This document shows, in pieces, positions 1 through 64,000 of a stretch of 64,000 bases of DNA. Positions within the stretch are counted from its first letter, which is position 1. The number at the start of each line of letters is the position of its first letter. Below the pieces are notes generated by a model, which had not been told where the DNA came from, made no database searches, and was given only the letters and a program-made list of their open reading frames with translations. Source of the stretch: Macrostomum hystrix (Eukaryota > Animalia > Platyhelminthes); assembly GCA_950097015.1 (NCBI GenBank), contig CATNEN010000039.1:12896001-12960000 (forward strand), in the 5' to 3' direction. A program made the translations under genes and the position numbers.

Positions 1-799
1 CACCAAGGCGTGGCCCAGGTAGTGCCGATCGCTGATCCACGGATCGGAGCGCAGCAGACTGGCGCCGAGGCGTAACAGGGGCGCGGCTGCAGAGTCGGGT
101 GACGACAGGCGGAGATCAAGATCGGCGCCGACGCAGGCGCCGCCCCAGCGACAGGAGCCGCCGATCATCACCGAGTCGTTGCCAAGCCGGCTATGGCTCA
201 GTCGCCTATTGAAGGCCTCCGCTAGGAGCAGTCGCGGCAGCAGCAGCAGCGGCTGGTTGGAATCCGCTGCCACAGCGGGGGACAGGCTGATGAGCGAGTG
301 CCACGACCGCATCTGGCCAAGGAGGCTGGCCTGGAGGTGTGTGTGGGGATGGGATCTCTGAGGATTTGGTAGGTGGGGATGGGATCTATGGGGATCTGGT
401 AGGTGGGGATGGGATCTCTGAGGATCCGGTAGCTGGGGAAGGGATCTTTAAGGATTTGGTAGGTAGGGATGGGTTATTTTATGTGACAATAGGATGATTT
501 TAGTTATCTGAAAACATACAACAGGATGTACAGGATGACAATACTTTATGAAGCCTTACCTCAGCGGCAAGCTTCTGATCAACAACATCAGTTGCCATGA
601 CTGCAGGGCCTCCTACTGTGACGAGGTCATCAGAGCCACCCCTGCTGCTCTCTGGCACTCGCTGTTTTCTCCAGGACTGCGGAAATGCTGCAAACACTGG
701 ATAGTCAGGACAGGATGAGTTGCGAAATCTACGCGCGGGAGAGGCTGCATCAACTGAGTAGGGCCTGTGATGACAGGATATTGTGACAGACATTTTCAT
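1..799 (-). CDS. 5' part of an unidentified spliced gene running off the left edge
   Basis: ORF 799..560 (MKMSVTIS...DQKLAAE) ends at GAG|gtaagg. A phase-0 acceptor (cctccag| at ~331) resumes an open, GC-rich frame (ASLLGQMRSW...DRHYLGHALV) to base 1. No recognisable domain. Confidence 0.45.
346..474. repeat. ~30-bp minisatellite, ~4 copies (GGGATGGGATCTCTGAGGATTTGGTAGGTG-like)
   Basis: Direct repeats visible inside the predicted intron. Confidence 0.8.
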
Positions 800-934
800 T
801 CATAGCTACATGTATTTTCGACACTAACATTTTAACTTTTGATCTGGCCAGTTGAAAATTATTTACAGATCATTGTCAATAGTCAATGGACCGCTAGTTA
901 ATAAATTAACTTGATAAGATTTTACTTATCAAGT

Positions 935-1072
935 ACTTGAGCCTGAGGGGATAACAACTGATGGGATAACTTTACTTGAGCCTGAGGGGATAACAACTGA
1001 TGGGATAATGGTATTTTAGCCTGAGGGGACAAACACTGATTGGGTTACAGTTTTTAAACCTCAGGGGATAAA
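935..1072. repeat. Degenerate tandem repeat (GAGCCTGAGGGGATAACAACTGATGGGATAA-like), ~4 copies
   Basis: Two near-identical copies and two decayed copies. Confidence 0.7.
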
Positions 1073-4000
1073 CCAGCATGACAGATTTTTGTGCACACAG
1101 CAACTAAAGAACTGCAATAACATAAATAAAAGAAGGATACTGGGCTATTATAAAATAACAGACCACAGTGTGACAGACTGTCTGTCAAGAAAGAAGGCTG
1201 CATCAGACTGGCTGCGCATCTGCAATACTAGTAGGTTGTGTCGCGGATAGTAAATGCATCGTTCAATCATGGATCGTCGGCTATCACTGAGGAGGCCATC
1301 AAGGCATGGTGGAGTTGTGGTGGCTGGAGCTGTCTGATGAATTGAGCCAGAGGCTGGGAAGGCAAGGCAACGCTGGGCTAGCTGGCACATACCAGAAAAT
1401 GCATCAATCTCTGAGGAGGCTGCAGCTGAAGCAGCGCTGCCAAGAACTGCCACTATGTTTTTTGCTTGTTTTTTCTGTAAGCAGAAATACAATGGCCAAG
1501 TGAGGTCATGGACAACTGGACATGGCAAAGTGATGACTTAGTCAAATAGATGGCTATTGATGCTAGCTATATAGCAAATTAAAAACTAACTTCAGAAATC
1601 AACTTAGGGCCTATCAAACATGACTATATTTAGGGCATCTTTTCTTGAAATGAACATAAAAAAGTATTTTATAGCCAGTTATTTAAGTAAAGTTTTTACT
1701 CGGCAATGTTCTTTGAAGACATTAGGCCTAGTGCCTAGCTTAAGCAAAAATTCTGACTTTGTTCCAAAAACTAAAGTCTCGATAGATTTATATTTTAGTT
1801 TGCTATATACTATCTAGGTATGCCTAGCCTATTTCAACATAAATATTCATAAATAGACTCTACCAAATTTTGTTAACATTGTTTACCTGCCAAACAATCG
1901 ATATATCCTTTCATTTTTTAATCGAAATATTGAAAATACATATTGGCTATCAAAAGACAAAAGTTAGCAATTAGGACTTCTTAGGTTTACACTTCATAAC
2001 TATAAGTAAATTGTAAATTTATAGACTAGATCTTTCAAAGAAAGAGTTCAAAATATTTCTAAACTCTATAGCTAATTATGATTTTGGGTAACTGGCCTGT
2101 TTTTAATTACAAGATATCCAGCTTTATTCGATTTCTCAGAATACAGATAAAAAATCCTCAGAACTTGAATCCCAATCAAACAGTGAAAAGCTTCCATTAG
2201 TTTTTTTTTGATGGGTCCTTAGTTAGTTGTTATGAAATGACGAGTTGTTATTTTCTCTTAGAAAATAACATTTTGTTTTATAGAATTGGTTTCACAGAAT
2301 AAAGACAATGCATTTTGTTATATTTCTGGCGAAATTTTCGCGCATTTAATTTAATTTATTGCAGTTATTGAAGTTAGTCAATAAAATTTCTGTCTATTTC
2401 TTAGACGGAGATTTAATTTTGCTGCTCCGGTGTGTTATATCTTATAATTTTGTAAAAGTGCAACTAGTATCAATGTTGCGAACATATTTAAGATGGTAAA
2501 GCCAGTAGGGTCAGTAGAGAGACCATATAAAAACGTATATTTCTCATGACTGACATTTAAAGTCTGTCTTATGTAAGATTATAAGATCTGCAACTAATCA
2601 ACTGAAACCGACAGTGTTATAGTATTTATTTTAGCATATATGCATACAAAAACTAGTTTTTTAAATTGTTAAAAATTATTATCTAGATGTATATATATTT
2701 TCTCAAAATTTCACATTGTAGTTTAAACTGTTATTAGCAGGGAGAATTGTGCATGACTATTCTGAATGGAACAGTATGCTTTCATTATCAATATGAATAA
2801 TATGAATAATAGCTATTGAAAATAGTATTTTGTGTGTTCAATTTAATTATCTAATGTACCTAACGTTCACTCAAGAATAATAGTTATTCAATTATTTTAT
2901 GTATCTGAATAATTCCTTAAATTTTAATTAAAAAGAAATAAATTCGATATTATAACAATTTTATATTAAAACAATTATTTTATTACTTGGCAATACTGTG
3001 ACGTTGTCACTTGCTGAAGCTAATATTAAATCCCAAACTGTGTACTTATTTGGGCCGTTTAACTAACTAATTAACTAATGTCATTTAACTATCAACAACT
3101 TCTGCTGTTTCGTATAATTATTTAAAATTGTTAGAGTACTACTGTAAGTAGACGCCAATGTACATCAAGCCACCCTAGCTTGTTTTCTACGCGTGCTTCA
3201 ATGTTAACTACCCCGGCCAATGAGCATGCGAGCTCTTTCTGACTAGATTTATTGGGCTAGTTTATTTAACTACGGACCCCGGGCCTGCTCGCGCTTCACC
3301 CTTTTCTGTCTCGTAATTTCCTCCTCTGGACCCGGCTCTGAACCTCTTATCCTGGCCACTGTTATTCGTCTTGTCAATTACTTCTTTACTAACAGTTATT
3401 GCACCTGTCACATTGTTACCATTGAGCTCCTTCGCCTGACCAAATCATCCTGCTTGTCATATGTCCCAGTGCGAATAAATGAGATCAATATAAAAGTGCT
3501 ACCGCTACATTGACTTACAAGGATTCTAACTACAATTGGGATTGAGTTTCGACTGACTCTGTTGCCAGTTATTTTGTCACAATACCTATTAAGTTGGCTA
3601 ATACTGATATAAAATATGTTATAACAATGTTTAATATAAACATGCTTTTAAAATGATATTATAGAATGTATTATAGTAAATATTCTATATACTAAAACCA
3701 CATGTATACATATTTAAAGTGATTTTAAAATTCAGTTAATTATCTAAGTGTTTCATATACAATTTCTATAAGTGATATATAACTTTGGATATATAATCAT
3801 TTTGTTGTGAATAAACTGTGTATTACAATCATACTAGTGTAGAAAAAATCAATGAATCAATCAATCAAATGATTTAATTGGCTATCAAATTACTTTTTAT
3901 TGAATATACAGTTTATAAAAAATATCTCTAACAATGTACAAAAAACTGTGTTTGCTTATTCATGTCTTATGTGATGTCTTAAAATGCAAACTTTCTTACT

Positions 4001-4112
4001 TGCAGCAAAAAGGAACTTTATGGAATCTAGAGTTGGATTGTTAGAGTCAGACTCTAGTTTCTCTATTAATCAGCACATTGAGGAACCGAAGCGACCTCCA
4101 GTGACATTGCAC

Positions 4113-6053
4113 ATGGTTGATGACAGCCACAGCCGCATTGGTGTCACCGGAGGTGGTATCGAGAACTCAGAGCTGACACAGTCGGGGCCAAAGATCATTG
4201 TCCGCACCGCTGCCGGGTGGAGCTCCAAGACAACCAGGCCGACTCGACTCGACTCTGCTGGGCGATGGGTGAGAATTGAAGGATGTGCATTGATGGCTGA
4301 TGTACTGAGGGATGTGCATTGATGGCTGATATACTGAAGGATGAGCAGTGACGGCTGATGTACTGAAAAATGAGCAGTGATGGCTTGTACAAAATTATAA
4401 GTACTGCTCATGGGATCAAACTAAACCAAATCTTTGGTCTTTAAACTTTCCATTTTAGATGGTTCGAGATGGCCTCGGAATTGGCTGTCTGTGCCTGGCA
4501 TGGGGTGTGATGCTCTATGCCGAGCTGGTCGTCCTGTGTGTCATCTTGACGCCGGCGCCGTCCGCTGCATTTCGTCTCCTTGGTGGAGTCGCCTTCCACA
4601 GCCTCATTGGCCTGGCGCTGGCCGCACATCTGAGAAGCGCTTTCAGCGATCCCGTGAGGCTCAGGACTCGTCGATTTCTCCTAAAATCTTAAGTAGTCTC
4701 ATATAAACAGCCAATGATTTTTCTTCAGGGCGCGGTGCCTCTTAACAGCGCCACCCAGGAGAATCTGCTTCGCCTCGGCGCACTTCCCGACGGTCGAGAT
4801 CGCATTGTGTACCGATGTTCGCGATGCGACTGCGTTAAGCCTGACCGGACGCATCACTGCAGTGTCTGCGGCCGCTGTGTGCGCCGGATGGATCATCACT
4901 GCCCGTGGATCAACAACTGCGTTGGATTGCGCAATCAGAAATTCTTTGTTTTGTTTACAGTGAGTGCCCGGCAGACTATCCGGGTTGTGAACTCTCGACA
5001 TGGTTCAACAGAAACCAGTTTTTTATTTACTGCCTTGTTGAACCACTTTCTTTCAGGTGTACATATCACTGGTCAGCTGTTTTTCTGTCTACCTGTGCTT
5101 GCACTATTTTGCTATCTGCCTCAGATCCGAATGGGAAGGTAGGATTATTGGTATGAAAATCTGGTTCGCAGTAAATTTAGTACACCCTACGTGCTTATTT
5201 ATAAAGATGTCTTGTTCGCCTTCCAGCGTGCATGAACGGCCCATCACCAGCCGTGACAACAATGTTGCTGCTAATACTGATTGTGCTTAGCCTTATATTT
5301 GGCTTGTTCACGGCCGTGATGGCCGGTTCTCAAATTAGCTCGATACTCTCCAACACTACTGTGAGTATTTTAAATATTCACTTTTAGTGGTATTCCTTCT
5401 TTAAAAAGCAGCTTATTTAGTCGAGAGGGGGTGAGTGGCAGAGTGGTCTGACGTTTTTGCCTCTCACACAATTTTCCCTGAGCTCGATTCCGTGGCGAGG
5501 CCACATTCATTTGGGGCGCAGCCGCGGAGAGAAGGCTTGGGGGCTTGTCGTGCAATTTCCTCCCTTTAAGGTTCAACCTCCAAGGCAGAGTGAAAGTGTG
5601 TGAAAGTGTCTGACGATGAGAAATTCAGGGCAGATGTACACACCTGTGTGAGCGTATGCCTGCGTGTGCTTTTATGCTCAGGAGTCTATGGGCAGAATTG
5701 CCTCATCGCTGGCTGCGGGTCTAGTGCCACTAAATAATGTGTCATTGCCCGCAGCTCTTCTGCAATTATTTGTATACATATGATTACTTTTACTTTCCTG
5801 GAAAATTGAAAATATCTTTCTGGGGACAAAACAGGCCCTACAAAAATGCTTCTTCCCGCTGTTGCTGACCTTCCTGCAGGGCATTGAACGCATCAAAGGT
5901 GAGCAGAGAGAGTCAGCGCAGGCTGGTCTGAGCTGGACGGACCGGTTGGCCACCGTGTTCGGCCAGCCAGTCTCCTGGAGGTGGCTCAGCCCGCTGCACC
6001 GGCCACGGTTGCAGGCCGAAGACGACGAGCTGGTTGGCCAACTGGCCGCTTGA
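4113..6053 (+). CDS. DHHC palmitoyltransferase, ZDHHC3/ZDHHC7-like (6 coding exons)
   Basis: Exons ~4074/4113-4268, 4459-4653, 4729-4960, 5057-5138, ~5208-5360, 5881-6053 with GT-AG junctions. Spliced RW|MVRDGLGI...LYAELVV matches the ZDHHC3/7 N-terminal pattern. Cys-rich domain CSRC..KPDRTHHCSVCGRCVRRMDHHCPWINNCVG..NQKFFVLFT; TT|GIE motif; VFG..WLSP C-terminal motif. Start codon uncertain. Confidence 0.93.
5426..5770 (+). mobile_element. tRNA-derived SINE family A copy (last ZDHHC intron)
   Basis: A-box TGGCAGAGTGG, B-box-like CTCGATTCC; body and TTA-rich end shared with other copies. Confidence 0.8.
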
Positions 6054-6336
6054 TGCGCTGTACGAGCGTATTGCTTCTCATATCTGACGCTCTTTTAAGG
6101 AATGAAATGCCAACAGCATGAGTTTTATCTGCAGCTACTAAGAAACATCTGTTCTGCTCTCACGTAGGACATAACACTATTGAAAGCAGGGCTGTGGGGA
6201 CTGGCTTTGAGGTAGGAGAGTCTGTTTTATTTCATCGTTTGAACAGAAATTTTACTCGCTGCTATCAAAGTTATACTAGGGCTGGTCTTTCCCTAAGTAT
6301 GAATAACCATAGGGTTTTTTGAGCGATCTATATAAT

Positions 6337-6476
6337 TAGACCTACTTCGCACGCAAAATACCGTACACAGGCACACTCCCAAACACGTGTGTACATCTGG
6401 CCTTACTTTTTTATCGTCGGGCAGTGTACACTCTCACTGTGCCCTGGGGGTTGGCCCTCGTGGGTATGCATTGCGC
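6337..6476 (-). mobile_element. SINE family A fragment
   Basis: Reverse complement of the SINE body (GTGTACATCTG...GGCAGTGTACACTCTCACTGTGCC...GTTGGCCCTC). Confidence 0.6.
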
Positions 6477-7243
6477 AGCTAACTTTCTCTCTTGATTGGT
6501 GCGAGGCCAGTAACGCTATTGTCCTATTCAAGTGTCAAAGTGTCCTAGTGTGTTCTAGATAGCTTGACCGAAATGTGTAGAAGCTATTTTATTGTTTTTT
6601 TCTTTAAGATCTTTTTATCTTAATTGGCGCGAACGGAGGAGATAAATAATATGAAAATATGATGCGGGAATATTTATTTTGTATCGATCAATCTAAGCCT
6701 TATTACTTTCTCATCGGAAACATGTTAGTTTAATTGCCAATCATTCCTCATTGCTTTTTTCTACTCACTAAACTGCACCCGTTTATTTTTTTTCAATGCA
6801 TTGTCCTCAGTACAGCTCTGTCTTCTAAAACAATATATATATAGCTGACCTATCTGTTTAGATTCAAGTTAAAACAACATTTCAAGCTATTACATAGCTT
6901 CAACGTTATTGGTAGTCTTTGTAGTGCGTATTGATTTTCTTATGTTGCCAAGGACATCAAATGAAAAACAAAAGTCACAAATGTGCAATTAAAGAAATTG
7001 ATTTAGTTTATTGTATTTAGTTCATAGCCCGTTTGTCTGATACCCAATATGGACAAGCACCAAGTTTTTAAATTAGTCAAACGGAAAAAAGTTACAGTTT
7101 GTTGAATGAATGAGAAAGCGGTAAACAGTTCAATCTGTTATTAAAGTTATTTAAGCATTTTCCCAAGCATGCTGATGCTTACAGCTAAACTACACTGGCA
7201 CACTGATAAATCTGTTACCAGCTTGCCAATAACAAGTGTGGCA

Positions 7244-10200
7244 CTACCTGGCTCCGGCGAACGAAGGGTTCGACAGGCCTCCGGAATCAGCCTTTCCGGT
7301 CTCCAGGCTGACCTCGTTGGTGGCGCTCGACCAATTGGCATTGGCGAAACCAGATTCGCCCTCGCCGCTGACAGCGCCGCCGGAAGACTTGGATCCGACG
7401 CGGCGGCGATAGAAGAATACGGCAAGGACAGCAGCCAGCAGCAGCGCCAAGAAAAGAACCACGGCACCCCCCACCAGGGCGTCATTCTTTAGATCTGAAA
7501 TCGAATTGGTCAAAGTTTGAAGCAAAATGCAAAATCAAGATGCTAATATTTGCAACAGACTGTGCAAAATGACGCATCGCTTAATGACAGTAGACCCGCA
7601 GCCACCCCTGAACAAGTATAGACACACAGCATATGCGATCTTATGTCACTGTATATGCCTCCACTTGTAGTCATAATAGTCATAAATCAAAATAAAAGTC
7701 ACCGTCCGGATATGATAAAAAATCCAGATTACAGTTTCGAGGTTCTCACCTTCAATGGCTCTTAGAATTGGGCCTTGAGTTGTGCCAATGCGAGTTGTGG
7801 TGGGCTGCTCAGTCTGCCGGGTCTGTCCACCCACGGTAGTTCGGGTTGTTCTGATTCCGGTCGTTGTGGCCGTTGTGCGGGTGTCCGTCGATGGAATCTT
7901 TGGCATTTTGCAGACGTAGGAGTTGAGCTTCGAGCAGAAATGATCATTCCATTTCTTGTTGCTGTTGTACATCTCGACGCAGTTTTCGTTGGCTCCGTTT
8001 GATGGCTCGTTCATGCTCCAGTAGACGTAGCCCAGTGGACTGTGGTCGTTCCACTCGAATCCACCGCGATCAGTTCGTAACAAACCAATCCAATAGTCCC
8101 TTCGCAGTGTTGTCTGCTGATTCTTTTCATTGATAAGGCTGGCGACAAAGTTCTGCTCACTCTCGCTCAAGATGCTGACCAGGTTGGCGCGATAGAGCCT
8201 CTGACACTCCACTTGAGCAACCGGTGCTGTGACGCCTACGCTAACGTTGGCAGCCAAGTAGCAGCTGTCAAACTGCGGCACAAAGCCTGGCGGACAAGTA
8301 CCATCAATGTGAGGCTGCGTGGTTGGCATGGGGCCATTGCTCTTGCGGCACAGTGCCGGCAAAGGAGTGGTGCAGTTGGTAGCGAACCAGGCTCCAGTCT
8401 TGTCCATTTGAACACAGGTCGACTGCTCGTTATTACCTGGTTGTCCCTGGCCCCAATTGACGTAGGTCAGGTGCCACAAGTCGCTCCACTCGTAGACGCC
8501 TCTGTTCCTTTGATCAGATAGACCAATCCAGGTTGGAATGTTTGCGATCGATTCGGTCATGTAGTGAGCAAAGTTCTGCTCCCACACGTCATGAATTGAT
8601 GCCAGGTTGCCTCCGATGCGCCTGCAAGCCGACTGAGCTTCGTTCCAGCTCGTGGCAGACGGTAGATATCTGTAACAGGATGAGCCGTATGACTGCCAGT
8701 TGGCCTCACAAATCGTCGAAGTTGGAGGCTTCCAGTCGGTTACAAGTTTTGAATATTTGTACGTCATGCAGATAAATCCCATTTTTCTGTTGCAGTCTGC
8801 GTCGTTCCATTGTCCTGCCCGGAATCTTTCTGTGTACATGTGCACGCACTTTTCCTGTGGGATTTCAGGCGAAACGAAAATAAACCATATGAAATATATA
8901 AAAAAGGAATAAGTTGTGATAACTTACATTCTTGTTGTTTGGTTCATTGTAGGCCCAGTTGCTATATTTGAAGGGTGAGTTATCATGCCAATAATAGAGA
9001 TGCATGTTGTATCGTGCAAACAATCCAATCCATAGGTTGCTGTCATTGTAGGACCTGTACGAGGCAAGTATTGCTGAAAAATAGGCGTATACATTTTTTT
9101 ATTTTTAGTCCAAAAACGAAGAGCATGCTCTAGTACACAGTCAGAACTAAAGCTATTTACCTTGCTCATATTCGCTGGAAATACTTGCCAGGTAGCCCCG
9201 AAATTCTTTATCTTCTGGATTTGGGCGCTCGCACACTTGTCTGGCATCAGACCACGACAGTGCTTGATCCTCATAGATGCGGAAGCACTTGTCACCTACT
9301 CTGAAGTACCATTTCGGACAATATCCGGGCATTGGGGTGACCGGCGCCTCAGTTCTGCTTGTATCATTACTTCTTTTGCAGATGAAACGATGAAGCTCTC
9401 CGCACTGGTCATCATTCCAGAGACCGTTGCTCGAGTAAAAGGAAGCACAATGTTCAGCCCCACCTGCATTGTTGGGCTCGCCAGCGTTCCAGTTGAAATA
9501 GTTGGCTCCAGTACCGTCAGTCCACCACCATCCCCCATTCTGGCCCAGCTCATTCAGTCCAATCCAGTAAGAGGCGAAGCTGATGTGCAGCTTGCTGGTG
9601 AGTCGGAGAAGGAAGTCAGTCTCTTCATTGTCGTGAATGCTGACAAGATCTGACTTCAAGCCGCGGCAGTATTGTAGGGCATTGTGCCACTCAAGAATAT
9701 TTGTGGACAGCATATAGCAATAGCCATTGTAGTATTTCCATCCCTCTCCACAGTCGGGTGCATCTGGCGCCGTGGTTGGCTCAATGGTACTTCCCGTTGG
9801 GTAGATGCCCTTTGGCATTTCACACAGCCAGTTCATAGCGGCGTTGCAGTTGTCAATAACCCAGCTCATGTCAGATGGACTTAACACGCCGCAATTTTGG
9901 TTACCGTTAATGTTTTCGGGTTGCTTGTCACCTCGCCAGCTGAAATACCCGACAGGCGAGCCGTCAGCCCACACAAACCCTTTGTTAGAATCTCTCGTGT
10001 TGAGTCCAATCCAGTAGCCGATTGTGCCACCAACCGTTTTTTCCAGTTCCTTCATGGTCTCATTATTTTGAATGCTGGCTAGGTCTCCATTCAGGCTTTG
10101 ACAAAGCGCTCTGGCTTCTGGCCATGACTTCTTGTCCGTTGCCTGAGTGGCACTGAAGCCTCGATAGCAGTTTCCGTTAGCTTCTATCCAACCTGAAGCA

Positions 10201-13200
10201 CAGTAGGCTGGATTGTAAGTAGTTGGTGGCATCGTTGGCGTAGAGTAGCCCACCTGTCCGACTTGGCAGATATAGTTTCGACTGGACTGTGAAATCCAAA
10301 GGCTCATCTCCCACAAGCCGAGCAAAGGCGATATCAGGCCTTGAACTCCGTAGAGGATCGAGTTTGGTTTCCAGTTAGAGTAGGAAAACGGCCGTCCGTC
10401 CTCCCATCTGAAACTTCGACCGAACTGAACAAGACCGATCCAGAAGTTGGACGTTGCCCGCAGTTCTGTCAGCCTAAGAAAGATGTGATTCTGGACATCC
10501 ACCGTCGGGATGGATGCCAGAAGGCCTCCGTCGTTTCCACAGAGTGCCTTAGCCTGGAACGCAGTAATGAGCGGTCCATCCACCACATACTTCATGCAGT
10601 ATCCACCATAGGCATCGTTGTATCCGTTTGGACAGCCGGGGGGCTTCGTAACCGGAGGCAGCACCAGCACCGGAATCTGTCGTTGCTTGCAAGCAAATCT
10701 TCGCTTCTCTTCGCAATTTTGATCGTTCCATCGACCGTTCTAAAATTATTTTGCGTCTTTCTTATAAGAATCTCACCAGTATCGTGCCTTTGTTATATAT
10801 TAAAATGGTTTGTCCAATACTTACCCAACCAGCCTGGCTGTTGAGGATTTCAACGCAGTCTTCCTTATCTGCATAGTTATTTGGCTCACCCTTAAGCCAA
10901 TAAGTGAACGTAGGTTTGGATGTATCGGTCCATTTGAAGTACATTATGCGCTGCACTGCTATGGAGTCATAAAACCCGATCCAATAGTCGTCTAAAGAGC
11001 AAAAAATTTAATAAAACTGAGCAGTCTGCAGCAGTATGAATTCAAGCAGTCACGATAACAAGACTGCACTCACAGTTATTTGGAGACGCCAGCTCTTGCA
11101 GAAACTGCTGCTCAGCCAGGTTCATGACTGAGGCAAGGTCACCGCCATCTGACTCACACTTGGTCTTGGCATCGTGCCAGGTTCTTACATCAGCAAATGA
11201 AGTGTAAACCTTGTAGCACATGTTGTTGTGAACACTGTAGCCATCACGACAACCCCTCAAATAGCCATTGGGAACTTCAATCGTGGTGGCCGGTGGCGGC
11301 TGAATCGTTATAAGCACATTGCCCAGCTTTTTGCAGATACTGGCATAGCGCTTTTCGCATGCGAAGTCGTTCCATAGTGCCGAGTCGGCGTAGATCACAC
11401 CGCAGTCCTCGCCTGCGCCGGCGTTGTTCGGCTCACCGGCTGCCCAGTTCAAGAAGGTGACCGGCTGCCCGTCGTCCCAAACCCAGTTGCCTTCCTCAGC
11501 TCTGTGGATCAAAATAAAGCTCGATCTTATTGTGATATCAATGTAACACGTGAGAATTAGTATTATTCACATCCAATTATCCTAAACCTAAATTTTATTT
11601 CGGCTTTTATTTTATAAAAAATATAAAAAAATATAAAACTAGTCGATGGAGTGTAATTGGCAACAAGACCCACACAAATTAATATCTTCGTCAACAGCTA
11701 ATTATAAGGTAAAGCAGTGTAATTTAACAATCGGGTAGCTCAAAAGACAACAATTTTCCCGCTTTTCCAAGATTAGAACTCTTGCACTCTGAGTTAGTAT
11801 CCAGTGGGCTTCGGCTTCACTAGATCATATATTTTAGTGGTACTCATATGGTTCATCAGTAACACATACCTGTCGTTAAATCCAAGCCAGAATCCCAGAA
11901 TTCCATTGTCCTCATCCTTCATGGACTTGATGCGAGCAGCAATGTATGCTTTCTCCTATCAGTTTATAATGTATAGTGGTGACAAGTATCTTTAAATCAT
12001 AATGAAATGCTAATTACTACTTCTCTTTCATAAAAAATATATTCTAATAATTAATTTTGTTGTAGTCGGTTGAGCTTTACTTGAAAATCTGTGTTGCGGT
12101 TTAAATTCGTTTAATAGGGCTCAAAGAATCATTTAAAGTTGACGACAGTTGCACTCACCTCCTGGGTGACAATACTGACGAGCTTGCCCCCCTGGAACTC
12201 GCATTGGTGCTTGGCATCGAACCAGATCAGTGGGTCAGTATTGAACAAATAGCAATAGCTTGACGTTGGGTCTCGTCTCCACAATGGGCCGCAGAATGGG
12301 TCGAAATTTGGCGTAGTAGTTCCCGGCAGCGTTGGTCGAGGCGATCCATTTACGCCTGTTTGAATGTTAGTGCAGGCTCGTATGATTTGAAATGTTGCAA
12401 TTGAACAGTGGAAATACCCCACTATTTTTCCCCAGGGGAAAGATCGCTGAGGTATTTCAAATACCATCTGCCTGCTTCAAGATACCTCAAAAACCGAATG
12501 ACCGATTTCGGAGAGTCCACCGTATGAATCATAAGTTTCGGCCCTTTACGTTAAACAAACATTCGAAGCCGTCTGACATCAGCATCGTCGAGAAATTCAG
12601 CGATTCTTGTCGAAGAACCTGGTAACAAGGACAACTAACATTGCTCCGTATTAAACCCTCTATGACGAATCCATATTGGTTTATTGATAACCTTCCACCC
12701 CAGCGGCCTGACTGAAAGACCTCTTGTATTTCCTGCTTTGAGAAATCAGACTCAGTAGAGGTAAAATCAACCGCTTGATCAAATTCTTGAACTCACTAGC
12801 TAGCACCTTGCATATGTACGGAAGCCGATAAGTGCACCGGTTGTCATTCCAAAGACCGAATGTGTACATCTCAACGCAGTTCTCTTCCTTCTCCATGTTG
12901 TTCGGCTCGCCCTGCTGCCAATTAGAATAATCTAGCGGCGAATTGTCAACCACCCAGAGCCAGCTTCGGTCCTCGGTGCTGCGAGTGTGCAGTCCGATCC
13001 AGTAGTCCCTTCTGGGATCGAGCTGCTTCTGGATGAACTCCTGCTCCGACCGGCCGCGAATGTCGATCAGATCGGCGCCCGGATACTTTTGGCAATTGGA
13101 TCTGGCGGTCAGCCAGTCCACGAACTTCTCGGACTCGAGCTTGTAGCAGCGCGAGCCGTACAGTAGCCAGCCAGGCTCGCAGACGAAGCTTGCTGAGAGG

Positions 13201-16200
13201 GTTGACGAATGTTTTCAAGTGTGTAGTTGCCATAGTAGGTGCCGAGAAAACTCACTAAATAACTAAGTTTTGTGTGCACAAGTAGCAACTCACGGTAAAC
13301 AGTAGTAGGAACCAGTGGCGTCTTTCCCAGTGGTATTTCGCACACGAAGCCGCCCTTCTCAGTCGGATTGGCCACCTGCCAGCGACCTCCATCGTCTGCG
13401 GCGAAAATCCTTCCAGCGTTGGCCCGCGAGTTGTCCAACTGCGGCTGTCTATCTGCCCAGTTTGTGTAGCCCGTGCTGACGAGGTCACCGGATGTCCATT
13501 TGATTTCTCCGCTCTCAGAAACCGCACCTTGGAGAATATTTGACAAGCAGAACGTTGCAGTGCAGCTATTAGCAGTGGGAGCTTCATGCCGCATTGGGAG
13601 GGAGTGGCAGAACGATCTAGCTTTTTGCCTCTCCCACCAAGGTCCCTTAGCTCGATTTCACGACCAGATTTTACGAAATTTTAAATTTTACGCGCTACCG
13701 CAGAGTGAAGACTTGGTGGGCTTGTCGTGCAATTGCACCATTGTGGGCCAACCTCCATAGCACTGTACTACGAGAGTGTATATTATTTGGCGATGAGAAA
13801 GTGAGGGCAGATGTACACACCTATGTGAGTGTGTGCCTGCGTATACCATATGTGTGCCTGTGTGCTCAGGAGTCAGCAGAATGGGCAACATTGCCTCCTC
13901 CCTGGCTACGCTAAATAGTTATAGACTCGTATTTAGTACTCGCACTTATTCGTACTAGACTATTAGTAGTAGTATTAAATAAAGAATGCCGTCATGTAAC
14001 GCATTTTAGCAAAAATAACGTACGATACATTCCAATCCAGATGTAGTCGATCCCGTTCTTCACGAAGTCCTCTCTGTAGACGTTGATGAACTTCTGGACG
14101 TGGTCCCTGCGTAGATTTGAGCAAATAAGGATTTTAGTGCGCTCGCCTTTATTTGCTTTCCCACACGCCACACATTGTGGTGTCCGAAAATATAACCTTC
14201 TTATCTATATTAAACTATAAAGCTGATAACAGCAACACTCACTGCTTAACTCGCATCAGAGTGGCACCGTATGACTGGCAGTGTTCAGACGCCTGATTCC
14301 AGGATAACTGAGTTGGATTGAGCGAGTAGCAGGTGTCTCGGTGCTGGTACCAGCCATTGGCGCAGGTGCCAGTAGGTCGGGAGCAGATGAAGCCAAACTT
14401 GACACCATTGCAGGCGTACTGGCGCCACTGCCGAGACGGATCGGTGCCCTCCGTGTGCGCACAGAGGCCGCTTGTTGGCTGCGGCTCGAGCCCATTGCTC
14501 CAGGACTTGTAAACCACAACCGAGTCGTCTACCCAACGCCAGCTAAATTGGCTCGGGTCACTTGTTGACTGCTGGGTGCGAAGGCCGATCCAGTAGGTGT
14601 TTATGATCGCACCGGAGCCTCGGTTCACGATGTCTCGGATGATGACGCTGGTGGCCTGGTCCTTCACCGTGGCTAGATCGGACTCCATGCGGTTGCAGCT
14701 TTCTCTGTGAATTCAAGCCATTTTAAAAGTAGACGTAGAAATGAACGAAGTCTCTAAAATGGAACGCTCGACTTTAATATGCACTGTTTTTCTTTATAAA
14801 TTTCTTGGCCTTTACCTAGCATCTTCCCAGTAAAGCTTATTACTGAAGATTTTGTAGCATCGATCTCCGTGTGTTTCCCAACCGTCATCTGAGTCACACG
14901 TAGTGGCATCCTCTGCAATATTTGATTGATTTCTAATTTAGATCAATACAAGCTTCTCAGATTCTATTCGTCATAGTTTTACTAATAATCAAATTAGGTT
15001 AAATTATAAACAAAAGAAGCCTTGACAAAGAGACGACACTGTTCTGGATTTTAATGGCCATTGGTTGAATATTTTAGGACGTACAGAAAAAGAAAAATGT
15101 GGATATTTTAAATACCGCAGATGACATACTGCGGTTAAGTATAAAAGATCTCAATTTCAATTTCTGAACAAGAAAAACCCCGGACGTATAATTAAAAAAA
15201 TTTAATTACAGGGTTGCAGATTTACAGAAAGACCGTAACTTACGCTTCTGCTTCTGGCACACGTAGGCAGCCTTGTTGTTGCAATTGCGCGGGAACACGT
15301 AAAGAAACTCGCTGTTCTGGGCAGCACCTTGAATTGTCATGCAGTTGCCCGGAGTGGAGTCACTGTTACCAGTGAGCCATGTTCTGGAGTGTTCAAGAAG
15401 TGTTGAATAAATTATATTGTAATATTTCCCTGAGCTTGAAATCGACACAAGCGGGTTATTGGAAATCTGTTGACCTCATGATTATCATGATTTCTCTGTA
15501 AACAAACTTATAAAACTTCCAAAATTTTCGAGGCAAAAGTTTCGGATTTAAGACTTGACATTAGAAAGAATACGCTATTTTCCCCCTACGGATAGACCAC
15601 TGGGAGTGTTTTAAATACCCACTGCCTACTTCACAATAGCTCCCATACCGAATGACCGATTTTCGTGAAAGTCCACCGCATGATTATAAAAGTTTCCACC
15701 CTTTATTATGACCTGACTGTCAAAGCCGTCCGACGTCAGGATCGTCGAGCGATTCTTTTCAAAAAACCCTGGTGACAAGGACAACTAGCATTACACTGTA
15801 TCAACCATTATCGCGAATCAATATTGGTTTAACAGTAGAACTACCAAGGGGGGAATTCCCCCCCCCCTGACAATTTTTTGTTGCGCGTCTTCTGAAACAA
15901 GAAACAAGTCGCCAGCTCTTCAGACCGTCGAGATATTCAATGTTTCTGGCCGAAGGTCCGATTTTTCCCATAAGAGCTAGTGTACTTCATGCACCCCTAT
16001 GCACGAAATTGCACTGCACCTCAGTGCGGCCTTGCCAGGCCTTCAAAATTGATCAGCATGTCACCCGAATGTGCCTGCACCATCTCCGTCTTCGGTGGTC
16101 ACCTACCTTTATCTAGACGGAGCAGCTGGACCTTAAACAAGTAATAGTTGAGTTTAGGCCAATATCGAGGCTTTATTAGAGAAAGTAGAAAAATTCGCTT

Positions 16201-17998
16201 TAGGGACTCCATTGCCAGCTGGAGGCACCCTGCTGACGGTGCTGACGGCGTCGGGGTGCTGACTGATTGGTTGACGGACTAGAAGAGCATGTAAAGTAGT
16301 TAAGTGTTGCCCAATGTCGAGGCTTGATCAGCGAAAGTAGAGAAATTCGCTTTAGGGACTCCATAGTCGGCTGTTGCCACTTGTTTAAGGTCCAGCAGCT
16401 CCGTCTAGATAAAGGTCGGTGACCGCCGAAGTCGGAGATGATGCAAGCACATTCGGGTGACATGCTGATAAAGTTTGAAGGTCTGGAAAGGCCGCACTGA
16501 GGCACAGTGCAAATTCGTGCGTAGGGGTGTATGAAATACACTAGCTCTTATGGGAAAAATCGGACCTTGGGCCAGAAACATTGAATATCTCGACGGTCTG
16601 AAGAGCTGGCGACTTGTTTCTTGTTTCAGAAGATGCGCAAAAAAAGTTGGCCCGTGTTCTTGAGTTTCGTGTGCTTGCATTGTTCCGTTCGGGTGCAGCA
16701 AAAAATTATCAGGGGGGGGATTCCCCCCTTGGTATAAAAACGGGCGGTAAAATGGCTTGGTAGTCCTACTGTTAATAATATAAAAATCAACAATAATAAA
16801 TAAAGTATAGCAACAAAAAAAACAGCCAACATGCTAACATGATGAATCCCCGACGAGAATCGTTGAATATATCAAATGTGCCTATGATTTGTGTTTCTTA
16901 GAGTTGTTTCATCGGATATTATGGAAAACTTTAGCCCATGTTCAGCATTTTCAAGGCAATCGTTTGAATATTTGAGAGATACGGAAAAAAAGAAAAAATG
17001 TAGGTATCTAAAATACTCTTTGGTTTTTCTACTGCAAAAAGTCCGGGTTTCGATTCCCGACTCCACTGAGAAATTGTGTGCCCTTCAGCAAGACACTTCA
17101 ATCTACATTTCCTCAATTGATCCAGGTGGTAAATGGATACCAGCATTGGCTGGGTGGCTCAGGTTGTGTGTGGCGCCCCCTCCCCCAGTCCATGGACTGA
17201 ACAGCAGCCTTCCCTGACTGCTGTTCACCAGTGCACGAGGTGCAGTGTAGCCTTCAGAACAGGTGTGATCAACCATCATTGTTTACAAAAAGCTTCTCGC
17301 AGAATTAACTCTATGAAGTTGATTGTATTTAGATTGACCAATTAGCCCCACTAATGGACTCACAGCAGCCTGCCATCCGATGTTGAACTACCTGGCGCCT
17401 CGTTGCCAGTGTGACCGTCGGTCCATCGCCAGGCGCCCGTGCTTCGCTCCAGGCCGAACCACCAGAGGAAGCTGGACCCGAAGACGTTCAATTCGCGGGC
17501 CACCCACTCCTGTGAGTGCGGTCAGCTTACCGTAGAAAAACATTCAACAGTTAAGCTTCATTGGGCTGTGAAAATCCGAGGTCTTACCTTTTGACGTGAC
17601 AGATTTATTAAAACTATCATCAGCACATAATTTGGGAGAGTTATTTACATAACATGCGAAGCCTTAAATATTTGGTAGATTTACCCTCTCGCCGATGTCG
17701 TTCAACGCTAGCAGCATACCGTGCTGAGTTTCGCAGGCCTGCTTGGCATCGTCCCAGCCTTTGAAGTTGCCGTTGCTGCCGACGAACTCGTAACACCAGT
17801 TGCTGTCGGGCCGCCCGAGCCAGCCGGCAGGACACTTGCCGCTGTTTTGTGCTTCTGCGTAATGATTTATTGGGATTGGATTCAGCATCAAAGCCTTGCA
17901 TTGTAATCTACGTTCCCAAACTCACCTGTGCCAGCGATGCAGCTGGCCAGCAAGAAGCCTGCGAAGGCTAAAGCCGCCGCAGACCATTGAATAGCCAT
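7244..17998 (-). CDS. Macrophage-mannose-receptor-like type I membrane protein with ~12 C-type lectin domains
   Basis: Signal peptide exon MAIQWSAAALAFAGFLLASCIAG from ATG 17998. Many exons encode CTLD signatures (C..GW..CY, W..A...C, WIGL, EPNN, WND..C, F/YICK), then a Thr-rich stalk and TM segment VGGAVVLFLALLLAAVLAVFFY followed by RRR. Short tail with FANANW and NPSF. The stop at 7244 could instead be a splice donor. Confidence 0.92.
12415..12682. repeat. Dispersed ~260-bp repeat, second copy at ~15575-15830
   Basis: Shared blocks CCGAATGACCGATTT, GTCCACCG, AAGCCGTC..CATCGTCGAG, CCTGGT.ACAAGGACAACTA, ATATTGGTTT in two introns of the lectin gene. Confidence 0.75.
13596..13910 (+). mobile_element. 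SINE family A copy (diverged, 3' truncated)
   Basis: GTGGCAGAACG head, CTCGATTTC, shared body GGGCAGATGTACACACC. Confidence 0.75.
15575..15830. repeat. Second copy of the ~260-bp dispersed repeat
   Basis: Similarity to 12415-12682. Confidence 0.72.
15833..16771. mobile_element. Non-autonomous palindromic DNA transposon flanked by TTAA (piggyBac/Kolobok-type target)
   Basis: TTAA|CAGTAGAACTACCAAG ... CTTGGTAGTCCTACTG|TTAA; ~300-bp imperfect inverted arms (15844-16142 vs 16379-16732); no transposase. Confidence 0.85.
17040..17262 (+). mobile_element. SINE family B copy (tRNA head + CORE-like region)
   Basis: GGTTTCGATTCCCGACTCC B-box, CAAGACACTT, CCAGCATT.GCTGGG, CAGTCCATGGACTGAACAGC shared with the copies at 38363 and 53075. 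Confidence 0.7.
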
Positions 17999-18558
17999 GA
18001 TTATCAGATTGTGAGCACCGCTCAAATTTTTGTAGTTCTCTGGTGCGCTCAACGTCCTAGAGAAAGTTTTCGGCTGCAGCGCCTTTCATACCTGACCTGA
18101 GAAGTTTTGGAATGAGGCTTGCACTACCCGCTATTATCAGTGACTGATTAGCGTCGAATGAGAAAGAAATAGCTTTGGCGAGCGTCAGGGCGAAAGTCGA
18201 TAGGAGCGAGAAGATCCAGGCTGAGACAGCGTGACCCAAGCGCTGCCTGCAGGTGAAAGGGCTGCCTACTTGGACCAGCACCAGCTGGAAGGTGGCAGGC
18301 ACTGCCATGCAGATAAGACTGCCTATCCGTTTTTTCGAAACTCAATTCGAGGTACGCTGCTTAAGGCTCGTGTGCTGAAAAAAATGTAAGAAAAGATACA
18401 GATAGCCTGCCAAGTACAGAATTTTGAAGATACAATTATTAAGGGTGGCACTCGGCTGTAGCCTGACTGACGGAAAGTCATGTGACTGCAAACTGTAAAC
18501 ATTTGGGTACACTCTGCCCAGGCCTACGAGGGAAAATATTGCCAACATCATCGGACTT

Positions 18559-19276
18559 TGGAAGAGCTGGAGGAAAGGAGCTGGAGAAGAGGAGCTGGAG
18601 GAGAGGAGCTGGAGGAGAGGAGCTGGAGAAGAGGAGCTGGAGGAGAGGAGCTGGAGCAGAGAAGCTGGAGAAGAGGAGCTGGAGGAGAGGAGCTGGAGGA
18701 GAGGAGCTGGAGAAGAGGAGCTGGAGGAGAGGAGCTGGAGCAGAGAAGCTGGAGAAGAGGAGCTGGAGGAGAGGAGCTGGAGCAGAGAAGCTGGAGAAGA
18801 GGAGCTGGAGGAGAGGAGCTGGAGCAGAGAAGCTGGAGAAGAGGAGCTGGAGAAGAGGAGCTGGAGGAGAGGAGCTGGAGCAGAGAAGCTGGAGGAGAGG
18901 AGCTGGAGGAGAGGAGCTAGAGGAGAGAAGCTGGAGAAGAGGAGCTGGAGGAGAGGAGCTGGAGCAGAGAAGCTGGAGAAGAGGAGCTGGAGGAGAGGAG
19001 CTGGAGGAGAGAAGCTGGAGAAGAGGAGCTGGAGGAGAGGAGCTGGAGCAGAGAAGCTGGAGAAGAGGAGCTGGAGGAGAGGAGCTGGAGGAGAGGAGCT
19101 GGAGAAGAGGAGCTAGAGGAGAGAAGCTGGAGAAGAGGAGCTGGAGGAGAGGAGCTGGAGGAGAGGAGCTGGAGGAGAGAAGCTGGAGGAGAGGAGCTGG
19201 AGGAGAGAAGCTGGAGAAGAGGAGCTGGAGGAGAGAAGCTGGAGAAGAGGAGCTGGAGGAGAGAAGCTGGAGGAGT
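18559..19276. repeat. 14-bp purine-rich satellite (GAGGAGCTGGAGGA and variants), ~50 copies
   Basis: Direct tandem array; the long ORFs over it are translations of the repeat. Confidence 0.95.
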
Positions 19277-20060
19277 TGAGCTTGCGTTGTAGAATCGGAT
19301 ATGATGTAGACGAGTTGAGTCGGGTTTTCGTGAATTAACACAGTAAGTAACACAGTAAGCCATAAAGTATAAATGGGTAATTGCTGGGAATATAAGTAAT
19401 TGAAATTTTATTTATTTTCATGACTAAGAAATAAATGACACATTACGCATTACGTCATAGACTTATGCGTTTACGATTGTGCGACTGTACGAGCTTCAAA
19501 TAGGAGTCTCACAGCTATAAACGCGAGTCAGCTGCTTTACTGGATTGTCGCTATAGCCAGCAGCAATGCTTGTCTCTCGTTGCCGGGCGCCACTGTGTCG
19601 GACACACCCAAGTTCTACCCCTTCCCTGGAAGTCTATTCTAGACGCCCTGTCAACAAATTTGAATTGATTGCGTCCCAGAAGTCAAAACGCAACTCATTC
19701 TGACACCAACCTCCCGCTTCGTATTCAGCCCTCTGACTCGACAATTAAAAAATATCATGAAAACTTTCAACCCACCGTTCGATCGAGGCGCGCAACTTCC
19801 GTCGCCTTTATTGTCTTTTGGTAAACAATTTTTATTGCTCCCCCAAATTGCTCAAGGTTGAGGCCATTCTGTCTGGAGTTCAAGCTGTCTGCTTTCAGTT
19901 TGCTCTCGCTATCAATTCTGATCAAAACAGCAACTGAAAGGTTAGATGATCCGACGGTTGTGAGATGAGAAGTAGATTTAGCTTGAGATAACGGAAGTAG
20001 AAAGAACGTAATTTCCTTCAATTTGTGCCTTCATATCGCAAAAGTATTGTTTTTTAGCTT

Positions 20061-20280
20061 GTAACAAGTATTTAGCTCATACTGTACGAAAAGACTCGTA
20101 ACAAGTATTTAGCTCATACTGTACGAAAAGACTCGTAACAAGTATTTAGCCCGTACTGTACAAAAAGACTCGAAACATGTATTTAGCTCGTACTGTACCA
20201 AAAGACTCGTAACAAGTATTTAGCTCGTACTGTACAAAAAGACTCGTAACAAGTATTTAGCTCGTACTGTACAAAAAGAC
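20061..20280. repeat. 37-bp minisatellite, ~6 copies (GTAACAAGTATTTAGCTCRTACTGTACRAAAAGACTC)
   Basis: Head-to-tail near-identical units with no spacers. Confidence 0.92.
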
Positions 20281-20533
20281 AGTTTCGAACCTGTCTCGTC
20301 AGACAAGACAGTCTTGTCCCTATCTATGTCTAGTCTTTTATGTATAGTCTTTCGTCTTTCATTTAAAAAATCTATCCATTTTGAAATTTAAATTTCAAAT
20401 TGACTGTCAGTAGTTAACTAAGAAGGTGATTTATCAAGATAGAAGGATACTTCTAAAACGTGTAGAATACTGCAACATATTAGGATAATTTGTCAACTTG
20501 GGGGGGGGGGATAATCTGCAGCCCTGCCATTGT

Positions 20534-20865
20534 CAGGGCTGCAGACAATGGCACGTCATTTGGTGACACTAGATCTGCAGCCAGCGAGGAGGCAATTCTG
20601 CCCATTTCGCTGACACCTGAGCACACACGCACACAGATACTGTACACAGGCACACGTTCACACAGGTGTGTACATCTGCCCTGACTTTCTAATCGTCAGG
20701 CAGTGTACATTTTCACTGTGCCTTGGAGGTTGGCCCTCAAGGGCGTCAATTGCACGACAAGTCCCCAAGCCTTCTCTCTGTGCGGCAGCACGCGAAATGA
20801 ATGTGGCCTCGCCGTGGAATCGAGCCCAGGGACTTTGGTGCGAGAGGCAAACGCGTTAACCGCTC
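20534..20865 (-). mobile_element. SINE family A copy
   Basis: Reverse complement of the 25551 copy. Confidence 0.8.
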
Positions 20866-21946
20866 AGCTTCTAATTTGGATCCCTTAGTTGACGAAAACT
20901 GTTCTTCGGATTATAACAACTGAGCTTGGCATTCAAATCCCCTACCTTAGGTTCTTAAGGACTAAAATATGCCTGCAAGTGCTCTCTTACGAGTAGAAAA
21001 GCATTTCAATAAAAACAACTTAGATCTTAATAAGCACGAAATGCGACCCCAAATGGATTCAGAGCTCAAGTCTCACACTGTGTAGATTATTCTTTCAGCA
21101 AAACATTGGAGCATCATGAAATTTTATGAACTGAAAGCTTGACCGGGGGTTGACTGGGTTTTGCATTGCTGAATTTATTTCACATCCAAAGGCAGCCACC
21201 AACAAGGCCAGTAAACAACAGTTCAGAAACAGCTGCCTTTTTTAGTCTCCAAATGACTCCACGGTCGCGGCACTCCCAATCAGAGGGTGAAATATGCTCA
21301 AGTTTAGGCTCTTGAATAAAAATGACTGAGCATTGACTTTATCGCGCGAGCTTTTTCCATTGTATCGGATTAAAATCCTCCCAGATAGCAACTTGCCTAA
21401 TGCGATTTAACCCACGCAGCTGAACCGAAATTTATACAGCCTGATAGTAGTTACAATGAATGGCTCATAAAATAGGCTCATCGTGTTTCTGAGCGACCGC
21501 CTCACTCCGCTGTGAGCGAAAAACAACAGTCAGGCCAAAATGGCATGGCCCTACTTTCTAGATTAAAAAGGCTACTTATTCAGTAGGTTAAGAATGCGGT
21601 CGATAGGCGCCGGGTAAAACCCGACCACCGTCAGGCAAGGCTATTGCTGCAGCTATCAAGTCTTTCTATCCCCTGCTGCCTCCAAACTTGGTCCAAGTCA
21701 ACTCGCCCCAGTTCGGACAGATGGTATTGATCATCGCTGGGCAGGAATCGTCCGGAGTTTTTTTAGATCAGCCAGCAGACAATAAACCCAATAAACCCCT
21801 GACTCGACATTTTTTCGAGCATAAAAGGACCTGGATTTCAGCTGGTCCAACTTGATAACTTCAAGGCTTGGAGGCGGCTAGGAATAGAAATACTGATCAG
21901 ATATAGGTCTACTTTTTAATCCAAGAGTTTTGGCTAAGCACTCGCA

Positions 21947-24900
21947 ATGCGACTCGTTGTTCTGCTCTGCCTTGCGGTAGTCGTGTCTTCGCTAGATGCA
22001 TCAGCTGGCGAAGATGAGTCTGCATTGAAAGGTAAGCCTGAATTTTAGAAGTAGGTGTGGAAAATGATTTAAACATTTTGCTAAAATTAAATTACAGCTC
22101 CGAGCTACGAAAATCTTGGCTGCTATCGCGACACTGGGGAGCGAGATTTGCCTTTTCTAGTCGAGGTCAAGGTCACCACCGTGTATCGGTGTCGCGACAG
22201 GTGCCGCAAGCTGAAGTACAGGTACTCCGGAGTCCAGGCGTCAAACTACTGCTTCTGCGGCAACAAGTACGGCCGCTATGGCAAGAATGATGCTTCGGCA
22301 TGCAACTATAAGTGCATCGCTAATACCAACCAGATTTGCGGTGGCGCTTGGCACAACAATATTTACCCGACTGGCATCAGCAGAGGTGAAGAATTTGGAT
22401 TTGTAAAAATATTTTCATGTCCAGCAATGATTCATAATCCCTTAATCTGGTCTTTTTGCATTTTTCAGAGGAAGCCAGTCTGAAAACACTGGGCTGTTTT
22501 AAGGATCAGGGTGCCAGAGACTTGCCGTTCCACAGCCCCGGCCCAGCTGACATCAACAGCTGCGTCCTGAGATGTCGCAATCTAGGTTACAAGTACGCTG
22601 CCATGCAGGCGGGCTCCATCTGCTTTTGCGGCAACAGCTACGGCAAATACGGCAAGGCTTTGGACTCGGACTGCGTATACACTTGCGCTGGCAACAGGCA
22701 GCAAATGTGCGGCGGCGCGTGGCGAAATCATGTCTATGAGACCGGCTTCACGCGTAAGTGCATGCGATTCGAAATTGCATAATGGTGAACATATGAGTTC
22801 ATATTATTTCATAAAACAGTTTTTGTTTTAAACGAATAAACGGAATTCGCACATCCCTCATCGTCTGGCAGCATCGGATCGAGAAAGCCTGGGCTGCTTT
22901 GTCGATCAGGGGGTTCGAGATCTCCCAGAAATCACTTCTGGTTTGATGAGCGTCCAATACTGCATTAACTACTGTGCTGAACGAGGCTACAAGTACGCTG
23001 GACTGCAGTACTCTTCTTACTGTTTCTGCGGCAACAAGTACGGACGGTACGGCAAGGGAGCCGGCTGCAGGAGTGTCTGCAGTGGCAAGAAGGATGAAAT
23101 CTGTGGCGGCGGGTGGAGAAACAGCATCTATGCGACCGGTCGCGAAGGTATTTATTTTTCCAGTGATGAGCTGTGTGGTTAGAAAAAACCCTGCTAAAAA
23201 TTCACACAGTAAACGCATCGTTAAAGTTTATTAGTTCCTAAACATTTAAGTATTTTCAATCACGCATTCGCAGCTGAGGAGTTCCACAGTCTCGGCTGCT
23301 ATCACGACAAGGGAGTCCGGGACCTGCCCTGGCTGGCTAAGGCCGGAGCTGTCAATCTGAACAATTGTCGCTTCGAGTGCGCCAGCCACGGCTACCTGTA
23401 CTTCGGCGTACAGAACAGCAACACCTGCTGGTGCGGCAACAGCTACGGCAGGTACGGCAAGGCGGCCGACACTGCATGTCGTAAGCCGTGCGTCGGTAAC
23501 AAAGAGCAGATCTGCGGAGACGCCTGGCTAAATAATGTCTATCGAACCAATGTGGATGCCCGTGAGTTGGAATGCGATTGTTTTGTTCTAAGTCGATACT
23601 TTATGTAGCTGTCAATAGGCTCTACCAAAATCTCACAATTTCTTTTCTTTAGACGCTGGCACCAGTTCTGGTAAGACCAACGCACATGCATTTGTACTTT
23701 ACTGTTATATTATTCGGCTTTACTTTCTCACGAACGTATGTGACATGAGTCCTGAGCTAATTAAATTCAATCGTATCATTTGAATTTCAGATAGCAAAGC
23801 CCTGGTTGGAAGTGATTCTCTTGGTGAGTTGAAATAGGGATGGTCTGTAAAGAAGCTTTCAAATAACTGGTTCCTCTTAAGCATTTCCAACATTGAATAA
23901 CATTTTCAGAGAGAACTCTGGATCAGTCGGTCTCGTCAGACAAAGTAGGCAAACTCGTGGAAATCAGCCAGATGAGTAAGCTGTTACACCTTGGATTTAC
24001 TTTATTAGTCAGCTAAAATCAGTACTCAAGCTTCAATGTATTTTGTATATTTATTTTCACTGCCTTCTCATGCAGAGATGAGGTTCTTCGGCTGCTATAG
24101 GGACGGTGCGGTGCGAGATCTTCCGCAGCGGCCCTATGTCGGCACCCTTGATGTACATTACTGTCGCTGGACCTGCCGAGAGCTGAGGTACCGCTATTTT
24201 GGCCTGCAGGCAACTCAGTGCTTCTGTGGCAACCATTTTGGCAAGTACGGTCAGGGAGCCGATTCCACCTGCAGCATTAAGTGCTCAGCTAATAAGGACC
24301 AAATGTGTGGCGGCCCTTGGTACAACAGTCTGTACGCAACTGGCATTTCAAATGACGGTATGCAATCAACAAATTTTTGTGCAGTCTAGTTTTACATCTT
24401 TTTCTCGAGTTAATGCAACTGTTTTTGACTAGTTTTTAAAGAAAGCATTCACAATAACGATTCAAATCCTTTTTAGAGGCCAGAATGAAACCTCTCGGTT
24501 GCTATGTTGACCAGGGAGTTCGCGATTTGCCGCTGCTTGGTTCCCATTGCCCAATTATCAGCGTTAACACCTGCGTGAAGACCTGCCGTGATCTGGGATA
24601 CAAATACGCTGGAGCTCAGGGAGGCGCATGGTGCTTCTGCGGCGACAAGTACGGCCAGTACGGCAAGGCCAAGGATTCCGACTGTCACTATCGCTGCCAC
24701 GCCAACAGGCGCCAGATGTGCGGTGGCGCGTGGCGCAATCACGTCTACGAAACACACGCCGACAGTGAGTTGCCTCCTGCCAATTGAGCATTTTACTCCG
24801 AATTCATAGTTGCTAGTAGGATATTTAAAGACGGATTTCACTGTTTCAGTCACAAATCCCGAGACGAAGGGCTGTTACAAGGACCAGGGCGATCGCGACT

Positions 24901-25897
24901 TGGTTGAGCGAGCTCTGATTGGCGTCATGAGCATCAGCTACTGTCGAAAGCTGTGCCGGGAGCTCGGATACAGATACGCTGGCTTGCAGTACAGCAACCA
25001 GTGCTGGTGCGGCAACACCTACGGAAGATACGGCAAAGTTGATGAGAGATTCTGCAATTTGAAGTGCACGGGACATCATCAACAGATGTGTGGCGGCGCC
25101 TACTACAACCAAGTCTACGAGAGCGGGAAGCCAGAGTGTGAGCAGCTGCGAACTCTTATAAAATATAAATTTGAACTATTTTCTGGCAAACGCGTCTGTT
25201 AAATTCGAACTCACACATCACGCACACACTATTAAATATTTCAGTTGTCTTCAGGAGCATGGGCTGCTACAATGACAAGGCAATTCGCGACCTGCCCTTC
25301 CAGGCCAAGATTGGCGCCATCACTCTGAATAACTGCCGACAGGCCTGCTGGCGCTTCGGATACAAGTACTTCGGTGTGCAGAACTCCAACCAATGCCACT
25401 GCGGCGACTCGTACGGCAAGTACGGCCGGGTTGATGATGTCCGATGTCAAAAGCGTTGCCTTGGTAACAAGGCCCAGATCTGCGGAGACTACTGGATGAA
25501 CAACATCTATGAGACTGGAGTCGGAGGAGGTAACAAAACTGATAGATTAAGGGGGTCGGTGGCAGAGCGGTTATCGCGTTTGCCTCTCGCACCACGGTCT
25601 CTAAGTTCGATTCCACGGCGAGGCCACATTTATTTGGGGCGTAGCCGCAAAGAGAAGGCTTGGAGCTTGTCTTGCCACTTACGCCCTCGTAGACCAACCT
25701 GCAAGGCACAGTAAAGTGTACACTGCCTGACGATGAGAAAGTCAGGGCAGATGTACACACCTGTGTGAGCGTATGTCTGCGTACGGTATCTGCGTGCGTG
25801 TGCGCTCAGGGGTCAGCGAAATGGGCAGAATTGCCTCCTTGCTGGCTGCGGGTCTAGTGTCACTAAATGATGTGCCATTGTCCGCAGCCCTCCTGCA

Positions 25898-25946
<49 letters not shown>

Positions 25947-28900
25947 GATAGATTTGTGCTTGTCAACTTTGTAGCATTCAGTTATATAGCCCAGTTAGGC
26001 CACCCACCAATCTATCTATCCCTGCTGATGCTGGTACATATACGACATTAAACGAAAATTAATTGTCATGCTCATGAACCCAAACTTTGACTCTCGAGTT
26101 GGGACTCGAAATACCGACCTTTCGGTCAGAATTCCGATGCCATTAACCCCTTAGGCTACAAGCTCCAAAAATGTAACATTTCAGCTCTCTTAAGCATTCA
26201 GTATACATAATAATGACAGATTAACAACTGACAAAACTCGCAGACGACGAAAGCGTCTACAATAGGGAAGAGGAGGTCAAGCCGGATGAGGCCACAGCAG
26301 CGCCACCTGCTCCAACTGCCGAACCTGAGAAGAGCACAATCATTGATGGGGAGGACGATACAGGTATGTTCTAAAATGCGCCACTTAGAAAGCATTATTT
26401 ACCTTTTAAGTTGAAATAATCAGTTTATTATCTACTGTTTTATTTTAGACACCTCCATTGAGAAGGAGACTGCACCTGACTCGAGTGAGTGTATAGCTCG
26501 TAAAATAAAGGCGTTGAGATGCTTGAGATGAAATTTTTCCATTATTTTCTTATCCCTCGTTTTCTCAAATCGCATTTTAGAAATCACTGAAGTTGGCTGC
26601 TTTAAAAACAAGGACGATAATAGAGATCTGCCCGACCTCGTCTTCTCCGGCTCTGTCACCATCCAGCTGTGCGCTAGGATGTGTGCCGAGCGGTTCTACA
26701 GGTACGCCGGACTGCAGCGCGGTACTCAGTGCTTCTGCGGCAACAGCTACGGCAAGCACGGCTCGGCAACCGACTGCAACCTCCGTTGCCGCGGTAACGC
26801 GCAGCAGGTCTGCGGTGGAAAGACAAGCATTACGATCTACACCACTGGAGTCGCATGTGAGATATGATTTCTGAGAATTTAGCTCGTGTCTTGGATTTAC
26901 ATGGTGATTAAAGAAAATATTTTTGGAAATACAGAAAAGAAAAAAATGAGGGTTTTTGAAATACAACCGTGGTCTGTCTACTGTTAAATGTATTATTACA
27001 AAGTTTCAAGCCAACATTTGCATCCGTTGCTTACATTTCTACTGCCTTGCGATCCATTTTAGGGAAGTTCACGAGCAAGGGCTGCTTCCTTGACAAGGCT
27101 TCTAGAGACCTGCCAGTACTCGGCATGAGCGGCAAGATCAGCGTCAACCGCTGCTTCAAGCGGTGCCTCGACCTCGGCTACTACTACGCCGGTGTGCAGG
27201 ACTCCATGCAGTGCTTCTGCGGCAGCCACTACAACAGATTCGGCAGAGCTGACAGGAAGCAGTGCAACCGGAAGTGCCTGGGCAATCCTAATCAAATCTG
27301 TGGTGGCCACTGGCGCAACAACATCTACAGGACCACTTTTACCAGTTAGTTCTCACAGTCGATTACTCTTCAGACGTTGGATCGTATTTAAAAATAATTA
27401 TATTTCGCAAATTTATTGCTCACAACTTCCCTTCAGAAATCTCTCGCACTGCCGTTGGCTGCTTCAAAGACTCTGCCGATCGCGATCTGCCAGAGTTCAT
27501 TAAAAAAGGAGTTATGACAGTAAATTTCTGCATCAACAAATGCTCAGAACTGGGCTACAAATATGCCGGTCTGCAGGGCGGCAACACCTGCTACTGCGGC
27601 AACAGCTACGGTCGCTACGGCAAGGGCGAAGCGAACATCTGTACCAACATGTGCTCAGGAAACAAGAACCAGATGTGCGGCGGTGCCGAGTACAACCTCG
27701 TTTTTGAGACCGGCGCTTCTGTTGGTGAGTTGGTAGCAATTAGAATTTGAAGGCCTGTTTTGTCATACCAAGAATTCCGCACCAAAAATTCATCATCGCA
27801 GTCGAGTTCGAGAACTTGGGCTGCTTCGTCGACAAGAAGAAGCGCGATCTGGCATTCCTGGCTAGCAAGAGCTCCAAGGTGAACTTGAACAACTGTCGCC
27901 ACAGTTGTCGACGCTACGGTTTCCTGTACTTCGGAGTGCAGAATGGCAACGAGTGTCGTTGCGGTAACAGCTACGGCACTTACGGATCAACGCAGAGCCC
28001 AGAGGACTGCAACATGAAGTGCAGCGGAAACAAGGCTCAGATCTGCGGCGCCTCTTTCTTGCAGAACATCTTCGCAACTGGACTGACAACCGGTGAGGAA
28101 CTTTCTAGTGAAGCTATTTTCTTAAAACTGCTAGCTTTCCTAAGTTTTACCGAATGAGGCTTATTGAAGCGTTTAGTGGGCCCAACTAACCCCCAAGCTG
28201 TGCCCAAAAATTAAAAAATAAAAACAAAATAAATAATGAAAGATAATCACACAAATGGTTGATATTGCTTGGCCTTCATTGCAGATACGATAATCATCAG
28301 CCCTGGCATCACGACTACAACATCAATCAGCGGTGATAAGGACGAGATCATCGGCGGCGACATCACTGTTATTCCGGGCAGCGGCGGTGAAAGTGGCTCT
28401 AAAATCTCCATTGAATACCTATGGACCATTGTCACATACACTGGTAAGATACGCTTTTTACCGTTCCAAAGTTCTGAATGAAGAGTTAATGAAGGCAGTA
28501 AGTCGAACCACAGAGCTGTGCATTAATTCCCAGATCTGATGCAGCTCAGCTTCGGCTGCTTCAAGGACACCGCAGAACGTGATCTGCCAGTGAGTGCGTC
28601 CATCTCTGCCAGCATGACAGTGAAGTCCTGTTTGAAGCTGTGCCAATCGAAGGGCTTCAAATTCGCCGGCCTGCAGAACGCCAAGGAGTGCTGGTGCGGC
28701 AACCAGTTTGGCAGGTTCGGCCTCGCTAAATCGGGCAACTGCAACAAGCAATGCGCCGGCGAGCCAGGAGCTGTCTGTGGCGGAGACTGGCTCAATAGCA
28801 TCTTCAGCACTTCGCTTGAGAGTGAGTTTGCATCCACCACCCGGCTTTAATAAGTCATTTGAGCTCAACTTTGGGCTCACCTTAGGTCATCTACTCCTAT

Positions 28901-29328
28901 CCGATGTTCTCAAAAAGTACTCATTATGCCTTCTACTCAAACATTAATCTGGACTCGAATCTTCTAATTTACCCTATATTTCCAGTCAGTTATCAAACAG
29001 AGCTCTGGTAGTTATGTATTTGGATAGTTTTCCTCTTCCAGTGGATCTCAAACGTGCTCTCAGTTAGAATAGTGGATTTAATATAACAAACCCAATTACT
29101 AACTTTTAAGACCTCCAAAGCGTAATCACCTACTTTACGCCCAAGACAATCATCAGTACAATCACCACCATTACCTACTATGACGAGAATGGAAATCCAA
29201 GTAAGTTTCTGTCTAAATTATAATGATTATGAATGAATTGATGAATCTAAAATCAGTATCCAAAATAATTTACAGTCTCATCCAGCTCGTCCACGACGAC
29301 ACAGGAACAGTCGTTGCCTGAGGCCTAA
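21947..29328 (+). CDS. Secreted multi-WSC-domain protein, paralog 1 (13 WSC domains)
   Basis: Signal peptide MRLVVLLCLAVVVSSLDA. Thirteen ~285-nt exons each encode GC(Y/F)xD..RDLP..C...C...Y.YAG.Q...C.CGN.YG.YG...C...C.GN...CGG.W.N..Y (WSC signature), arranged 4+4+4+1 with small linker exons. Stop at 29326-29328; no TM segment seen. Confidence 0.92.
25551..25942 (+). mobile_element. SINE family A, full-length copy with (TTA)n tail and TSD
   Basis: A-box TGGCAGAGCGG, B-box GTTCGATTCC, long (TTA)n tail, direct repeat AACTGATAGATT at 25537-25548 and 25943-25954. Confidence 0.92.
26015..26160 (-). mobile_element. Degenerate SINE family B-like copy
   Basis: GCTGATGCTGGTAC and GGGACTCGAA..CCGACCTT similarity to the 38363 copy. 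Confidence 0.45.
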
Positions 29329-31345
29329 GCAGTCTATCAGCCTGCACACGGAACTAATTTATTAAACACTGTGAAATGGTGCGTGGGATTCCTTTTGCAC
29401 TCCAATTGCTGAGTGATGGTATTATGGACATTGAATTGACACATTAAAGTAAATTGTTTTGTGATTTAACAAATATAATATATATATATATAAATTCAAG
29501 AGCAACAACATTCCGAAACAAATCGGCAGGTTGCATTGAAGTTTCATGAAAACTACAGCAAAAATGTATTCAGCGATTTCCTGCCTTCAACAACCCCCAC
29601 TCTCTCGACCATAGACTATTCCCTTTGAAAGAGTCCAGCTAAACCTACGAAAATTAATGTAAGAAAAGTAAAAGTACACTAACATTGAAATCAGAGACCG
29701 CGTTTTCTCTCATTTCATTATGGGCCCTAAAATATATTGTACAAAGTTTTCGTCTGAAATCCGGCAACAATCGAAAAAAGCCGGCAAACAATTAAATTAT
29801 TACCGCAAGTATGAATGCCGGAAACCATAGACAAAAGGGTACAATTTATTATATCGAATGCCGATGTAAATAAAAACCAAGTAAACTTCGAAACTATAAT
29901 TTGCTTTAATATAACAAAAAATGTGGTTAAACATTGTCAAAACGCCGCTGAGGGAGATAACAGGCCTGTTCAATTTACAGCTTCTCCTGCGATGCAAGTG
30001 GGCACGAAGCGCAGCATCGGCCGGTACCAACCTGCAGATTTTAAAGGTGTGATGAGGTGTGAATTAAAAAAGTAAAAAATAATACTAAACATTTTTTGCG
30101 TTTTTTTCTATAAAAAAGCTCATTAAGTTCACGAAGGAAAAACGAAAGAAAATCGATATGCTGTAATCGTACTGTAAGCGCTGTAGGAATTGCTCACGAG
30201 AGCGCTCAAAGTCGCTGGCAGCTGTTCAGGGCTCGCTGCTTTTGATCTCTCTAGACTCATGGCCCGGGGGGCGGCAGGCAACAACGGGTTTCATATTGAG
30301 TAAAGACTCCAGGCAAGTAAGCAACTCTTTTAGTCCGCGTTTGTAGTGGCAAGAATTATAAATTACCAACTAAAAATAACATTCAAATAACAAACACTAA
30401 ACTCTATGTGACTGAATGAGTTATGCAATTTTAAGTTCCATGGCTAAAATGCTTTTATTTCAAGGTTTTTAGCTTCATCATCTCGGACACATATACTTTT
30501 TAAACCTGTATTTCACTACAGGTCATTGAGTCGCATTTATGTGAAGTTCACAAAGGTAAGTTTCAGGTGTTGCTGGAGATACGAGTGTATGGGGCCAGTT
30601 TTATAAATATAAAGCCAGCTGATCTCTAGCGTATTCTATGATTTGAAGTCCTATTTTTTATATTTTGAACTGAGACACCAGCTTTGAGGTACAGACGATG
30701 TGATAATCAGACATTCACATAGACAAATGAAACAGTCAGGAGTAATTTTTAGAAAAACAAGGCTCGTTTGATCGATGTCGTATTAGCTTGAGAATGCTCC
30801 ACTACGAGTATATCAAACTCTGCTGTTTTAAGTTTATTGAAAATCGATTGGATTTCTACTTGGCCAGGCTGCAATGAACTGATGAGCAGCTATGAGGATA
30901 TTAGTCAACTGAAAAAAAACTCCAGCAAAACACCGTCCACCTGCTTTCCATGCTATATCCTCCAGACGATATGAGACAGTCTGACATTCTTTGAAACCAA
31001 CAGAGCGAGAAAAACAGATCCTCCGCCGTCCTACCCTTTGCTCACATTGAAAGAGGAAGAACTAGCGAGGACCAATTGCGATCAAAACAACACATGGTTT
31101 AAGAGTTGCAGTGGATCTTCGGAGGACAACTGGAGGTGGTCAGTATTACCCTCCACCCCTTTAACAGGGAAATATCTCAATCCTATGACTAGGAAATCAT
31201 TTCTTGCTAGCTCATAAGGTCTTCTTAAAGACAGCATAGGATGAGCAAGTCTGAGTCCGATCTATGAGTCCAGTGGGGATACAAATCCGGTTCATACCGG
31301 TTCATAAGCAGATGTTGCAGACTGTCGCACCACCCTCGAACTGGC

Positions 31346-31355
31346 TTTATAAAAG
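31346..31355 (+). promoter_or_regulatory. Candidate TATA box of WSC paralog 2
   Basis: TATAAAAG ~120 bp upstream of ATG 31468. Confidence 0.4.
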
Positions 31356-31467
31356 CAGTCGCTGAGACGTTAAACGGGGGCTAGGGCTACAAGACTTGTG
31401 ACAGTCATCTGCTTCTGTACCTTAAAAGACTTGTGTACTGCCGCCCTTTACCTTTGAAACAAACACA

Positions 31468-34400
31468 ATGCGCTCCGCCTTTAGCGTGCTAGCTGCCGTC
31501 TGCCTTCTGGCCACGATGTCCCTGCCGGATTCTGTGTTCAGTCAGGAAGACACCGCGACTGCTGCCAAACGTGAGTTTTGGGTTTAAGTCACGTCAGAGA
31601 GCATTAAGACTGGGGATAAAACAATGGATGGCTGAGCCGCATTCTCAGGGGGTCGGTGGCAGAGCAGTCTAACGCGTTTGCCTCTCGCGCCAAGGTCCCT
31701 AAGTTTGATTTCCACGGCGAGGCCACTTTCATTTGGGGCGCAGCCACAGAGAGAAGGCTTGGGGGCTTGTCGTGCAATTTACGCTCTTGATGGCCAACCT
31801 CCAAGGCACTGAATTGTACACTGACTGCCGATGAGAAATTCAGGGCAGATTTACACACCTGTGTGAGCGTGCGAGTGTGTACGGTATCTGTGTGCGTGTG
31901 TGCGCAGGAGTCAGCGACATAGGCAGAATTGCCTCCTCGCTGCCTGCAGGTCTAGTGTCACCAAATGATATGCCATTGCCCGCAGCCCCGCTGTTATATA
32001 ATATATTCTCAAGAAAATTCTTCATGCTTTTTGAAGAAAGATTATTTGCACCCACCAGTTCATCTAGTAAGCACTGCCGGTGAGATAGCAAATTAGAGTC
32101 TCACCTACCTCCCGTAGCAAGCTGAATCCCAAATCATTTTGCCTGATTACGCTTCAAGCATCCAAAAAGTTTAAGCATAATAATCGGGATACTCAAACTT
32201 TCCTCTAACAGCGCCTACTTACACCAGCCTTGGTTGCTATAGAGACACCGGTGAGCACGATCTACCCTTCCTGAGAGAGATCAAGGCCACCACTGTGTAC
32301 CGCTGCCGCGACCAGTGCCGCCAGCTGCGCTACAGGTACTCAGCTAACCAGTACTACGACCAGTGCTGGTGCGGCAACAAGTACGGCCGCTACGGCAAGG
32401 CTGTGGACGGGGAGTGCGGCCTGAAGTGCAACGCCGATAAGGAACAGGTGTGCGGCGGTGTCTGGCATCAGAATGTCTATAGCACTGGCGTCGGAGCAGG
32501 TAGTTTATTTGTCAGTCTGTTACAGAATCAGTTTTTTAGTCAGTCTGAAAACTTTTGATTTTCAATTGCTTCAGCCGCCTTGTCCATCAAGCCGCTTGGT
32601 TGCTTCGTCGACAAGCCGGACCGTGACCTGCCATTCCTCAGTGCTGGTCCGATTGATGTAAACAGCTGCCTTAAGCGATGCGCCGACCTCGGCTACAAGT
32701 ACGCCGGCCTGCAGGTAGGCGTTCAGTGCTGGTGCGGCGACAGCTACGGCCGTTACGGCAAGGCCACTGACTCCGAGTGTTCCATTGTGTGCGCTGCCAA
32801 CAGGCAGCAGCTGTGCGGAGGTCACTGGCACAGTCTTGTTTATGAGACAGGCTTCACCCGTGAGTCTTCTGCCTAAATGTCAGCGCAGTCCAAGAGCCCA
32901 TGCATATTTGCTGAACTGATTCCATTCCAGCCTCTGAGCGAGAGAACCTCGGCTGTTACGTCGACCAGGGCGTCCGGGACATGCTGGAGATTCTCCCTGG
33001 CATTGTGAGCATTGAGTTCTGCAGGCGCTACTGCTACAACCTGGGCTACAAGTACACCGGTGTGCAGTACGCCTCACACTGTTTCTGTGGCAACAAATAC
33101 GGCAGATATGGTAAAGGAGAACCTTCCACCTGCAACATGGCCTGCAATGGCAAGAATACTGAAATTTGTGGCGGGCCGTGGCGCAACAATGTCTACGCCA
33201 CTGGCAGGGAGGCAGGTAAGAACATATCATAACCTTATAGTTAAAATCTAGCGAGAAGTCAACAAGGCACAACCAAAAAAGTGATTCATAACGGTGAAGT
33301 ATTTATCAGATGCAGTCCAAAAGCAAGTAAAACTGACAACAGTTTGTGTCGTTCTCAGACGAATTCAACCTGCTGGGCTGCTACAATGACAAAGGCGTGC
33401 GCGACCTGCCGTGGCTATCGAAGGCCGGCGCCGTCACGCTTAACAACTGCCGCTTCGAGTGCGCTAGCCACGGCTTCCTATACTTCGGCGTGCAGAACGG
33501 CGACCAGTGCTGGTGCGGCAACAGCTATGGCAAGTATGGCAAGGCGGCTGACGGCGCCTGCAACCGACAGTGCATCGGCAACAATGAGCAAATCTGCGGC
33601 GGCTACTTCCTAAACAGCATCTACGCTACCAATGTACAGGCTTGTGAGTTGCGTTGCTGCTCTTTAAGTGAAGAAAGCGTCATAGTCGACTGTCAGTTTT
33701 CTCAGTTTAAACGACGTGTCGCTTTTGCGCGACACTTTCAATGGCTGCCTACAGCTGTTCTGTCCATGGACTGGGGGCTAGCACACCCACGCAAACTTTT
33801 GAATCACCTGATGGTACCCAATTCACAGCCGGGAAATCGGGGTTTGTTTCTTTCTAGAAAAGAAACAATGAAACTTGAGGAAGCAAACAACAGAACTCAA
33901 CAGACCCAATACCATGACTGCGAGATTACCACGCTTCCCTGTACCTTCACGTATCCAGCATTCAAACATTTTCAAGCGATAATGTATGAAGACATTAAAT
34001 GCATTAATGTTTCATCACTCGAGGTGACTTTTGCCCCAAAATTCATTTAGCGACATGATGTCACTATCAAATTTTAATTTCAAATTCCAGTTGAGGGCTC
34101 GGATACCGGTGAGCTCACCAATTAATCAATCCATGGTGTTATGAGTACAATTTTATTCTTTTCATACACTGTGAAGGATTACATCTTTTGGAGTATAAAA
34201 GATAGGAAAATATTTTTATTTCTGAAATTAAGCTTTGAGTACAATATCTGTGACAATTACGCAGCAATTGAATATGGCGTAATATTTTTTAATTCAAGGA
34301 TCTGACGCTCAGTCTGCTAGCGACGATAAAGGTGAGGCTAGCTGACTGTTAGTTAAACTTGAAACATTCTAAAAATGATCGCTGATATAACAATTAGCAG

Positions 34401-37400
34401 TATCGATTTTTCAGAGAGAGCCCTTATTCAAGGAGTGACGTCGGACACCATCGGTGAGTGATGAATCGGAAATTCGTAGTTGAATACTCGCGTTTCAACA
34501 AAATTATACGTACTCTTGTGTTAACGACGTTCCTATTTACATTTTAGGCAAACTGGTGACGATCAGCCAAATTCGTGAGTTAAATTAGACAAAAATAAAA
34601 GCCCGTGTACTATTGTATTTTACACCACACAGCAAACACCGGCTTCGTTAATCTACTCGGAACAGAGATGCGCACATACGGCTGCTACAAGGACAGCGGT
34701 GAGCGCGACCTGCCGCAGTTGGTCTTCACCGGAACTCTCAGTGTGCACTACTGCCGATGGACCTGTCGGCAGCTCCGCTACCGCTTCTTCGGCCTTCAGT
34801 CCATCAGCCAGTGCTTCTGCGGCAACAGCTTCGGCCAGTACGGCCAGGGGGCGGACTCCAACTGTCAGTTCAAGTGTGGCGCCAATCCCGACCAGATCTG
34901 TGGTGGCGTCTGGTACAACAGCCTCTACGCCAGCGGCATCTCCGTGGAGGGTGAGATATACGACCCGCTCAATTAAACACTTTTTACTGATATTTTTGTC
35001 CAATTTCTGACGCAAATATATGACAATCGAACGGCAGAAGCCGAGATGAAGCCCCTTGGTTGCTATGTGGATAAGCCAGACCGCGACCTGCCACTGCTTG
35101 GAACCCACTGCCCCATCATCAGCATCAACACCTGCGTGACCACCTGCGCCGATCTTGGCTACAAGTACGCCGGAGCCCAGGCCGGTGCCTGGTGCTACTG
35201 TGGTAACACCTACGGACGTTACGGCAAGGCCGAGGACTCAAACTGCTACACTCGCTGCCACGCTAACCGAAGACAGATGTGCGGCGGTGGCTGGCATCAG
35301 CACATCTACGAGACGAAAGCTGACAGTAGGTTGCATATAATGCTGCAATCTATCATCTAAAATGCTATAATATAATGCCTTTCATTGTACCTTTCATCTT
35401 CAGCCACGAACCCTGAAAGCCTCGGCTGCTACAAGGATCAGGGCGTCCACGACCTCGTCGAGATGGCCCTGTCGGGTGTGGTCAGCATTAACTACTGCCG
35501 GAAGCTGTGCCGCAACCTGGGCTACCGCTACGCTGGTTTACAGTACTCCATGCAGTGCTGGTGCGGCAACAAGTATGGTCGCTATGGCATGGCCGATGCT
35601 GCCAACTGCAACATGAAGTGCACTGGCCATCACGAGCAGATCTGCGGCGGCGTGTGGCACAACAACATCTACGAGAGCGGCAAACCTGCCTGTGAGTTTT
35701 TAGTTTACTTTTCATGTTAGTCATAATCTGCAAATGTTCGTTCGCTCAGGATCCCAGATCATAGATTTCTGAGATCATCTTTGTACATCGTTTTTGCCTA
35801 GAAAAACGCATGTAGCCGCAGAATATTAAGCCTTCCGCCTAAGGCTACAGACATTCAACATTTAAAAGGTCGGAATTCGACCCTTTGTCAGCGTCTGACT
35901 TTAATTGACGAGTATATGAACGGAATGCATTACGCACTTCTGTTGCTACTTGTGGGTAGTGGATTTAAATTATTTCTGACTCAATACCAACACCAACTCA
36001 GTCTACTTCAAGAGCATGGGCTGCTATAACGACAAGGTGGTTCGCGACCTGCCTTTCCTGGCCAAGATCGGCCTGGTGAACCTCAACAACTGTCGTCAGT
36101 CCTGCTGGCGCTACGGCTTCAAGTACTTCGGTGTGCAGAACGGCGACCTCTGCTTCTGCGGCGACAGCTACAACAAGTACGGCAGGGTCGATGATGTTCG
36201 CTGTCAGAAGCGCTGCCTTGGCAACAATGCCCAGGTTTGCGGAGACCTGTGGCTCAACAACATCTACGAGACTGGACTCGGAGGAAGTGAGTCAATTTTC
36301 CCAGTCTCCAAGTGCTTCTCCACTGCTTCACTTATAATAAGCATTTTCACAGTCAGTATCAACAACCAATATTTCAAGGCGACGAAAGCGACTACGCAAG
36401 AGAAACTGAGGAAAACAAGTCGCAAGAGAAGACTCAGCCAGATGAGACATCCACAGTCATTGATGGCAACAACGAAAACGGTGAGTGGATTCGCCTCTCG
36501 ACAAAAAATATTATCTTCACCACTTAGATATTTGTTAAAGCGTGATTGTAAATACTTTTTTCAGAGCCATCCATCGACAAGGATACCGATACAGAAGTGG
36601 ATACAAGTAAACTTGATTTTTATGGCTCTCTGTTCACCTATTACTATTACCGAAAAAATCTAATTTGCATGAATTATATAAATGAGCAAACAAAGGGCAC
36701 CTGCAGCCTTCTTTTAATTAGCTTGTAGATATGTTCTCAAGAAAACAGCTAAAAGGACATCACTTCTAAGTCCGCCACGCTAACGCCTGCAGCTTGTTTT
36801 CGTCGAGATAGACTTTCTTACGCTCAGATAGATACGGGTGCACGGGGCTTCAAGCTCGAACTATTCTCAGCTCTCGTAATGCCCGACTTGAATGACTAGA
36901 TTAGGCAAAGACGTGACAAGAATAATTCAATAGAACGGCAAGCTTAATGGCTTGATCCTCAAAGGAATAACTCTTTACCTATACAAAATGGAAGTGACGG
37001 TTATGACTAAATAACAACAGCTCAAATGAGCACGGGTGCCGTCGATCGGTTTAATGGACTTTAGCATCCATCAATAAAGCCACTTTTAATGTAGATGCTA
37101 GTAGCTCGCTTAAATCGAAGTATGGTAATAAAGACGGTGAAAAGTGTTTTTTTTCTCTCTCTTCCCTACTCGCCGCTACAGCCGTCAAGTACAAGGGCTG
37201 CTTCGCCGACAAGGCTGCCGACCGAGACCTGCCCGACCTGGTGTTCACTGGCACCGCCACCATCCAGCTGTGCGTGCGCCTGTGCGCCCGCCGTCTCTAC
37301 CGCTTCGCCGGTCTGCAGTCGGGCACGCAGTGCTTCTGCGGCAACAGCTTCGGACGGCACGGAGCCGCCGACAGTAACGACAAGTGCAATGCTCGCTGCC

Positions 37401-40400
37401 GCGGCAATGCTCAGCAGTTCTGCGGAGGAGCTTTCTTTAACACCATCTACTCGACCGGATTTGCATGTGAGTAGTTTGTGAATATGAGAATTCTAAGCAA
37501 ATATACTTATGCAGAATTCATTCCAATAGACATACATCCCAAAAGTAAGTTTCGGTCAACAATAAGAAGCGAACAGTTTGAAGGAAAGTCTTAAAACTTT
37601 AACAGTAGTCAAAACAAGTCATAGTTTGCCAAAATGACTAACCGCGTTTGCCAGAAATGTACTTAAGAAAATGTATACTGCAGCGAAACTTATTTTTGGG
37701 ATAGCCCTCGTATGTGATTTATCAGCCCTATTGGTGCTTGATACGATAATTTATTGTGCGTAATTAGATTAACTCACATTAGTATTGCCGAAGTCATAAA
37801 CTACACAGCTTATTCATAAGCATAATTTTGTGTTTGTTGCAAGACCGATATGGTAAATAACTCGCCTGCGGTCTAGTTGACTCTGCTAGCTAGAGCAAAC
37901 TTGTCCGTTACCTTACAGGGAAATTCACAAGCAGGGGCTGCTTTGTTGACCAGGCGGCTAGGGACCTCCCGGTGCAGGGCATGAGCGGCCAGGTCAGCGT
38001 CAACCGCTGTTTCAGGCGATGCCGAGACCTCGGCTACTTCTACGCCGGTGTGCAGGCTTCGTTCCAATGCTTCTGCGGCAACCAGTACAATCGCTACGGC
38101 AAGGCCGAGGACGCCAAGTGCAACCAAAAATGCCGCGGCAATCCGACCCAGACCTGCGGTGGCGTCTGGCACAACAACATCTACAGGACCACCTTCAAGA
38201 GTAAGCACCTTCCTGTTGCGTTTTATTATTGAAAAAACTAGAATAATTGATTGGTTAAAAATAATTCGATTGATTACACCTGCCCCAATCGGGCCAGATG
38301 TACAGCCGACAGCACAGCCGTAGCTATTGCGCGGCCCATCCGAAGGCTGCGTTCAGCTGTTCAGTCCATGGACTGGGGGACGCCACACCCACCCCCAATT
38401 ACCCCAGCTAATGCTGGTACAGATTAATAGCTGGGTGAACTGATGCGATGCAGAATTAGGTGTCTTGTCAAAAGAAAACAAACTGTTCCTACGGGGTCGG
38501 AGTCGGGAATTGAACCCGCCGACCTTCAAATCGTGAGTCGACGCTCTAATCAATAGGCTTCAACCCCTATTGAAAAAACTATAGTGCTTGCATAACACAT
38601 GATATTTTCCTATCCTAATTTTCAGAAATCGCTCGCACAGCCGTTGGCTGCTTCAAAGACTCTGCCGATCGTGACCTGCCAGAGTTTGTGGAGAAGGGCC
38701 TCATGACTGTCAACCTCTGCATCAACAAATGCTCAGAACTGGGCTACAAATATGCCGGTCTGCAGGGCGGCAACACCTGCTACTGCGGCAACAGCTACGG
38801 TCGCTACGGCAAGGGCGAGGCAACCATCTGCACCAACATGTGCTCAGGCAACAGCAACCAGATGTGCGGCGGTGCCGAGTACAACCTCGTTTTTGAGACC
38901 GGCGTCACAGTCAGTGAGTTCCAGAGGACAGGAGAACAGTAGAGGACTCAAAAAAGCACTATTACAGTCCCTGAGACGACTGTGTCTACCGAAAAAAACT
39001 TATTATTCAGGGGAGCAATGATATCTGAAGCGAAGGCAAGGCGGTGGTAGTTGGCGAGAGGCGAGTTTCGACTCAAGCCATTCTGAGCAGTAAATTTTAG
39101 CAGATGAATAATTAAGTTCGAAGTATTCAAACTATTAACGAAAGTTGAAAGCAAGCTTTAATTTGTTACTCTAATTTTTTAAAGGAAGAATTTTGCTTGT
39201 GTGTACAGGGCAAAAGAACAGTGCACTCGGCACACGTACTGAGCGAAGCATGCCAGGCGAGACAAAAAATGAGAAGTTTAGAGACTTACGCAATACCATT
39301 CCGATTAAACTACGAGTAATATCATGATAAACGCTGGTTCCTCACATCAACGCCCACCTTGTCAACGCAAATTCAAATGTTTCAGCTGAATTCACCAGCT
39401 TGGGTTGCTTCGTGGACAAGGCCACCGTTCGCGACCTGCCCTTCCTGGCTCGCAGATCCAAGACCAACCTGAACAACTGCCAGCGCCTGTGCAGCCGCTT
39501 CGGCTTCCTGTTCTTCGGCGTGCAGAATGGCAACGAGTGCCGCTGCGGCAACTCCTATGGCAAGCATGGCAAGGCCGAGGATGCGAACACCTGCAACGCC
39601 AAATGCGACGGCGACGCTTCGCAGACATGCGGTGGAACGCTGGTGCAGAGCGTCTACTCGACGGGACTTTCTAGCGGTGAGCTAGCACTGCGGTGCTCAG
39701 GGGATATTGTCAGATGAATAATCTAGTTTTTTAAAACTACCGATATAACTGCCACTGACTGACCATTGGATTGCACATACGATGGTTATTTATCTATTTC
39801 TCATTTTGTATGTTAGTATAGCATCAAAATTCTTAAAACTCTCTTAGATTCGATCATAATCAGCGAAGGAATCAGCAGTACTGAGTCGATCACTGGCAAT
39901 TCGATTGAGATCGTCTTGGGTGATATAACAACTAGTAGCAGCTCAACTTCGAGTTCAAACCTCGCTGATGGAGGTGAGATTATTCGCGTGATTCTGTTAT
40001 ACTGTTCCGAGTTTTGACACTTCTAAAGCAAATAAAACCACTTATGCATTGTCAGGCAATACCGTCATATCATACGAGTACATTTGGACATTCATCGGAG
40101 CCGATGGTGAGTTTTACTTTTTAGCACGTTTGATATGCGTTCACTGATTTGCATAACTTCCATTTAAGCTTCTTTGAATTTCTATTGATGATTACATGCA
40201 CCCATTCACACTTGATAGTTATTATTTAAATTGCTCCATAAAGATAAAAATCTAATGATTTCGAACGAATGGTGGTCCTAAATACTGCAATAATTCACAC
40301 ACTGCAGCCCTGGATCAGCTAAGCTTCGGTTGCTTCAAGGATGCCGCAGACCGCGACTTGCCAACCTTGGCCGAGAGCTCCAGTGCAGTGACTGTCAAGC

Positions 40401-41274
40401 GGTGCGTAAAGCTCTGTCAGGACAAGCGGTTTAAATTTGCCGGCCTGCAGAACGGCAAGGAGTGCTGGTGCGGCCAGCAGTTCGGCAGATACGGCCCAGG
40501 ACAGGACAGCAGCTGCGACAAGAACTGCGCCGGCGACGCCACGAAGAAGTGCGGCGGCGACTGGCACAACTCGGTGTACACCACTTCTCTGGAGAGTGAG
40601 TGCTCAGGATTCGGGTTAGGGTGGAAATCGGTTGGGGGGGGTCAGTGGCAGAGCGGTCTAACGCGTTTGCCTCTCGTGCCAAGGTCCCTAAGTTCGATTC
40701 CGCGGCGAGGCCGAGTCATAGCACATGTACACACTTGTGTGAGCGTATGCCTGAGCATGGTATCTGTGTGCGTGTGTGCTCAGGAGTCAGCGAATTGGGC
40801 CGAATTGCCTCCTCGCTGGCTGCGGGTCTAGTGTCACCAAATGATGTGCCATTGCCCGCAGCCCTCCTGCAATTGTTATTATTATAGGGTGGAAATCGTC
40901 ACAAAACAATTAAATGGCAGTTAATAACGGTTGGGACTGTTTAAAACTATCAATTTAGTATTTTCTTATGCGGCTGCTTTACTGTAGACTGTAGAGTCAA
41001 TGTCAATCTTTATGTAAGGACAGTTTTAAAGTTTCGATGCATCGAACTCCACTGTTTTCTGGCGTTCAAAAAGTATAGAAATGGAACAACAAACGAAACC
41101 TAAAATACCCTAAATTGCAGATCTGCAGGGCATCTCCTACGTGGTGGCTGGACCTACTCAGGTGACTATCACCTCGTCGGAGTCTGGTAAGTGAATCAAC
41201 TAGCTGAGGTTCCCAGATTGTAATTGGCTGACGATAATGAAATTTTATTTTCAGTGGTCCAACAGAAGAAGTGA
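31468..41274 (+). CDS. Secreted multi-WSC-domain protein, paralog 2 (13 WSC domains)
   Basis: Signal peptide MRSAFSVLAAVCLLATMSLPDSVFS. Thirteen WSC exons colinear domain-for-domain with paralog 1. Terminal exons give ...LQGISYVVAGPTQVTITSSES|VVQQKK* with TGA at 41272-41274. Confidence 0.92.
31648..32000 (+). mobile_element. SINE family A copy (intron 1 of WSC paralog 2)
   Basis: Full head and body; short flanking repeat ATTCTCA. Confidence 0.87.
38363..38560 (-). mobile_element. SINE family B copy
   Basis: Reverse complement has GGTTCAATTCCCGACTCC, CAAGACACCTAA, CACCCAGC, CAGTCCATGGACTGAACAGC. Confidence 0.75.
40631..40884 (+). mobile_element. SINE family A copy with internal deletion and 14-bp TSD
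   Basis: TAGGGTGGAAATCG at 40617-40630 and 40885-40898; tRNA head and TTA tail retained, mid-body missing. Confidence 0.88.
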
Positions 41275-42262
41275 ACCGGAGTAGATTATGTGACATCCTA
41301 GTGGACTCTTCTTTGCACTTTCATTTTGGTGTCGGACAAAAAACGGATAATTTGTCAGCCTTGAAACGCGGAAAATATAATATCAATATGGAAACATAAC
41401 TTTACTGTACTCATAGAACTCTTTACTTTTTGTGTTTTTCTCGTTACAAAAAGCATGCCTACGAGCTAAAAACGTGCAGAAAGATGCAATCGTGGAGCTG
41501 CTAGCCTAGTGGTAATAGCAATAGACTTCTGATTGAAAGGTCAGGAGTTCAATTCTCAGCCTAAAGGAGACAAATTTGGTACTTGGGCAACATAATTGAC
41601 TCTCAAATGCTTTAGCTAACCTGTTGAAAGGGGGCCAGAATTAGCTGAGGTATAAACCCTGCTCACGGGTTAAACAGTTGTATATGCGCGGTTGCGGTTG
41701 GCTTTACATTGGCCCCACTCGAAACAAAAGTTCTAATAAAATATTGACAGTATGTATGCAAATCATCATGGCCAAAACCTGAAGTTCGCTTTTTCATCGT
41801 CTTTATACACTCTACACGATTCTACTGCGTATATTTAAATTTAGACCCGATAGTTTATTAGGATAGTACTCCATGATTTCCTGAAAATTCGCTCTTCAAT
41901 AGCAATGCCGAGCACTTGACTTGTGACAAAGTTTCTTCTCTCGGGAAGCTCGACCTGAGTCTGACATGAGATGAGGTTGTGAGCTGGGGAAGCCCCTAGC
42001 CAATAAACACTCATACTTCTCAGTTTAGTATGGATTATGAAATATAGAAACCCGAGCTTTTAACCTACTCGTACATCGGCTTCTGCGCGAGCGTATTCTA
42101 CTGGGAGAAGCTCAGGTCCGATTGCCATCCGATCCTGTACCGCTCGATGCACAGACATGAACTTAAATTGCTAAGTACAAGCTTGTATATTTAACGAAAT
42201 TGAGCAGACTCAATCTAAAGTTATCAATTTCTGAAGGTCATCGAAAGCCGTCATCAATTTAA

Positions 42263-42752
42263 CATTATAGGACTACCAAGCCATTTTGCCGACCGTTTTT
42301 ATACCAAGGGGGAATATTTTGGCAGCGCCCGAATGCTAACAGCGTTGGGTGGTGACTGATTGGCTGCAGACTAAACGATGGTGTCCTGTGGTTGAGCTGC
42401 GCCTAATATTTTGGCTTCATCAATGAAATTGGAGAAATTCGCGTCAGGGTGTCCATAGTGGCCTAGTTCCTGTTGTAGCCCTTGAAGGTCCAGCAGTCCG
42501 TCTAGATAGACCGCCGAAGACGGAGATGATGCAGGCACATTCGGGTGACACAAGCTGATAGATTTTGAGGGCCTGGCAAGGCCGCACTGAGGCGCAGTGC
42601 TAATTCGTGAATAGGGGTGGGTGTATGAAATATACTAGCGCTTATGGGAAATCAGACCTTCGGCCAGAACCATTGAATATCTCGACGGTCTAAAGAGCTG
42701 GCGACTTGATTCTTTTATTCAGAAGATGCGTAACAAAAAGTTGGCCGTGTGC
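42263..42752. mobile_element. Partial copy of the TTAA-flanked palindromic transposon family
   Basis: TTAA then ..AGGACTACCAAGCCATTTT..TATACCAAGGGGG terminus, plus an arm matching 16390-16660. Confidence 0.78.
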
Positions 42753-43686
42753 TAGAAGAAGCTGGTTTTCCTGGAGACAATTTTAGTTTGCAGTTCGAAA
42801 CATTATTATTGAAAAAGTAATTCTAAACCTAAAAGCCTCGAATTGACTACATTATCGGCGAATGAATTTGCAATTCGAATGGCAATGTGGTGGCGAATTA
42901 TTGGAGCACACGAGTCTGATAAACTCGTCCCCGACATCATTCCTAGTCCGCCCAGATCGATTAGGGGAGAGCAACGGGGCAACACCCAGATAATTGGCAT
43001 GTACTCTAGTGCTCTCCTGAGATCTTTACAAGGTCTGTCCGGCTAGCCACTAGTCTACCAGTGATTTGCCACATTTCTAATGGACTGCGCCCTCAACAGC
43101 TGAGCTAAATGCAATCTTATTATCGCAACAGAACCCTATTCTCTATGCAGCTCTCATCTTACGGATTTCATCCCTTTTCCATCACGTCGCTCTTTTAGGC
43201 CTATAGCCCGATACAAGGTTCAGTTTGTGAAGAGCTAGCCCCATTAACCCATGCGAATATTTTACTATTGACTGATGTGCAACAATGCATCTGCATCAAG
43301 GAACTGACGGCCTTGTTATTCGGCCAGCTAATGACTTGAAGTAGCTGCTGGTATTCTTGCAACAGAGATCATCTTAGACCATTAAAATACACGTCGACAC
43401 TATAGCCACTGCTATTGCTCTGTTGTTCAGTCGATAAACTTGGGTGCGCCACTGCACCTTCGAATTGCAGCTAATGCTAAGAATCTATTTTACCACGGTT
43501 TCTTTTGGGAGAGATTCGATCTAACGAACTTGTCAGTCAGAAAATTGTAATTTTTTTAATCATGACCATTACAGCGCTATAGCATTAATCATTGGGTGTC
43601 AATGTTATTACCATACATTACATAATACCGCGATATCGATCGCTAAGAATTGCTATGCACTTTAAACTATGGTTTTTAGTCTACTT

Positions 43687-43908
43687 TCTTCCTGGGAGTC
43701 ATACCTGGGGGTCATACGTGGGTCATACTTAGGAGTCACACTTAGGTCATACTTGGGAGTCACACTTGGGTCATACTCGGGAGTCACACTTGGGTCATAC
43801 TTGGGAGTCACACTTGGGTCATACTTGGGAGTCACACTTGGGTCATACTCGGGAGTCACATTTGGGTCATACTCGGGAGTCACACTTGGGTCATACCTGG
43901 GAGTCACA
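43687..43908. repeat. 24-bp minisatellite (GGGTCATACTYGGGAGTCACACTT), ~9 copies
   Basis: Tandem units with internal 12-bp half-periodicity. Confidence 0.92.
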
Positions 43909-46262
43909 GAAACAATGGAGTGCCACTCGAGGCCCTTTCAGTGCAAAATAACTGTAGCAGATCATTTATTATGTACAAATACAGGGCAGCAATGTACGTC
44001 ACATATAGAAATTAACGATAAACTTACGACAAAAAAACGTTTGAAAATCCCCCTCTATCAAGCGAAGTTGCCCTATAGTCCTCTTCTTGCAAGGCACTCC
44101 ACCGCTATTGGCTCGAAGTGCCCCCATCCAATGCCAGGCAGCACTAAATCTGAGCGATCTCAAGAGCTCCATAAACAGCCGCAGCGACTGCACAGCATCG
44201 ACTCAATAGCTAAAGTTAGCTACATTCAGAGAGCCGCTGTGGTAACCGCCGCATTCCAAGGCCAACTCAAGCCAGTTCAAAGCGCAGATCGGACAGTCTG
44301 AGTTGGATATTTAATCAAGTAGTCGAGCGAGAACAGCTCTACCCAGGTCCGACAGCTGACAGGTAAAATTGATCTGCCAACACGCTACTGAGCAATCTGC
44401 GGTCCGCTAGATATCTCTCCACTAGTCTCACTTAGCCTTTTCAATATCGCGCGACACAGTGTGCCTCCGTCCGAAACACGAAGCGAATTGATTGATCTGA
44501 GAACCCAGCCGTTGGGTGGATGAGGCAGGGGGCAGCGGGTGAGTCAAACCGACCAGATTTTGAGCAGTTTAACAGAGGCCGGGAGGATGGAACCAGAGAG
44601 GCGAATGAAAAAAAGTCAGAAAAGGAAGCCGGGCAAAAGTTAACTTCAGGATGCGGGCATCAAGAGCTTCACCCGGGCGAATGAAGCCCTCATCCCCACC
44701 TCAATTCTGCTTCAAGCTAAAAAAACTAGCCAAGGCAATTTGATTGCCAAAACTAATCGATATTTCTTCAAGTCAAGCAGTTTAAACTGTCCGGCAACTG
44801 CATCCTCAATGCTGGAGAATTATTTGAGCTCTTTTTGATGCCCGTTTGCTGCGAGCTCAAATGCGAAGCGATGGCCCGTAATGTCAACATTCTTCTAGCC
44901 ATCAATTCGTATCCGCAATTGAAGTGATTTGATCTGGCCCTACAAATTAGCAACTTCTTGGTGCGGCTTGGAGATTAAATTTTTTTCCTTCGGAAGAAGC
45001 TTTTTAAAGTTATTCGAACTCCAGACCTCTTACGCCAGACATCCAAAGCTCCAACCGCAGACTGTGCATAAGTTACAGCTCTACGTCATTATGCACAGTA
45101 GAACTTCCTTAGATACCGTGGGGGCGTCATTGGTTACAAAAGAGCTATATCTAATCTATATCTGATGTCTAATAAGCGATTTCGAATCATCTTAATTATG
45201 AGCGACTTACTCCCTTTAGTTAGGATTGACTTTGGAAAAGTCTGTGGCAAGTTTTCTTACCTATACTACAGGACGGCATCCTAATTGCATCCTCTATTGT
45301 CAGAAATTTCTTCAAGTTGTCTTTCTTTAAATTGAGGGATGCGAAATTGCAGCCATTCTTCCTCTCTCATTTTGTCTTCTTTTGAAGGCGCATCATTATG
45401 CAAATTCCCTGCAATGCCCTTTCCTATTTCCCATTCTCGTCTCGCTCACTTTCCCACGCAGCACCAGCCCTGCTCAAACTGCTGAGTAGGCGAGGTGGAG
45501 CGCAGGGCACCCGCTGAAAATTTAGTGCGCAGCTCGGCGTGAAATTTAGTGCCTCAGAGCGCGTAAAAACACGATTCTTTGACAGGTCTCCCAGGGCTAG
45601 AATAAAATATCCTCATTTACGAGTGTTTTATGGAAATCTCCCACCTGCGTTTTTATTTCTAAATCGCCCAGTTCCTTCCTGTCTATTGGCTACTAGTCGA
45701 GACAGGAGGCAAGGCTAAATGGTGCGCGCGGGGAAATCGATTCACAATCAATGGATCATTGGGAATTTTATGACTGCTAAAAGAAGGAGCCAAATAGACG
45801 CCATAGAGACAGTTTGGGTGCACCGTCACGGACGAAGGTGCGCACACAGGGAAATGTTGACACTGGGGAGCAGAAGGGCAGGCGCCTCAATTTAAAAGCC
45901 ATCCAGACAGACTCTAGAGACCTCGCAGACTCCATCTGAGGGGTGAAGCGGTTCGCGGGTTGAAGCTCTCGGCACCGGGCCTCTGGGCCAACCGGTTTTC
46001 GATTGGGGGCCAAAAGTGGCTCGTTAAATCTCACGCAGTCTGGCCAGCATAGAGTCCAGATAAGGGAAAAGAAGCTGCTGTATTGAGCACACTTTCTTAA
46101 AGTAAGAGTTCCTCCGATGTGCTGGCTTATAGGATCTATAGCTACTGTACTTTGAGCTTCATCTGAAGTCCGAAAATATTCCTAGAGCTTTTATTATCAG
46201 CCTAAAAACTTACAGCTTAAAAAATCTAGTTTGTTTGAATTCTAAGCTCATTTGGCCAGAGC

Positions 46263-46515
46263 GATGAGACACGAAAGAAGAGACGGGAGATATGAGACGT
46301 GGGCGATATGAGACAGGGGAGAGATAAGACACAGGAGAGATGAGACAGGGAGAGATAAGGCGGACGAGAGATGAGACACGGGAGAGATGAGACAATGAGA
46401 GATGAGACAGGGAGAGATAAGACGGACGAGAGATGATACAGTGGAGAGGTGATAAGCGGGAAGGATAATAAATGTGAGACATGAGAAAGAGGAGAGATGA
46501 GACGACAGAGATAAG
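46263..46515. repeat. GA-rich low-complexity repeat (GAGATGAGAC/GAGATAAG units)
   Basis: Degenerate tandem purine-rich tract. Confidence 0.75.
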
Positions 46516-47022
46516 AAAGGGTTTAGTGGATGCTGAAGATTATAAAGGAGCTCTAAATGCTGACTGCGAAACGGAAGTTATCGTCCCTGCACGAAGATAA
46601 CTTTGAAGATAAAAACTCAGGGCAGCCACCCCCAGAAGAGTATGTGAGATACTGTTGCGAACTCCGCGTGGTTGATTAGATGACAGTGGCTGCAGGTTGG
46701 CTGCCACTAAAAGTAGCACTAGTTTTCCCACCACACTGCAAACAGACTTCAAAGAGACAATTTCAGCGACCTCGGAGAGCACACATTATGCATCATTCTG
46801 GTTACCAAGGCTTAGCAACCATCGCGAGTTTATGTTCGTAATAGAAAATGAAATAAAAGGCAGTCTATCTCATAAATTTCCGATATGATTTATGACTCGC
46901 GATCCTGTTAGACCGCGCGTCGGATATTGTGGATTTCATATGTTACCGCCCCATATGAAAGCCGGTGCCGGGGGCAGAAAAATGCCCTTTATAAATAAAT
47001 AACACCCCATGGCTATTCTAAC

Positions 47023-47958
47023 CACAGATTCTATATTACCTAGATTGGTCACTCATCGAATTTGCAATAGAAACTGCGTCCGCCAGCCGTCTGCCGCGAA
47101 AACCCAGAGTTTTGCCCATAGACAGTTAGACAGATAGAAAATTTATTTGATGGTCTATCGCTCGCTCAAAACTCGCTGGCTGTGAGCTTCTGCTTCGCAC
47201 GTTAGCCATGGAGCTGATCATCAACCGTCTTAGTAGCCACGCTTGTTGTGCAGCTGCCTGCTATACTACAGAGGACACTCTAGCTTCAGTGCATGGATTT
47301 GCAATCCATCTACACAAATTTCCAAGCGATGACCAGGTAGCAGTTCGTTGGATAGAGATACTTGAATTACGCGATGTTGACTTGAATTTTGTGCGGCAGC
47401 GGAGGCTGAAAGTGTGCAGTCTGCATTTTAAAGAAACCGATTACTCCTGCCCACTACACGAACGACGTTCAGCTCGACTTAGAAAAGATTCCCTTCCAAA
47501 TCCCTACACTTTTCCACCACGCTTCGAGAAGGAATCGGTTGAAGTCGAGCCGCGACCAGACCACATTGCTGACAACATGTATCCACCAGTACTGCATCGT
47601 GAAGACACGTACGCTGTCGAGATGCCTGAGCTACACGCAATGCCAGCCGACGCTCAGGATAAAACTGGTTCAGAAGATAGGGCAACAAACAACCGCAACG
47701 AAGTTCGAAAGGAGCGGAAGAAACAGCGGGATAGAGCTCGATATCGAGATGGAGTCATCAAGAGATTAAAGCAGAAGCTTCAAAGAGCTTCAACTGCCAC
47801 TTCTGAACAGCAGAAAGTTGCAACACGCCGAATTCGAAATCGCGGTATGCACTGGAATCGCAAGCAGGTGCGAGAAGCCATTGTGATTCACCACTTGAGT
47901 TTTCGATGAACGAACGATTTCTCTTGGAGTGACCAATCTAGGTAATATAGAATCTGTG
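47023..47958 (+). mobile_element. Internally deleted P-superfamily DNA transposon (936 bp)
   Basis: Perfect 32-bp TIRs CACAGATTCTATATTACCTAGATTGGTCACTC (47023-47054, 47927-47958); 8-bp TSD ATTCTAAC (47015-47022, 47959-47966); contains a THAP ORF. Confidence 0.92.
47208..47909 (+). CDS. THAP-domain + coiled-coil protein (N-terminal part of a P-type transposase), 233 aa
   Basis: C2CH THAP motif CCAAAC...HKFP...W...VCSLHF...LRKDSLP, a basic coiled-coil region, and GMHW..AIVIHHLS resembling the start of the P transposase core. No catalytic region. Confidence 0.85.
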   Translation: MELIINRLSSHACCAAACYTTEDTLASVHGFAIHLHKFPSDDQVAVRWIEILELRDVDLNFVRQRRLKVCSLHFKETDYSCPLHERRSARLRKDSLPNPYTFPPRFEKESVEVEPRPDHIADNMYPPVLHREDTYAVEMPELHAMPADAQDKTGSEDRATNNRNEVRKERKKQRDRARYRDGVIKRLKQKLQRASTATSEQQKVATRRIRNRGMHWNRKQVREAIVIHHLSFR

Positions 47959-49924
47959 ATTCTAACTGCTACCTTTAGAAGTTTCAGCTTACATTGTAGA
48001 ATTTAATAATAGCATATTTAACGACAAAAATTTATTAGAAAATAAATCATTTAATAAGCAATGAGTTAGATAAACGACGCCTATTAAAGAAGGGAAAACA
48101 TGAGCGTAAAGGGACGAGGAAGCTTTTGCCTGCTGTGGGGAAGCTGGGACTGAGACAGGGCAGCAAAACTGACAGGCCCAATTTGTCTGGCAGCCTCCAG
48201 TGAATGATTCATGTCACTAAACTGACAATGGGCTGAGGAGCTGTCGGCGTCTGTCTGGCTGGCTAAGTGGAAAGTTTGCGGCATTCATCTGGGGCCTTTC
48301 ACTTGCCGGCCTATTTGCCCACGGGTCAGGGAGTGGTGATGGCTGCCTGCTCTGCGACGTTACCGCTGTACTGGCTGGCAGCTGAAACTAGAGAATTCAG
48401 GACGCCGTCAGGACCGTCTTGGCGCCAGAGTGCTGATGGCTCAGGCCCAGTAAGAAGAGATGTAAAGCGAGCTGCAGGATCTGGGTGTGAGCAGACTTAA
48501 GTCTGACGATGGTGCGGGCTCCAAGCTGCTTAATAATTAATCCGGCTAAGTCGCCATCTGCTTGCTGCGCGCTTGCGCCAAGTCTCGGTGGCTGGGACAG
48601 GGGGAATCAGAGCAAAAATCTCAGCAATAACAGAGAACTGTTGGGGCTAGGGAGGCCGGAACGCGTTAGAGGCTAGTTCCACTGGGTTGCTCGTCCAGCT
48701 TCGCTTCATGCTCTTCATCATCTGGCCGTCTCGCCGCCTGTAACAATGGAAGAACGAGGAAGGGAGTGCAAAAAACTTCACTTCTCTTGGTTGTGGAAGT
48801 TTCCAGCTAGCGGGCAGGTGTCGCTGGGAGAAAAGTTACTGCCGGGGTGTCGCGTTCGCTCACGAACTCAGCCCGTGGCGGATAAGGAATTATTAGGGTG
48901 GAGAGAAGAGAGACGCCCAGTTGGCGAGAAGAGTTAAGAGCTGTCGTGACATCCGTCTTCTCTTCTCGATGCGTTCCCAGGCCCAGCGCGATAGCGGTAG
49001 AGTGGGCTTTGAAATCGCATCGTAAGAATCCCCGTTGCGGCATCATTTGCTTCCCACTACTCTTCCCCGAGCTCTCGGACTTTGATTTTGATTGACGGCC
49101 CTCTTAATTTCCAACGGACCGCCGAGAAAAGGTCTCGCGATCGCCCACGCAGGTCCATACTCCAAAAAAGCCCGCTAGTGTTGACCATACGGCCTCTGAG
49201 AGTGACATGCCAGGTGTTTTGATTTGATGCAGCGGAGAAAGCGCGCTAGTAAAAGTTATTTGGCTTCGACACTTTCTGGCGAAGCGGAGAAACGCTAGGA
49301 TCTCGGGGCAGTCACGAAGAGCAATTAGGTTGGGATTGGCTTTTATAATTTGACTTTTCAGGGCGCTGCAAACTCCGGGCCTGCCATCTAGCCGCTCTCT
49401 TACATATGCCTGCTTATCTGTGCTAATTAAATCAAAGCCACAGTGCCGCAAATATGGAAGTCCTCGCACGTCGGATGTTCCGACCCTCGGTCTAATGATG
49501 GCCACCTAATGAAGTGGCTTCGACCGGGGCACTTTCATCTTTCCTCATATCTGCCTGCTGGAATCTGCGGGAGACTTTGTTGCGGACTGAGCCACGGCAG
49601 AGGAACTTTCCTCCGGTTGCCTGAGACGGAATCTCTAAGCGCACTTAAGTGGCGACGCAGTTGAAGTAGATATCGGGCTGCCGATCTACCACGGAAGCTC
49701 CGGGGATCTAATAATTTGAGCAATGGAAAATTTACTCTTTGCAATGGAAATAGTATTGCAGAGTACTTTAGTTGACGAGAATTGAGCAGATATGATTTGG
49801 GAAATCGTAAACATTCAGACTTGCTTCTAGGATTGCTGCTTCTAAAAGAACCTCACACTGAAATAAACTTTAAATTCAATTCTAGACATAATCGACTGCC
49901 TCCATCGGAAGCGCGCTAGTTGCC

Positions 49925-50815
49925 ATGGAGACAACCGCAGAAATCGTTTCTACGAGCGCCGCTCCTGTCGAAGCCGGTGCAGAAATCGATCGAACGATCC
50001 GGCTGATCTCCTATGCCGAGCTCGTCACGATCAGCATCATCGGCACCATCGGCAACTCCGTGGTGCTCTACGTCTACTCTCAGAAAAAGGACAAGCAGAC
50101 TGCCAATATCTTCATCCTCTCTTTAGCCGCCTCCGACATGATCGCCTGCACCCTGGTGATTCCGATGACTCTCTTTATGGAGCTAGCTGACTTTCGCACC
50201 CACCTGATTGTCTGCAAGCTCTACTACCTGGTGAATGCTAGTGGCATTCCGTTCAGCTGCATGCTGATGTCTGCCATCGCCGTGGATCGCTACTTCTGCA
50301 TCTGTCGTCCGTTCCTGCGCGCAATCACTCTGCCCCGCGCCCGTGCGATCGTGCTCAGCCTTGGCGGCCTGGCGCTGTCTCTGGGGATCACCACGGCAGC
50401 CTTCTGCAGCGGGGTGGTCGCTCAGACCGGACCGAATAGCACCTGGGAATACGCCAGCCAGGGCCAGTGCAAAGAAATTAACGACATCAACAAGCTGAAC
50501 GCTAGCGCTCTACATGTTTCAGAGGCCAGTCTGGCTTTCTTCCACGTGTTCCAGCGGGTTCATGTATCATTGTTTGGCATCTGCATATCGCTGGTAGTTG
50601 CTCTCTACATTTGCATCTATCGCTCTGTGCTAGCAATGCGACGGAAGCGTCGCGAACTGAAAGGCCACCAGCGGCTCAATCCTAGACGCTCTGCAACAGG
50701 AGAAGAGGCGCCGGCCGCTTCTACTCCGGCGGCTGATTCGGCTGACGTTGTAGCTGCAGCCACACCGGCTTCGACAGAGATTTCTCCAAGCGATGAAGCC
50801 AATCGAAACCTTGAT

Positions 50816-50846
<31 letters not shown>

Positions 50847-51187
50847 CGCTAAAGCTGCCTTTGAAGAAAAGACGCCGGTCCGTTCTGCCATCGCGAGACA
50901 GCGACGCCATTCAGAATCTGAAAACGGCGGCCATGCTGTTCGTTGTAGCCGTGGTGTTTTCTTGCACATTCGTCCCGGCCGCTTTAATGATTGTCAACCT
51001 GGCACCGTTCAGCCTTCTGATCTTCTACCTGTACTACATGGCCCACGCCACGAACCCGATCATCTACTGCTTCATGAACCAGAACTTTCGCGACGATCTG
51101 CGTCGCATTTTCTGTCGCGAAGGCCGCGGTGCCGCAGCCGGGGCGGCTGGCGGGCCAAGAGCTGCTCTCACCCACGGCACCATTTAG
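49925..51187 (+). CDS. Class A (rhodopsin-like) GPCR, probably a peptide receptor, single coding exon
   Basis: TM1 GTIGN, TM2 LAASD, DRY motif (AVDRY), TM6 TFVP, TM7 NPIIY, helix 8 NFR; long ICL3 with polyQ. Confidence 0.93.
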
Positions 51188-51431
51188 CCAGCCACTAAGA
51201 ACGACCCTTGTAAATCGTTAAAGCATAGCCCATTAATTCACAGGTGACAGGCGAGAGGAAGTTTTTTATCTCACATAAGTGTAACGAGCAATGCTCGGTT
51301 TTTCTAGGAAGTAAAAGGCTAAAATTTTGTCATAAAATCGATTTTTTGTTTGAGATAAGCATATTGAGTCTTATAAGGTACGCATTTTGAGCTCTCAACT
51401 CATAAATTTCCAAATTGATGTGCATCATTTC

Positions 51432-52490
51432 GACTACCAAGTAGGACTACTTCGAATCCCATCAGCGTTGGGTGGTGACTGATTGGTTGACAGACTAGGT
51501 GATGGTGTCCTGTGGTTGAGCTGCGCCTAACAGTTTGGCTTGATCAGTGAAATAGGAGAAATTCGAATCAGGGTGTCCATAGTAGCCTAGTTCCACCTGT
51601 TGTAGCCCTTGAAGGTCCAGCAGTCCGTCTAGATAGTTGGTGACCGCCGAAGACGGAGATGATGCAGGCACGTTCATGGGGGCGAGTGGGTCAGCGGCTA
51701 GCGTCGCTGCCTCGCACTCCAATGGACGCTAGTTCGATTCTCCCTTCAAGTCACGATTAATTTCGGGACTTGTTGGAGGGTTTGGACAGTAGCGACCGGC
51801 GGGGGTGCACCATATATCGTGCAATCAAAGCTTGAAAAAATAGCTTCGCTCCTACCTTCTGTGTGCCTGTTCTGCGTTGTGTGAGTTGTGTGCGTTGGCG
51901 CTGGGGCGTGCGGCCTTGCGGGGGGTGGCTGGGGGGCGGGCGTACACCGCCGCGCGCTTTCTGGATTTCCGTCAGTGCGATTGGATAAGTGTACACTCAT
52001 CATTCGGCCCCCCCCCTGAGGACTGATTTCAAATCAGCCTTCCGCCCCGGCTTGGTCTGCTCTGTGCGTGTGGGGCTTGGTTGGGGGCACTGCTGCCTAT
52101 TCTGGGTGCCTCCTGCCCTCCCCGGCTGGTCTGTGCTGCTGCGTGTGGTGCCTGCTCAGGGGAGGCAGCGCGATGGGCGCTAAGCGCCTAGTTCGCTGGT
52201 TTGGAGGCGTGCCGCTCCGTCGCTTGTGCGACAAGTGCCCTGGGCCCCCTGCAAATAGATAGATAGATAGCAGGCAGGTTCGGGTGACAAGCTGATAGAT
52301 TTTGAAGGCCTGGCAAGGCCGCACTGAGGCGCAGTGCTAATTTGTGAATAGGAGTGTATGAAATACACTAGCGGTTATGGGAAATCAGACCTTCGGCCAG
52401 AACCATTGAATATCTCGACGGTCTAAAGAGCTGGCGACTTGATTCTTGTTTCAGAAGATGCGTATCAAAAAGTTGTCCGTGTGCTTGCCT
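51432..52490. mobile_element. Copy of the TTAA-family transposon interrupted by a SINE
   Basis: 51465-51675 and 52270-52485 match 42340-42750 contiguously once the insert is removed. Confidence 0.78.
51676..52269 (+). mobile_element. SINE family C (~590 bp; tRNA-like head, (ATAG)n tail)
   Basis: GGGGCGAGTGGGTCAGCGG...GTTCGATTCTCCC head, AATAGATAGATAGATAG tail, near-perfect TSD GCAGGCA(C/G)GTTC. Confidence 0.72.
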
Positions 52491-53074
52491 TGCTCCGTTT
52501 TTGGTGAAACAAAATACCCCCCTCTGGTGGTTACAGTTCACAAAAATCCGAATGTAGCACCATTCGAACAGAAATAATTCCACTAAAGAAGTTCGAAAGA
52601 CTATGTTTGACCATGTGTAACGATTTATTAATATTATGATGTATTACTGAAACTTCGATTTTATTAATTAGTGGCTTACATGTTTATTTTTACCCACATT
52701 CTTGGCTAGCTTTTGCTGTAGAATCATTCATCGACTGTCCATCGCGCTATGTCCATATTTCAAAGCTGGTTTAATGTTTAATGCTTACTGTTTAATTCCA
52801 ATAGATGTTCGCAACAACACAGATTTATTTGTTATACTTTTCAATCGAACTCGACAGTCTGTTGGAATCAAGAATGGATAAATAAATGAATTATGTTATA
52901 CAATCGGGACTCCGATAAACATTGTTGTCAGCACCGAAAACCACACATCATGTTCCTTTACTTTCAAGCATAGCTCGGCTAAACTTTAAAAAAGAAAAAA
53001 TTAAGCTATTTTAATGTTTTTCAAGAGTTCGAGTACTTTAATTGGTATGCTAATGATCATTCTGCCGGAGGTTG

Positions 53075-53310
53075 TAGTTTTGTCATTAGAGTGACGGAGT
53101 CAGGACGAAAAGGTCGGCGGTTCGATTCCCGACTCCTCTGGAAAACTTGTGTCCTTTATCAAGACACTTAACTCTGCATTGCTTGAGTTTACCCAGCCAT
53201 TAATGTGTTCCAGCATTAGCTGGGGCAATTGAGGGTGGGTGTGGTATCCCTTCAGTCCATGGACTGAACAGCCGAACGCAGCCTTCAGATGCACTGCGCA
53301 ATTGCTGCGG
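53075..53310 (+). mobile_element. SINE family B copy
   Basis: GGTTCGATTCCCGACTCC B-box; TGTGTCCTTTATCAAGACACTTAACT CORE-like block; CAGTCCATGGACTGAACAGC. Confidence 0.78.
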
Positions 53311-55137
53311 TTTTGCGTCGTAATCAATCAAATTATTATGTGATGCTAATTTTAATTCATAGAGCCACAAGTTTCCAACAATCTGACTGGATTCCACGGT
53401 TATAAGTCACCCGCTACAATTTCGTTGGAATTTGTTCAAAGCGTTCGTTTATAAAGTATACTATGTATACGAGTACATGCATACATGTAAGTGTATGTGT
53501 GTTTATGTGTGCATGGTTGAGGGCCGCAACGATCGGTTTAACCAAACACGAGCACAAAAGCTCGAGAGTTATCTCTGAATACGGACCAGCCAACATTTCC
53601 AATTCCATTCTGCTGATTGCATGTTTTTGTACTTTTCTCAGCTTCTCGGCAATCGGCTTTGATAGCGGCATCAGATTTGCTCAGCTTGATCTGAGCTTTA
53701 ATGAGCAGGCTGAGGCAAATAGTTTGCTGCAGCTGCTTCATCCAGACATCGGTTCGGTTTGAGGTAAAGTTCCGAGAGCGGATTTAGTCGTGAGAGTTCC
53801 ATTTGATCCTTTTATAGCATTCTGAAGTGCGGGCTCACTGGGATCTGCTTGGGGGAAAACTGTTCCCCATAGTACCAAACTGAGGACGCGGTAGTAAATT
53901 TCAGGTCTGCAGTTTTGAAAGTCTGGGGCTGGGGCAAGCGGTCTAAGGACGGAGTGCTGGTCGTTGTGGGCGGAGCCTTCAGTTGCGGTGCCTATAGCTG
54001 CATTATTGATGCACTATAGGAGGCTGAGTTATGAGTATACCTACATAATGAAAACATTGAAACGGAAAATGTAATCCAGTGAAGTAATTTCCGTCTGATG
54101 CCTCCCTGCCGCCCCTCTTTGTTCATCGGCTCTGCTCAGACCTGTCTCATGTGGTTCATGAGCACTAAACACTAGGTCCGCCAGCAAATTGCAGCGCTCC
54201 CGTCATCAGCCTTTCATTTGCTCAGTGTGCAAATAATGCAGCGAGAGCACTTCAAGACTACCTGGATCTGCTTTTGATGCTCAACCGAGCTCAAGAAAAT
54301 TTCAAGACGGAATGAGCTCGATGGAATTTTTAAGAATAAGTTAAAGAAAAAATGCTGGCCCTTCTTATTGATAGAAATATGAGGAATGAGCATGGCGGAA
54401 CAGTGGCCTGCACTCAGCGTGACATGGGCAGGATGAAAGAACAAGTTGGTTTCACCTGCAGAATCAAAGACTCAAACAGCATAGGCCATAAACCCAAGAC
54501 AGTCTGATACAGGAGATTAGGCACGGCACTGTAAAATACTGGAAATGACATCGGTATGGTGGAAACGGAGAGATATGGAGACTTAGGCATGTAAGTCTAA
54601 GGTAAGGATGATGGCGAAAGGGATGCAGATGCAGGGATGGAGATGTATGATTGGAGCTGTTTAGGTCGAATAAGCAAGAATGGATACATTGTCTGGGATG
54701 TATGCATATTTCGTAAATTTAAAGAAGCAGTTAAACTAATAGATAAATCTTCAATTTTAATGCCTAAATGGTCAGTATTAAGTCTAGCACCGACAAAGGC
54801 AGCAAAATATGTTTGATTTTTCCACGATTGACCAACCGCAACAATAACCTAGTTAGATTAGGCATTTGTGCAAAACATCTGAGGTATAGGTTCAGGGAGG
54901 CCGTAAGAGTGTCCTAGTTAGGACCTCCGAACTAAATCCACTTTTATGTTAATTATTTAAGAATAATTTCCTAAATGCACATCAGATAATTTGGATACCT
55001 TCGAGTTGCAAAAATTATATGTTTGAATGATCTACGACTTCGCGTTTCTCAGAAAGCTAGAGATTAAATAGAACAAGCAAAAAGTTTTTTCACTGTCGGG
55101 TAGTGGTACTGCAGGCCGGTTGACAATGCGATCCATG

Positions 55138-58100
55138 TCAGCTGTCTGTGGATTCGTCAGATTCGTCCTCCTGCAGCAGACGCAATGGCGCTGGACAGAA
55201 CCGGTCCGGGCTAGACTTTCGTTTCCGCTGTCTGTCTAGCTCCTCCGAGTAATCTAGCAAGTCCAGCACGCAGCTAGTCAGGCCGGACGCTGGAAAGGGC
55301 ATGGCGTGCGCCGTGCCTGTACGCTTTGCTCGAGGTTCCAGCCACTCCACGGACGCCATGATCTCCTTCTCGCTGGGGCCGCAAATGCCGCCAAGTAGAA
55401 AGATACGATCGTCTAGAATGCAGCAGCCGAAGTTGCTGCGGGGTCGGCTCATCTGTGAGCACGTTGGCGGGATACAGAGGGCTGAGAACGAGCAGAAGTC
55501 TATTCTGATTGGGGTTCAAATGGTGCTTCAGAACCAAATCAATGATGGCGTGCATGAGGATAGCTTTTGTTGACGACTTCAAGGAATAATGTTAAATGAT
55601 TCGGTGATCGCAGTGTGAAATAAAAATAATTACAAGAGGGTTGCGGTACATCGTTTGGTGACACTAGACCCGCAGCCAGCGAGGAGGCAATGCTGCCCAT
55701 TTCGGTGACTCCTGAGCACACACGCACACAGATACTGTACGCAGGCACACGCTCACACAGGTATGTACATCTGCCCTGACTTTCTCATCGTCAGGCAGTG
55801 TACACTCTCACTGTGCCTTGGAGATTGTGGAGGTTGGCCCTCAAGGGTGTAAATTGCACGACAAGCCCCCCATGCAGGAGGCTGAGGCAACTGGGGTGAC
55901 ACTATAGACCTGCATACAGGAGATTAGGCACGACACTGCAAAATACTGGAAATGACATCGGCAATCAGGCAATTCTGTCTAAAATATTGAGTTTTACGTA
56001 AATCTCTGGCTCGCCTGACCTCGCAGTGATTTCGCCAGCCGCGAGACTCGCCAAGCCAGCACTCGACGCTGCGCAACCAGCCGGACGAGTTCCGACCGCA
56101 CAGCGCGTAGACACCGCCACCGTCCGGCAGGGCAACAAGACCAAGGCCGGTGCGAGGCGAGGATAGGAATCCGGTCAGCACTGTCCAGTCGCCAGTTGTC
56201 GGGCAGAATGCCTCGGCCGTGTCGAGATGAACTCGACCATCGAAGCCGCCAACAACCAGTAGTCGGTTTGCGAGGGCTACGGCAGCGGCTTCGCAGCGCG
56301 GCCTGCGCAATGGTTCGATGGCCACCCAGCTGTTGTCAGAGGCACGCATGCGCTCTACGTGGGTCAGGCGGCGCTCGGCAGTTTGACCGCCGATACTGTA
56401 CAGACAGTTGTCCATGGCAGCGCAGCAGTGGTAGTACCTTTCGAATGGAACAAACTGGACGTCGTGGATTCTATTTTAGGTTGACACTTTGTAGTGTATT
56501 TTTCAGTAGGGTAAGTGGCAGAGCAGTCTAACGCGCTTGCCTCTTTCATGCCAAGGTCGCTGAGCTCGATTGCACGGCGAGGCCACATTCATTTGGGGCG
56601 CAGCCGCAAAGAGAAGGCTTGGGGCTTGTCTTGCAATTTACGCCTTTGAGGGCCAACCTCCATGGCACAGTGAGTGTGTACACTGTGCTGAGGAGAAAGT
56701 CAGGGCAGATGTACGCACGTGTGTGAGTGCGTAGTGCGTGCCCGTGTACAGGATCCGTGAGCGTGAGTGCTTAGGAGTCAGCGAAATGGACAGAATTGCC
56801 TCATTGCTGGCTGCGGGTCTAGTGTCACTATATGATGTGTCAGTCAAATATTATTATTATTATAAATGCATTTTCTTCCAGTCTGCACAACAACGCACAG
56901 CAATTGCTCGGCGCTCTGTAATTACTCTGTACAGCTGTTCAGTCCGTGGACAAAGGTGTCTTCCACGCATACACGAATGTCTACCCCAGCTAATACAGGA
57001 ACGCATTTCGCTATAGATTCTAGTGATCAAAGCTCTTACCAATGTACTAACTGAGATAATCATCTGCTATAATAAGTTTTTTGCAGGACAGCTGTGTGCA
57101 CTGGAACACAATTTGGTGACCATGAACCTGGAGCCAACGAGAGGCAAACGCGTTAACCCCCCTGCTTTCAATAAAAACCTTCTCATCTGCAATTCTCACC
57201 TGGCCTGCAGCATGCAGGAGCCCTCGTACCAGCCAAGGTGCGGCCGTCGCCGATCGAAGCACAGTACCGACTTCAGAGCCTCGGAGCCACTGTAGCCGCC
57301 AACGAAATGCACAACATCGCCAAGTAGAGCGCAGCAGGCGTGCGATCGCTCGTCCAGCCAGCCAAGTTGGTGTCGTTGCGCCTCATCGGGCGAGCGGAGG
57401 TCCCACACATCGGCGCGAGGATCGTACACCTGGCAGAAGGCTGTTGGGCCCTGTCGGCGATACCAGCCACCGAGCAGCAATAGCACCTGCGAGAGATTTG
57501 ACGGCAGCCAAAATATTGAAAGAACTTCAAATCAGCTCTCATTATTCATGTGATTGCTATAAATATACATTTGCACATGGAATCACTTGGCAATATGTAC
57601 TCGTATTTGGTCACTGTTAAACATATTATCTGATAGCAGTAGTCAGAAACCTTAACTCCCACGCCAAAGTGATGATATAAATATGACAGCCTGCTGAGAT
57701 GAAGGAGATAAGACACGGAAGCAATGAGATATAGAGGGATTATACTCGTACAGTGCTTAATGGTGTTGCACGGGGCTAAAAGCGGGAGTTGAGTGGGAGA
57801 GCCGTCTAACGCGTTTGCCTCTAGCACCAAGGTCTCAAGGTCGATTCCGCGGCGAGGCCACATTTATTTGTGGCGCAGCCGCGAAGAGAAGGCTTGGAAG
57901 GCTTGCGAGTCTTGCTGTTAACGCCCTTTAGGGCCAACATCCAAGGCACAGTGGGAGCGTACACTGCTTGACGCTGAGAAAGTCAGTGCAGATGTACTCA
58001 CCTGTGGGAGCGTATGTCTGCGTACAGTATCTGTGTGCGTGTGTGCTCAGGATTCAGCAAAATGATCAGAAGTGCCTCCTCACTGGCTGCGGGTCTAGTG

Positions 58101-59987
58101 TCACTAAATGATGTGCCATTGCCCGCAGCCCTCCTGCAATTTTATTATTAAGAGGAAGCGGATTTTGGAGTCGGAGGTTGACAAACCTTGAGCAAGGAAG
58201 CAAATGCGACAATTAGACATGGGCCACGCACCTGATGCGGCCAGCGGGGTGGCTTGGACTTAAGCAATTTGTCCTGGTGCCGCTTGCTGAATTCGCTGGG
58301 AAGAGGGTAGGCGCGCGCAAAGTCGAGAAACCCATCGTTGCAGCTGATCACGGGCTCCCTTAAGGCGGCCTCGAACTCCTCAGTCTCCATATGGCCGAAG
58401 CGAACACAACAGAGCAGTTGCTCAAGCTGCAGCTGCAGCTGATCCTTTGGCTGTTTTTCATGCCGCAGCTGCAGCCACTGGCCAATTGTCTGAAGCACCT
58501 GAATTGATTGGGAGAGAAAATTGTAGCAAAAAATCCGACAAGTGCGAAAATTGCAACTGATTTCTCGCAACTGACTTACCTGCAGCTCAGACTTGCAGTT
58601 GAGCAGCTTGTGACCGAGAATTTCAGCCAGAGCGTCCGCTTCCAGCCGTAGGAAGCAGTCAGTCTGATTGAGCTGCGAGAACGAGCGCAGGAGGCAACGC
58701 AGGCTGACCTGGGTCAGGTCGGGCAGGTTAAACGGCCTGGCGAACTCCCAAACAGCCAACGCGGCCAGGACGTCAGCTGAGCAGCGTCGGTTAATGAAGC
58801 GAAGGCACATGGCGCGCAGAGGCTCGCACAGGATAAAGTCAGCGGCAAGGAACAACGGCAGGCAGGTGTCATCGGCTACTCGCAGGTGGCAGCAGCGCAG
58901 GCTGATGCCGCTGAGGGCGGCAGAGATGCTGTCGCCGATGCAGCTCAACCAGCCGAGACGCAATTCGACGAAGCTAAAATTGAATTAAATTAATGGGCCT
59001 CTCTAGATTCATGTGCCTTTTAAAAACCGGAAAGATAATAATTTTCATTACAGAAAAAGTGATATTTTGAGAATAAGAAACTAAAAAGGTAAGTGAGATT
59101 GTGTCAATAGATTATTATGGACACAATAAGAATTACTATTATTTATTATTCGCAGGAGGCCTGTGGGCACTGGCACATCATTTGGTGACAGCAGACAGGT
59201 GGCAATTCTGCCCATTTCGCTGACTCCTGAGCACACACTGATGGCACACACACATAAATACCGTACACGGGTGTTTCACACAGGTGTGTCCATATGCCCG
59301 GACTTTCTCATCGTCAGGCAGTTTACACTCTCACTGAGCCTTGGAGGTTGGCCTTCAATGGCGTAAATTGCACGACAAGCCCCCAAGCCCCCAGGCCAAA
59401 TGCATTTGGCCTCGCCGCGGAATCGAGCTCAGGGACCTTGGCGCGAGAGGCAAACGCGTTACACCAACTCACCCCAACGAATCACTAGGGACATCAAATG
59501 CTCACTACAGTAATTGAAGTAGTTGTTCATCCGGTTTTCCCTGATTAGAAAAAGCTTATTTTTCATAGCCTCACACTATGATATTGCTACAATCAGCAAT
59601 ATCAAGCTATAGTAATATAACTTTCTAATTAATTAGGTAGAAATGACATTAGTTAAATCCCAAGTCTCACTTTTCCTGGCTGTATTTGAACAGCGAGCTG
59701 AAAAATCCGCTGTGAAAGCCAACGGAGAAGGCATTGACAGACTTGGTGGCACCACAGTTCACGAATGCGATTGTGTGCGTGTTGAGAAAGGACAGATCAG
59801 CATCCAACCAATCCAGGTCCTGGCAGGCGATGAACTCTCGATAACGCGCCTGCAGATGATGAGGCATGAAGCCGCTGGCCAGTTCCTCCATCATCAGTGG
59901 GAAGGCCAGCTGGCGCAGCGCAGCGCAGCCGCTGTTGCTCCAGTTGCACTCATGTCTAATGTCACTGCCCTGTGTATTTATCTGCAT
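55138..59987 (-). CDS. BTB-BACK-Kelch protein, KLHL10-like
   Basis: Exons ~59987-59669 (BTB start, ..HSGFFSSLF), ~59542-59508, ~58975-58580 (BTB end/BACK), ~58499-58232, ~57487-57200, ~56438-56020, ~55453-55138. Kelch GG..W repeats. Spliced PRWPHQ|VLLLLGGW...PT...YDPRADVW resembles KLHL10. Orthology not tested. Confidence 0.85.
55625..55871 (-). mobile_element. SINE family A copy, 5' truncated
   Basis: Body and tail match; no tRNA head. Confidence 0.8.
56508..56862 (+). mobile_element. SINE family A copy
   Basis: Head, body and (TTA)n tail. Confidence 0.85.
57790..58149 (+). mobile_element. SINE family A copy
   Basis: Head with GTCGATTCC, body and TTA tail. Confidence 0.85.
59140..59476 (-). 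mobile_element. SINE family A copy (diverged)
   Basis: Reverse-complement match including the head. Confidence 0.78.
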
Positions 59988-60253
59988 CGCGTGGTCCAAG
60001 GACTCGCTCTATTGGTCTCCAACATTCAGCTGGAGCAAGCTTTCTTCTACTAAGGAATATTCGAATAAAATAATAAAAAAGTGAAATCTCATGACTATTA
60101 TATCTCACGGAAGCATGAATTTAATGTTTAGAAGCAGCTGGCTTTGTCTATGTCATCACTCGACGCGCGTATTTTCTCTAGCACAAATAATAGTGCACAC
60201 TTTTGGTGTGCGCAAAACAAGTTGCTTCAACTTAATATTCATAGTGAAATATA

Positions 60254-60851
60254 CATTTTTACGTTCTATTTGATAAAAACTGCAACCAATTTGGCCACGG
60301 CTCAGCCTGACGCAGCCGCAGCAATTTTCCATAGACAGCCGCCGCTAGCAGCAACCAATTTGGTAAAAACTGCGAGCTATTTTGCCAGCTTGAAGATATC
60401 ATTCCTATCATCTTATCATTCTTATCATCACTCTGATGGCGAATCGTGGGCCGTACCAAAAGATAAGTGAGCTGGATCGAGAGCGAATCGTGAGAGCGTA
60501 CAGGAATGGCGACGACTGGAGAGAGCTTGGCAGAATGATGGTCGGCTGCCATCAGTGCCACTTCATTCATTCTTAATGTTATGAATTCGTGTTCTGACTT
60601 CTGACTGAGGACATATTGTTATCATTCTTTATCGTTATTGTTATGCTATCGCTCCCTATTTCGCTACTGCTGTTGACAGGGCAGGTCAAATACAGCAGTG
60701 AGCTGCTATCTTCAAGCTGGCAAAATAGCTCGCAGTTTTTACCAAATTGGTTGCTGCTAGCGGCGGCTGTCTATGGAAAATTGCTGCGGCTGCGTCAGGC
60801 TGAGCCGTGGCCAAATTGGTTGCAGTTTTTATCAAATAGAACGTAAAAAGG
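60254..60851 (+). mobile_element. Mini Tc1/mariner/IS630-like element with ~145-bp TIRs
   Basis: Near-perfect inverted repeats (~60254-60399 vs ~60707-60851), TA on both flanks, internal 46-aa ORF resembling a transposase N-terminal HTH. Exact termini uncertain by ~10 bp. Confidence 0.8.
60436..60576 (+). pseudogene. Truncated transposase N-terminal HTH fragment
   Basis: MANRGPYQKISELDRERIVRAYRNGDDWRELGRMM..., below the ORF-track cutoff; pattern resembles Tc1/IS630-type first HTH. Confidence 0.55.
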
Positions 60852-61014
60852 TATATTACACCTTTCCTCGCTCAATTTTGGCACAGCTGCAGTCTATTCT
60901 TCTCAACTTGCTTTCAAACCCGAAAGTTTATGGTCAGTCCCTACCATAGATATTATATACCTGGAAGGTCCTTATTAGGTTTTCATCCGATTCCGACAGT
61001 CTCGCAGTCTATTC

Positions 61015-61058
61015 CACAGATTCTATATTACCTGTATAACGGTAATATAGAATGTGTG
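61015..61058. mobile_element. 44-bp remnant (probable excision footprint) of the P-superfamily element
   Basis: CACAGATTCTATATTACC-TGTATAAC-GGTAATATAGAATGTGTG, i.e. the terminal 18 bp of each TIR, between 8-bp direct repeats GTCTATTC (61007-61014, 61059-61066). Confidence 0.85.
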
Positions 61059-62294
61059 GTCTATTCTGACACTTAGCAAGCGTTTCAGACAGCTTTCGAC
61101 ACTTGTCATTCATTCATTGAATTCATTCATTTCCGTCAAGGGGGTGGCTTATCCCTCCTTTGCCTTGCTGTCTATGGCATGAAAGCTGGCTCCATAAGTT
61201 CAATTCCGACAGATTGCAAGCATATTGTACAGTTTCAGCTTATGTTCACCCCCTAGTTGTGGCTGCTCCCGTTGTCGTATTGTCATGTCATGTCACATTG
61301 TCATCTGCCTGTCATCTTATAAAATCGCGTTCGAGTATATAAACGAGAATAAAATGAAGATTGAAGCTTTCTAAATTTTTCATTAAAGCGACATGTTTTG
61401 CAAGATATTACTAAAAGAACAGTGATCTGCTTCCAATAAACGTTATCAAACATTATAATATGAAATAAAGTGAAGAAATCCCATTTCGCTAGTGCATTTT
61501 TCCGTGAAAATCTGCCTCTAATAAATTTACCAAAATGAATTACCCTGTCCTTCTTCTTCTAGTGTGTTGTGTATTGCAAAACTCTAGAATGCCAGATTAT
61601 ATTAGCAAAATTAGAGATTGCAAAGATACGAGCGGGATAGAGCCGATTTAATAAAACGCTATAGGGAAATGAATGTATCTGTATTAAAAAATCGAGCTAG
61701 GTTGAATGTTGCACCCTCATAGACGTGTCCGTTGGGTCCGAAGCTCTAACAACTAAGGCTAAGAAGAGGCCTCGTTGATTTTGCAGGTAATTTGATAGTT
61801 CTTGATGGAGTTTTTATCATTTTTAAAAGTGCAAATGCTTTTTAGACGACAACTAGAAACTTTTATGATTTGCTGCAACAGGTTTAAAATAAAATTAAGC
61901 TAAATTAAATTAATTAAACTGAATTTAATCAAACAATTAGAACTTTTTTTACAACTGAAAAAGTTACTGCACTCCATTTAAGAGAGACCCCGGTGAGAAC
62001 GACTAGAAAAACTGTTGCCAGCTCTGCCAAAATCCTACTCAGGTGCCGATAAATTACCGATAAAATAATTGCTTATAGTTTTTTCTCCCATCCACATAGA
62101 GCTACTGGGGCCACTAGCTACCTAGCAGGGTATGACAATTAGCGGAAGGACACTCCGCGTAGAGCCAGCAAACCTGGTGGCGATAATGGCCTGGACAGTC
62201 AATATATAATGCTTCGCCTATCAGAATGCGTTGCGCATGGTGGAAACGTAGGAAGCTGCTCTGACTTCAAATTAGCGACCTAGATCTGCTGAAG

Positions 62295-63387
62295 ATGACA
62301 GGTAGTGAAAAGCTCTTTAACTTCTGATAAGTCGGAACCAAATAATGAGCTTTACCTCGCTCTAACGAACTCTCTTTCAGGACGGCGAAACCTGAACTTA
62401 GTATTCACCTTTGTCATCAGTTTGGCTGCCGGTGCTCAAAGCCAGTCGCTGAGCAAAAGCTCCGTCTGGAGGAGAGCGGAGGTTAGTTGTGTACTCGAGA
62501 GCTCGTCAGCTGGCGTACATCGCATCGGAGTCATCACGGAGTCTCACTGCGTGATGACGGCCGAGGAGAAGCTGCCGACCGGAGCTCTGGTGGCTCAGTT
62601 CGACCATCTCGCCCGCACCTGCTCCGTCTTCACCTTCCAGTCGGTGTGCCGCAGCCTGACCCCCGGCCTGTCGCCCAGCTGTTCCGTGTTCTTCCGATTT
62701 CCAATCGATCACCGGCTGATCAGCGCCAAGCTCAGCAATTTGTGGCTGGCAGGTGAGGTGAGCAGACTGGAGAACCTGGTGTGCCAGGCCGATGAGGACA
62801 CGAACCGCCTGCACCCAGTGGCTGTTCAGTGGAGCAGCGAAGGCGCCGTGTTCGATGGCTCAGCAGCCTATGCAGTGCTGAACAAGTCCAGCATCAGCTT
62901 CACCACCGGCCTCACCTGGCTGCTGAGGCTCAAGCGGCAGCCGCAGGTGCAGCCGTTTTTCGAAATGACGAGCTGCGAATCACTGGGAGCGCCCTCAGGA
63001 CATGGCGTTAGCTTCTGGGAGTACAATGCTCCACAAAGGCTCTATGTTAGAGGGAGCAGAATCACGGGATCTATGGTAGGCTATCTTTTCACACCAGTTT
63101 CGACTCTCTCAGCGAGCCCAAGCGACTGGATGAACATCGGCTTTACTGTCAACGGAAGCGTCTACGATTTCTTCGCTTCGGGATCCTTCCTACCCAGAGG
63201 TGGCATAACACAAAATCCTGACTTTGAGCCATGCAATGTGTTAAACAAAACCGCCTGCGTGTACCTCGGAATGCGCATTGAGAGTCCTAGGAACGTAATG
63301 TTTAATGGCACAATTCGGGCGCTGGCTATCGCCAACTTCAGCATGACTGAGGCCGAGATTCGCGACTTCTTCGCTCTGATTGGCTGA
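62295..63387 (+). CDS. Secreted protein with Cys-rich N-terminal module and C-terminal LamG/ConA-like (pentraxin-like) domain
   Basis: Probable micro first exon ATGACAG|gt (62295-62301) spliced to ag|62381 gives MTGRRNLNLVFTFVISLAAGAQS (signal peptide). C-terminal FDG..Y, TW.LR, W..IGFT, FNG.I..LAI.N..MTEAEI pattern. Confidence 0.72.
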
Positions 63388-64000
63388 CGGCTGGGTATTT
63401 GCACACCCATCAACGAACTGTTTGGGCGTTTCTTCGTCCCACAGTCATTTAAGAGAATAATCGGTCAATTTTGAAATTGCATGGTAATTGTTGTCTAGCC
63501 ATGCATTACGAGACGCTATTTACAATATTCACTGTACACAATATTCCTTTATCATTTTGTTTAGTCATAAATATTTTTTCAACACTAATTTGCAAAGCAT
63601 GTGAAACTCGTTCTTATTCATAGTCTTAGGCTATTTTCTCAACTCTGAAAGCTTAATGTCTTCATGGCACTTGCTGTTCGATGGGGGTTCGTCCCAGCGT
63701 GCTGCCTTCATTCACGCCGAGGCTGTTCATTGTGCCTTGGAATCGTGCATGGTTGCTTGCTGGAGTCTTGAAACGTTTTCAAATGTTACTCTATCTGGTG
63801 TGCAGCTTTGCGGGCTTCACGAGCCCGCAAAGCAACATTGCTTTCGAGACTATTCTACTCGATTAAAGTTATTTTTTACGATATCCAGATTCTGCTTTAG
63901 ATTCGCCTTAAACATTAGAATGGCCACTGTTTTATGTATTATTCTATATCTCCAAAAATACTCGTATTTAACTAATCGCCATGAAAATTCTAAACACCAG

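Follow-up and report, generated by a model that had tools for sequence, protein, structure and literature searches.

RNA contigs join a small P element to the neighboring GPCR gene of a flatworm through a splice donor that lies within the right TIR of the element. This TIR-borne donor is a new finding and the most interesting property of the element. We lean toward reading the locus as a core-deleted, transcribed P element whose RNA, joined from the right TIR to the GPCR exon, likely provides the first exon and the main 5′ source of the gene in carriers. The element lies in a 64-kb window (the whole stretch of DNA analyzed), and a preliminary description had remarked in an aside that it sits about 2 kb upstream of the GPCR open reading frame (ORF). 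The ORF starts 1967 nt past the element end, the two are joined in RNA contigs, and this neighborhood turned out to be the most important point of that description.

Element structure and parent family

The mini P element spans 936 bp (47023-47958) and has the following parts.

47015..47022, no strand: left 8-bp target-site duplication (TSD), identical to 47959-47966
47023..47054, + strand: left TIR, 32 bp, with 32 of 32 bases equal to the reverse complement of 47927-47958
47053..47060, + strand: left copy of an 8-bp subterminal motif, the longest word common to the left 188 nt and the right end inside the TIR
47208..47909, + strand: truncated transposase (THAP) ORF of 233 aa, comprising 231 transposase codons and 2 read across the deletion junction
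47899..47900, no strand: internal deletion junction with a 2-nt overlap; contigs of runs X4, X5, X9 and X12 leave the window at 47900
47902..47909, - strand: right copy of the subterminal motif, 50-57 nt from the element end
47927..47958, - strand: right TIR, 32 bp, paired with the left TIR
47959..47966, no strand: right 8-bp TSD, with the same letters as the left copy

The length, the perfect TIRs and the TSD had been described before, and every measurement was reproduced. The TIRs are of the ~31-bp class, open with CACAG and have the CA start of the P superfamily. The 8-bp TSD typical of that superfamily is found at two loci in the window, the mini P element and a 44-bp remnant. When the whole window was scanned for inverted ends flanked by 8-bp duplications, four matches came up, and these two were the best. 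No further copy of the THAP ORF was found in the 64-kb window by tblastn. In metagenome contigs the TIR pattern had 0 matches, and a protein query gave 254 candidates, of which 0 were confirmed. A hAT identity was rejected, as the 8-bp TSD is compatible but the protein domains are not. Transib/RAG-like ends, which the CACAG start would fit, were rejected as well; the TSD and the protein are P-type, and the TSD length of Transib/RAG-like elements differs from this.

The two proteins closest to the THAP ORF are 96% identical to it and are named from Macrostomum lignano. An unnamed 639-aa relative (P0003), 49% identical over 96% of the ORF, contains THAP, HTH, RNase H and GTP-binding domains and matches the Drosophila P transposase structure 6P5A (E 2.4e-24). 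More distant relatives, 33-39% identical, have the same domain layout, and HTH, RNase H and a GTP-binding insertion are present in P0003, P0004 and P0024. This layout places the mini P element in the P superfamily, as had been proposed from its TIRs, TSD and THAP domain, and the relatives mark its host as a flatworm of the Macrostomum type.

Public runs were compared as assembled contigs, in which rare paths are dropped and start, strand and level are not visible. Of 24 runs listed, 20 contain part of the element, and 8 were compared (X1, X2, X3, X4, X5, X6, X9 and X12). X1 and X2 have the same contigs at the same depths and are therefore counted as one data set. Coverage gaps were not counted as evidence; they concern the GPCR ORF in X2, the GPCR and a kelch-type gene in X12, the flanks in X1, X5 and X9, and position 47128 in X3 and X6.

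Contigs leave the window at 47900, and right-end contigs in X4, X5 and X9 join it at 47899 and run to the right TIR; the window copy is therefore an internal deletion of a longer element. Judged by these contigs, it consists of the first 878 bp of that element and its last 58-60 bp. Past 47900, the loose letters of X4, X5 and X12 keep the frame and enter the HTH, like P0003, and the long form of this family is known just from 30 letters beyond the junction. An intron at the junction was rejected, as DNA-like runs show both parent ends. The earlier claim of an internal deletion derivative was borne out by this longer parent form and both junction sides. In X4 the depths are 369 for the element body, 72-88 for the flanks and 187 for the long form; depth ratios are no copy number, and they suggest a few element copies. 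The mini P element is a genuine P element of recent age, shortened by an internal deletion, and belongs to a flatworm family.

The same junction is present in a sister copy. A 215-nt contig of X1 spans 47899/47900 with 157 and 58 letters, and X2 has the same. This copy differs from the window by about a dozen changes and an 11-nt duplication in its left TIR, and it likely represents a second locus, because the single flank visible in X1 matches neither side of the window locus. The deletion is thus not unique to one copy; uniqueness was what the preliminary description had named as speaking against its proposal. The junction occurs in the window, in X1/X2 and inside chimeric contigs of X3 and X6; no contig bridges it among those listed in X4, X5, X9 and X12, and no amplification of this deletion was seen in the compared public runs.

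RNA joint to the GPCR gene

The joint involves four features at and beyond the right end of the element.

47906..47932, + strand: 8-codon ORF that overlaps the stop of the THAP ORF, shares the GPCR frame and closes before the splice donor
47942..49885, + strand: GT..AG stretch of 1944 nt, skipped in RNA contigs (joint in X3 and X6)
49886..49924, + strand: untranslated start of the GPCR exon, 39 nt, after an AU-rich acceptor
49925..51187, + strand: uninterrupted GPCR ORF of the rhodopsin family, 420 aa (7tm_1, E 7.5e-27)

Relatives of the GPCR bear orexin/CCK/neuropeptide-receptor-like names. The donor, TAG/GTAATA at 47941/47942, falls within the right TIR, with 17 nt remaining to the element end. 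The acceptor, TTCTAG at 49885/49886, lies 39 nt ahead of the GPCR start, in a region with 72.5% AU over 40 nt. The joint is contained in a 973-nt contig of X3 (depth 11.1; 66 letters in the element and 907 in the GPCR exon) and a 312-nt contig of X6 (depth 3.6; 58 and 254 letters), and these runs come from two studies. X2, X3 and X6 have no library record and had been guessed beforehand as DNA or unknown. A host intron at 55452-56020, bounded by GT..AG on the minus strand, is missing from the contigs of all three; these runs are therefore spliced RNA. The joint, with more than 31 letters on both sides, is found in two of four runs (X2, X3, X6 and X12) and in two of the three spliced-RNA sets of the window's organism. 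It is absent from X2, which expresses the sister copy, and from X12, which has another organism label.

By length, the element side of the joint contigs reaches back to 47871 (X3) and 47879 (X6) and so crosses the deletion junction, which ties the joint RNA to the deleted form; the letters beyond the junction number 30 and 22, below the 31-letter mark. At 47490, 47525 and 47591 the X3 body contig shows letters private to the window. This contig, in a spliced set, means that the ORF is transcribed, contrary to what the preliminary description had listed as a ground for giving up its claim. Bin depths over 49789-50109 equal those of the single joint contigs in X3 and X6; the assemblies therefore kept no other path into the GPCR 5′ end.

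Five letters are compatible with both sides of the joint, and its donor coincides with the 17-nt position of P cleavage (PMC7776569 and PMC10983969, excerpts). These two facts leave room, against the splicing interpretation, for a flanking DNA deletion that began where transposase cuts, or for template switching by reverse transcriptase at the shared letters. We judge such an origin very unlikely. The ends are exactly GT..AG, the acceptor region is AU-rich and the joint is identical in two studies. It is not in the window DNA, and in X4, a DNA-like run, the right flank is unbroken over 47929-48200 (depth 88.3; left flank 71.5); neither is DNA of the X3 or X6 animals. X6 agrees with the window at all listed host pieces (0 other letters).

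In the favored reading, that of an element-derived first exon, transcription would start at the element's own promoter, at about 47165-47200. The right end that was kept lacks a poly(A) hexamer (the first AATAAA is at 48041), so transcription from the left end would enter the TIR. The deletion would have taken away the element's own 3′ end signal, letting polymerase read into the TIR, and the TIR donor would capture the GPCR acceptor, the next strong one downstream. The joined RNA would hold the THAP ORF (233 codons) first, then the 8-codon ORF, and the GPCR ORF last, without fusion. A THAP-GPCR fusion protein was rejected; stops are present at 47907 and 47930 and no frame fuses. The THAP ORF begins in a strong start context, and in the joined RNA 32 nt separate its stop from the exon junction. 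As the GPCR ORF is second and unfused, receptor output would need re-initiation and would likely be low. The truncated THAP protein may bind the family ends as a by-product, like KP.

Contigs cannot show starts, and left edges near the ATG occur at 47164 (X12, with adapter letters before) and 47176 (X6). These edges just upstream of the ATG are a weak hint against exonization of the element, in which a host promoter upstream of 47015 would drive RNA through the whole element and out by the TIR donor. In X1/X2, contig coverage of the sister copy extends over its full length, both TIRs included, a pattern expected of read-through, yet exonization seems to us the least probable of the explanations.

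Against an element-derived first exon, the joint depths are low (11.1 and 3.6), X2 is without the joint, and the donor sequence, GTAAT, departs from GT[G/A]AG, which shows the strongest enrichment in M. lignano (PMC8629364, excerpts). Low depths would also be expected if the splicing were real but a mere leak, with the GPCR having its own promoter or a trans-spliced start and the chimeric RNA being unimportant. Contigs lose alternative paths, and one X2 contig covers 49560-49709, within the skipped stretch, and may be another GPCR 5′ end. TE-gene chimeras are common in flies, at ~9% of the transcriptome (10.1101/2022.12.02.518890, excerpts), and the strong start context of the upstream ORF would hinder GPCR translation. 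However, in both sets with GPCR contigs (X3 and X6) the 5′ contig is continuous from the element into the GPCR, and we consider a leak unlikely, if the most plausible of the rival accounts.

We are doubtful of a stronger version of the favored reading, in which the mini P element took over as promoter and first exon, a possibly trans-spliced GPCR of neuropeptide type became a cis-spliced two-ORF message under P-family regulation, and the family is a mobile splice-donor cassette. If true, receptor output would follow the P family's own regulation, every copy and most footprints would carry the donor, and the family would rewire neighboring genes.

The truncated protein

The uninterrupted 233-aa ORF stops 17 nt before the right TIR start (47927); here the coordinates and the Pfam THAP match agree with what had been described. 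Two regions of the protein were delimited.

47244..47498, + strand: THAP C2CH DNA-binding domain, residues 13-97 (Pfam PF05485, E 3.4e-10, above the curated cut-off)
47673..47843, + strand: predicted long basic helix, residues 156-212 (AlphaFold2; relatives align to 6P5A there)

The THAP domain also matches the THAP2 structure (E 7e-4). Residues C13/C14-C18-C70-H73, P39 and W48 are all present, with the C2CH zinc ligands intact. The ORF had been called intact, which is right for the open frame and the zinc ligands but not for three conserved residues, which are changed. It ends within the HTH, ahead of the RNase H core, in line with the earlier statement that it stops as the core begins.

Based on the alignment of relatives to 6P5A, residues 156-212 are the equivalent of the Drosophila transposase zipper region. 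The AlphaFold2 model of the 233-aa protein has a second, short helix at 218-232 (mean pLDDT 72, pTM 0.43). The heptads of helix 156-212 are weak, with 44% hydrophobic a/d positions at best, and a homodimer prediction for residues 150-233 (alignment not used) scored 0.01 and weighs neither for nor against a dimer. The basic coiled coil of the preliminary description is therefore kept as a predicted long helix aligned to the zipper region; given the weak heptad pattern, the coiled-coil label rests on the alignment to the Drosophila transposase.

Relative to X4, X5 and X9, which agree with one another, the window ORF has six changes, five non-synonymous and one synonymous, where 77% of changes would be non-synonymous under neutrality. 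Among the five residue changes, A95S (AVP box), L106F and R215H fall on the 49 of 231 conserved positions, defined as kept in at least five of seven distant relatives (P 0.066 if random). The long forms of X4 and X9 differ by four non-synonymous and six synonymous changes (P 0.013 against neutrality), with 0 of 4 at conserved positions. The contrast between window and long forms is not significant (Fisher P 0.13, with H229P of the sister copy added). Two of the five window residue changes, at codons 25 and 33, may have arisen before the deletion.

The body contig of X1/X2 is interrupted by a stop at codon 115. This contig may be the 47900 form, the 47812 form or both, which leaves the neutral decay of a sister copy, anticipated in the preliminary description, with an ambiguous assignment; an X5 long-form contig likewise has two stops. 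Along the lines of the dN/dS comparison suggested there, the counts of changes show no synonymous excess for the window ORF and more synonymous than non-synonymous changes for the long forms, all on small numbers.

The 233-aa protein could be a selected KP-like repressor, retained because it binds the family ends and blocks transposase. Translation is interrupted and a DNA-binding domain is present, which are two sequence criteria for such repressors in excerpts of PMC12393704. The C2CH ligands are intact, the ORF is transcribed in X3, the junction is common to a second copy, and the long form in the same organism (X4) would be something to repress. Under the 50-nt rule a stop close to an exon junction escapes decay, as the THAP stop would at 32 nt. 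However, the conserved A95, L106 and R215 are changed, a synonymous excess is lacking, the sister contig has its stop at codon 115, no X4 contig among those listed spans the junction, and the protein is without the rest of the HTH that KP retains.

Other junctions in the family also argue against such a repressor. One at 47812 in X1 jumps to sequence like the late part of the transposase, and P0002 is another deletion form, its tail aligning with the C-termini of relatives (E 2.6e-16). P0006, from a related family, carries yet another junction with a similar truncation. Several junctions give similar truncations, and truncated THAP ORFs are therefore a routine deletion product in this P group. 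We regard a selected repressor as quite improbable, and the earlier claim that one is maintained found no support in these comparisons. From the substitutions, the 233-aa ORF appears to drift rather than being kept, on small counts, and selection of its protein as a KP-like repressor is not supported. By analogy with KP, a by-product effect of the protein is possible. With this family it becomes possible to examine whether selection maintains KP-like repressors or whether they simply arise by default from internal deletions, and our observations favor the default.

Comparison with known systems

Members of the P superfamily (D. melanogaster P, Anopheles P and P-MITEs, zebrafish Pdre) and the family of the mini P element share ~31-bp TIRs starting with CA, an 8-bp TSD and, judged by its relatives, a THAP-HTH-RNase H-GTP-binding transposase; unlike the known systems, the mini P element belongs to a flatworm family. 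We found no published account of a flatworm P family; subscription papers, repeat databases and supplements were outside this search, so it may be catalogued there.

Drosophila KP, like the mini P element, is internally deleted, has both ends, is transcribed and encodes an N-terminal THAP and zipper fragment with few new residues. As in KP-type elements (PMC12393704, excerpts), translation is interrupted before the catalytic core and the DNA-binding domain is kept; transcription is seen in the X3 contig, where strand and level are not visible. KP retains 199 transposase residues, through the HTH (PMC4938643, excerpts), whereas the mini P element is cut at about residue 172 of the Drosophila transposase (6P5A alignment), ~27 residues earlier and short of a full HTH. 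Because the HTH is incomplete and the functional features are putative, we do not class the mini P element as a KP-type repressor. KP is a widespread and proven repressor, whereas the mini P element has conserved residues changed and a putative repressor role. The earlier KP-like label fits the outline, the deletion and the transcription; it does not fit the shortened HTH, no amplification was seen in the compared runs, and the small counts of changes point away from constraint.

Domesticated Drosophila P neogenes encode truncated P transposases, lie next to host transcription signals, and are immobile and conserved. The mini P copy, in contrast, keeps perfect TIRs and the TSD and shows no sign of constraint on small counts.

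In TE-initiated gene chimeras a TE supplies a start or splice site to the RNA of a neighboring gene (10.1101/2022.12.02.518890, excerpts; PMC7605248; PMC13690279), as the mini P element does, and RNA in X3 and X6 joins the TE to a host exon at GT-AG ends. It differs from them in that the donor is within the TIR and the whole truncated-transposase ORF lies upstream of the host ORF, unfused. With the donor as part of the TIR, every copy would carry an outward-facing donor at both ends. Among the TE-chimera papers listed, none was found by title to describe a P-element TIR acting as splice donor. The locus provides a concrete case in which the TIR of a DNA transposon donates a splice site to a receptor gene of its flatworm host.

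The host group serves as a regeneration model, and its acceptors are contested between cis- and trans-splicing. Trans-splicing affects 30% of M. lignano genes, and a cis donor lying upstream is reported to override it (Conrad et al. 1993, as cited in PMC8629364, excerpts). As in such a trans-to-cis conversion, an upstream donor here pairs with an acceptor close to the gene start. The GPCR acceptor fits the [T/C]TN part of the M. lignano motif (PMC8629364, excerpts) but ends in TAG, not CAG.

Excision remnants and mobility

A second locus of the family in the window retains TIR ends.

61007..61066, no strand: 44-bp remnant of the P family with 8-bp duplications (remnant proper 61015-61058)

The 44-bp remnant consists of 19 nt of one TIR end, 7 nt of filler and 18 nt of the other end (one mismatch), and its flanking 8-bp duplications are perfect. 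The 19-nt TIR match has an expectation of 7e-7 by chance. From this structure, the remnant is likely an excision footprint. X4 and X5 contain five joints that keep 16-20 bp per element end. Repair after a 17-nt staggered cut would leave TIR ends at the donor site. Remnants with 16-20 bp per end suggest, indirectly, the 17-nt stagger with which P transposase cuts (PMC7776569 and PMC10983969, excerpts). No natural P footprints are described in PMC2775673 (excerpts). Long forms, several deletion forms and excision-type remnants point to recent activity of this P family, whose host is neither an insect nor a vertebrate, and an active native P family could serve as a transgenesis tool in these worms.

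The right end of the window copy is short. The right-end requirement of D. melanogaster P is 216 bp, and in Anopheles P-MITEs ends of <100 bp are sufficient (PMC1562414, excerpts). The 58-60 bp kept here are far below the D. melanogaster length and resemble the Anopheles P-MITE ends. The 8-bp subterminal motif, a candidate transposase site, is just retained in this right end, with the deletion edge only 1-3 nt inside it.

The P element and its relatives

The predicted protein of the 936-bp P element (ORF 47208-47909) is 96% identical to Macrostomum lignano proteins, versus 47% for the neighboring rhodopsin-family GPCR (49925-51187) and its best M. lignano match. The sequence comparison thus hints that the P family may have moved horizontally between species, with a host side that is one gene, whose orthologue is possibly missing, too little to show transfer.

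A further structural form of the element probably exists: a 365-nt contig from the spliced RNA run X6 departs from the element at 47822 after 203 letters, and a body contig from the DNA-like run X4 ends at the same point. At the element ends, several foreign flanks (in the public runs X1, X4, and X9) agree with the last three flank letters of the window, and the loose ends start at 47020. This three-letter agreement hints at a target-site preference.

The window holds a 44-bp remnant of the same P family, resembling a footprint (61007-61066), and its flanking 8-bp duplication is perfect. The GTAAT donor core is present on both of its strands.

Other genes and repeats

One X2 contig (depth 4) lies at 49560-49709, upstream of the GPCR and within the stretch skipped in RNA contigs (47942-49885), with 19 unaligned letters at its start. 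It is possibly an alternative 5′ region of the GPCR.

Further genes in the window are as follows; the C-type lectin and WSC-type assignments are by-eye readings.

7646-14712, minus: long multi-exon gene(s), tandem C-type lectin domains
22091-40831, plus: long multi-exon gene(s), tandem WSC-type domains
55042-58984, minus: multi-exon gene, BTB/kelch-like by eye; intron 55452-56020 spliced in three runs

Repeats were also found.

51672-52291: insert of ~620 bp, nested in another repeat (51453-51675 and 52270-52487)
60244-60861: MITE-like element, 618 bp, inverted ends of 158 bp (98% identical), ~150 bp from the P-family footprint
5426-5792, 13596-13910, 20535-20868, 25550-25925, 31647-32006, 55619-55870, 56509-56844, 57790-58150, 59125-59464: dispersed repeat of ~340 bp, at least nine copies, 70-88% alike

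The nested insert is likely a SINE. ARAGORN found no tRNA in it; by eye its head is tRNA-like, and its tail is a short GATA-repeat. Contig depth over the insert is very high in the spliced RNA runs X2 and X3.

What the first reader, a model, noticed from the sequence alone, without database searches (positions are those of the whole stretch)
61007..61066. Probable P-element excision footprint preserving ~18 bp of each TIR
Seen: GTCTATTC | first 18-19 bp of the left TIR | ~8-bp filler | last 18 bp of the right TIR (one mismatch) | GTCTATTC, using the same TIR as the 47-kb element but a different TSD. Established: Drosophila P transposase makes 17-nt staggered cuts, so end-joining repair typically leaves ~15-18 bp of each TIR between the TSDs. 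Inference: this family was active in the germline and uses the same unusual cleavage geometry in a distant lineage.
Basis: partly seen in the sequence, partly recalled or inferred. Interest (0 to 1): 0.76.

Follow-up and report, generated by a model that had tools for sequence, protein, structure and literature searches.

The report
Flatworm P-transposon scar suggests longer cut
This 44-base palindrome is likely the repair scar left where a P-type jumping gene cut itself out of what is likely a flatworm genome, and together with three similar scars it suggests that the enzyme likely cuts 18-20 bases into the element's ends rather than the 17 known from fruit flies.

Summary
Confirmed. Two identical 8-bp target duplications enclose 19 bp of a terminal inverted repeat (TIR), a 7-bp filler and 18 bp of the other TIR. 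The parent is a 936-bp element AT position 47 kb (not 47 kb long): 32-bp TIRs, another 8-bp TSD, and a truncated THAP transposase whose relative matches fly P transposase (E 2e-24). In the one sequencing run that holds the locus (possibly the source sample), the scar is at single-copy depth, an empty version of the site exists, longer element copies continue into the transposase, and three more TIR-to-TIR joints have different fillers. A micro-MITE is therefore unlikely. The eight stubs measure 16-20 bp (6 of 8 at least 18, none above 20). A rough model gives 61-94% to an 18-20-nt stagger and 0-14% to exactly 17. So 'P-type footprint' is supported; 'same 17-nt geometry' probably is not. Limits: four scars, three without visible TSDs, no cut-site assay. 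This scan noted similar 18-20-nt scars before in other genomes (unchecked notes). New variant of a known kind; interest 0.45.

The parts
61007..61014 (+). left target-site duplication (8 bp)
61015..61033 (+). left TIR stub, 19 of 19 identical to TIR positions 1-19
61034..61040 (+). 7-bp junction filler; no significant template in the TIR (2779 of 5000 shuffles reach its 4-nt match)
61041..61058 (-). right TIR stub, 18 bp, one mismatch at 61054
61059..61066 (+). right target-site duplication (8 bp); a contig joining 61006 to 61059 shows the single-TSD empty state
60866..61216 (.). multi-copy host repeat into which the element had inserted (summed contig depth 260-1100 on parts of the flanks versus 73-78 on unique parts)
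47015..47022 (+). left TSD of the parent element (ATTCTAAC)
47023..47054 (+). left 32-bp TIR of the 936-bp parent element (starts CA)
47208..47909 (+). truncated P-type transposase ORF (233 aa): THAP domain, a basic segment aligned to the fly dimerization region (via P0002), start of the HTH domain
47899..47900 (+). internal-deletion junction of the parent: other copies leave the window sequence behind 47900 (in frame into the transposase) and before 47899, a 2-bp overlap
   Evidence: table 7; frame; translation by eye
47927..47958 (-). right 32-bp TIR, 32 of 32 identical to the left
47959..47966 (+). right TSD of the parent element
60937..60975 (+). possible second, older, one-sided scar of a sister P-like family: 23-bp insert starting CATAG between 8-bp repeats that match 6 of 8; other copies of the host repeat lack it. 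Weak: 1 of 27 rows of a permissive scan

Best explanation
The 44 bp between the two identical 8-bp duplications are likely the end-joining scar left when a P-superfamily transposon, of the family whose 936-bp deleted copy lies at 47,023-47,958, was excised by a staggered cut that likely falls 18-20 nt inside each terminal repeat. Shown: a copy inserted into a host repeat and duplicated 8 bp; today only the outer 19 and 18 bp of its TIRs and a 7-bp filler remain; the family carries a THAP/P-type transposase; three more TIR-to-TIR joints with other fillers exist. Inferred from fly P biochemistry: transposase cut one strand at the element end and the other inside the TIR, leaving long non-complementary 3' tails of TIR on the donor chromosome. 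A polymerase-theta-like alternative end-joining step copied short templated stretches, joined the tails and filled the gaps. The scar passed through the germ line or stem-cell line. The footprint reading alone has about 0.88; the added 18-20-nt length brings the whole statement to 0.65.
For: Anatomy and chance controls. THAP domain E 3.4e-10. Relative P0002 is 49% identical over 231 aa and carries THAP, RNase H-N, GTP-binding and weak HTH domains; its only PDB match is fly P transposase 6p5a, E 2.4e-24. Contigs of run X1 leave the 936-bp copy behind 47900 with 30 letters that read, by eye and in frame, PAAYRFLRKQ against PAAYKYLRQQ in P0002. Scar core is covered by one contig at depth 72.7, like unique flanks at 74.3 and 78.4; a contig with one TSD skips the 52 bp. 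Three further joints have stubs 16/19, 17/20, 20/20 and fillers of 22, 10 and 34 nt. The 10-nt filler is an exact copy of TIR positions 4-13 (0 of 5000 shuffles). The 34-nt filler holds three copies of the reverse complement of TIR 15-20 (by eye), so positions beyond 17 served as template. No stub exceeds 20 although the TIR is 32 bp. Fly Rad51-null junctions have the same layout (PMC2895639 Table 1).
Against: Only four scars (8 ends). TSDs of the three extra joints are not visible. The laying tool missed the window's own scar, so its list is incomplete and biased to long exact stubs. Three of 4 fillers show no significant single template (449, 519 and 2779 of 5000 shuffles). The TIR's own internal TAG motif could be copied next to the tip and inflate stubs to 20, so 18, 19 and 20 cannot be told apart. 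The empty-site joint has only 27 letters on its short side at 85% likeness and probably comes from a paralogous repeat copy. X1 may be the source sample. The trimming prior comes from Rad51-null flies. No full-length transposase of this family was read and no cut was mapped.
Confidence: 0.65

Rival explanations
1. P-type footprint with the fly's 17-nt stagger; the extra 1-3 matching bases come from templated filler, chance, or very short homologous synthesis before end joining.
For: 17 nt is the only length reported in the papers read (PMC7776569). Two of 8 stubs are 16-17. Detection favours long stubs. Under the strictest detection bias and a high extension probability k=17 reaches 14%.
Against: Six of 8 ends carry TIR position 18 and 5 of 8 position 19, including both ends of the window scar (19 and 18), which was found without the laying tool. 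The 34-nt filler repeats TIR 15-20 three times. k=17 gets 0-5% in 8 of 9 model settings.
Confidence: 0.2
2. Excision cut at or near the element ends (no long stagger), and the stubs are extremely short aborted gap-repair (SDSA) copies from the sister chromatid.
For: Aborted SDSA plus end joining is the commonest product in wild-type flies (PMC2895639 passage). The 936-bp copy itself looks like such a deletion product.
Against: Aborted synthesis should give broad tract lengths. All 8 ends fall in 16-20 and none in 21-32 or beyond, although longer stubs are easier to lay.
Confidence: 0.08
3. Transposase-independent deletion of the element's interior across the inverted repeat (hairpin or cruciform slippage).
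For: The TIRs are perfect 32-bp inverted repeats and the scar folds as a hairpin (z -9.1).
Against: Slippage would be expected to leave flush or microhomology joints at varied positions (general knowledge). All four joints carry inserted filler and end in a 5-bp window.
Confidence: 0.04
4. A mobile 44-bp micro-MITE that inserted as such.
For: Both termini are retained and the TSD is perfect.
Against: One contig at single-copy depth covers the core. All four fillers differ. It lacks TIR positions 20-32 and internal sites; in fly P the inner TIR half is bound by the HTH domain and internal sites by THAP (PMC7776569).
Confidence: 0.03

Closest known systems
Drosophila melanogaster P element and its donor-site end-joining junctions (P{wa}; PMC2895639 Table 1; review PMC7776569; transposase structure PDB 6P5A)
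   Same: 8-bp TSD, CA...TG ends, TIR of 31 versus 32 bp, THAP-HTH-RNase H-GBD transposase (full set seen in the relative P0002), internally deleted copies, scars made of TSD + TIR stub + filler + TIR stub + TSD.
   Different: Fly tails are 17 nt (insertion-class stubs: 10 of 36 ends at 17, 14 at 16; my count from Table 1). Here 6 of 8 ends are 18-20. The host is likely a flatworm and the scars are natural genomic ones, not induced.
Zebrafish Pdre2 / THAP9 (PMC10983969)
   Same: Non-fly P-like element with 8-bp TSD and internally deleted copies; excision shown in cells.
   Different: 13-bp TIR plus subterminal repeats. The sections read report larger flanking deletions and map no stagger length; supplementary figures with junction sequences were not seen.
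Macrostomum lignano hypothetical protein BOX15_Mlig018125g3 (P0003)
   Same: Closest named relative of P0002 (43% identity, E 3e-127; RNase H-N and GBD domains).
   Different: Unannotated; its TIRs and scars could not be read here.

Membership tests
P superfamily DNA transposon (parent element) | [quoted passage not shown] | tested here: met
   PF05485, E 3.4e-10, residues 13-97
P superfamily DNA transposon (parent element) | 8-bp target-site duplication | tested here: met
   2 of 2 sites whose flanks could be read; flanks of the three extra joints not visible
P superfamily DNA transposon (parent element) | TIRs of about 31 bp with CA...TG ends | tested here: met
   32 of 32 bp perfect TIR; fly value from PMC7776569
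P superfamily DNA transposon (parent element) | HTH, split RNase H with D-D-E triad and GTP-binding insertion domain | tested here: inconclusive
   Met in the 49%-identical relative P0002 (acidic residues align at the first two fly catalytic positions; alignment ends one residue before the third, where P0002 has E). For this family only 10 further HTH residues were seen, by eye.
P superfamily DNA transposon (parent element) | GTP cofactor requirement | not testable with these tools
   needs biochemistry
P superfamily DNA transposon (parent element) | Fly target-site preference (14-bp palindromic motif, PMC2577343) | tested here: inconclusive
   4 of 8 core matches at both sites, reached by about 10% of window 8-mers
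Drosophila-type P excision footprint | Both TSD copies and both outer TIR stubs kept, interior lost | tested here: met
   empty single-TSD state
Drosophila-type P excision footprint | Stubs capped at 17 nt | tested here: not met
   6 of 8 ends are 18-20 bp; k=17 gets 0-14%. It works like a fly footprint, with a likely longer cap.
Drosophila-type P excision footprint | Variable, locally templated fillers | tested here: inconclusive
   4 of 4 fillers differ; 1 of 4 significantly templated from the TIR, a second by eye; the window's own filler is not
Drosophila-type P excision footprint | Dependence on transposase and polymerase theta | not testable with these tools
   needs genetics
MITE (micro-MITE) | Many near-identical copies at different TSDs | tested here: not met
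   single contig at single-copy depth; 0 matches of a TIR-gap-TIR pattern in metagenome contigs (uninformative for this host)
THAP-bearing hAT element (recalled rival with 8-bp TSD) | hAT-type catalytic and dimerization domains | tested here: not met
   P0002 hits only P-type Pfam families and PDB 6p5a

The most novel reading that the evidence does not exclude
The very long staggered donor cut is an ancestral, bilaterian-wide trait of P transposases, but its length is family-specific. This flatworm family cuts 19-20 nt in, so the looped-out A-form end of the fly transpososome must tolerate or measure a different register. The cut depth of any P family can then be read from natural scars without biochemistry.
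Probability: 0.5. Interest if true: 0.65.

Novelty: new variant of a known kind. Interest (0 to 1): 0.45.

Why it matters
[quoted passage not shown] Natural scars in a likely flatworm would extend the long stagger to a distant animal lineage, suggest that its length varies, and give a genome-only readout of cut position that a simple cleavage assay can test. The family looks young (body contig differs at 6 of 727 positions; one scar at about 0.3 of single-copy depth), so it may still be active. The single scar on its own is a harmless 52-bp insertion inside a repeat.

Tried and rejected
No whole genome is held, so no genome-wide stub histogram was possible. Runs X2 and X3 (another organism) matched only two 18-19-bp pieces each: no evidence. 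The TIR-gap-TIR pattern found 0 matches in metagenome contigs. The search for related loci with P0004 found 50 pattern matches and 0 confirmed relatives. The other three GTCTATTC sites in the window (19632, 55498, 60892) are not paralogous empty sites. The fly target motif test was inconclusive. No shared subterminal repeat of 8 bp or more was found within 160 bp of the two element ends. The permissive one-sided scan gave 27 rows, mostly from a dispersed repeat family; only 60945 was kept as a weak candidate. The THAP-hAT rival was rejected on domains. Paper searches found no report of natural P-type scars or stagger length outside flies (0 papers in 50, 51, 57); the library lacks most subscription journals. 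Beall and Rio 1997, Majumdar and Rio 2015, Majumdar 2013 and Ghanim 2019 were not held. Scan look-ups by place and by sequence returned nothing.

Full report
Observation. The sequence at 61007-61066 is as described. GTCTATTC lies at 61007-61014 and 61059-61066. Between them are 19 bases identical to TIR positions 1-19, a 7-bp filler, and 18 bases of the opposite TIR with one mismatch at 61054. The expected number of chance matches to the TIR 18-mer in the window is 1.5e-4 with one mismatch. A generic scan for an exact 8-bp repeat around a 20-80-bp insert with inverted ends finds only this site, and nothing in 12 of 12 shuffled windows.

The parent. It has perfect 32-bp TIRs and its own 8-bp TSD. 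It encodes a 233-aa ORF with a THAP domain (E 3.4e-10). A search among longer proteins gave 1 hit among 520 candidates, P0002 (639 aa, 49% identical). P0002 carries THAP, RNase H-N, GTP-binding and a weak P-type HTH domain, and its only solved relative is fly P transposase 6p5a (E 2.4e-24). The window ORF stops inside the HTH segment. Contigs of run X1 leave the window copy behind 47900, exactly at a codon boundary, with 30 letters that I read by eye as PAAYRFLRKQ, against PAAYKYLRQQ in P0002. So longer copies with this same body exist, and the 936-bp copy is an internal deletion. Contig depth is 369 on the body against 71-88 on the flanks, and higher on the TIR bins; loose ends show other flanks at both termini. 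The tool warns that depth is not a copy number; I use it only as 'one' versus 'several'.

Host. The best named relatives of P0002 and of a window GPCR are Macrostomum lignano proteins (43%; 47% and 42%). The host is likely a free-living flatworm; the species is not determined.

Is it a scar? One run holds the locus (X1, 0.94 of words) and may be the source sample, so it is not independent. In it one 108-bp contig covers 60985-61092 without differences at depth 72.7, like the unique neighbours (74.3, 78.4), and no other filler appears at this site. A contig joins 61006 to 61059, skipping one TSD plus the 44 bp (depth 84, 27 letters on the short side). Because the flanks are a multi-copy repeat, this is probably a paralogous copy, but it still shows the single-TSD ancestral state. 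Laying X1 on the parent element (28 records laid; tables cut) gave three TIR-to-TIR joints: stubs 16/19 with 22 letters between (depth 77.6), 17/20 with 10 (72.6), and 20/20 with 34 (21.9). Their TSDs are not shown, and the window's own scar is missing from that list, so it is a biased lower bound.

How deep is the cut? The eight stubs are 16, 17, 18, 19, 19, 20, 20, 20; none reaches 21 although the TIR runs to 32. In Rad51-null flies the 17-nt tails give insertion-class stubs mostly of 16-17 (24 of 36 ends, my count from Table 1 of PMC2895639). Using that trimming profile, three chance-extension rates and three detection rules, a stagger of 18-20 gets 61-94%, exactly 17 gets 0-14%, and 20 is the best single value in 8 of 9 settings. 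The 10-nt filler is an exact copy of TIR 4-13 (0 of 5000 shuffles); the other three fillers show no significant single template (449, 519, 2779 of 5000). By eye, the 34-nt filler holds three copies of the reverse complement of TIR 15-20, so bases beyond 17 were available as template at the break. Against over-reading: all three 20-bp stubs are preceded by a base pattern that the TIR's own internal TAG could have templated, so 18, 19 and 20 remain open.

Mechanism. Shown: insertion with an 8-bp duplication, loss of the interior, retention of TIR stubs, variable fillers, P-type transposase in the family. From established fly work (PMC7776569 passages and section 8; PMC2895639 passages and section 7): transposase cuts at the end on one strand and inside the TIR on the other, and alternative end joining with polymerase theta makes templated insertions. 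Inferred: the same happened here with tails of 18-20 nt, in a cell line that was inherited.

Comparison and novelty. It works like a fly P footprint and the parent meets the testable P features, but the 17-nt cap is not met. Nine paper searches found no report of natural P-type scars or stagger length outside flies. I read the abstract and sections 3, 6 and 10 of PMC10983969 and passages of PMC8230255 and PMC2577343; none maps a non-fly cut, but their supplementary junction figures were not seen and four key papers were not held. After I had noted the longer stagger (note), a look-up showed six unchecked notes of this scan on similar scars in other genomes, three of them naming 18-20 nt. They are leads, not support; they show the scan has met this before, with far larger samples.

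Verdict. Real and well explained: a P-type excision scar (about 0.88), probably recording a longer stagger than the fly's (0.65 for the whole claim). New variant of a known kind. Interest 0.45: useful to transposon specialists as a distant-lineage data point and a directly testable prediction, but resting on four scars.

Noticed in passing
window 60937-60975: 23-bp insert starting CATAG, loosely like the P TIR (12 of 20), between 8-bp repeats matching 6 of 8; other copies of the host repeat lack it (joint 60944 to 60977). Possible older one-sided scar of a sister family; its target matches the fly motif core 6 of 8.
   Followed up: partly
window 60240-60861: About 620-bp element with 158-bp arms 98% complementary; left end starts CATAG like a P-type TIR, right end lacks the last 4 bases and no TSD was seen. 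It directly abuts the repeat that holds the scar.
   Followed up: partly
window 15876-16645: Inverted repeat with 267-bp arms, 93% complementary, 236-bp spacer; likely another MITE or foldback element, with partial copies near 42550-42714 and 52270-52477.
   Followed up: no
window 22000-40830: Long array of cysteine-rich repeated exons, by recalled motif WSC-like domains; not scanned.
   Followed up: no
window 7646-13657 (minus strand): Multi-exon gene with tandem domains that look like C-type lectin domains (recalled motif), mannose-receptor-like; not scanned.
   Followed up: no
window 49925-51187: Single-ORF rhodopsin-family GPCR with a poly-Q tract; best named hits Macrostomum lignano and orexin/CCK-type receptors.
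   Followed up: partly
window 55924-58984 (minus strand): Exons of a BACK-Kelch protein.
   Followed up: no
window 5607-59389 (about ten copies, e.g. 25715-25900, 57956-58141): Dispersed ~190-300-bp repeat family on both strands, possibly a SINE or MITE.
   Followed up: no
run X1 contigs laid on 46963-48018: One TIR-to-TIR joint (stubs 20/20) has depth 21.9, about 0.3 of the single-copy level: possibly a segregating or recent excision.
   Followed up: no
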